Notes under the pieces: generated by a model
Seen by the model: the letters and a program-made list of their open reading frames with translations, nothing else
Databases searched by the model: none
What the model was told of the DNA's origin: nothing
Translations under genes and position numbers: made by a program
Shown here: piece after piece, positions 1 through 32,000 of the stretch
How the letters are laid out: the number at the start of each line of letters is the position of its first letter
How positions within the stretch are numbered: position 1 is the first letter of the stretch
Origin: an uncultured archaeon
GTDB lineage: Archaea > Asgardarchaeota > Thorarchaeia > Thorarchaeales > Thorarchaeaceae
Reading direction: 5' to 3'
DNA length: 32,000 nt
Assembly (NCBI GenBank): GCA_964648855.1
Contig: CAZYLT010000010.1
Span: forward strand, 74,919 to 106,918

Positions 1-831
1 CGTCCTACCACAAGAAAAGCAAAATGCGCGTTCCTCAGTTCCCTCCGGCGTATTGTCTTTGAAAGGACTAAGTTCTCCTTGTGAGAATAACGCACCAAGC
101 CCCTCGACGCTTGGCTCACTGTTTGTCGAGCAGGATGTTCCCGTATCGATGTTGCGAGTAGATTTTCGCATCTCATCCATCAAGCTGTCATTTCTGTGCA
201 TTCTGGAGACTGACCCAATAGATCTCTCTTCGGTACTACCTCTACTGCGTTCATTATGCTTCGATGATCTTGGGTCGTTTCTCCAAGAGTTGCCTCTGCG
301 ACTATTATCTGGTTGAAAAACTTGGTCAAGCTTGTCAAAATCTCTTCTATAGTCGTCTGAACCAAAACCCCTATCAGTTGCCGGGCGATTTGCAGTTCTC
401 CCATCACTAGTTCTCTGCCATGACCTATCGTGTACATCATCAACCTTGGATGAATCGAGGAATTGGTAGTGTGAGTTGCCCTTCAACTGCTCATAGTCCC
501 TTTTTGTCAAACCCAAAACTTCGAGGGCGCGGTCTCTTTCCATGCATCTCTTCGAGAGCGGACAGCAATATGCCAAGCTTTCATGACATAGCGAAGCCAT
601 AGCTCTCTCTTGGCGTGACTTGAAGATGGGCGAAATTCTCTTGCGACCAAGAATCAATTCATCTCCTGCATGACGGATATCGGAATAACCTGATTGAGCT
701 AGTGCCTCTACAACTTCCTTCGCCGGATACGGTCTGCCTTCAATGACAACTGTTCCTTCTGTGCGATCCAGCCGTACAGGTTTCTCACGGTTTCGTTCGT
801 CATCATAACTAGAATATCGCGTTTTGACCAC
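1..831 (-). CDS. Hypothetical protein, 3'-truncated by the window edge: Cys-rich methanogenesis-marker-9-like domain, low-complexity linker, start of a C-terminal zinc ribbon
   Basis: Not in the ORF track (no stop inside the window). Manual translation gives an open frame from GTG at 831 to position 1. It contains CHESLAYCCPLSKRCMERDRALEVLGLTKRDYEQLK (588-481) and ends ...ERAFCFSCGRT. Confidence 0.75.
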   Translation of the reverse strand, partial: MVKTRYSSYDDERNREKPVRLDRTEGTVVIEGRPYPAKEVVEALAQSGYSDIRHAGDELILGRKRISPIFKSRQERAMASLCHESLAYCCPLSKRCMERDRALEVLGLTKRDYEQLKGNSHYQFLDSSKVDDVHDRSWQRTSDGRTANRPATDRGFGSDDYRRDFDKLDQVFQPDNSRRGNSWRNDPRSSKHNERSRGSTEERSIGSVSRMHRNDSLMDEMRKSTRNIDTGTSCSTNSEPSVEGLGALFSQGELSPFKDNTPEGTEERAFCFSCGRT

Positions 832-1032
832 CCCGGAATGGAATTAATTCTATTTGATGGTCATATTCTCGAAATACAATCCTATGTATTACCTGCGTAG
901 TTTCGCCTTTGAAGGGAATATGTGACATCAAAGAGCAGTACATGGACTTAGTAGGGTTTTTATCTGACTCATCCATTGTTTTCCTTGATGTGCTATCGTT
1001 TCCGATTATGCAGATGAGATGGCACAAAGAGG

Positions 1033-1410
1033 ATGATATACATGGGTCTTAAGGCAGTTGGAGCTGCTCAAGGTTATACGGTACTCGGTGGAATAGTGTT
1101 GGCTATCTTCGCAGTACAAATGGTTCTAGGTGGACTTGAGAATGCAGCAGGCGGAGACGTAAATGCGCTAATTGACGTAATTCTAGGAATATCCCTCATA
1201 ATAATGGTAATCTTGGCATTCGATGCCTGCGGATTCATTAATTTCAGAATTGAAAGGTCAGGTCTCTTGCTTGCCCTCATCGGATTCATATCAATCGTAA
1301 TAGTCGTACGCGGTCTAGAGATCAATATTATATCTTGGTTGACAAATCTAGGCACTCTTGCTGGATTTATGATTCTCCTTGCCGGACTACTCCTAGCGCT
1401 CAGAAAGTAG
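1033..1410 (+). CDS. Small hydrophobic membrane protein (about 4 TM), function unknown
   Basis: 125 aa with four Gly-rich hydrophobic stretches. The true start may be the ATG at 1042. Confidence 0.75.
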   Translation: MIYMGLKAVGAAQGYTVLGGIVLAIFAVQMVLGGLENAAGGDVNALIDVILGISLIIMVILAFDACGFINFRIERSGLLLALIGFISIVIVVRGLEINIISWLTNLGTLAGFMILLAGLLLALRK

Positions 1411-1425
1411 CATTGGAATGGTAAC

Positions 1426-1782
1426 ATGTCAGACGATTTGGAAGAGACCAGCAGGCTATCGACTTTTCTGATTATCTTTGGTGCTATTCTCACGGGAGTG
1501 CATGGTATCCTCTTCGTTATGAACTTCGGCAGGTGGCTAGAATTTCTCCCAACAATTGAACTTGGAAGCGTCCTAGGCAATCTGACGGGTTTGTCAATAG
1601 GGGTTCTTTTGATATTTCTCTCAATTCTTACCCTCGCGATTTCAAGTTCATTGATAGAGTTACCAGTTTCAAACAATCGAGAATGGATTCCTTTTCTCTT
1701 GCTTGGTCTATTGATGTACTTCCTTGGCGGGACACTTGGCGGGCTTTTAGTCATCATGGGTTCTCTATTGAAATTGATCTGA
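1426..1782 (+). CDS. Small hydrophobic membrane protein (about 4 TM), paralogue of 3285-3620
   Basis: 118 aa. C-terminal WIPFLLLGLLMYFLGGTLGGLLVIMGSLLKLI matches WIVLLILGILIYIFGSGLGGILVIIGAILLAL of the 3285-3620 protein. Confidence 0.8.
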   Translation: MSDDLEETSRLSTFLIIFGAILTGVHGILFVMNFGRWLEFLPTIELGSVLGNLTGLSIGVLLIFLSILTLAISSSLIELPVSNNREWIPFLLLGLLMYFLGGTLGGLLVIMGSLLKLI

Positions 1783-1880
1783 CACGTTACAATAGCTACA
1801 ATGTCTGCGGGGCCTCAATCGCAAATTAGATAATGAAGAGGGAATTGCCTATGCCTAGAATTCCATGAGGATTGTTGGCG

Positions 1881-3230
1881 ATGGACGAGAAAGATATTGA
1901 GCTTATCAGAGAATTAGGATTTGGAGAAATCACTTCTAAGGAGCTTTCAAATGAATATTGGAAAGAGAGGGCTGCAAAGGCACTCGCAATAACTACGCAG
2001 GATCGAGAAGTCTACGGCTGCCTTGACCATACCCGCGGTGAGGGTGTGAGGATTTATGATATTGAAGGAAAAGAGTACTTGGATGTCACGGGAGGAGTGG
2101 CAGTAAGGGCTCTTGGTCTTAGATACCCACCTTATCTCGAATTTGAGAGTCGTATAAATGATGTAGTCCGTGAACTCCCCGGAATGGATTTTGACGCAAT
2201 TCCTCAAACACTTCTTGCTGAACGTCTAAGCGATATCGCACCTGGTGACCATAAGAAGAGAGTCGTCTTTACAACTTCTGGAGGACGAGCAGTTGAGGGC
2301 TGTCTTAAATCTGCAATGGATCTGTCCGGGAGGACGAGATTCGTTGGATTCAGGCCCGCATTCCATGGTCGAACTGGATATGCCTTGGCTCTTACTGCTT
2401 CAAATCACAAACATAAGAACGGATATCCACAAGGCATCGACGTAATCCGTGTATCATATCCTTATTGTTATCGTTGTCCGTATGGCAAAAAGGTCGAGTC
2501 TTGCAATGTGGAATGTGTTGAGGCTCTGCGATATGCACTTCAAGTTGAAGGGACGGATATCGCCGCAACTGTGATGGAACCACTGTGTGGAGAAGGTGGT
2601 CTCATTGTACCGCCATCCAAAGCCGTGCAGGGGATGTACGATGTAACAAAAGAGCACGGTGCATATTTCATTTCAGACGAGGTCCAAGCAGGCATGGGAC
2701 GAACTGGACAATGGTTCGCAATTGAAAATCATGATGTAGTTCCCGACTATATCTGCATGGCAAAAGCCCTCGGCGGAGGATATCCGATGGGTGCTTCAAT
2801 AGGTCCAGCTCCGATGTTCACAGGCGGAAGTCGTCACTCTGAAACTTTCTCTGCGGAACCCAAAATGTCTCTGCTGTCTCTTTGGATTCTAAAGCAAATT
2901 GAAGATGGCAACTACCTAAAGAAGAATGCTGAGAAGGGAGAGTATCTGTTCAAACGATTAGAGGAGTTGAAGGAGAATAATGAGGTTGTTGGTGATGTCC
3001 GAGGAATGGGTCTCATGGTGGGCATAGAACTTGTAAAGGATAAGAAAACGAAAGAGAAGGCTCCCAAACTACGTGATCGCGTTGTCAAGAATGCAGTTCA
3101 AAAACAGGGGCTCTGGATATTGGGTTCAGGACAGAATTGCCTTCGACTAACTCCAAGCTATGTCATAACAGAGGACGAGCTGGATTCTGCTGTCGATAAG
3201 ATAGAAACCGCAATCAAGGAATCTGTCTAG
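1881..3230 (+). CDS. Class III PLP-dependent aminotransferase (GabT/ArgD-like family)
   Basis: Motifs GVRIYDIEGKEYLD, FTTSGGRAVE, AFHGRT, EPLCGEGG, FISDEVQAGMGRTG, PDYICMAKALGGG (PLP lysine) and DVRGMGLMVGIE. An alternative TTG start lies at 1872. Confidence 0.93.
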   Translation: MDEKDIELIRELGFGEITSKELSNEYWKERAAKALAITTQDREVYGCLDHTRGEGVRIYDIEGKEYLDVTGGVAVRALGLRYPPYLEFESRINDVVRELPGMDFDAIPQTLLAERLSDIAPGDHKKRVVFTTSGGRAVEGCLKSAMDLSGRTRFVGFRPAFHGRTGYALALTASNHKHKNGYPQGIDVIRVSYPYCYRCPYGKKVESCNVECVEALRYALQVEGTDIAATVMEPLCGEGGLIVPPSKAVQGMYDVTKEHGAYFISDEVQAGMGRTGQWFAIENHDVVPDYICMAKALGGGYPMGASIGPAPMFTGGSRHSETFSAEPKMSLLSLWILKQIEDGNYLKKNAEKGEYLFKRLEELKENNEVVGDVRGMGLMVGIELVKDKKTKEKAPKLRDRVVKNAVQKQGLWILGSGQNCLRLTPSYVITEDELDSAVDKIETAIKESV

Positions 3231-3248
3231 ATTAGATGATAATAGAAG

Positions 3249-3275
3249 GCCCTTGCAAGAAACGCGTGCAAGGGC
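3249..3275. terminator. Perfect 9-bp inverted repeat between convergent genes; candidate bidirectional terminator or 3' hairpin
   Basis: GCCCTTGCA (3249-3257), a 9-nt loop, then TGCAAGGGC (3267-3275), between the stops at 3230 (+) and 3285 (-). Confidence 0.55.
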
Positions 3276-3284
3276 ATTCATGGT

Positions 3285-3620
3285 TTATAGTGCTAGTAGA
3301 ATAGCTCCAATGATTACCAGAATCCCGCCCAAGCCTGAGCCAAATATATAGATCAGAATACCCAGAATCAGAAGTACTATCCAGCTCTTACCTAGTTTAA
3401 GGGCCGGTATATTGATAACTCCGCTGGTAGCCAGCGTCACGAGTGAAACAACAATCAGTATTATCCCACTAATGATTCCTCCCAAAATCCCTCCCAATTC
3501 CCAACCAATGGGGTCGAAAAGCGGAAATGAGAGCACGGCTGCTATTCCATAGATGATGCCCACAATGCCGCCGATGAGCACTAAGAGTTCTCCAAGTTTT
3601 GTCATGCTGCTTTTTGCCAT
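3285..3620 (-). CDS. Small hydrophobic membrane protein (about 4 TM)
   Basis: Start moved to the ATG at 3620 (MAKSSMTK...), which follows an AGGTGA Shine-Dalgarno motif. Gly-rich TM helices. Confidence 0.8.
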   Translation of the reverse strand: MAKSSMTKLGELLVLIGGIVGIIYGIAAVLSFPLFDPIGWELGGILGGIISGIILIVVSLVTLATSGVINIPALKLGKSWIVLLILGILIYIFGSGLGGILVIIGAILLAL

Positions 3621-3853
3621 GGTTTTTTCACCTTTAAATGAATTAAAGCGGCTTTCTGGACAGAAAGAGTCTAATGAACCTCTAACCACAGTTAATTCAT
3701 CTAGATGTTCCACTCATCTTCCTGATAATCATTTTCATTCTCCAGATGGTTATCTAAACAACAGACCGTTTCATTAACAAAAATCATAAAGCTTGGTAAT
3801 ATCCGAAGGATGATGCTGCTCTTCAGCTAAAATACGAAGTAGGCCACATCAAA

Positions 3854-5191
3854 ATGAACAGCTCCGCCAATCACAAGTTTCAGAATGATTCGGTCAAAAA
3901 AGAAGAGATTCTAGAATTTGATGGAAGCATTAGCCCAGAAATTACAATTCCAAATAACCGGGCAATTCTGATTCTCAGTAAAGACCAATCATTTCTATCT
4001 CATGGTATTCACAAATTTCCTGCGAAGTTCTTTCCAGAACTTCCTAGATATCTGATCCGGAAATACTCGCAGGAGGGCGCTACAGTTCTGGATCCAATGT
4101 GCGGCAGCGGCACTGTTCCACTAGAAGCAATGCTTGCGAATAGGGTCGGCATCGGGCTAGACATTGACCCTATTGCACGACTTATAACAAAGGTAAAAAC
4201 AAATCCGCTGCCATCGTCAGAGCTTAGACAAATTGTGGCTCTTTTGAGAAACTGTATCCATCAAAAGACTCGGGACCCGTCCTATTCGCCGGCAATTCCT
4301 TCATTTCATTATCGCGACAAGTGGTTTCGCGATTTCGTCCTCTTCGAGCTTGGGATGATATTGGAATGTATCAATGAAACATGCGAAGATGAACCAAGCT
4401 ATAGCCCTGAACTACATGATTTCCTCCGGGTTGTCTTCTCGTCCATTGTGAGAGATGTATCAAATGCAGACCCTTACTGCACAAGAACCGTTATCCGCAA
4501 GAAACAGATTCGTCGAATACAGCCCGGAGAAACCATTGGATTGTTCTTTGAATCTCTATGTCAGCAGAAGGAAGCAATGTTGGAACTTCTCGATTATTGT
4601 CGAACTAACGGCGTTTCTCGAACGCATCTCCCATTGGCAACTGCAACTCATATTCCTCTGGCTGATGACTCTATTGATTTGGCTATTACTTCTCCTCCGT
4701 ATATCAACGCAGTCGATTACACAAGAACCCATCAACTTGAGATGTATTGGTTGGATATGCTAGATGACGCTCCACTATCGGAGAGAAAGAGGAAATACAT
4801 AGGTACAGAAACTGTTTACAAGAGTGAGTACAAGGGTCTAAGAATCTCGGGATACAAATCCTTAGATCCATTGCTTCATTCTATTCATGAGGTGGATCCT
4901 CGACGCTCTTTCATCGTGTACAAGTTTTTTGAGGATATGAGAATCCAACTATCAGAAACGTTGCGAGTCCTCAAACCGGATGGAAAATACTGTATTGTTA
5001 TTGGAAATAACACAGTCAGGGGGCATGAGGTGAACTCTCATGAGATTCTCTCTGAAATTGCCACATCAGATGACATTGGATTCCAGCTGGAGAAGAAGTT
5101 CTTCTCTCTGCTGATTCGGCACTTCATTAAAATTCCTCGACCCGAAAGAATGAATGGGGAATGGGTCTTGATCTTCCGGAACCCCAAATGA
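3854..5191 (+). CDS. Site-specific DNA amino-methyltransferase, probably N4-cytosine; no adjacent restriction enzyme
   Basis: HGIHKFPAKF precedes the SAM-binding VLDPMCGSGT. The catalytic ITSPPY comes later, followed by RVLKPDG..IVIGN. SPPY is typical of m4C MTases. Confidence 0.88.
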   Translation: MNSSANHKFQNDSVKKEEILEFDGSISPEITIPNNRAILILSKDQSFLSHGIHKFPAKFFPELPRYLIRKYSQEGATVLDPMCGSGTVPLEAMLANRVGIGLDIDPIARLITKVKTNPLPSSELRQIVALLRNCIHQKTRDPSYSPAIPSFHYRDKWFRDFVLFELGMILECINETCEDEPSYSPELHDFLRVVFSSIVRDVSNADPYCTRTVIRKKQIRRIQPGETIGLFFESLCQQKEAMLELLDYCRTNGVSRTHLPLATATHIPLADDSIDLAITSPPYINAVDYTRTHQLEMYWLDMLDDAPLSERKRKYIGTETVYKSEYKGLRISGYKSLDPLLHSIHEVDPRRSFIVYKFFEDMRIQLSETLRVLKPDGKYCIVIGNNTVRGHEVNSHEILSEIATSDDIGFQLEKKFFSLLIRHFIKIPRPERMNGEWVLIFRNPK

Positions 5192-5273
5192 AGCTGCTGC
5201 ATACTTTGAGGCCAAAGCTTATGTGTCCACAGGAGTCTTGAAAGCCACTCAACTAAATGGAGGTACAACATTT

Positions 5274-5532
5274 ATGGCAACAAATCTAAGGTGGGATCGC
5301 GTTTGCCAAGCGCTCATTCTTAGCATTACCTCCGTCTGCGAAATTCTTGTACGTTCTTCTGAAGCGTAATCGCCGCCTTTCAAGGCAGCAGCTGATTACC
5401 AGAACATTTCTTCCTCCGCGAACTGTGAATTATGCTATCAGTCGCTTGAAAGAACTAAATCTACTGGAAGAAGAGGAACATGATACGGATGCTCGTGAAC
5501 GGATATATGTGCTAGCTGCTGCTCCAATGTAG
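5274..5532 (+). pseudogene. Small winged-helix (MarR-like) regulator with an apparent 1-nt frameshift near its 5' end
   Basis: The wHTH frame (FAKRSFLALPPSAKFLYVLLK...LPPRTVNYAISRLKELNLL...DARERIY) has an upstream stop at 5287-5289 and no canonical start before the conserved LPPSAK. An ATG at 5274 with GGAGGT at 5259-5264 is in another frame. Confidence 0.6.
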
Positions 5533-5662
5533 GATTCAAAGGCGACGGACAATTCGGATATTGTAATTAAATATCCATATGTATAGTGGTAGCCAGGTTT
5601 CTCCAAAAGCCTCATAACCAAGTCCTCTGGCATTGAAATAACAGGAGTTCAAGGACGTATCA

Positions 5663-7024
5663 ATGGTGGACTATTACAAACAGGCAGATGTACGCCCCAT
5701 AGGCGAGGATCGAAGAAACCACTATACATATGAAATAGGAAAAGGTCTCATTGGCAAGCAGGTTACTTTGGTTGGTTGGGTACATATTCTCAGAGATAAG
5801 GGAAAAATCAAGTTCCTTATTCTTCGTGATGAGCGAGGAACAACTCAAATCACCATTCCTAAGAAGCGAGTACCTAAACAAGTCTTTGAAATCTCCGAGA
5901 ACCTGAAACCTGAAACAGCTGTACTCGTCAAAGGAGAAGTTGTTGCGACTGATTTTCTTCCATCCGGTGCTGAAATCATCCCATCTGAAATCCGCGTGCT
6001 AAACTGGTCAGAAACAATTCCTATAGACATAGTTGAGGGAAAGGTCGACATTGACCTTGACACGCGACTGAACTATAGAGTCCTAGACCTCCGGAAACCA
6101 AGAGTGAATGCCATATTCCGGATTCAACACTCCCTAGTCAGATTCGCACGTGAATTTCTTGAACAGAATGAATTCACTGAAATACACACTCCGAAAATTG
6201 TAGCAGCAGCAACCGAGGGTGGCGCAAACCTCTTTGAAATAAAGTACTTTGAAAAGCCAGCCTATCTAGCTCAGAGTCCTCAATTCTACAAGCAGCTTAT
6301 GCTCTTAGCGGGCTTTGGAAGGGTCTTCGAGATTGCCCCCGTATTTCGAGCTGAGAAACATAACACTCCAAGGCATATGAATGAATATACTTCATTCGAC
6401 TTCGAAATGGCTTGGATAAGCGGAGTTGAAGATGTGATGAAAATGGAAGAGCAGATGCTGCATCATGCCTTCAACAAGACAAAGCAAGTGGCCAGCAGGG
6501 AGCTGGAGCTTCTGGAAATTGAACTGCATGTCCCCAAACTACCCTTTGAGCGAATCAAATATGCGGAAGTCATCGACTTACTGCAAGATGCTGGAAAAGA
6601 GATTACATTGGAAGATGACTTAGATCCTGAATCGGAGCGAATGCTCGCAGACATATTTCCTGAGAAATTCGGTACCGATATGGTATTCATAACGCACTAT
6701 CCCACGGAGCTTCGCCCTGCTTATACCATGCCAAGTGTCACTGACGAGGGCATGACTGAGAGTTTTGACCTAACATACAAGGGAATGGAAATCACCACGG
6801 GCGGACAGAGAATCCATCTCTATGATCTACTTCTGGAGCGGTTCAAAGCCAAGGGGTTTGACCCGGACCGATTCGTCTTCTATCTTGACCCATTCAAGTA
6901 TGGTGCTCCTCCACATGGTGGGCTGGGTCTCGGAGTCGAGCGACTTACCATGCAACTTCTCGGCATAGAAAATATTCGAGAGGCTAGTCTTCTCCCGAGA
7001 GATCGTGACAGGATTACCCCCTAA
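5663..7024 (+). CDS. aspS: Aspartate--tRNA ligase, archaeal type, probably non-discriminating (Asp/Asn)
   Basis: OB-fold [10 protein letters not shown]; AATEGGA; [11 protein letters not shown]; motif 2 [11 protein letters not shown]; motif 3 [12 protein letters not shown]. Pro in the anticodon-binding loop (FLPSG) is as in non-discriminating enzymes. Confidence 0.97.
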
Positions 7025-7083
7025 TAGGGTATGATTCTAGTCGGATACACCGGTACTTCGGACCTCAACCCAATAATACTCTC

Positions 7084-7127
7084 TTTTAAAGGAGCACACA
7101 ACAAAATTCGTTTAGTAGTCTAGACTA
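7084..7127 (+). promoter_or_regulatory. Candidate TATA box with a perfect 12-bp palindrome near the expected transcription start of the ESCRT-II gene
   Basis: TTTTAAA at 7084-7090 and TAGTCTAGACTA at 7116-7127. Confidence 0.4.
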
Positions 7128-7159
7128 GACAAGAAACCAGTCTGAAGGGATATCTGGCG

Positions 7160-7963
7160 ATGCATGACCATATTCACCAGGAGCTTTACGCTTCAATAGC
7201 TACCTTAGATCAACTCAAGAAGATGTATGACCTTGGTGCGGTTGATATCAGGTCATTCCAGCGGGAATCTGATGCTCTCGTAAACGAAGTAAAAGGTCAT
7301 TTGGATGAGATGAGGCGCATGGGTATTGATGTTGGGGGATTCATGGCAGAACAAAGAATCTTAGACGAGTTTCCAGATGCAGCAGGATTAATCGAATTCT
7401 ACCAACACAGGTCCAGACCGGCATTAGATGGATACACAATGGATGAATATTACGATCATCTGGGGTTGGCTGTTCTAGATGTTGCTACTACACACTCTGC
7501 GAAAGGCTTGTTGGGTCTAGCGGACCTGATAGTTGAGGTTGTCAACCGTGTGCCGCAGTTCAAGTCAGTCAGCTATAATGATGTCATAGAGGCGGTCAAT
7601 AGGGTCGCAGAAAACGGACTGATTCCAGGGATACGAACTCTACGTGGTGGTGTGAAAGTTGTAGAGCTTCGTCCACTAGAGCTACGCGGCGACCAATCGG
7701 ATGTGGTTAATCTTGCAGCTACGAAGGGATATACCTCTGTGGAAGAGGTCATGATGGAGCTCAAATGGTCTGAGGACCACGCTCGTCAAGTGCTATCAAG
7801 TCTAGTTGATGCGGGAATGGCTGTTGCCGATATTCGGTTCAGTACCGGCGGTAGATACTATTTCCCTGGGTTGCATCACAAGTCCTCAGATAAGGCAAAT
7901 GGTCATGAAATGCTAGATAGAAGAAGAGATGGCCGAGACTCTCCCCCAGCTCATGGCTTGTAA
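7160..7963 (+). CDS. ESCRT-II Vps22/Vps36-like (EAP30) tandem winged-helix protein with an N-terminal Vps28-like helical domain
   Basis: EYYDHLGLAVLDV...KGLLGLADL...VSYNDVIEAV...PLELRGDQSDVVNLA..KGYTSVEEVMMELKWSEDHARQVLSSLVDAGMAVAD...YYFPG follows the Vps22/EAP30 pattern. The first ~80 aa (ELYASIATLDQLKKMY..G.VD...F) resemble the Vps28 N-terminus. Lies next to vps25 and vps4. Confidence 0.85.
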   Translation: MHDHIHQELYASIATLDQLKKMYDLGAVDIRSFQRESDALVNEVKGHLDEMRRMGIDVGGFMAEQRILDEFPDAAGLIEFYQHRSRPALDGYTMDEYYDHLGLAVLDVATTHSAKGLLGLADLIVEVVNRVPQFKSVSYNDVIEAVNRVAENGLIPGIRTLRGGVKVVELRPLELRGDQSDVVNLAATKGYTSVEEVMMELKWSEDHARQVLSSLVDAGMAVADIRFSTGGRYYFPGLHHKSSDKANGHEMLDRRRDGRDSPPAHGL

Positions 7964-7977
7964 TTCTATATTCATGC

Positions 7978-8691
7978 CTAAGAAATACGAATTTTTATTG
8001 CCGCCCTTTTCTTGTCTACCCATTCAGCGAGTTCTTGTTCCACTAGAATCCCTAGGACTGTTTTGATTTCATCTTCAGGGAGACCTGCAAAATCTTGGTT
8101 ACTTTCTTGGATTACGAGCGTCTTGACATCCAACCTAGTCTTACCTGTTTCAATAGCCCATGCATAAACGATATCCGCCCAGTCTTGTATGGGTCTCCAG
8201 TAGATCCGAAGCTGTCCATTGTTTTTTCCAATCCATTCAGCAACGTCCTTTTCAACCAGCTTTTCGGCTATGAACCTGAAGGCCTTGACTTTTCCAAATA
8301 TGTCGCAAAAGGGCGGTTCAGTAATGAAGGTTGCAAGTGATATTTTGTGTGCCGTATTCCTCTGTGCCCACTCCAAGAGGAAATCCCCCCATTCATCTGC
8401 CCAGAGATTTCGGTCATCTTCTTCGATAGGGATATGGTACATCAATTCATACTCTTTGACGCTGCCCCATGATGGCAAGAAAATCTCGGGTTCAGCTGAT
8501 ACTTCCTCGACAACCTGAGTTTTGAATTCGTCTTTGATGGTCGTTATGTCTTCTTTCTCGTCGATACTGTCCACTTCAATGGCTTCGACTTCTTGCTCTT
8601 CAATTTCATCTGTTCTTGATTCAACTGTTTCTTCTTCTGAACGATCTTTTTCTTTACTCTTCTTCTCTTTTTTGCGCTCTCTGACTCCCAC
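7978..8691 (-). CDS. vps25: ESCRT-II Vps25-like subunit with a charged, probably disordered N-terminal extension
   Basis: WADEWGDFLLEW...PPF...LVEKDVAEW...LRIYWRPIQDWADIVYAWA...FAGLPEDEIKTVLGILVEQELAEW matches the Vps25 WH-WH pattern (IxWRxxxxW). Starts 3 nt after the vps4 stop. Confidence 0.9.
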   Translation of the reverse strand: MGVRERKKEKKSKEKDRSEEETVESRTDEIEEQEVEAIEVDSIDEKEDITTIKDEFKTQVVEEVSAEPEIFLPSWGSVKEYELMYHIPIEEDDRNLWADEWGDFLLEWAQRNTAHKISLATFITEPPFCDIFGKVKAFRFIAEKLVEKDVAEWIGKNNGQLRIYWRPIQDWADIVYAWAIETGKTRLDVKTLVIQESNQDFAGLPEDEIKTVLGILVEQELAEWVDKKRAAIKIRIS

Positions 8692-8694
8692 GAA

Positions 8695-9918
8695 CTATGA
8701 ACCCTCCGCCCATTCTTTGTATCTACGAATGTCTTCAGGCGATGTTGCCGGGCGAATATTTTCAATCGCATTGAGAAAGTCCAATCTTGACACTGGTCTT
8801 AATCTGAAGCCAGCTTTCTCTGTAGGAGGTATATCGCTCTGCAATTCTCTGATAGGTTCCATCGCGGCTTCTCTACATACAACGCTGATATCTCTCCCGC
8901 TGTATCCCTCTGTCAGGTCAGCAAGCTCATTGAAGTCCACATCTGGTCCGACTTCAATATCATCAATATGTATTTTGAAAATCCTGACTCTTGCGGCTTT
9001 ATTGGGGAGGGGAACATTGATCCTTTTCTCAAATCGGGATCGTAAGGCGAAATCGATGTCCCATGGTAGATTTGTGGCCCCAATGAGTGTAACTCTTTCA
9101 TCACTCTTACTTGTTAGTCCTTGAAGTTCCGTCAACAATTGGGTCTTGAGTCTTCTTTCGCCACCAACATCTTCTCCGCGCCTTGAAACCCCTATAGAAT
9201 CAAGCTCATCTATGAATATGATAGATGGCTGGTTGTCGCGCGCAGAATCGAAGAGGTGTTTAACCAATCGCTCTGATTCACCAAGCCATTTACTCACTAT
9301 ATTTGCTGCTGATACATTGAAGAAGGTGGCATTTACTTCGTTTGCAACCGCCTTGGCAATTAAGGTCTTTCCACAGCCTGCTGGTCCATAGAGTAGAATG
9401 CCTTTCCAAGGCTGCCTAGCCTTGCCTTTGAACAACTCGGGGTGCTTCATGGGTGATATGATGGCATCATGTATAGCCTGTTTTGCATCATTGAGTCCTG
9501 CAACTTCTGACATCTTGACATCAGGGCGCTCGGAGAGGATTGTATCAGAAATCATCTCGTTGAGCCTTATCTCATCCTCATCTTCCTCTTCAGGCGGGCT
9601 ACTTGCTGGTTTCTCATGTCTTATACTATCATCATGGATTGGTTCAGGCGGCCTGGCGAGACCCTTTTCTTGTCCCCTAGCTTTTTTCTTGATGCCCGAA
9701 AGATAACGAACCCTATCTACACACTCTTGAGCCCGTTTGAGGTAATGCTTTCGGACTGAAGGGAGACTCGTTGCATTTGAGAGTTTGATCAATATCTTAC
9801 TGGCTTTGAGGTATTTTTGACAGGCCTCCTTCTTCAGTCCTCTCTGGTCCAGATCGATAGCTCTGTCGAGGAGTTCTCGTAAGCCTTTATCGAGTCTAGT
9901 TCCATTGGTATCGCTCAT
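8695..9918 (-). CDS. vps4: Vps4-like AAA+ ATPase with N-terminal MIT domain
   Basis: MIT-like three-helix N-terminus (RAIDLDQRG..KEACQKY). Also WKGILLYGPAGCGKT (Walker A), pore loop SKWLGESERLV, IIFIDE (Walker B), GATNLPW, TEGYSGRDI..VCREAAMEPIR and C-terminal RYKEWAE. Confidence 0.95.
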   Translation of the reverse strand: MSDTNGTRLDKGLRELLDRAIDLDQRGLKKEACQKYLKASKILIKLSNATSLPSVRKHYLKRAQECVDRVRYLSGIKKKARGQEKGLARPPEPIHDDSIRHEKPASSPPEEEDEDEIRLNEMISDTILSERPDVKMSEVAGLNDAKQAIHDAIISPMKHPELFKGKARQPWKGILLYGPAGCGKTLIAKAVANEVNATFFNVSAANIVSKWLGESERLVKHLFDSARDNQPSIIFIDELDSIGVSRRGEDVGGERRLKTQLLTELQGLTSKSDERVTLIGATNLPWDIDFALRSRFEKRINVPLPNKAARVRIFKIHIDDIEVGPDVDFNELADLTEGYSGRDISVVCREAAMEPIRELQSDIPPTEKAGFRLRPVSRLDFLNAIENIRPATSPEDIRRYKEWAEGS

Positions 9919-10119
9919 TGTTACCCCGTTAGAAAAATGCTGTATTGGTTGTTAAGAGCTTCTGTATTGCCCACAAACTACTGAGTTTTTCGAAAAGGAT
10001 GTTTAGAACCGCGCCTTAGAAACACCCGCACAGTTTCATTCCAGATGACTGCGAAGTGTTAAAATGGCATCCATATTATTGAAAGTGAAGAAGAATCTTA
10101 CTTCTTCAGGGTGAGCAAA

Positions 10120-10734
10120 TTGGGTATCTTCAAGAAAGCCTTCTCGTGGGGACGAAAGAAGCCTGATATCAATGAAGTTACAAGTCAGCTTCGCGTTCTA
10201 TCAAAACAACTTGAAAGACAGAGAAACAAGTTGGAAAAAGAAGAACGAGATACAAAGGCAAGAGCCATCAACGCACGAAAGAACGGAAACACGGAAGCCT
10301 TTCGGACCTATGCAAAGGAAATGGTGAGATTCAGACGTTTTGCTCTCTCAATTGATAAGTCGCGTCTTCAGATTTTGAAGATACTGGCTCATATAACTCG
10401 AGCACAAACCACCGCAAAAGCATCCAAGGCCCTTGACGATGTAGCTGATATTTTGGGTCTTCTTGGAGATGCCACGGACACCTCGAAAGTAATCGAAAAT
10501 GCAGATGAAATAGCCATGCGGCTGGAAGAGTTCGAGATTGAGAGCGGAATTGCAGGTGAAGCTTTCGACTCCACAACTGAATCTGAGGTGACTTCAGATG
10601 AATTGAGTGAAGCCATGAGAGAAATAGAGGCTGCCGCCCAAGTAGAGGGTTCTACTACAGGGGCGCATCCGATGACTGAAGCAGAGGAATTGGAAGAAGC
10701 CATCAAGTCATTAGAGAAAGAACTTGGTGTTTGA
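10120..10734 (+). CDS. ESCRT-III subunit (Snf7 family), Vps2/Vps24/Vps46 class
   Basis: Basic N-terminal hairpin KQLERQRNKLEKEE...KNGNTEAFRTYAKEMVRFRR (compare CHMP2 AKDLVRTRR), an acidic C-terminal half and a terminal amphipathic helix ELEEAIKSLEKELGV (MIM1-like). TTG at 10120 follows GGTGA at 10110-10114; the track start is GTG 10111. Confidence 0.9.
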   Translation: MGIFKKAFSWGRKKPDINEVTSQLRVLSKQLERQRNKLEKEERDTKARAINARKNGNTEAFRTYAKEMVRFRRFALSIDKSRLQILKILAHITRAQTTAKASKALDDVADILGLLGDATDTSKVIENADEIAMRLEEFEIESGIAGEAFDSTTESEVTSDELSEAMREIEAAAQVEGSTTGAHPMTEAEELEEAIKSLEKELGV

Positions 10735-10735
10735 A

Positions 10736-12295
10736 TCACCATCGACGATATTCATGGGTGTCGCCATACTGGTCGAGTTCCTTTCTAATACCATACGAGT
10801 CCCGCATCAAACCTCTGTATCTTCTTATGAAGTCTTCAGGTACAATTCTTCCACTGCGGAGTAGGTCTACCGTTTCAGAGAGAGCGGATTGCAGTTCGCG
10901 TTCATTTCTCCTTAATTGCTCGAAACCCATATCGTATCCTTGATTCCTTCGTCTGCTATCTCGATGCCCAAGTGTTCTTCTGAGCTCCTCAGCCAATTCA
11001 TCTTCGTATTTCTGCTTCTTTTGGTATCTACTTTGTGGGCTCCAAGGACGGTTCACCTCATCCCGGTATGGCACATAATATCCTCTCTTTGTTTCGGGAA
11101 CTTGACTCACCTGATCAGTTGACAGAATCGAGTAGATCAGCTCCTCAATCTTCAATCTCACATCGCTGACATTAACACTGGTCGCCTCGATCTTTCGTAC
11201 CCGGTGCATGTCGTCCTGCACGTACCTATCAAACTTCTTTGCGATCTGTATGTAATCTGAGAGGACCTGTTCCGTTTGTTCGTCACAATCAACTCGAACA
11301 TCACCCTGCTTTAACTTCAAAACCAATCGTTTTCTGAACCTTCCATCCTCTTCAAGAGATTTGAGATAGGCCAAGGGGAAGTCGAAGACGACCTCTGTCT
11401 TTTTGCGTACTAGTCCAGTTTCTGCAACGAATATGAGACGCTTGTTCGTAATATACAAGATCCCTGTGGTCTTATCATGCTTCAAGAAGTCGCTCCCACT
11501 GAGTTTTATCTCGGGAATTGCACATACAGGAAGCTCGTTTACCGACAGGTCTGAATACTCGTAGAATCCCGCGAAATGCTTCCTATAGTAGTCAAGACCT
11601 TCTAGATGCTCTGTTAGTTCACCCAAATCTAATTCTAGTGCTTGGAGTGAATCGTCAATATTGCTCTTGTATTGTCGTCCGATATGAGTTACGCGATTGG
11701 TCACGCCCTCAACAAATGGGAATTGACCTGTTTCCCATGTTTGGTAATCAATGAGTCCTTTTGTTTCTGCGAGCATTTTCTTGGCTACTATCTCGGCTTG
11801 GTTTGTAACGCGATTCTTGATAGCTATGAACTCATCTTGAATCTGTTCAACCCTATCTTCGAACCACTTGAAGCCAAGAAAATTTGCCATTCTTAATGAA
11901 ACAAGAATCCTTTTCGCGGAGGCGAGCCTAGTATTGAACTCTCTGAGTTTGGTGTGGCCGTAGTGAATACTCATGACTGCATTACGCAGTTCGTGAGCTA
12001 GGTTTCTGCGTTTATCTTCAATTCCCGCAATCCGAGTTGAATAGCAATTTGGACATATCTCTTCAATACGTTTTGCAGTAACAAAACTCTGTGATTCACA
12101 CTCAGGACAATTTTCCGGTTGCTCGCCCATTGGAACCCTCCCAATATTATGATGGCACTCTGCGCACATTGTGTATTCGCTTGATTTTGAATCAAGGCAA
12201 TTTGTGCATAGCAAAGCGCCACAGTCCTCGCACATATGCGTTGAGCGATTATCGCCACAAAGGCTGCAATAATTCGATGGTGAACCTTTTGTCAA
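10736..12295 (-). CDS. Multidomain ESCRT-I-like protein: Zn fingers (6 CxxC), coiled coil, PH/GRAM/GLUE-like domain, C-terminal Vps23/37-type steadiness box
   Basis: 12 Cys in six CxxC pairs in aa 10-84 and a long helical region. TTGILYITNKRLIF...FDFPLAYLKSL is a PH-like signature. ALSETVDLLRSGRIVPEDFIRRYRGLMRDSY is steadiness-box-like. GGAGG lies upstream of the TTG start. Confidence 0.78.
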   Translation of the reverse strand: MTKGSPSNYCSLCGDNRSTHMCEDCGALLCTNCLDSKSSEYTMCAECHHNIGRVPMGEQPENCPECESQSFVTAKRIEEICPNCYSTRIAGIEDKRRNLAHELRNAVMSIHYGHTKLREFNTRLASAKRILVSLRMANFLGFKWFEDRVEQIQDEFIAIKNRVTNQAEIVAKKMLAETKGLIDYQTWETGQFPFVEGVTNRVTHIGRQYKSNIDDSLQALELDLGELTEHLEGLDYYRKHFAGFYEYSDLSVNELPVCAIPEIKLSGSDFLKHDKTTGILYITNKRLIFVAETGLVRKKTEVVFDFPLAYLKSLEEDGRFRKRLVLKLKQGDVRVDCDEQTEQVLSDYIQIAKKFDRYVQDDMHRVRKIEATSVNVSDVRLKIEELIYSILSTDQVSQVPETKRGYYVPYRDEVNRPWSPQSRYQKKQKYEDELAEELRRTLGHRDSRRRNQGYDMGFEQLRRNERELQSALSETVDLLRSGRIVPEDFIRRYRGLMRDSYGIRKELDQYGDTHEYRRW

Positions 12296-12441
12296 ATACG
12301 TGCCTCCGGCTTGTCACGTTATTAGGAATATACCCTAAGAATAACGTGTGTATTATTCTACTAATACTTGCATGGCCAACTGCACAGTACGAATTAGTTA
12401 TAATATCAGGTTTTTCAAGCAGAAATCAGGACGAAAACACT

Positions 12442-13827
12442 ATGGAGGACTTGGCAAACGCAGCGATTGCTGCAGCTCTAGATGAGGGCGTCGAATTTGT
12501 TGATGTTCGTGTAGAAGACACTCAAACAACAATTATTGAAATCAGTGATGGCGTTACAAAACGGTCCATGGCCGCCCATCTGAAAGGTGCGGGAATACGA
12601 GCATTTGTTGATGGCTCATGGGGATTCAGCCAAACGACGGATTTGACTAGGGCTGGCATGAAGAAAGCTGGTGCATCTGTTGCAAAATTGGCACTTGCTA
12701 CGCGAGAAAAAGTATCTGCTCATTTTGAAATAGACGGCCCCTCAAACAAGGCTAGATCTCCCATTTCAGTCAAGATTCCATTCTCAGATATCCACTTTGA
12801 GGACAAAATTGGGTTTGCTAAGTATATTGATGAACAGGCACAATCATACGATGATCGGATTGCTAACACACGGACAATATATGGCGACCTCCAAACTGAG
12901 CTCTATATTGTAAATTCATTTGGAACCTCCGTATACACCGAAAACTCACTTCCAAGAATCATTTCGTCATTGACCGCAACAGATGGAAAAAACCGAAGAA
13001 GGGCGTCCGAGTCAATTGGCATTAGAAGCGGATTTGAGTTCACAGAATCCGAAGAGGCCCAGTCCATAGGGTCTTCCACTGCAGAGCTTGTCATAGACTT
13101 GCTTTCTTCAAAAGCAGCACCTGGTGGAGTCTTCGATGTTGTCGTGGACCCCGTGCTTAATGGCGTGATGGTTCATGAGGCATTTGGCCACGCCTGCGAG
13201 GCTGATAATTGGCCAGCACATACCACCGTACTTGAAGATAAGATTGGAAAAGAAGTAGGTCCTGAACAATTGAATATCACGGACAATCCAAAATTGCGTG
13301 GCAAACGAGGGAGTTTTGATTTCGATTGGGAAGGAACCCCGACAAGAAAGAGGACTCTGGTCAAAGATGGTGTTCTAACAGAGTTGCTGCATGATTTAGA
13401 AACCAGCTCCAGGCTCGAAATGGACGTTAATGGTGCTGCTCGAGCACAATCGTTTATGCATCCTCCTGTCCCTCGAATGAGCAATACATACATGGAGCCC
13501 GGTGATTGGGACGTAGATGAACTTATAGCTGATACAGAATCTGGCATATTGCTTTGTAGATTCAATTATGGCTATACTGAACCAGCAAAGGGTCAATTTA
13601 TGTTTCAGGCAGGTCATGGATACATGATAGAGGGCGGCGAGCTTGGTCATATGGTGAGAGACGTATCTATTGCAGGTCATATCTTAGATATTCTGGCAAA
13701 GGTTGATGCCATTGGATCTGATTTTGAATTAGACGCAGGAAACTGTGGAAAAGGCGGCCAGGTTGTACCTGATATGAGTGGAGGCCCACATGCACGAATT
13801 CGTAATGTCCCTGTTGGAGGGATGTGA
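12442..13827 (+). CDS. tldD: TldD family metalloprotease subunit
   Basis: GAGIRAFVDGSWGFS, HEAFGHACEAD (HExxxH), FDWEG, PRMSNTY and C-terminal GNCGKGGQ. Start moved to ATG 12442 to avoid overlap with the divergent gene. Confidence 0.93.
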   Translation: MEDLANAAIAAALDEGVEFVDVRVEDTQTTIIEISDGVTKRSMAAHLKGAGIRAFVDGSWGFSQTTDLTRAGMKKAGASVAKLALATREKVSAHFEIDGPSNKARSPISVKIPFSDIHFEDKIGFAKYIDEQAQSYDDRIANTRTIYGDLQTELYIVNSFGTSVYTENSLPRIISSLTATDGKNRRRASESIGIRSGFEFTESEEAQSIGSSTAELVIDLLSSKAAPGGVFDVVVDPVLNGVMVHEAFGHACEADNWPAHTTVLEDKIGKEVGPEQLNITDNPKLRGKRGSFDFDWEGTPTRKRTLVKDGVLTELLHDLETSSRLEMDVNGAARAQSFMHPPVPRMSNTYMEPGDWDVDELIADTESGILLCRFNYGYTEPAKGQFMFQAGHGYMIEGGELGHMVRDVSIAGHILDILAKVDAIGSDFELDAGNCGKGGQVVPDMSGGPHARIRNVPVGGM

Positions 13828-15174
13828 ATGAGTTATCTCTGTGATGTGGCAAACAGAGCTCTTCAAGCTGCTGAGAAAGAAGGCGCTCAACAGTCTGAGG
13901 CCTATGTGTCATCGACGAAATTGTTCCAAATCGAGGTAGAGAATTCGGCGGTAAAGGGTGCAGAACATAGCTTGGACCAGGGCTGCGGTGTTCGCTCAGT
14001 AATAGACAAGAGAATTGGTTTTGCATATGTGACTAATCTTGATAAACAACAAGTAGTTACTGTAGGAAAGAAATCTGCTGAACTTGCAAAATGCTCAATT
14101 CCAGACCCAGATTTTGTTACGCTACCATCCGAACAAGAATCCTACCCAGAAATCGCAGGATTATTCGATTCGACTATGATGAAACTGGATGCTGAAGCGA
14201 CAGCGGATTTATTGATTGCAGCTGTTGATTCGACGTTGAGCATTCTTGAGGGAAAAAATCCTGCTGTTGAAGGAAAAATATCCATTAGAGTCAATACAAG
14301 AGCTGTTGTGAATTCGCTGGGCATTGAGAGTAGTACTAAGAGTACGATTGCGTACTTGTATACATATCCGACAATAAAGGAATCCGGTCAACAAACATCA
14401 GGATACGAATTCCAAGTAACCAGAAAGATGAAAGACCTCGATCCTCGCTGGGTTGGACAGGAGGCCGCCAAATCCGCGTTAGCCAATCTTGGTCCAAGCA
14501 CAATAGATGGAGGTCAATTGCCAGTCATACTTACTCCTCTTGCTGTCAGTTCTATAATCGGTTTAGGATTTTCAGGTGCACTTGATGCAGAAGAAATCCA
14601 ATATGGGCGATCCTATATCTCTGATGATATTGGCTCAATGGTTGGTTCTTCTGAGTTAACAATCACCGACGATGGAACCTTGGAATGTGGAATCGGTTCA
14701 AGGCCATTTGACGCAGAAGGCGTTCGTTCTCAAAAGACTCCTATCATGGAGAAGGGGGTTCTCAAGAGCTACCTTCACAACTCCTACACTGCGAACAAGG
14801 ACCAAGTAGAAAACACAGCAAACGCAGCCCGCGCATCATATGCTGGGCTCCCAGCTATATCGGCATCAAACTTCACTGTAGCACCAGGGCGTGGAACAGT
14901 TGAGGATTTCATCTCAGAAATTGACCGAGGAGTTCTCTGTCGTAACACGGCTGACCGCCCGAATATGACTACTGGCGAGCTAAGTGCAATGATCATGGAT
15001 GGATTCTATGTTGAGAATGGAGAAATTCAACACCCTCTGAAGAACACCCTTGTTGGAATTAATATGTGCGACTTATTGAAGCGGATCTCTCTTGTTGGAG
15101 ATGATAGTCGCACTACGTTTTCAATTACGAGTCCGAGTATTGTTTTAGAATCAGCAAGGATTACTTCCGGATAG
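13828..15174 (+). CDS. pmbA: PmbA/TldE family protein, non-catalytic partner of TldD
   Basis: GCGVRSVIDKRIGFAY, RPFDAEGV, GVLKSYLHNSYTA and GFYVENGEI; no HExxxH. Directly abuts tldD. Confidence 0.92.
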   Translation: MSYLCDVANRALQAAEKEGAQQSEAYVSSTKLFQIEVENSAVKGAEHSLDQGCGVRSVIDKRIGFAYVTNLDKQQVVTVGKKSAELAKCSIPDPDFVTLPSEQESYPEIAGLFDSTMMKLDAEATADLLIAAVDSTLSILEGKNPAVEGKISIRVNTRAVVNSLGIESSTKSTIAYLYTYPTIKESGQQTSGYEFQVTRKMKDLDPRWVGQEAAKSALANLGPSTIDGGQLPVILTPLAVSSIIGLGFSGALDAEEIQYGRSYISDDIGSMVGSSELTITDDGTLECGIGSRPFDAEGVRSQKTPIMEKGVLKSYLHNSYTANKDQVENTANAARASYAGLPAISASNFTVAPGRGTVEDFISEIDRGVLCRNTADRPNMTTGELSAMIMDGFYVENGEIQHPLKNTLVGINMCDLLKRISLVGDDSRTTFSITSPSIVLESARITSG

Positions 15175-15175
15175 A

Positions 15176-17089
15176 CTACATTCGCTCGATAATCGGTATT
15201 CCAAGCAAGCGAAGACAGTTGGTCATGGTGATTTTGAATGCCTTGACGAGATGGAGCCGAGCATGCTTCACGTCGCCATCCGCTTGTAGAACCGGACACG
15301 TGTCATAGAATTTACTGAACTGCGTGGCCAACTTGTAGCAGTATGAAGTCAGCCGACTGGTCTGGAAACTGGTCCCCCACGTATGCTTCTTCAATCCGTC
15401 AACAACCTCTAGAACCTCATCTGCCAAACGGCTAAGTGATTTGACCAACTCAAATTCAGCCTCTTCGGACAACAATGAATAGTCTATATTCTGAGCTGTA
15501 TTTGCGTCCTGCTTCTCAAGAATTCTCTGGGCTCTAGCTAAGGAATACTGCAAGTAGGGGGCTGCATCACCATTGAAATCTAAGGCTTCAGACCATCGAA
15601 ACGTGATTTTCCTGTCGGGTGAGGCATTGAGTAGAAAATATCTGACTGCTCCTGCAGCTATTTTAGATGCGACGTCTTTGAAGAATTCCTCCTCCTCTTC
15701 GGGATTTCTCTTAACCACTTCCTCTCTGGCAAGAGTCTTTGCCTTTTCGATGACCTCGTCAGCAGAATAGCCAATCCACGTGCCTTTTCTTCCTGAGAGA
15801 TCTTCATCTTCAAGACCCACAAACTCATAGGCCACATGATGTGAATTCTTAGCCTCTTCTTCGTGGCCTAGAAGCTCAAGAATTGCATAAATGAGACGTT
15901 GGGGATGCGCTTGTGCTGCACCTATCACGTTGAAAACGGAGTCAAAGGTTCCAATATCTCTCTCTTCACCTTCTAAGGTAGTTCGATACACTCGTTTGCC
16001 ATTTGGTTGCTTCTCAAATACCGAGTACCGGAAGGGATCGGACAGAATACCAAACTTCCACATTTGCAGTGCAACATCGGCTCCTGTATATGTTCTTGTA
16101 CCATCTGATCGAAACAGTACCTTGAACGGGTCCTTCATATCTTTGAATTCGTCAAGGCTGTCCAATCGTGCCACAATGCATCCCTCTTTCTCACCGGATT
16201 CCATTACGAAAATGTTCTCAGTTTCGAGCATCAATTTCCTAGCTTGACTTAGTAATCCACTGTGGGAAATCGCGCTTTCCCAGACCTGGTAATCATGATA
16301 TATTCCCAGTGCGTAGGCCGTCTGATTTTGTGCCTTCACGCATTTGGTCACCATCTCACTACTAACTTCTGAAGCCTTAGAGTTCAAATCCTCCAACTGG
16401 CGAGCAATCTCACGAACCTCTTGTTCCACGTTAGGATCTTCTTCAAAGGCCTCCTGGACATCCACATATTGTCTTCCTAAGTACCAGTCGTATTTTTCCT
16501 CTATATCTGGGCTAGTTGAATGGAGAAGCTTCCATGTAAGCTGTGCAATTTGAAGACCAAGATCATTGATATAATCAATCCGGGTCACATCATGCCCAGT
16601 TGCACTGAGAATATTTCCTAATGTATCGCCCAGTACTGCATTTCTTGCATGACCAATATGCCAGGGTTTTGAGGGATTGACGGCAGGGAACTCGATCATG
16701 ACTCGCCTATCGCTGAATTTCTGTGTAGTTCCATACTCTTCCTTCAGAGTCACGACAGATGGTAACACCATCTTTGAAAAAATCTCTTTGTCCAAGAAGA
16801 TATTGATATACGGGCCCTTCACTTCAACTCTTGAAATATAGCTACTCTCTGGTTTTTCTTTCCTCAATTCATCCGCGATATCATTTGCTATATGAGCGGG
16901 GTTCTTCTTCTTACTCTTTGCAAGCTGGAACGCGATGGTACATGCCAAGTCGCCCATCTCTGAATCGGGTGGGATTTCAAAATACTCCGAAATCTCCTCT
17001 CTGGAAACCTTGGCAGCTGCAGCAATTTCTCCTTCGATAGACTGAACCATCTCATCCCATGGATTTCTTGTATTCGTTTCACTACCCAT
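15176..17089 (-). CDS. argS: Arginine--tRNA ligase
   Basis: IEFPAVNPSKPWHIGHARNAVLGD (HIGH), RSDGTRTY, LSGRKG, YLQYSLARA and C-terminal LGIPIIERM. Start chosen at ATG 17089; the track extends to 17191. Confidence 0.97.
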   Translation of the reverse strand: MGSETNTRNPWDEMVQSIEGEIAAAAKVSREEISEYFEIPPDSEMGDLACTIAFQLAKSKKKNPAHIANDIADELRKEKPESSYISRVEVKGPYINIFLDKEIFSKMVLPSVVTLKEEYGTTQKFSDRRVMIEFPAVNPSKPWHIGHARNAVLGDTLGNILSATGHDVTRIDYINDLGLQIAQLTWKLLHSTSPDIEEKYDWYLGRQYVDVQEAFEEDPNVEQEVREIARQLEDLNSKASEVSSEMVTKCVKAQNQTAYALGIYHDYQVWESAISHSGLLSQARKLMLETENIFVMESGEKEGCIVARLDSLDEFKDMKDPFKVLFRSDGTRTYTGADVALQMWKFGILSDPFRYSVFEKQPNGKRVYRTTLEGEERDIGTFDSVFNVIGAAQAHPQRLIYAILELLGHEEEAKNSHHVAYEFVGLEDEDLSGRKGTWIGYSADEVIEKAKTLAREEVVKRNPEEEEEFFKDVASKIAAGAVRYFLLNASPDRKITFRWSEALDFNGDAAPYLQYSLARAQRILEKQDANTAQNIDYSLLSEEAEFELVKSLSRLADEVLEVVDGLKKHTWGTSFQTSRLTSYCYKLATQFSKFYDTCPVLQADGDVKHARLHLVKAFKITMTNCLRLLGIPIIERM

Positions 17090-17256
17090 CGTCAATCGCC
17101 CAATGCCTCTTTGAAGTGAATCTTCCTTCATAAATAGAACGCTACGTCTTCTCCCAGCACGAATTCCAACTACAATCTCGAAGAAATACAATAAAATGGT
17201 TTTAACTTAATTGATGAAGAACTAACCCGTCTATTGCTAAATAATTCAACAGAATG

Positions 17257-17440
17257 TTATTTAAATCTAGAAAACCCTTATTTGCTTCTGGTAGTCATAA
17301 GCCAAGGCGTCCTCTACGAAGGATGGTTCCCACAACGCGTCCCAACTTACGACGTGTTTTCTCATACGCCATGAGAAACACTGCATTGGTACTACACTCT
17401 GACGGCGCTACTACTCTCTCCCAGTAGAAGCGCAGGGAGA
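17257..17440 (+). promoter_or_regulatory. TATA-like box followed by a long, structured putative 5' leader of tfb
   Basis: TTATTTAAA near 17257-17266. Hairpins GTGTTTTCTCAT/ATGAGAAACAC (~17354-17381) and GCGCTACTACT/AGTAGAAGCGC (17405-17433). TCTCCC (17417-17422) is complementary to GGGAGA (17435-17440). Confidence 0.45.
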
Positions 17441-18402
17441 TGATTGGACTGGCCAGCAAAGAAGCAAAGACACGAAATGAAAGGGAGCACCCCAACTCGT
17501 CTGATTATATTTGCCCATCTTGTAGATCTACTAAGATGTATGTTGATGAATCTCGCGGTGAAATTACTTGCGCTGAATGTGGCCTTGTTATTTCCGACCA
17601 CCATATCGATACTGGTCCTGAATGGCGTGCCTTCACTGCTGATGAAAAGAATTCCCGACAGCGCGTAGGAGGTCCAGTTGATTGGAGCAAATTCGATCAG
17701 GGGCTTTCCACGGTGATAAGCAGGCAGAATGTGGATGCTTCTGGCAGAAGACTATCGTCAACAAGACGAGCACAGATTCACCGATTAAGGAAGTGGCAGA
17801 TTCGTTCCAAAGTACATTCCTCTAACAAACGAAATCTCGCAGTTGCCATGACCGAGCTTCATAGGATAAGCTCCCAGTTGAGTATTCCGTACTCCATACG
17901 AGAAACATCCGCTGTAATCTATAGGAAGGCTCTACGAAAACGTTTGACGAGAGGTCGTACGATTCTAGGCATGATTGCAGCATCTCTGTACCTCGCCTGT
18001 CGAGTTCACCAAGTTCCTCGTCCCTTGGAAGAAATCACAGATATGATTCATATCACTCGAAAGGAACTCAGTCTATGTGTTCGTTTGGTGATTCGATATT
18101 TGGACCTAAAGGTGCCTCTCGCAAATCCCGTCGATTTTGTACATCGATTTGGCACTGAGCTAGGAATTCCGGGGTCGGCAAAGAAGAAGGCCATTGATAT
18201 TCTACAGCAGGCTAAGGAGGAACGTCTCACCATAGGCAAGGATCCGAAAGGCATGGCAGCAGCTGCTATTTACGTTGCAAGTATTCTCGTCGGTTCGCGG
18301 CGGACACAATTGGAGATTGCCCGTACTGCCCGAGTAACGGAAGTAACTGTGCGCAACAGGTACAAAGAAATGGTTGAAAAACTCGGAATCTCAACTTCAT
18401 AA
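17440..18402 (+). CDS. tfb: Transcription initiation factor IIB
   Basis: Zn ribbon CPSC...CAECGLV, B-reader IDTGPEWRAF, RLRKWQ, two cyclin repeats, GKDPKGMAAAAIY and TEVTVRNRYKE. Confidence 0.97.
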   Translation: MIGLASKEAKTRNEREHPNSSDYICPSCRSTKMYVDESRGEITCAECGLVISDHHIDTGPEWRAFTADEKNSRQRVGGPVDWSKFDQGLSTVISRQNVDASGRRLSSTRRAQIHRLRKWQIRSKVHSSNKRNLAVAMTELHRISSQLSIPYSIRETSAVIYRKALRKRLTRGRTILGMIAASLYLACRVHQVPRPLEEITDMIHITRKELSLCVRLVIRYLDLKVPLANPVDFVHRFGTELGIPGSAKKKAIDILQQAKEERLTIGKDPKGMAAAAIYVASILVGSRRTQLEIARTARVTEVTVRNRYKEMVEKLGISTS

Positions 18403-18518
18403 GCTCCTGATACTGTATCGGTGGTGTCCTATGTATTAACACCATATTCTTTGAAATATGGAAATCCTACATAATCTTATGTAAGCATTTTTCTTGGAAC
18501 CCCATGGTCTGAAAGAAT

Positions 18519-19352
18519 ATGTCAGAGAGTAGAGACATTCAAGGAGTCTGGTTGATGGAGCGTAAGACTGGTCGGAATCTCATCTCTAAGGCATATAGCG
18601 GCATTGAAATCGACATGGACTTGATTGCTCCGTTTCTTTCTGCCACTCATACTTTCATCGATAAAGCATCTCATGAAAACTTGAAGACAATTGATACTGA
18701 GAATAATCGCTACGTCTGGGAAGCAACGGACGACTTGCTTTTCGTCATGGTTGTTTCCAAGAGCGCTCGTTTGAGTCATATGCGATTCTTGGTAGAATAT
18801 GCTCTCAAGGAATTCATGAAAAACGAAATACCACAGGACCAGAATTTAGATAATCTCTTGAAAGGTTGGACAGGTACTTCAAAGACCTTCAAGCGTTTTG
18901 GCAACTTTGTTGATGAGCTCATAAATCAATATGAGGTCACTGACGAAGCACTCATTGCTGGAAAAGCAATGGACTGCTTAGAGGTTTACAGCCACTTGAT
19001 AAAATCCATTCTCTGCGTTGAAATCGACAATAAGACGCGAAATCGGCTCACAGATACCCTCCTTGAGAGAGCTAAAGATGTCGTTGGGAAATTTTCCTGT
19101 TTGGCTGAGGTGCCAATTGATGAGAATGGAATTGACGTTCTCTGTATTGATGTATACAACACCAGTTATCGTCAACTGAGAGACGCCCTCGAGGAACTAC
19201 TGAGAGTGGTTGCTATTGCAACAAAGGAAATCAGCCCTAAAGATGCGTTCAGAGAAATGATTTTCGAGGAAACCATGCCGTATGTGAAACGCGATATTTC
19301 CCGGTTACAAACATATGCAATTCTCGATGATGTTGTGCGATATCTATTCTAA
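18519..19352 (+). CDS. Hypothetical protein with an N-terminal longin-like domain and a helical C-terminal domain
   Basis: IQGVWLMERKTGRNLISKAY...DMDLIAPFLSATHTF...LKTIDTENNRYVW...LLFVMVV then a long helix. This is the beta-beta-alpha-beta-beta-beta-alpha pattern of longin domains common in Asgard archaea. Confidence 0.65.
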   Translation: MSESRDIQGVWLMERKTGRNLISKAYSGIEIDMDLIAPFLSATHTFIDKASHENLKTIDTENNRYVWEATDDLLFVMVVSKSARLSHMRFLVEYALKEFMKNEIPQDQNLDNLLKGWTGTSKTFKRFGNFVDELINQYEVTDEALIAGKAMDCLEVYSHLIKSILCVEIDNKTRNRLTDTLLERAKDVVGKFSCLAEVPIDENGIDVLCIDVYNTSYRQLRDALEELLRVVAIATKEISPKDAFREMIFEETMPYVKRDISRLQTYAILDDVVRYLF

Positions 19353-20692
19353 GGCCTGCCTAGCATAACGATTGATCGTTGAACTATTTGTCCCCTTTTT
19401 CGTTCGATAAGAGCGGTTCTATTTGGAATGATTTCAAGCTGTTCACTGCTTACAATCGAGTCGTGAAATGCACTATCTGGCAGCAATTTATACACAACTA
19501 GATTTGTACCCTCAAGTAGCTCATCCACCAGTACCATAACTTCACCGCTTTTTGTCTGGATGTTAGGCAGAGTCATAGCAATTCTTCCTCTTGGATTCAA
19601 TATCTTGGAGATTTCCTGAATGGCATCGCGATACAGTTCAGTAAGATCCTGGATGGTTTCGAGTGCCCTAGCCTTTTCGGGACGCTTGGTGTATATTGGT
19701 CCAAGGTCTGGTTCGAAGGCAGCCGCGTCTACCGGTGTGGTTACAGTCTTGGTGAGATTCCTGGCATTTCCGTGATAAATACGAAAATCGAGAGGCATAT
19801 TGAGATCTTGTGATAACCATCTGAGATTAGATTTGGTCCCTTCTACCGCATTTCCATCAATATCGAGACCAATGCATTTCATACCCAAAAGGGCAGCTTC
19901 CATCAGGAGAGTTCCAGTTCCACAGAAGGGATCCAACACCGTATCTCCTTCCCGTGCTCCTGATAGAGTTAGTAAGGTTCGACATAGCTTTGGACTGGTG
20001 CTGATTTCACTGGAGATATATGGTCTAGCTTCATCACGATAACGTTGCAACATTGAATCATATACTGCAACCGACTTTGCCAGATACAAATCTCTCTCGG
20101 CAATGATGGCTAGGATTTCCGCGTTTGGCGGAACGAGTAGATTATGCTTTGCTATAGCCTTTGGCCACAATGCAGTGTTTTTGCTCGCACTATCTCTCCT
20201 GTCTGGTTTTTCATAGATAATGTAGTCTACACTCTTGGCTCCCCTGTCTAGTAAGTCTTTCTTGATATACTGGTCAAGTGATCGAGTTAGTCGCTGGAGA
20301 TGGACCCTGAAACCCCTTCCAAATGGAGGATAGGTCGAAACGCCAAAGCTGATACTCTTCCTATTTGGTTTCGGCCAAATACTCTTAGTCCATTCAACTT
20401 CAGCCAGCAATTTCCGGGCTTCCCTATCGCCCTTCCCCCTGTCAGGAAAAGCATCACGAATCAAGTCAATAGTATAGGTCCGGATAAGTCGGCCGGTTTT
20501 GTAGCAACCCCCTAATTGGCTCTGTAGGTGCACAATCTGTTCATCCGTGATATTTCCGTCAATCTCCACTATCATGCCATTCCTGGTATTATCGATTACC
20601 TTAGGATTGTAGCCTTTGTCTTGAAGGAGTGTGATGACCTCTGCAATGGATAGAATCCAATTTTTTCCGAGAACAAATACGAGTCTGGTCAT
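19349..20692 (-). CDS. Trm11/TrmG10-like SAM-dependent RNA methyltransferase with an N-terminal THUMP-like region
   Basis: RP.....STSPKLCRTLLTLS..REGDTVLDPFCGTGTLLMEAALLG, GLDID, and motif IV variant FEPDLG. Confidence 0.8.
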   Translation of the reverse strand: MTRLVFVLGKNWILSIAEVITLLQDKGYNPKVIDNTRNGMIVEIDGNITDEQIVHLQSQLGGCYKTGRLIRTYTIDLIRDAFPDRGKGDREARKLLAEVEWTKSIWPKPNRKSISFGVSTYPPFGRGFRVHLQRLTRSLDQYIKKDLLDRGAKSVDYIIYEKPDRRDSASKNTALWPKAIAKHNLLVPPNAEILAIIAERDLYLAKSVAVYDSMLQRYRDEARPYISSEISTSPKLCRTLLTLSGAREGDTVLDPFCGTGTLLMEAALLGMKCIGLDIDGNAVEGTKSNLRWLSQDLNMPLDFRIYHGNARNLTKTVTTPVDAAAFEPDLGPIYTKRPEKARALETIQDLTELYRDAIQEISKILNPRGRIAMTLPNIQTKSGEVMVLVDELLEGTNLVVYKLLPDSAFHDSIVSSEQLEIIPNRTALIERKRGQIVQRSIVMLGRP

Positions 20693-21540
20693 GTTTCTGT
20701 CCCCTGTAATTTCTCAAGCAGGAATTTTGTATAGAGTGCACCATGCAAGGGATCCGGGCTCTCGGATATAATGACAGGACTATATCCAACTTCGTCTACA
20801 ACTTCCATCAGGGGAAGAATGTCGGGGCCCCACTCATCGCCAAGGGGTCTATGTGCCGCTTCACCCTTATCAGTGAATTTGATGCCACTGACATGAAAGT
20901 GCATATTATTGACGAACAGATCGCCCAGTGTATCTTCAAATCTCGTCAATATATCAAGGTAATCCTGCTTAACACCAAAATTTCCAACACGACGAGCGTG
21001 AAGATGTGCCCAATCAATGGTGGGAACAGTTCCTTCTACATCGGAACATAATCGAATTATCTCATCAACGGACCCATAAGCATTGATTTTTCCCGCAATT
21101 TCCGGAGCTAGCAATGCTCCACTACCGTTCCCTGCAACTTCCCATACCTCCTGTAGTGCATCTCTGATTACCATGTATGCCTGTTCAGGTGATAGTCCTC
21201 CATACGTGCCGGGATGAAATACAACTTTGCTAACCGCCATTAGTGGTGCAAATTCTAGGGCTTTGATCAAGCGGTCTTTCGATCTTCGCCGAGTCTTCTC
21301 ACTCTTCGAGGCAAGGCTGATGTAGTATGCTCCATGGATACTCATTGAGACATCGTACTCTTTGGCCAATTCTCCGATCCTGCTTGCTCTCTTCTTGGAG
21401 GTGCGTAAGCCATGAACTGCTGCATATTCAAGCGCATTAAGGTCAGCCTCTCTGAGAATCTCGAAAACTTTCTCAAGTTTGCCTTTGGAGCCTGATGGAT
21501 AACCCGCTGTACCAATTCGAAAATTGCTCAGTAAAATCAC
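20689..21540 (-). CDS. nfo: Endonuclease IV-like TIM-barrel protein (AP endonuclease family 2)
   Basis: FRIGTAG, SIHGAYYISLAS, VVFHPG, APEIAGK..AYGSVDE, IDWAHLHAR, HFHVSGI, HRPL and ISESP. The GTG start at 21540 overlaps the upstream stop (GTGA); its own stop overlaps the next ATG (ATGA). Confidence 0.88.
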   Translation of the reverse strand: MILLSNFRIGTAGYPSGSKGKLEKVFEILREADLNALEYAAVHGLRTSKKRASRIGELAKEYDVSMSIHGAYYISLASKSEKTRRRSKDRLIKALEFAPLMAVSKVVFHPGTYGGLSPEQAYMVIRDALQEVWEVAGNGSGALLAPEIAGKINAYGSVDEIIRLCSDVEGTVPTIDWAHLHARRVGNFGVKQDYLDILTRFEDTLGDLFVNNMHFHVSGIKFTDKGEAAHRPLGDEWGPDILPLMEVVDEVGYSPVIISESPDPLHGALYTKFLLEKLQGTET

Positions 21541-22043
21541 TTCTCCAGCGTGAACTTCCATTGGCAATATGCGTCCGCAGGGTGACTATCTGGCGGGCAA
21601 AATACGACCTCTGTTTCTATTCTTGGATCAATTGTCTTTGCAAACTTTTCGTATTCTATAACCCCTACTTGCTTGCACGGAAAATCAGTGAGTCCTTTTC
21701 TATTACGAGCAACTTGAACTCTGCATGTTTCCATAGTGAAGATCAGGGTGTCCTCGTCTATCCGGTTGATATCTTGCTTGTTCAAGGCTGCATATACCCT
21801 GAGCTTTAGAGCCTCTGCCAGCGAGTCCAACCCACCGCCTTCGGGTATATTGAATTCTCTCATAATCCGCTTGGCTTCTATGGGTGAGAAGATACGCCAA
21901 GCACTCTTGTCCATCTCTATGGCAGTTTCCATGCCATATTCACGCTCAATACTGAGAAAGTATGCACCATCCATTGCTTGCCAAGCCTTCGCATACATCT
22001 CCACGACTCTCAATAATTCCTCGCGGCTGAGCTCATCAAACAA
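21537..22043 (-). CDS. DUF6125-like protein with conserved Cys residues, likely metal- or ligand-binding
   Basis: AKAWQAMDGAYFLSIE..YG, EAKRI, TCRVQVAR.RKGL.DFPCK.VG and FCPPDSHP..AYCQWKF. Start uncertain (TTG 22043 or GTG 22052). Confidence 0.75.
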   Translation of the reverse strand: MFDELSREELLRVVEMYAKAWQAMDGAYFLSIEREYGMETAIEMDKSAWRIFSPIEAKRIMREFNIPEGGGLDSLAEALKLRVYAALNKQDINRIDEDTLIFTMETCRVQVARNRKGLTDFPCKQVGVIEYEKFAKTIDPRIETEVVFCPPDSHPADAYCQWKFTLEK

Positions 22044-22154
22044 CCCTATCACATTCCTGTATAGATTTCGTGCTTGAGATTGGCATAAGAAACATTGGGT
22101 GTAACATTGTTTCAAGCGAGATATGAACACGATTGTTGGGGCTAATTGGGGAAT

Positions 22155-22877
22155 CTATCCCGGCGTCAATAAATATGGGAGAATCGAATACCCACTAATT
22201 AACACCCCAGTGAAATTGAGATACACGTGAATGATGCCAAGGGGCCACATGCTTCCCGTTCTTCTGTACAGGAAAATGTAGCCTATTGGCATGATGAATT
22301 GGATGAGGAAAAATAGCTCGGTGAACGGGAAAACATAGCTGCTCTCCAACAGAAATTTTGCCCAGAACAATGCATGAATGAGACCTATGAGCGCGATGTA
22401 TAGGGCTCCGCCAATGAATACCATTATGGATCGTTTTCTTCCTTCTTTATAGTACTCTGCAAACGAGTCGAAAGTATAAAGCCAAATCAACTGCTCCGAG
22501 AATGCATTGACCGGCGCCCAAACAAGCAATGTCAAAGACCAACCAATGAGATTGGGATTCTCCACTCTAATCAATGTGAACCAAGAGCTGAATACAACAA
22601 CCGTTTGGAGAATGAATAGCACAAAGAATAGCGGTGTCATATAGCTCCTGAATTGGTCTACTATATTGCCGTTCTGTATGTCATAGTCTAAGCTTCCTCT
22701 ACGCCATCTGACGATTAGTATAGCAAAGAGACCGTAGTATATTGCCATAGGGACTAATGCGCCACTTAGGTCAAAAAGAAGTCCTGCCACAACAGGCATC
22801 GCAATTGCTGCAATAGATGCAAGCAATAAATCGAGTGGCTTAGGGTGATAATTCTCATAGACGTAATCAGAAGACAC
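22155..22877 (-). CDS. Polytopic membrane protein, divergent CPBP/Abi (CAAX protease-like) family
   Basis: About 7 TM segments. AFSEQLIW (degenerate EExxxR), GLIHA and YRRTGSMWPLGIIHVYLN (HxxxN). Confidence 0.6.
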   Translation of the reverse strand: MSSDYVYENYHPKPLDLLLASIAAIAMPVVAGLLFDLSGALVPMAIYYGLFAILIVRWRRGSLDYDIQNGNIVDQFRSYMTPLFFVLFILQTVVVFSSWFTLIRVENPNLIGWSLTLLVWAPVNAFSEQLIWLYTFDSFAEYYKEGRKRSIMVFIGGALYIALIGLIHALFWAKFLLESSYVFPFTELFFLIQFIMPIGYIFLYRRTGSMWPLGIIHVYLNFTGVLISGYSILPYLLTPG

Positions 22878-23014
22878 CGATTAAATCCTCCTCTCCCGTT
22901 CATTGTTGCTACTTTATAGAGGTTACTAGCCTGCTGGAGGGCTTCACTCATCCTAATAATATCTGCTCCCCGAAATCCTTAATTCAAGTTCAAAAGCCGA
23001 TACCTACTAGGGTT

Positions 23015-23956
23015 GTGACTCAGTTGTCAAATGATGCATCCGAGAAAAGAATATCCAAGTCAGGAATAGACCCAATAGCATTTCTCTCCATTATTCGTCC
23101 TCAGAACTGCATCATTGGCGGATTGACAGTTATCTCGGGAATAGCCATGTCCTATAGACTGAATCCAACTGGCGGCACCCTTCTGATTCACATAATGATG
23201 ATTGTTTTTGGATACATTACATACTTCTTTGTCGCAGCGGGCGGCAATGTGGTCAATGACATATACGATATAGAAATCGACAAAATCAATAGGCCTCACC
23301 GAGCTTTGCCTAGCGGTCGTATGACTATCAGACAGGCATGGGTCTTTGTTGTGAGTCTTAGTGCTCTGGGAATCTTCTTTGCACTGCTAAACGGAATTAT
23401 AGGTGCAATTGTGGTCGTTATCTTCTTGCTTGTAGGCTATGCATATGCATCCAAGGTAAAGGAATTGGGCATAGCTGGCAACTTTATGGTGGCATTTTCT
23501 TTTGCCTTTGGTGTAATCTACGGTTCAATCATCTACGGGGAAAATGTCGGATCGATCATGCTACCTGTGCCAATTTGGTTGTTCTTTATAACTGCGTTCA
23601 TGATTCTCCAAGCCCGCGAGACAATCAAAGGATCCGAGGACGTTGAGGGTGACAAGCTTCGTAATGTGCGTACAATAGCACGCATCTATGGATATAATGT
23701 ATCAGCTGCTGTTCAGGCAATTTTGAATATGGTCGGTGTCATATGTTATGTACTCATATGGCTCCTTGGCTTTGCCAGCTACGACCTCTGGCCTCTACTA
23801 GTCACCGGAGCTGTATTAGTTTCAGCTGCTGCAATCGTGCCACTCACTGGTCCAAAAGATGAGAAGCGCCTCATGATTGGAAGCACACTTGACAAAGTCG
23901 GCGCACTGGTTGGCCTCATAGCCTTTGTAATTATCCCTCTATATGGTGGCTTCTAG
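23015..23956 (+). CDS. Digeranylgeranylglyceryl-phosphate (DGGGP) synthase, UbiA prenyltransferase family
   Basis: IIRPQNC, GNVVNDIYDIEIDKINRPHRALPSG and ARETIKGSEDVEGD; multiple TM helices. Confidence 0.88.
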   Translation: MTQLSNDASEKRISKSGIDPIAFLSIIRPQNCIIGGLTVISGIAMSYRLNPTGGTLLIHIMMIVFGYITYFFVAAGGNVVNDIYDIEIDKINRPHRALPSGRMTIRQAWVFVVSLSALGIFFALLNGIIGAIVVVIFLLVGYAYASKVKELGIAGNFMVAFSFAFGVIYGSIIYGENVGSIMLPVPIWLFFITAFMILQARETIKGSEDVEGDKLRNVRTIARIYGYNVSAAVQAILNMVGVICYVLIWLLGFASYDLWPLLVTGAVLVSAAAIVPLTGPKDEKRLMIGSTLDKVGALVGLIAFVIIPLYGGF

Positions 23957-23959
23957 CAA

Positions 23960-24769
23960 CTAGTGGGCTTGCCAGAATGTCCAAGTCAAAACTAACATAC
24001 ATGCTATAGCCACGATTGTCGCCCATCCTGTCGATGTATTATGCGCCTCTCTGATTCCAAATATCAATAGGAATCCCACCCAAACAAAAGAGGCTGTGGT
24101 GAGGTAATCAATGATCAGCCACATATCTGATTGGAATATAGAGTTGATAATTTCGGGGCCTGGCGTCGCTCCGAGTGTGTATGTTGGCATCACTATGAAT
24201 ACGTACAATAAGGCAACAAGACGAAATAGTAGTAGAGGTAGCATGCTATACCCGACAACTGCAGCCGTCTTTCCCTTTCTTCCCAGACCTCCAGTCACCT
24301 TAAATGCTAGGTGTGCAAAGGCCGTCCCTACAACGAGATAGACAATGCCTAGGATGGTATTTGGAAGAATAGATAGTAATCCAGTTATCAGAAACTCGAA
24401 GCCTGCAGGGGCAAGAAGTACGCTCACTGTAGCAGTCTGTCCTGTGGTTGCATTCACAATCACTGTAGTAGTAAACTTCGAAGATATCGTCAAGAAAAAT
24501 CCGGCAAGAATAAGCGCGTTTGCCAATATCACAACAAACGGCCCGAAATAATCAGGTCTTTGTGCGATGTCTCTGTATGCCGCATTTGGTCTCCTTAATA
24601 CACCCCATAATCTCTCTGCTGTACTTAGAACTCTGACATCTGGGGCTGCCGGTCTCTTAAGCATCGGCAGTACTCGTTCCAGTGTTTCCTCTGCAATATC
24701 CTCTCCACAGACCGGACATACGGTTGCATCTGCGGCTACGGGTGACTCGCAGAATTCACATCGTCGCAC
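23960..24769 (-). CDS. Zinc-ribbon + Yip1-family membrane protein
   Basis: N-terminal CEFC...CPVCG, then GVLRRPNAAYRDI and five TM segments including AHLAFKVTGG, VVGYSMLP and LLIFGIREAH. Confidence 0.78.
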   Translation of the reverse strand: MRRCEFCESPVAADATVCPVCGEDIAEETLERVLPMLKRPAAPDVRVLSTAERLWGVLRRPNAAYRDIAQRPDYFGPFVVILANALILAGFFLTISSKFTTTVIVNATTGQTATVSVLLAPAGFEFLITGLLSILPNTILGIVYLVVGTAFAHLAFKVTGGLGRKGKTAAVVGYSMLPLLLFRLVALLYVFIVMPTYTLGATPGPEIINSIFQSDMWLIIDYLTTASFVWVGFLLIFGIREAHNTSTGWATIVAIACMLVLTWTFWQAH

Positions 24770-24860
24770 TATTCTTCCTCCATCTCAGAGAGGTTTACGT
24801 ATGCCGCTATCTCTCGACGTTGGTATTTAAGCTGTTTCTGCTTGTGTTAACAGATCCATC

Positions 24861-25613
24861 TCACCATAATTTGAAATTATCATAGACTGATGTTGGGTAC
24901 ACCACAATATAGGGTATCAAAGCATCAAAGAAAGATGTTGAAATATTCAGAACAATGGTATAGATGATGATGAAGTTGATATCAGTTACACCATATAATG
25001 TCGGGACAACAGAAAGATTCACCGGAATTGTTATAGCAAGCCGAACAAAAAGGGCCAAAATCATCATTAGCACAAAGAATTTTGGCTTCGAGAGAATGCG
25101 GCCTGCCGCTTTTGTGTCGGTTTCTTCCTGCGAGTCCTGAAGAGAAGGGTCCCCCCTCGACCTCCACTGCACGAATTTCGTTCCCAGCCATGGAATCACT
25201 ATCATTGGGAGTGTAGCCAATAGCTTCACTAATGGACCAACTGGTGCAAAAGGGTCGAAAAAGTTTAGCAAGAGTATACCAGCACTCATACTAACCAACC
25301 CTACCCATATGCCTCCTACTAGAAATGCTATAATCCAGAAGATAGAAGTGGGGTCAAACAGTGCGATGCCCCAACTTAATCGTGGGACATATGCCGCAGT
25401 TGGCGTGACCGCAATAGATAGTGCGGCAAGAAGCGCAGCAACAACAACTCTCTTTGCTATCTCATGCGCATCATCAGAATATGGCAGAACCCAATCATTG
25501 TCTGAATCTTCTTGGGACGCTTGCTCTGTTGTCGTGGATTTTCTGCTATCTTGCATGGATGGAGTCAAGCCACTCCACTTAATAATCTTACTCATATATG
25601 ACATTTTACTCAA
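24861..25613 (-). CDS. Membrane protein resembling an ECF transporter S component
   Basis: AKRVVVAALLAALS (AxxxA in TM1), LFDPTSI..IIAFLVGG..VG; six TM segments. Start uncertain. Confidence 0.65.
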   Translation of the reverse strand: MSKMSYMSKIIKWSGLTPSMQDSRKSTTTEQASQEDSDNDWVLPYSDDAHEIAKRVVVAALLAALSIAVTPTAAYVPRLSWGIALFDPTSIFWIIAFLVGGIWVGLVSMSAGILLLNFFDPFAPVGPLVKLLATLPMIVIPWLGTKFVQWRSRGDPSLQDSQEETDTKAAGRILSKPKFFVLMMILALFVRLAITIPVNLSVVPTLYGVTDINFIIIYTIVLNISTSFFDALIPYIVVYPTSVYDNFKLW

Positions 25614-25629
25614 TTATGAGTAAATCCCG

Positions 25630-26127
25630 TCAGGGGTTGGAATCGAGTAATCGTTGAACCTTATTGTGTACGGATTCCTCCGTCTTTCTAACTCTGGTTC
25701 TTGAAATCATCTGCAACAGCTTGCGCGTTGGTTGGAGCCAGTCTGGATTTATTCTCCATTCCGCCCAATCCATCCCGGTGTGCAATGAAGTTCGGCTAAT
25801 AATTAACCTTGATTGTACCAGTTCGTTGAAACCATTGAGAATTGTACCAATTGTGACTGCACCTACAACCGACCGAACCTGTCGTGCTGCATGAAGCAAG
25901 TCCGTGGTGGAAACCCAGGAACCGTCTTGGATTAGAATGGTGAGAATTTTTGACCTAGCTGGGTCTGACTCTAGTGCGCCTTTTAGAGGTGCTAGATTGA
26001 TCGTGCTTCGTCTGGAAGGTGGATGTTCACTTCTCTCCCAAGGCTTGTTTTCACACCCGTTCCGTATTGTATTAAAATCCAATATATTCTCACCAATCAT
26101 ACGGTGGAGTGTGCTCTTTTGAAACAA
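25630..26127 (-). CDS. Hypothetical protein, probable winged-helix domain
   Basis: ALESDPARSKILTIL...WVSTTDLL...VTIGTIL...EWRINPDW resembles an ArsR-like wHTH. Start uncertain. Confidence 0.55.
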   Translation of the reverse strand: MFQKSTLHRMIGENILDFNTIRNGCENKPWERSEHPPSRRSTINLAPLKGALESDPARSKILTILIQDGSWVSTTDLLHAARQVRSVVGAVTIGTILNGFNELVQSRLIISRTSLHTGMDWAEWRINPDWLQPTRKLLQMISRTRVRKTEESVHNKVQRLLDSNP

Positions 26128-26207
26128 AGTATTATGTTCCGAACGGCTGTGCTAAATCATTGCACAACCCTTATCTTAACACACTGTCGAATATAGACAG
26201 ATGAAAA

Positions 26208-26588
26208 ATGAGAACTAGAAATCAGCTGGAGGGTCTTTTCAACAAGGGATTTAGCAGACCGTCAGACTTGCTCTGCTGTGCATTTGGTCTCCGAAGTAGT
26301 GAAATTGATGCCTATTTCTCACTGTTGTCTGAAGCAGAAACTGTTGAAGAAGTCGCATCAAAAATCGATCGTGACAGGAGTACCACTCAAAAAATCCTGG
26401 GCGAACTTCTCAAAAAGAGACTGGTCACACGTGATACTAGGTACTTCGACAGGGGTGGCTACTATTATGTGTACAAGGCGGTCTCGACAGCTGAAGTGAG
26501 GAAAGCAATTCTCAAACAGCTAGATGAATGGTACGAGGAAACCAGAAGATTCTTGTTGGAATCATGGTCCGAGCAGCCTGAAGAATAG
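26208..26588 (+). CDS. Archaeal HTH transcriptional regulator (TrmB-like, COG3355-type)
   Basis: DLLCCAFGLRSSEIDAYFSLL, TVEEVASKIDRDRSTTQKILGELL..RLV and GGYYYVY. Confidence 0.85.
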   Translation: MRTRNQLEGLFNKGFSRPSDLLCCAFGLRSSEIDAYFSLLSEAETVEEVASKIDRDRSTTQKILGELLKKRLVTRDTRYFDRGGYYYVYKAVSTAEVRKAILKQLDEWYEETRRFLLESWSEQPEE

Positions 26589-26607
26589 AAGGTTCGACGA
26601 GGACAAT

Positions 26608-27180
26608 ATGATGGACGCCGTGCCGCTCAAGAAGAATACCGTAGCTCTGACCACGCTTGCAATGATTGCCGCTCTAGGAATTGTTGTAAGGCTCTTTGTG
26701 AGATTCACAGTGATTCCTGAGCTTGTAGAAATAACACCTGGCTTTCTCTTCTCAGAACTTGGCGGGGTGATTGGCGGTATACCAGGTGGGATTTTTGTAG
26801 GCACTATTGTAGGGATCGGCGGTGTTCTCGGTGGAGGCGAATTCAGCATGTTGCCTCTCTTGGGTAATATCTTTCTAGGAATTGGTACTGGATCTGCGAT
26901 TTATATCACGCACGAAAGAGATAGCCTGAAGTACCTATTATTGGCTATCTTGGGCGGTGGCATCATTGGCGGATTCATTCCTGATATGACCGTTTTTCTC
27001 TACCTAAGCGAATCCATTGAAGCTGCAGTGTTGATTGCATTGATTGACACCGCCCAAGGGTCTGTATGGGCTGCTGTCGCTGTTATGGTAGAACGCACTC
27101 TTATCAGACCTCTAATTGGGGATTATATCTATAAAGAGGAAAAAATCTTGACGCTTGAAGACAGGGAGGTTGCCAACTAG
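26608..27180 (+). CDS. ECF-type S-component-like membrane protein
   Basis: LAMIAALGIVVRL, EITPGF, GVIGG..GGIFVG; six TM segments. Start moved to ATG 26608. Confidence 0.6.
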   Translation: MMDAVPLKKNTVALTTLAMIAALGIVVRLFVRFTVIPELVEITPGFLFSELGGVIGGIPGGIFVGTIVGIGGVLGGGEFSMLPLLGNIFLGIGTGSAIYITHERDSLKYLLLAILGGGIIGGFIPDMTVFLYLSESIEAAVLIALIDTAQGSVWAAVAVMVERTLIRPLIGDYIYKEEKILTLEDREVAN

Positions 27181-27831
27181 ATGGAAGAAAAAACTGTGAG
27201 CATTAACATTCGGAAGGATCTCTTTGGAGCCAATGAAGACGCAGCTGCGCTCAATGCAGCCAAATTCAAGGAACACGGAATCAAGGCATTTGACATCATG
27301 GGGTCAGTTGGAACCGGGAAAACCCAAATCATTGAGGCCCTCTGTGACCTTGTTGCGGACGAATACAGGATTCTGATGCTTGCAGGAGACCTAGCGACTC
27401 GTATCGATGCAAATAGGGTGTCCTCTCATGGAGTTGATACGGTTCAAATCAACACCAGTACTGCCTGCCATTTGGATGCCCGAATGGTTAAGGTAGCATT
27501 GAATGAAGTCGACCTCTCGGATTATGATGTGATATTCATCGAGAATGTTGGCAATTTAATATGTCCAGCTGGTTACTCTCTAGGCGCGAAGAAGAAGGTG
27601 GTCGTGGTCAGCGTGACTGAGGGGCCCTATATGATTAGAAAACACCCTCTAACAATAAAGCGTGCCGACTTGATTGTCGTAAACAAAATAGACTTGGCTG
27701 AAGCCTTGGAATTCGATGTGGATGCTCTAGTAAACGATGTCAGAGAAGTGGATGCCAACATACCAGTTTTGAAAGTCAGTGCCAAGACAGGAGAAGGAAT
27801 TAAGGAATTAGCAGAAGAACTCGAAATCTAA
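27181..27831 (+). CDS. hypB: Hydrogenase nickel-incorporation GTPase HypB
   Basis: MGSVGTGKT, GDLATRIDA, QINTSTACHLDA, ENVGNLICPA, SVTEG, NKIDL and SAKTGEG. Confidence 0.95.
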   Translation: MEEKTVSINIRKDLFGANEDAAALNAAKFKEHGIKAFDIMGSVGTGKTQIIEALCDLVADEYRILMLAGDLATRIDANRVSSHGVDTVQINTSTACHLDARMVKVALNEVDLSDYDVIFIENVGNLICPAGYSLGAKKKVVVVSVTEGPYMIRKHPLTIKRADLIVVNKIDLAEALEFDVDALVNDVREVDANIPVLKVSAKTGEGIKELAEELEI

Positions 27832-28517
27832 CTTGCGGATTTTGTTTTCAGAACCCTCTGTAACGCCTTCCTCACACCGTCAATATGGCCTGCACCCAAA
27901 ACCACAACCACTTTCCCATCGACGTCCTCTAGAATGGTAAGTATTGCATTTGCAATGTATTCATCACGATCCTCAATGAGAACCTTGGCGATGTTCGGGA
28001 ACTCACCCCTGAATTCATCCATGAGTTTGTCAATGGCTCCCTCTTCCTTCAACATGGACATAATATCAACTGCCCCGCCATTTTCAATATCCTCAGTGGC
28101 CTCCGGGATGAGATTGGTCATCTTGTATATTTCATCTAATGGGACCTTCAATAATGCATTGGCTGTTGCCTGCAGGGGTCTGTCTATCAAGGCGATCTTC
28201 GCCCCCGTTTTCCTTCCTGCTTCGATGGCTGCAAGCATCTCCTCTCCGGCACTTGTTCCGCTCAGTGACCCAAGACCGTCTTCAAGTAGAGCGATTTGAT
28301 TCAAGAGCTGAGAGATCATATCTCCCGAATCAGGTATCATATCCTCTTCCGAAACACCGGGATTTGTCAGCTGAGCATACCTAGCACGGTCGAGTTCGAC
28401 TGCCACAACATCCGGTTCAGTTTCTAACACAACTCTTCTGGCCTCTTCAAGGCTCTCAGTATCCGTATGAATTACTGAAACGAAAATTACCCTTTCAATA
28501 GATGTTTTCACAGCCAT
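27828..28517 (-). CDS. TraB/PrgY (TIKI-like) domain protein, soluble form
   Basis: VSVIH, PDVVAVELDRAR, GEEMLAAI, IALIDR, LIEDRDEYIA and VVVLGAGHIDG. Start at ATG 28517. Confidence 0.88.
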   Translation of the reverse strand: MAVKTSIERVIFVSVIHTDTESLEEARRVVLETEPDVVAVELDRARYAQLTNPGVSEEDMIPDSGDMISQLLNQIALLEDGLGSLSGTSAGEEMLAAIEAGRKTGAKIALIDRPLQATANALLKVPLDEIYKMTNLIPEATEDIENGGAVDIMSMLKEEGAIDKLMDEFRGEFPNIAKVLIEDRDEYIANAILTILEDVDGKVVVVLGAGHIDGVRKALQRVLKTKSAS

Positions 28518-28715
28518 CCCTTTTGTATAGAATTGCCTTCCGTCTTTTCTTCTTTTCCCATTAGCAAAAGAAATCACACAATATTCATGTGTTGTAAACG
28601 CTAATTTCTGGCTCTCAAGGATTATCTGAAACAATTTGAGATTTAAGTCGATAAGAAGGTTTTTGACTTAGTAAACGTTTACAGAGGACCAGTACCAAAA
28701 AGGTAGCGAGGACAG

Positions 28716-29072
28716 ATGAAAGAAGACCTTGAGGATGCAATGGCCAAGTTGATGAATCCCAGGATGCGTGTTGGACTGAAGGTCATTCATGCTCTTCTGG
28801 AACCTCTCCAAGGTCCCCCGGTAGCTCCCGGTGACGTAAGAGAAGTAATCGATGACGTAGTCGAGAGAAGAAAGGTATCCAAACAGTCGATTACGAATGC
28901 GGCACGGCGACTTGAGGAGGCTAATATCATTGCACGAGAAGAAGGATATCAAATCAATTATGGTGTAATGATTTCGATCTTACTCAATAAAATGCTCGAA
29001 TTGACCAATGATGTGCGGGAACTGGAAGAGGAGATTGACAAGATAAAATCAGGAGAGACCACCATTGGTTAG
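28716..29072 (+). CDS. Hypothetical winged-helix protein with C-terminal coiled coil
   Basis: VSKQSITNAARRLEEANII.REEGYQIN (HTH plus wing), then heptads MLELTNDVRELEEEIDKIK. Confidence 0.7.
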   Translation: MKEDLEDAMAKLMNPRMRVGLKVIHALLEPLQGPPVAPGDVREVIDDVVERRKVSKQSITNAARRLEEANIIAREEGYQINYGVMISILLNKMLELTNDVRELEEEIDKIKSGETTIG

Positions 29073-30250
29073 GGCGATGCTATTGTTGCGGTCACAGCGT
29101 CCAAATCATTAAAGAAGGCATTTATTGCCCCCTCTGTCACATGGGGCATCACAACGAGTCTCATGGTGGGCGGGACTGGTGATGTGGCCATTCTCCAGCC
29201 TCTCTTTTCCATTTCTTCCACAGTTTCATCGAGGCTACCTTCTTTGCTTATTATTCCTAAGATATTCATCACGGGTTCTATCGCTGCTTCTATCATGGGG
29301 TTTTGTCTAACCCGATTATACGCATGTTCAGTTTGTTTCATGCATTCTTTGACCAATTCTCTATAGCCTTGTCTTCCGAGATGTCGCATAATCGCCCATG
29401 TTGCAAGAATCGAGGAAGCTGGGCGTGTGCCCAAGAGAGACGCCTGCTTTGCACTTGCTCCTCGAAGATAGGGGACGTTTCTTGTTATCATGTCCAACAT
29501 CTTTGTACTTCGGAATAGTAAGCTACCAGCAGGTATTGGAGCCATCCCCATCTTGTGTGGATCAGTACTTACCGAAGTGACGCCCTCTACTTCGAAATCA
29601 AAACTGTAGCTACGATAACCAACGTCTTTCAGAAAGGGTATGACAAAACCGCCAAATGCCGCATCAACATGAAGTGGAATATCTCTCTCCTTTGTAATGG
29701 CTCCTAGCTCCGCGACTGGATCCACTTGGCCTAAATATGTAGTACCTGCTGTGCAGAATACTGCAATCGTATTCTTGCTTATTTTTTCTTCAATCCGGGA
29801 TGGAATCGCTTTGAATTTGTCATCTACCTCTGTCTTAATCAGGCGAACTCCCATCAACCATGCTGCTTTGTCTATGGAAGAGTGAACGGTCTTCGGTGCT
29901 ATAACTTCAGGATTCTTGACCTCTTTTGATGCATTTTCTCTTGCGGCTAACATAGCCAGTATATTGGATTCGGTGCCGCCTGATGTGGTTGTACCCACTG
30001 GAGAATCGAGATGCAACAAATCTCCAAGCATTTGGATTACTTGTTGTTCTACTTTTGCAGACCCCTTGAAAGTGTGAAGTCTACCCGCGTTCTTCTCTAA
30101 TGTTTTTGAGAAGACGTCAACACCTAATTGGTGTGGAATTGTTGACATCGACGCAATAGGATGGCCTGATGAGTACGTGGCATCACTAGCCAGAAGCTCT
30201 TCCAGAGTTCGCAGTACCTCTTCTGTTGCTATTCCTTTCTCTTCGAACAT
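29069..30250 (-). CDS. mfnA: Group II PLP decarboxylase MfnA (L-tyrosine/L-aspartate decarboxylase)
   Basis: ASMSTIPH, TSGGTESN, HSSIDKA, AGTTYLGQVDP, HVDAAFGGF, DPHKMG (PLP Lys), GTRP and RLVVMPHV. Confidence 0.9.
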   Translation of the reverse strand: MFEEKGIATEEVLRTLEELLASDATYSSGHPIASMSTIPHQLGVDVFSKTLEKNAGRLHTFKGSAKVEQQVIQMLGDLLHLDSPVGTTTSGGTESNILAMLAARENASKEVKNPEVIAPKTVHSSIDKAAWLMGVRLIKTEVDDKFKAIPSRIEEKISKNTIAVFCTAGTTYLGQVDPVAELGAITKERDIPLHVDAAFGGFVIPFLKDVGYRSYSFDFEVEGVTSVSTDPHKMGMAPIPAGSLLFRSTKMLDMITRNVPYLRGASAKQASLLGTRPASSILATWAIMRHLGRQGYRELVKECMKQTEHAYNRVRQNPMIEAAIEPVMNILGIISKEGSLDETVEEMEKRGWRMATSPVPPTMRLVVMPHVTEGAINAFFNDLDAVTATIASP

Positions 30251-30329
30251 TTTCTCTGCCCCGACTGAGGTCTGAGTAGAAGAACCCCAATATGTAAGGT
30301 ATAATGGTTTTGGAACGTTTCAATTCGGA

Positions 30330-30845
30330 CTATTTTGGTGATTCAGTCCAGTAATAGACAAAATCGCAGAATTCGTCGCCTTCCATCAGCGTCTTTGTCC
30401 GCTTCAATGCTACTTTGGGATGGATTGCGGGTGCTGCTGCGAAATCGTGCTTACAATATAGGAGATAACCTATGTCTGCAGCGTCAATATCCCGAAACAC
30501 TTTAGCATGGATACATGCATCAACCATACATGTCGATGATGTTGCAGTCTCCTCTGTAATGGAAACATCTTCCAGATTGTTCTCGTTTATGTCTCGTATC
30601 CATTCCCTCACTAGAATTCTCACATCCTCAAAGGCCTCGATCGGTTCTTCTCGCTTCCTTATGAGCTCTCGAACACTCTCAACTGACTCATTCTCAGCCC
30701 AGTCTGAGAAAACCTCGTGTGCTTTCTCTTTACCTAGCTCGTCCTCTAACCATCTTACGAATGAAACAAGTTTTGTCGCAATCGCTTTGTGGTGTTGTTC
30801 AACTGTGATGTCCATCTTTTTCTTGAATTTGGGCGACTCGGTCAT
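30330..30845 (-). CDS. L-2-amino-thiazoline-4-carboxylic acid hydrolase-like family protein
   Basis: ELGKEKA, CIHAKVF...ADIGYLLYCKHDF and LKRTKTLMEGDEFCDF. Start either 30845 or 30866. Confidence 0.82.
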   Translation of the reverse strand: MTESPKFKKKMDITVEQHHKAIATKLVSFVRWLEDELGKEKAHEVFSDWAENESVESVRELIRKREEPIEAFEDVRILVREWIRDINENNLEDVSITEETATSSTCMVDACIHAKVFRDIDAADIGYLLYCKHDFAAAPAIHPKVALKRTKTLMEGDEFCDFVYYWTESPK

Positions 30846-31023
30846 ATCAATTTCAATCCTGAACATGATGTTATTCTACTTGCATGCCAGCACACCTAAA
30901 GTATATTCTGCAAGGGCTATGGCGTAAGTGGATTGAGAACCTTCATCGTACTACGATAGTCAAAACTTGGTAGTATTCATAGACTTATTATGTTCTCACA
31001 CTTATTGGTTCCATGCGATATCA

Positions 31024-32000
31024 ATGAACGAGCATCAAGCAGAAATACCTAGTTTCCTTCAGATAATTCTCTCGGGTTTTTTAGTCCTTCTCACTGTTTC
31101 TGCAGCCGCGCTCCTTCATACCAATGAACCGGAATTCATCTTAGCACGATTCCCGGAAATTTCCGAGTTTCAGTATTCTCTCTTTGATGCAGTGCTCTAT
31201 TTGTCCTATCTGATTTTTGGCATTGCCGCAGGTATTGCTTCCGACAGATTCGCAAGGAGGAAGCTCTTCATAACAGCAGGTGGCTTGGGAGCCTCACTGT
31301 TTTATTGGTCCATGACTATTACTCTGGATTATCAAATACTCTTGTTGATGCGGTTTGTTCAGGGGGCATTCACAGTATTAGCTTGGCAGACTCTGATGAC
31401 GCTAGTCCTCGATAATTCTCGCTCATCAAATCGAGGAAAAAACATGGGTATTTTCGGTGTGTTTCTGGCGACAGCAATGGGACTGGGCCCTGTTCTAGGT
31501 GGGGTATTGGCTGAACAGAGCGTCTTTCAACCATACTACGTCGCCTCGATTCTCAGCCTTCTTGTTGGAGTTCTCTCTATTATTGGTGTCAAAGAACCAG
31601 TCCATTTAACATCTCAGCCATCCTTGCGTGAGAGTATCTCTCTAGCTAAACGCAATCCGGAGCTCACAATCCCCGCCACAATCAATTTTGTTGACAGATT
31701 ACATATGGGGTTCATATTGACCGCTCTGCCTTTGATGCTTGTTCAGGTGTTGGCTGTTTCAGAATCTCTGAGAGGAATGGTCTTGGGATTATTTGCCATG
31801 CCCTTCATTTTGTTACAATATCCTGTGGGTAGGCTTTCAGATAGAATAGGGAGATACAAACCAGTAGTTGTTGGTAGCCTAGCCTACGCTCTAATTCTCA
31901 CAATCATAGGAATAGCTGCTCAACAAGGATTGGCTCTGCTCGTTCTTGCTCTCATGCTACTGGGCGCTTTCTCTGGACTGACTGCTCCACCCACTCTTGC
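31024..32000 (+). CDS. MFS transporter, 3'-truncated by the window edge
   Basis: Not in the ORF track. Manual translation from ATG 31024 gives GIASDRFARRK (motif A), MRFVQG, RGKNMG..G and the second-repeat GRLSDRIGR. Confidence 0.9.
   Translation, partial: MNEHQAEIPSFLQIILSGFLVLLTVSAAALLHTNEPEFILARFPEISEFQYSLFDAVLYLSYLIFGIAAGIASDRFARRKLFITAGGLGASLFYWSMTITLDYQILLLMRFVQGAFTVLAWQTLMTLVLDNSRSSNRGKNMGIFGVFLATAMGLGPVLGGVLAEQSVFQPYYVASILSLLVGVLSIIGVKEPVHLTSQPSLRESISLAKRNPELTIPATINFVDRLHMGFILTALPLMLVQVLAVSESLRGMVLGLFAMPFILLQYPVGRLSDRIGRYKPVVVGSLAYALILTIIGIAAQQGLALLVLALMLLGAFSGLTAPPTL

Follow-up and report, generated by a model that had tools for sequence, protein, structure and literature searches.

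The window analysed here, a stretch of 32,000 nucleotides from a Thorarchaeote, almost certainly holds the organism's core ESCRT cluster. We read this cluster with good confidence as the ancestral Asgard system in reduced form, for which a working order can be proposed. The state found in Thorarchaeota would most likely reflect the loss of a ubiquitin arm, and not the gain of a new module.

The locus and its host genome

The nearest named relative of the host is Ca. Thorarchaeota TEKIR_14 (89% identical), which falls in the same genus. The source genome is metagenome-assembled, in 62 contigs, and 94.6% complete. As the initial annotation proposed, five contiguous ESCRT-type genes fill 7160-12295 between aspS (5663-7024) and tldD (true start 12442), and their family assignments are upheld by Pfam/HMM, PDB, and fold matches (Table 1). 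The long ORF 12091-13827 was rejected: it represents tldD extended too far upstream, since its homologues begin at 12442. The orientation of the five genes (+ / - - / + / -) indicates several transcription units and not one operon. The proposed synteny comparison was run, and 20 of the 22 complete Thor loci share the gene order.

Table 1. Features of the ESCRT locus, in window positions
Feature	Position	Strand	Length and evidence
Vps28-SB::Vps22 fusion	7160..7963	+	267 aa; Pfam EAP30, profile, Foldseek, hhalign
Vps25 (ESCRT-II)	7978..8691	-	237 aa; Pfam ESCRT-II 4e-13
Vps4 AAA+ ATPase	8695..9918	-	407 aa; Pfam MIT+AAA+Vps4_C
Divergent intergenic region, vps4 / ESCRT-IIIA	9919..10110	.	alignment, 18 Thor intergenic regions
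ESCRT-IIIA	10111..10734	+	207 aa; Pfam Snf7 4e-10
Znr_CC_PH_SB protein	10736..12295	-	519 aa; alignment, AF2 model, Foldseek

Vps25 has tandem winged helices after an acidic low-complexity N-terminus, and its profile matches Vps25 from 11 other Asgard loci (1e-21 to 1e-46). The gene lies 3 bp downstream of vps4 and is probably co-transcribed with it. Vps4 comprises an MIT domain, a single AAA domain, a lid, and Vps4_C (Pfam), with Walker A (GPAGCGKT), Walker B (IIFIDE), and the pore loop all intact as read from the sequence; it has a single-copy orthologue in 37 of 41 Asgard genomes. ESCRT-IIIA belongs to the Vps2/24/46, CHMP1-3 class (best PDB matches CHMP1B, CHMP2A, and CHMP3). By inspection, it ends in an amphipathic MIM1-like helix and is orthologous to ThorAB25_09000 ESCRT3A. 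The region between vps4 and the ESCRT-IIIA gene carries two short conserved AT-rich blocks, and probably holds back-to-back archaeal promoters.

The cluster is not self-contained, since a second ESCRT-III gene, ESCRT-IIIB, is on a separate contig (C5:2840-3490). A second, putative Vps22-like protein is also encoded outside the cluster; the two extra EAP30 matches in the genome are weak, and one of them is an MCM winged helix. Hence, the idea of a minimal five-gene machine does not hold, with ESCRT-IIIB and the second Vps22-like protein encoded elsewhere.

A Vps28-type steadiness box fused to Vps22

The suggestion that ESCRT-I and ESCRT-II are joined by gene fusion was correct: the first gene encodes the steadiness-box (SB) headpiece of the Vps28 N-terminus (aa ~2-82) followed by the tandem winged helices of Vps22/Snf8 (aa ~92-238) and a disordered C-terminal tail. 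The N-terminal profile scores 99.5% against Asgard Vps28-N and 0.1% against Asgard Vps22-N (hhalign). Residues 4-80 match Asgard Vps28 at 1e-12 to 1e-19 (hmmsearch), and the profile also matches yeast Vps28 aa 31-88 (E 0.02). The EAP30 match (4e-13, Pfam) covers aa 92-224. The profile matches SNF8 at 2e-21 and Vps36 at E 0.55, so that the winged helices are closer to Vps22, and ESCRT-II Vps22 chains are the top Foldseek matches. The protein falls short of a full Vps28, because the C-terminal four-helix bundle is missing; this bundle had no match in the fusion or anywhere else in the source genome. Vps22's own N-terminal helical domain is likewise missing from the fusion, with the Vps28-type SB in its place (hhalign 0.1% to non-Thor Vps22).

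Full-length matches to the fusion were confined to the two Thor families among 301 genomes. We considered an SB on every Asgard Vps22, and found it unsupported: the N-termini of 11 non-Thor Vps22 score 0.1-0.2% (hhalign). The gene immediately upstream of vps22 is vps28 in 9 of 11 non-Thor loci. The fusion was most likely born by an in-frame deletion between these adjacent, co-directed genes, an order of events read from gene order only.

The Znr_CC_PH_SB protein and its predicted partner

Pfam gave only weak B-box, zinc-ribbon, PH, and GRAM matches on the protein at the other end of the cluster, whose membership in Znr_CC_PH_SB (cog.011556) was assigned by architecture and context. Its AlphaFold (AF2) model (pLDDT 80.8) shows Zn strands, a long helical stalk (aa 92-246), a PH barrel, and a C-terminal helical hairpin. 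Six CxxC pairs at aa 10-84, invariant or nearly so in the alignment, would form about three putative Zn sites. The GRAM/GLUE-like PH domain spans aa 256-353 in the model (strands 256-336 plus a closing helix), and its loops are basic, with conserved K/R in the alignment. A disordered linker separates it from the SB hairpin at aa 456-518, which is modelled confidently. Foldseek on the model returned Lam6 PH-like, MTMR2, EAP45-GLUE, and Vps36 PH. Recruitment through the Zn and PH modules, as the initial annotation suggested, is plausible.

By sequence, aa 456-518 are recognised weakly as an SB (hhalign 44-48%, PDB E 0.009-0.06). The best PDB match, itself weak, is yeast Vps23 in the headpiece structure 2f66_A (aa 460-514, E 0.009-0.035); matches to Asgard Vps28 and Vps23 SBs reach E ~0.003, and typing by hhalign did not separate Vps23 from Vps28 (44% against 48%). 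No UEV domain was found in this protein or in the source genome. The protein may act like Vps23 at the headpiece, yet it is not a member of Vps23/TSG101.

A direct contact between this SB and that of the fusion is predicted, and we consider it likely. The modelled complex of the two hairpins scored 0.66, against 0.01 for the best control; 58 of 80 solved complexes attain the mark used for such models, as do 2 of 110 mismatched pairs. Across model runs at least 94% of contacts agree, with partner pLDDT of at least 76. The pass may reflect likeness, since the complex resembles the solved yeast Vps23-Vps28 headpiece. Columns of the predicted interface show higher conservation than the remainder of their domain (0.78 vs 0.60; 0.72 vs 0.48), values that are not independent because the genomes are related. 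The two-hybrid text of Hatano et al. 2022 (PMC9192718, cited throughout for its accessible portions) reports a possible interaction between the SB protein and Vps28 in Loki and Thor.

The ubiquitin arm

In agreement with the initial annotation, the window proteins that were scanned include no ubiquitin, E2, UEV, or MPN. Asgard-type profiles of the same four families had no significant match across the source genome (94.6% complete), nor did PF00240, PF05743, or PF09454. The Pfam built-in controls gave no signal, so other Asgard genomes and our own leave-one-out Asgard profiles served as positive controls; the ubiquitin and UEV profiles were validated in this way at E 1e-18 to 1e-53. The negatives for PF09454 and for the two-sequence MPN profile are weaker, since they are without such positive controls. 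Ubiquitin was found in none of 86 genomes of the family, including 23 high-quality and two single-contig assemblies, against 13 of 15 other Asgard genomes in the same search. There is no eukaryote-like ubiquitin/UEV arm, and the canonical UEV-Vps23 with ubiquitin that could have been the true partner of these subunits was not found elsewhere in the genome, but ThiF/E1-like genes (C1 and C34) and a defence-type E2/E1/JAB cassette (C42) do exist.

The Znr_CC_PH_SB protein has homologues in 209 of 301 Asgard genomes, among them the ubiquitin-bearing G027, G030-G033, G035, and G040 (the G031 sequence was part of the query alignment). We therefore rejected the view of this protein as a Thor invention replacing UEV-Vps23. 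The description of the locus as rewired was overstated, since Asgards retaining ubiquitin and UEV-Vps23 commonly have the family as well. Its presence in ubiquitin-bearing Asgards makes it most likely that Thor kept the older branch and lost the ubiquitin branch.

Proposed working order and alternatives

We propose that the Znr_CC_PH_SB protein would use its basic GRAM/GLUE-like PH domain to dock on the cytoplasmic membrane, while its Zn ribbons might read a protein or lipid cue in place of ubiquitin. Its C-terminal SB and the Vps28-type SB of the fusion would form the ESCRT-I headpiece. The Vps28-CTD bridge to ESCRT-II would not be needed, because Vps22 is in the same chain as the Vps28-type SB. 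Vps22 would bind Vps25, which would nucleate ESCRT-IIIB. ESCRT-IIIB and ESCRT-IIIA would then co-polymerise, and the membrane would be bent and cut away from the cytoplasm, in vesicle release, in repair, or perhaps in division. Vps4 would grip the ESCRT-III tails through its MIT domain and recycle them. On balance, we favour a deletion specific to Thorarchaeia that fused the Vps28 SB to Vps22 and dropped the Vps28-CTD bridge, with the Znr_CC_PH_SB protein as sole upstream adaptor.

It is unlikely that the Znr_CC_PH_SB protein is instead CdvA-like, polymerising or marking a membrane site through its SB or coiled coil and recruiting ESCRT-III directly, mainly in division, with the Vps22 fusion and Vps25 parallel or secondary. 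Its gene does stay beside that of ESCRT-IIIA even in rearranged clusters (L086; G025 C23), SB and CdvA are related by HHpred (PMC10936438), and two-hybrid data suggest possible ESCRT-I/II to ESCRT-III contacts bypassing Vps25 in Thor (PMC9192718). However, the Vps28-type SB conserved on Vps22 requires a second SB to pair with, and no SB candidate besides the Znr_CC_PH_SB protein was found in the genome; the SB-SB model clears its controls, though likeness to the solved headpiece may explain the pass.

The system could still depend on a tag, with the Zn ribbons or the PH/GLUE-like domain reading a SAMP/ThiS/MoaD-type or C42-cassette tag on cargo. We hold this to be improbable, even if the genome encodes seven ThiS/MoaD-like (ThiS-family) domains besides the ThiF-type enzymes, the C42 cassette includes an E2 with a catalytic Cys, and the PH model resembles EAP45-GLUE, a ubiquitin binder. 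No tag-type gene is found among the conserved neighbours of the cluster in 23 Thor loci, and the Zn region has no NZF-type W-x-C-x2-C-T-F motif by inspection. The C42 cassette, which holds the single UQ_con match of the genome, is surrounded by CARF, PIN, NYN, and cas1 genes and fits PADLOC defence models; an E2 of this type was found in none of the 25 other Thor genomes searched with PF00179. We rejected it as an ESCRT partner on account of these CRISPR neighbours and because the other Thor genomes searched did not yield it. It is very improbable that the ubiquitin arm is missing only through incomplete assembly, with a canonical UEV-Vps23 and ubiquitin as the true partner: a 62-contig draft may miss genes, but the absence extends across the family, single-contig assemblies included, and is reported in two papers. 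This explanation is largely refuted already.

If the proposed order of events is true, it describes a six-protein, ubiquitin-free pathway from ESCRT-I to Vps4 that could be rebuilt in vitro, exposing an older non-ubiquitin branch of Asgard recruitment. If the SB-SB contact holds, Thor would offer a small natural ESCRT-I/II/III/Vps4 set working without ubiquitin. With such a set one could study which factors recruited ESCRT-I before ubiquitin or in addition to it, a stage in how eukaryotic membrane trafficking arose.

Comparison with published systems

The cluster is not a discovery, because it is already published as the usual Thorarchaeota ESCRT cluster. In Thorarchaeota AB_25 it comprises ThorAB25_08990 (SB), 09000 (ESCRT3A), 09010 (Vps4), 09020 (Vps25), and 09030 (Vps22), and was used in two-hybrid tests (Hatano et al. 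2022, PMC9192718). All five proteins recur there under consecutive locus tags, and inspection of the supplement sequences shows clear orthology (identity was judged by eye); ESCRT3B (07240) lies outside the cluster as it does here. The genome is a different one, and 09030 is labelled simply Vps22, without mention of a Vps28-SB fusion in the accessible portions. The same study states that Thorarchaeota are without ubiquitin and UEV proteins. It also reports self-interaction of Thor Vps22 and, in Asgard sets, binding of Vps25 to ESCRT-IIIB.

Makarova et al. 2024 (PMC10936438) named both Znr_CC_PH_SB (asCOG cog.011556) and the SB-fused Vps22 (cog.002769). They described the former as three Zn ribbons, a coiled coil, PH, and SB, likely ancestral in Asgard, and proposed it as a membrane-binding ESCRT-I component; our protein has the same three predicted N-terminal Zn ribbons, coiled coil then PH, and C-terminal SB. 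Their Table S3 assigns aa 1-70 of the Thor Vps22 KXH75178.1 to the VPS28 N-terminal SB (99%). They word the SB fusion as a general Asgard Vps22 trait, whereas we see the full fusion only in Thorarchaeia. The novelty of wiring suggested by the initial annotation is therefore lost: the cluster, the missing ubiquitin, Znr_CC_PH_SB, and the SB-fused Thor Vps22 are in these two papers. As a discovery the locus has little weight, with the cluster, the two odd proteins, and the missing ubiquitin in print and orthologues already cloned. The accessible portions of the two papers neither spell out nor show the restriction to Thor, the origin by deletion, or a direct contact between the two SBs.

The cluster of Odin-, Heimdall-, and Helarchaeia has UEV-Vps23, Vps28, Vps22, Vps25, Vps4, ESCRT-IIIA/B, Ub, E1, E2, and MPN. 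The Thor cluster shares orthologous Vps22 winged helices, Vps28-SB, Vps25, Vps4, and ESCRT-III, with vps25 and vps4 linked. It differs in being without the ubiquitin cascade, UEV-Vps23, and the Vps28 C-terminal domain, in the merger of vps28-N with vps22, and in having ESCRT-IIIB elsewhere. Compared with the eukaryotic complexes, Thor is without a UEV and a Vps28-CTD:GLUE bridge, and its PH and Zn modules sit on the SB protein, not on Vps36. Yet its two SB hairpins map, weakly, to chains A and B of 2f66 in the ESCRT-I headpiece (Vps23-Vps28-Vps37; 2F66/2CAZ), and the likeness extends to ESCRT-II (Vps22-Vps36-Vps25; 1U5T/3CUQ), where the winged helices match SNF8 and the PH domain resembles the GLUE domain of Vps36.

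A conserved ESCRT cluster in Thorarchaeia

Five ORFs fill the interval between aspS and tldD at 7160-12295 (Table). Their positions and Pfam matches, which are weak for the Zn/PH/SB protein (Znr_CC_PH_SB; SB, steadiness box), bear out the initial annotation of five ESCRT-type genes. The strand order (+ / - - / + / -), with gaps of 14 bp and 1 bp where genes converge and 192 bp where they diverge, indicates a cluster, not one operon. GC content is flat at ~45%. The remaining scanned genes of the window are mostly housekeeping or metabolic, and no scanned gene matched a ubiquitin-system family, as originally noted for the cluster and window.

The synteny comparison that had been proposed shows the cluster to be standard for the lineage: the order is kept in 20 of the 22 complete Thorarchaeia loci. 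One exception has ESCRT-IIIA and the SB gene relocated as a pair; in the other, from the sister family, they are located elsewhere. The Zn/PH/SB protein is 89% identical to its only named relative, in Ca. Thorarchaeota TEKIR_14. Among neighboring genes, a small HTH gene upstream of aspS has 48-100% identity in most Thorarchaeia loci examined, and one of two N4/N6 DNA-methyltransferase-like genes (3854-5191) recurs next to aspS in many genomes. A Yip1-domain membrane protein, of a family tied to membrane trafficking in eukaryotes, is encoded 12 kb from the cluster.

Features discussed (window coordinates unless a contig, C, or an examined locus, L, is given)
Feature	Location	Strand	Matches or content
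N4/N6 DNA-methyltransferase-like	3854-5191	+	
Small HTH gene	5347-5532	+	
aspS	5663-7024		
Vps28-SB::Vps22 fusion	7160-7963	+	Pfam EAP30, aa 92-224, 4e-13
Vps25	7978-8691	-	Pfam ESCRT-II/Vps25
Vps4	8695-9918	-	Pfam MIT+AAA+Vps4_C
ESCRT-IIIA	10111-10734	+	Pfam Snf7
Zn/PH/SB protein, 519 aa	10736-12295	-	Pfam, weak: B-box, zinc-ribbon, PH, GRAM
N4/N6 DNA-methyltransferase-like	19349-20692	-	
Yip1-domain membrane protein	23960-24769	-	Pfam 1.5e-20
ESCRT-IIIB	C5:2840-3490 (L109:2840-3490)		Heimdall ESCRT-IIIB closest, 5e-12
Vps22-like protein, ~780-820 aa	C5:44605-47073 (L107:6605-9073)		N-terminus without assignment, coiled coil, Ig/carboxypeptidase-regulatory-like segment, Vps22-like helical domain, tandem winged helices; EAP30 7e-8
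CRISPR-cas locus, source genome	L102 (C42) 1180-9070		PIN, CARF, membrane+NYN, E2, ThiF/E1, JAB, cas1, probable cas2
Catalytic E2	L102 5272-5712		
ThiF/E1	L102 5688-6551		
JAB	L102 6597-7607		
Zn/PH/SB orthologue, genome G016	L088:9068-10969		633 aa

The fusion and the Zn/PH/SB protein

The proposed joining of ESCRT-I and ESCRT-II by gene fusion holds. Family profiles of aa 1-82 and aa 92-241 match, respectively, the Vps28 N-terminus (1e-12 to 1e-19) and the Vps22 of 11 other Asgard genomes, and hhalign assigns the N-terminus to Vps28-N at 99.5%, versus 0.1% for the non-Thorarchaeia Vps22 N-terminus. PDB searches link the C-terminal part to SNF8 and, weakly, the N-terminal part to yeast Vps28 aa 31-88. 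The Vps28 C-terminal domain was found in our searches neither in the fusion nor in the source genome. Among the best 150 matches in 301 Asgard genomes, full-length ones number ~70, all in the two Thorarchaeia families, while the best others reach at most ~165 bits, with alignments beginning between profile positions 20 and 106. In 9 of 11 non-Thorarchaeia loci vps28 immediately precedes vps22 in the same orientation, so the simplest origin of the fusion would be an in-frame deletion between them.

The Zn/PH/SB protein has six conserved CxxC pairs in the alignment. Its AF2 model (pLDDT 80.8) comprises a helical stalk (92-246) and a PH barrel (256-353), after which a disordered linker leads to a hairpin (456-518), whose best PDB sequence match, a weak one, is yeast Vps23. 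Foldseek returned Lam6 PH-like, MTMR2, EAP45-GLUE and Vps36 PH amid many DH-PH proteins. The PH domain is the best-conserved part, and its basic loops (R297-K299, R319-R323) hardly vary. Family members are present in 209 of the 301 Asgard genomes, some with ubiquitin and UEV-Vps23, which rules it out as a Thorarchaeia replacement part. The G016 orthologue is alignable only to aa ~393-411, and its C-terminus, SB included, looks replaced or frameshifted.

ESCRT components outside the cluster

The five genes had been read as a minimal machine, but the cluster is not self-contained, as two genes on contig C5 show. One, the orthologue of ThorAB25_07240, encodes ESCRT-IIIB and, by inspection, stands alone between inositol-monophosphatase-like and HAD-like genes; the cluster copy is CHMP1-3-like, and both occur in every Thorarchaeaceae genome covered by the ESCRT-III search. 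The other encodes a coiled-coil protein ending in Vps22-like winged helices, possibly a second ESCRT-II stalk subunit or a cargo adaptor. Most Thorarchaeia genomes have such a second match of the Vps22-like type (A1).

Ubiquitin and recruitment

Ubiquitin (PF00240) was found in none of the 86 Thorarchaeaceae genomes and in 13 of the 15 non-Thorarchaeia Asgard genomes, and E2 (PF00179) showed the same split. In the genome-wide search that had been suggested, Asgard ubiquitin and UEV profiles built here, which recovered held-out members at 1e-18 to 1e-53, gave nothing significant in the source genome. As this genome is 94.6% complete, the result there reads as not found; the family-wide absence makes true loss likely, and a ubiquitin arm missed through an assembly gap is highly improbable. 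Generic ThiF and ThiS genes are present, and there is a slim chance that a SAMP-type tag still recruits the system.

The sole E2 match in the source genome, a weak one, is a catalytic E2 on C42, a 9-kb contig grouped under this genome, in a prokaryotic ubiquitin-like conjugation cassette (E2/E1/JAB) inside a CRISPR-cas locus. The cassette matches defense-system models (PADLOC E2, E1-E2, JAB); no modifier gene was identified for it, and a PF00179 search of 25 other Thorarchaeia genomes found no E2 of this type. A non-Thorarchaeia Asgard genome (G029, 93% complete; locus L098, G029:C10) carries Vps4, Vps25, two ESCRT-III genes and a Zn/PH-family match; ubiquitin, E2, Vps28 and Vps22 were not matched in this genome in the same searches, which may point to a second ubiquitin-less, further reduced system.

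We infer a recruiting cue other than ubiquitin. Most likely, the Zn/PH/SB protein would dock at the membrane through its PH and Zn modules, an SB-SB headpiece would form, Vps22 and Vps25 would engage, ESCRT-IIIB and then ESCRT-IIIA would follow, and Vps4 would recycle the ESCRT-III proteins. We favor this order because of established ESCRT biochemistry and published two-hybrid statements, the tested set comprising ThorAB25_08990 (SB), 09000 (ESCRT3A), 09010 (Vps4), 09020 (Vps25), 09030 (Vps22) and 07240 (ESCRT3B) (Hatano et al. 2022, PMC9192718). Direct, CdvA-like recruitment of ESCRT-III is rather unlikely.

Relation to known systems

The locus is already known. Hatano et al. 2022 (PMC9192718) describe Thorarchaeota without ubiquitin and UEV proteins and plot their synteny, a preprint (10.1101/2023.07.25.550441) reports UEV-Vps23 missing, and Makarova et al. 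2024 (PMC10936438) defined Znr_CC_PH_SB, in their view probably a part of ESCRT-I bound to the membrane, and assigned a Vps28-type SB to Thorarchaeia Vps22 (99% HHpred). The observation is confirmed and its interpretation partly supported: the ESCRT assignments, the fusion and the absence of ubiquitin stand, whereas the novelty and the minimal five-gene machine do not, and "rewired" is too strong a word. What is left is a refinement (a Thorarchaeia-restricted fusion with loss of the Vps28 C-terminal domain, and a probable SB-SB contact) and a system tractable for reconstitution.

The modelled complex of the two SB hairpins scored 0.66 (best control, 0.01); in the benchmark for this score, 58 of the 80 solved complexes reached the mark, as did 2 of the 110 mismatched pairs. 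Runs agreed in no less than 94% of contacts, with partner pLDDT of at least 76. The predicted interface residues A11, A14 and T15 (fusion) and F489, Y493 and M497 (Zn/PH/SB protein) are among the best conserved of their SB domains. Direct contact between the hairpins is probable. Because the pair resembles the solved Vps23-Vps28 headpiece, the model shows likeness, and it supports binding but does not prove it.

Follow-up and report, generated by a model that had tools for sequence, protein, structure and literature searches.

A Vps28 N-terminal domain fused to Vps22 winged helices in the ESCRT locus of a Thorarchaeota genome

The ESCRT locus and the composition of the fusion protein

The window, a stretch of 32,000 nucleotides, belongs to a Thorarchaeota metagenome-assembled genome (MAG) of 62 contigs that is 94.6% complete. 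Between aspS (5663–7024) and a run of ESCRT genes lies an open reading frame of 267 amino acids on the forward strand (7160–7963), designated P0001, whose translation contains the residues quoted in an initial annotation of the sequence. Close homologues from NCBI, JGI, ENA and Logan assemblies form 137 clusters that share the same architecture of 245–280 aa. The starting methionine is conserved, and the named homologues come nearly all from Thorarchaeota MAGs.

Convergent with the fusion gene, on the opposite strand and 15 nt from its stop codon, is the gene for the ESCRT-II subunit Vps25 (7978–8691, reverse strand; Pfam ESCRT-II, PF05871, 4e-13). The encoded protein has an acidic N-terminal extension, is the sole Vps25 copy found in the window's genome, and is expected to be the partner of the Vps22 winged helices in the fusion protein. 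It is followed by Vps4 (8695–9918, reverse strand), which has MIT, AAA (Pfam 3.6e-41) and Vps4_C regions, and by an ESCRT-III subunit of the Snf7 family (10111–10734, forward strand; Pfam Snf7, 4.3e-10). The next gene (10736–12295, reverse strand) encodes P0272, a 519-aa zinc-ribbon, coiled-coil, PH and putative steadiness-box protein with weak matches to B-box, zinc-ribbon, bacterial PH, GRAM and Vps36-GLUE profiles. P0272 is the putative ESCRT-I-like partner of the fusion protein. No ubiquitin was detected in the 94.6%-complete genome, the sole trace being a sub-threshold E2-like open reading frame, which agrees with the report that Thorarchaeota are without ubiquitin (Hatano et al. 2022, PMC9192718).

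The full-length fusion protein was modelled by AlphaFold2 with a mean pLDDT of 80. The N-terminal head (aa 5–85, 7172–7414), assigned as a Vps28 N-terminal (steadiness-box) domain from hhalign, PDB-profile and fold matches, consists of a helical hairpin (residues 2–24 and 30–53) and subsequent short helices at residues 58–64, 67–70 and 72–82. A poorly conserved linker (aa 86–93, 7415–7438), marked by variable alignment columns with indels and by low model confidence (pLDDT below 50 at residues 82–87, with a block mean of 50 for residues 81–90), is presumed to be the fusion junction. The tandem winged-helix domains of Vps22/EAP30 (aa 94–239, 7439–7876) were placed from Pfam EAP30, human SNF8 and the fold, with WH1 at approximately residues 94–172 and WH2 at approximately 177–236. 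The C-terminal tail (aa 240–267 and the stop codon, 7877–7963) is disordered, with a pLDDT below 50 at residues 240–258 and 265–267, and lacks conservation among the homologues.

The winged-helix body is well defined by sequence. Pfam EAP30 (PF04157) matches aa 92–224 with 50.1 bits (E = 3.9e-13; cut-off 26.8 bits) and covers profile positions 83–218 of 219. Residues 94–240 of human SNF8 align to aa 95–239 of the fusion with an E-value of 8e-16, and yeast Vps22 is matched weakly. Fold matches for WH1 included yeast Vps22 (1u5t_A, Z = 9.7) and its human counterpart (2zme_A, Z = 9.6) amid many generic winged helices. Vps22/SNF8 chains alone matched the fusion by sequence, with no Vps36 chain among them, and judged from these comparisons the C-terminal half is nearer Vps22 than Vps36. 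The body had been described as Vps22/36-like in the initial annotation.

Two modules are missing from the fusion protein. Pfam VPS28 is matched only as far as profile position 61–75 of 188 in the head and its homologues, and the four-helix bundle at the C-terminus of Vps28 is absent: in the AlphaFold2 model, a linker of about 10 aa runs straight into WH1. Also absent from the fusion is the canonical N-terminal helical domain of Vps22, which corresponds to EAP30 profile positions 1–82. The replacement of this domain was missed by the initial annotation. Elsewhere in the window's genome, a conserved 418-aa Thorarchaeal protein is encoded that has a faint Vps28-like signal; the loss of every module resembling the C-terminal bundle is unproven on account of this protein.

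Identity, distribution and possible origin of the Vps28 head

Residues ~5–85 of the fusion are confirmed as truly homologous to the N-terminal domain of Vps28. In the first 90 aa of the homologues, PF03997 (VPS28) is matched more often than any other Pfam family, in 19 of 23 at E ≤ 1 with a best value of 4e-5, and the matched part is in every case the beginning of the profile. For the head encoded in the window, the match is weak (E = 0.09–0.11, aa 8–64 on profile positions 3–61) and lies below the gathering score, with 12.7–12.9 bits vs 24.5; among the homologues, 24.1 bits is the highest score. When the window's genome was searched in six frames with PF03997, nothing was obtained at E ≤ 10, a null that marks a limit of sensitivity since the match at the protein level is just E ~0.1. 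A tailored head profile identified exactly one copy in the same genome.

When a profile of the homologue N-termini was searched against PDB sequences, the top four matches were yeast Vps28 N-terminal domains (2f6m_B, 2p22_B, 2f66_B and 2caz_B, E = 0.007–0.012). Across 151 genomes of the phylum, the N-terminal profile matched the starts of PF03997-positive, full-length Vps28 genes with E-values of 1e-10 to 1e-20. The profile check of the head against Vps28 was run as hhalign with an alignment of 11 Asgard Vps28 proteins and returned 99.4% (E = 1.8e-21) over 81 columns. An ELYA(S/C)IATLD motif is near-identical between the consensus sequences of the Thor head and Asgard Vps28.

The predicted fold leads to the same assignment. 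Modelled alone, the head had a pLDDT of 86.5 (AlphaFold2), and the best 12 Foldseek matches were all Vps28 N-terminal chains (TM 0.54–0.72), with E-values for this 90-aa domain all above 0.001. In an exhaustive VIA-align search, the head superimposed on human VPS28 from the ESCRT-I headpiece (6vme_E) with Z = 11.5–11.9 over 79–80 aa at 1.8–2.0 Å, and on yeast Vps28 (2caz_E) with Z = 9.1; generic hairpins were next at 7.5. Hairpins of Vps23 align over just ~57 residues (Z = 6.9), so the match is to the Vps28 version specifically. The helical domains of eukaryotic Vps22 and Vps36 were absent from the fold matches of Foldseek and VIA-align, which is no proof that the folds differ. On these data, the initial annotation was correct in placing a Vps28 N-terminal domain in the first ~80 aa (hhalign 99.4%, E = 1.8e-21; fold Z 11.5–11.9), as it was in describing EAP30 winged helices directly after it without a Vps28 C-terminal domain (Pfam EAP30 3.9e-13, AlphaFold2).

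The distribution of the fusion was determined among 151 genomes across the phylum, of which 27, including the window's own, belong to the same family and one to a sister family; the figures refer to this sample, in which a missing gene is one not found among the genomes searched rather than one proven absent. The Vps28 head was found in 26 of the 27 family genomes and in the sister-family genome, as a single copy in each. It always starts a Vps22 reading frame of 246–320 aa without internal stops, one copy being truncated by its contig to 191 aa. In other Asgard families, the head sits on Vps28 proteins of ~205–235 aa or on fusion proteins of 467–494 aa. PF03997 above the Pfam cut-off was found in 0 of the 27 family genomes vs 101 of 151 across the phylum. 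Within the 151 genomes sampled, the fusion and stand-alone Vps28 are mutually exclusive, and the Vps28N-Vps22 chimera is specific to the Thorarchaeota lineage.

The canonical Vps22 N-terminus was followed in the same manner. In other Asgard families, a profile search located it on reading frames of ~240–255 aa with E-values of 1e-18 to 1e-33. In Thorarchaeota, it was matched weakly (E = 1e-4 to 1e-9) and only inside a second EAP30 paralogue of ~780–880 aa, represented in the window's genome by an open frame of 831 aa on contig C5. By hhalign, the profile of canonical Vps22 N-termini scored 0.6% against the Thor head and 0.25% against Vps28. Since the canonical N-termini are related to neither, the head is a replacement of the Vps22 helical domain and not a diverged copy of it. 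The other ~240-aa EAP30-family homologues, which are non-Thor sequences from a representative library with unlabelled taxa, were considered as carriers of the Vps28 head and rejected: their N-termini match EAP30 positions 1–71 and never VPS28.

Two other accounts of the N-terminal region were weighed. That the first ~90 aa are a diverged Vps22/EAP30 helical domain, with a likeness to Vps28 that reflects generic helical-hairpin resemblance, draws on the length and position of the head, which coincide with those of the Vps22 helical domain (residue 94 of human SNF8 is aligned to query residue 95), on the many middling fold matches that helical hairpins give (Z = 6–7.5), and on the E ~0.1 of the window's own Pfam VPS28 match. 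This account is very improbable, and is refuted by the hhalign comparisons that returned 99.4% to Asgard Vps28 vs 0.6% to canonical Vps22 N-termini; moreover, the additional short helices that distinguish the Vps28 N-terminal domain are included in the fold match (80 residues, Z = 11.5, vs ~57 residues, Z = 6.9, for Vps23 hairpins). More improbable still is an artefact of assembly or gene calling, with a frameshift or a chimeric contig joining two neighbouring genes. In its favour, vps28 neighbours vps22 in other Asgard genomes and the source is a MAG of 62 contigs. However, the architecture recurs in 137 clusters and, free of internal stops, in 26 of the 27 genomes of the family, and the reading frame holds no remnants of the Vps28 C-terminal domain or the Vps22 helical domain. 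Recurrence across independent assemblies refutes the artefact.

Gene order in other lineages suggests how the fusion may have arisen. Two non-Thor loci have the genes in the order UEV-Vps23, Vps28, Vps22, with vps28 and vps22 separated by an 18-nt gap or overlapping by 4 nt. Of 78 non-Thor Asgard genomes, 63 have the two genes on the same strand, with vps22 starting at most 1.1 kb downstream from where vps28 starts; in 27 of these 63, the distance between starts is 0.58–0.72 kb, as for directly adjacent genes. In nine further non-Thor genomes, the distance is 2–3.5 kb. Because vps28 directly precedes vps22 in the same direction in most other Asgard genomes, a deletion across the vps28-vps22 boundary is a plausible origin, with synteny in other lineages as its basis. 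By a single in-frame deletion, vps28 would lose its 3' half and vps22 its 5' third, together with the spacer between them, and if the deletion ran from the end of the Vps28 N-terminal domain to the start of Vps22 WH1, it would yield exactly the Thor protein. P0258 and P0267 (370 aa, aligning over query residues 20–241) were considered as intermediates and rejected, as they are EAP30 proteins without a Vps28 signal.

Predicted docking on the neighbouring protein and a model of the adaptor

The C-terminal region of P0272 (aa 455–519, 10739–10933, reverse strand) is a helical hairpin and a putative steadiness box of the Vps23 type, from a conserved motif, weak matches to Vps23_core and a model of the complex. 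The motif EDFIRRY (aa 487–493) is invariant in 26 homologues and lies within the conserved stretch EDFIRRYRGLMRDSY (aa 487–501). Vps23_core matches 10 of 26 members of the P0272 family with a best E-value of 0.029, and Mod_r matches 2 of 26. An hhalign comparison with the C-termini of Asgard Vps23 proteins gave a weak match in the expected register (E = 0.0036, 9%), and a search of PDB sequences with the profile of the P0272 C-terminus gave no match to Vps23, Vps37 or TSG101. At the level of sequence, the steadiness-box assignment is therefore weak. The Thor head itself scored 1.5% against the P0272 C-terminus and 0.5% against Asgard Vps23 C-termini by hhalign, and for this reason the Vps28-type and Vps23-type hairpins are regarded as unlinked at the sequence level here. 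A 76-aa reading frame on contig C24, which matched the partner hairpin weakly (E = 0.012), was set aside, as it looks like a chance match or a SHOCT-like motif.

Docking of the head on the protein at 10736–12295 had been proposed in the initial annotation and is supported in silico. A complex of P0272 aa 440–519 with P0001 aa 1–92 was modelled with an ipSAE of 0.69 (median of 3 runs), vs 0.02 for the best of 3 controls. Of 80 solved complexes, 58 attain this ipSAE mark, as do 2 of 110 mismatched pairs, rates that are approximate here because the analysis used its own alignments. The runs share at least 93% of their contacts, and the partner has a pLDDT of at least 77. The predicted interface is formed on the head side by residues 3–40, including helix 1 with the invariant A11, A14, T15 and L16, and on the P0272 side by aa 476–505 with EDFIRRY included. 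It would bring the best-conserved residues of each domain together, P0272 487–501 among them. As complexes of Vps23 with Vps28 have been solved, the pass of the model may partly reflect likeness to known structures. The modelling nonetheless supports docking of the head on the P0272 C-terminal hairpin.

A different function for the head would be self-association, in which it serves mainly as a module for a Vps22 homodimer at the core of Asgard ESCRT-II. This function would be compatible with docking on P0272, and as the main role of the head it is unlikely. Vps22 of Heimdall-, Loki- and Thorarchaeota self-interacts in yeast two-hybrid assays (Hatano et al. 2022, PMC9192718), and in eukaryotic ESCRT-II, Vps22 and Vps36 are believed to pair with the help of their N-terminal helical domains (Makarova et al. 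2024, PMC10936438). The Vps22 helical domain is precisely the part that is replaced in the Thor fusion, and given that Thorarchaeal Vps22 self-interacts, the head might serve dimerisation instead of, or in addition to, docking. However, Loki and Heimdall Vps22 self-interact while keeping the canonical helical domain, and the self-interaction thus need not involve the head. The heterodimer model also counts against self-association, with its score of 0.69 vs 0.02 for the controls. In the solved ESCRT-I structures (2caz, 2f6m, 6vme), the Vps28 N-terminal domain pairs with Vps23 and not with itself, which argues in the same direction.

The explanation that we consider likely is a chimeric ESCRT adaptor, in which a Vps28 head is joined by a short and flexible linker to Vps22 winged helices and replaces the other module of both parent proteins. 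The Vps28-type hairpin would pack on the C-terminal hairpin of P0272 in the manner of Vps28 on Vps23 in the headpiece of eukaryotic ESCRT-I, and the winged helices would bind Vps25, which would recruit ESCRT-III and Vps4. A PH/Zn-ribbon module that may bind membrane or cargo would in this manner be tied to the ESCRT-II/III machinery with one fewer non-covalent link, and the covalent tie would have arisen in a lineage without detectable ubiquitin. The fusion probably hard-wires two membrane-sorting complexes together. That it would yield a constitutive ESCRT-I/II supercomplex and make the Vps28 C-terminal domain unnecessary, as was proposed in the initial annotation, are reasonable inferences.

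A broader version of the chimeric adaptor is more tentative, and we give it somewhat less than an even chance: ESCRT-I and ESCRT-II of Thorarchaeota would have collapsed, by one deletion at the vps28-vps22 boundary, into a hard-wired, ubiquitin-independent adaptor that mirrors the layout of Vps36. In eukaryotic Vps36, a PH/GLUE domain and zinc fingers are joined to winged helices. The chimera and the Zn-ribbon/PH/steadiness-box protein, if paired by their hairpins, would rebuild this layout in two chains, and the ~800-aa second EAP30 paralogue could form the second arm of the complex.

Comparison with known ESCRT systems

Among prokaryotic systems, Asgard ESCRT is the nearest relative of the eukaryotic membrane-sorting machinery, and the fusion illustrates the ease with which ESCRT modules are re-cut. 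Factors as yet unknown have been suggested to bridge Asgard ESCRT-I and ESCRT-II (Hatano et al. 2022, PMC9192718). As a natural covalent chimera, Vps28N-Vps22 offers a simple two-protein system in which the link between ESCRT-I and ESCRT-II may be studied in vitro.

The initial annotation had expressed doubt over whether this fusion was already reported. It is known and was published in 2024: the Asgard Vps22 family cog.002769 is described as fused to SB (Makarova et al. 2024, mBio, PMC10936438), and Table S3 of that study lists residues 1–70 of the Thorarchaeota Vps22 KXH75178.1 as a match to PF03997, 'VPS28 protein (N-terminal domain - SB)', with a probability of 99. Proteins of the P0272 type are described there as the 'Znr_CC_PH_SB' family (PMC10936438). 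Orthologues of the fusion gene, Vps25 and the SB protein had also been cloned from Thor AB_25 (Hatano et al. 2022, PMC9192718); in the supplement of that study, ThorAB25_09030, labelled 'Vps22', starts with the same ELFASIATLDQLKK motif as the fusion, and the homologue of P0272 is labelled ThorAB25_08990|SB. To the published fusion, the present analysis adds the replacement of the Vps22 helical domain, the exclusion of stand-alone Vps28 in the 151 genomes sampled, a plausible one-step origin by deletion drawn from gene adjacency, and the predicted docking of the head on the neighbouring steadiness-box protein.

The SB-fused Vps22 ('Vps22#', cog.002769) has the same architecture and lineage as the fusion, with EAP30 winged helices after the SB; KXH75178.1 was compared by its published description. 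In the published Thor locus, the genes for Vps25 and the 'SB' protein follow the same order relative to the fusion gene as in the window. While the text of Makarova et al. assigns the SB fusion to Asgard Vps22 generally, the Vps28 head was found on Vps22 in this sample only in the genomes of the window's family and in the sister-family genome; the other Asgard Vps22 proteins sampled have the canonical helical domain instead.

Compared with Vps28 itself (PF03997; 2caz, 2f6m and 2p22 from yeast, 6vme from human), the head of the fusion is homologous in sequence and fold, and the same mode of pairing with a hairpin of the Vps23 type is predicted for it. In Vps28, the C-terminal four-helix bundle docks on ESCRT-II. 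In contrast, the fusion has neither the Vps28 linker nor this bundle and is attached covalently to ESCRT-II winged helices. With Vps22/SNF8/EAP30 (PF04157; 1u5t, 2zme, 3cuq), the fusion shares the tandem winged helices, at 24–25% identity to human SNF8 in structure-based alignments (2zme_A, 3cuq_A), but carries the Vps28 head in place of the N-terminal helical domain. A UEV-Vps23-Vps28 fusion reported from Heimdallarchaeota (Hatano et al. 2022, PMC9192718) likewise unites in a single chain ESCRT-I modules that eukaryotes have on separate proteins; the phylum-wide searches also gave reading frames of 467–494 aa with the Vps28 domain. The Heimdallarchaeota fusion is confined to ESCRT-I and retains Vps28 in full, whereas the Thor fusion crosses the boundary between ESCRT-I and ESCRT-II and discards the Vps28 C-terminal domain.

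The Vps25 homologue and other ORFs of the window

The Vps25 homologue is encoded at 7978-8691 (-), and its PF05871 match (aa 94-186) is preceded by an acidic, low-complexity N-terminal extension of approximately 75 aa. The N-termini of some Asgard Vps25 proteins resemble steadiness boxes (Makarova 2024, PMC10936438).

Two neighboring ORFs at 12091-15174 (+) resemble a peptidase pair of the TldD/PmbA (TldD/TldE) type. As listed, the first is 578 aa long from a GTG at 12091 and overlaps the 5' end of the gene for the 519-aa Zn-ribbon/PH protein; its true start is probably further in, near the motif MEDLANAAI. In the 445-aa ORF at 3854-5191 (+), the sequence TSPPYINAVDY includes an SPPY motif typical of N4/N6 DNA methyltransferases.

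E2/UEV-like and Vps28-like signals elsewhere in the genome

Across the genome to which the window belongs (G000, 94.6% complete), ubiquitin (PF00240) was not found. The sole E2/UEV-like signal came from a 148-aa ORF, in which UQ_con was matched below its threshold (24.6 bits; G000:C42:5464-5637).

A 418-aa all-helical protein (G000:C7:37693-38946; loci L018/L019), kept in 30 of the 31 genomes of the family, belongs to a protein family with a faint Vps28 signal: PF03997 was matched in 6 of 19 members, at best with an E-value of 2e-4. A comparison with the C-terminal domain of Xenopus Vps28 (2j9w_A) also gave a faint match (E = 0.21). Possibly this is the protein listed as "BAR-SB" (KXH73277.1) in Table S3 of Makarova 2024 (PMC10936438); in that case, a module resembling the Vps28 C-terminal domain could persist outside the ESCRT locus.

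Separate vps28 and vps22 genes in other Asgard genomes

At two loci from non-Thorarchaeal Asgard genomes (L004, 617-2853; L010, 647-2852), UEV-Vps23, Vps28 and Vps22 are encoded in this order in a tight operon. The UEV-Vps23 protein is 263 aa in length with UQ_con, UEV and Vps23_core domains, while Vps28 has 222 aa and Vps22 has 244-250 aa. The vps28 and vps22 genes there are either separated by 18 nt or overlap by 4 nt. The two genes are adjacent in 63 of 78 non-Thorarchaeal genomes.

A large second EAP30 protein

A second EAP30 protein (G000:C5:44892-48503; locus L040) is far larger than the Vps22 of the window, with an open frame of 831 aa, or 725 aa when counted from the locus's first start. 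Its N-terminal two-thirds are rich in coiled coil, followed by an almost full-length C-terminal EAP30 domain (G000:C5:46392-47003; profile 18-215, E = 5e-8) that contains the canonical helical domain lost from the window's Vps22. Most genomes of the family carry homologous ORFs of approximately 780-880 aa. By analogy with Vps36, this protein is a possible second arm of ESCRT-II.
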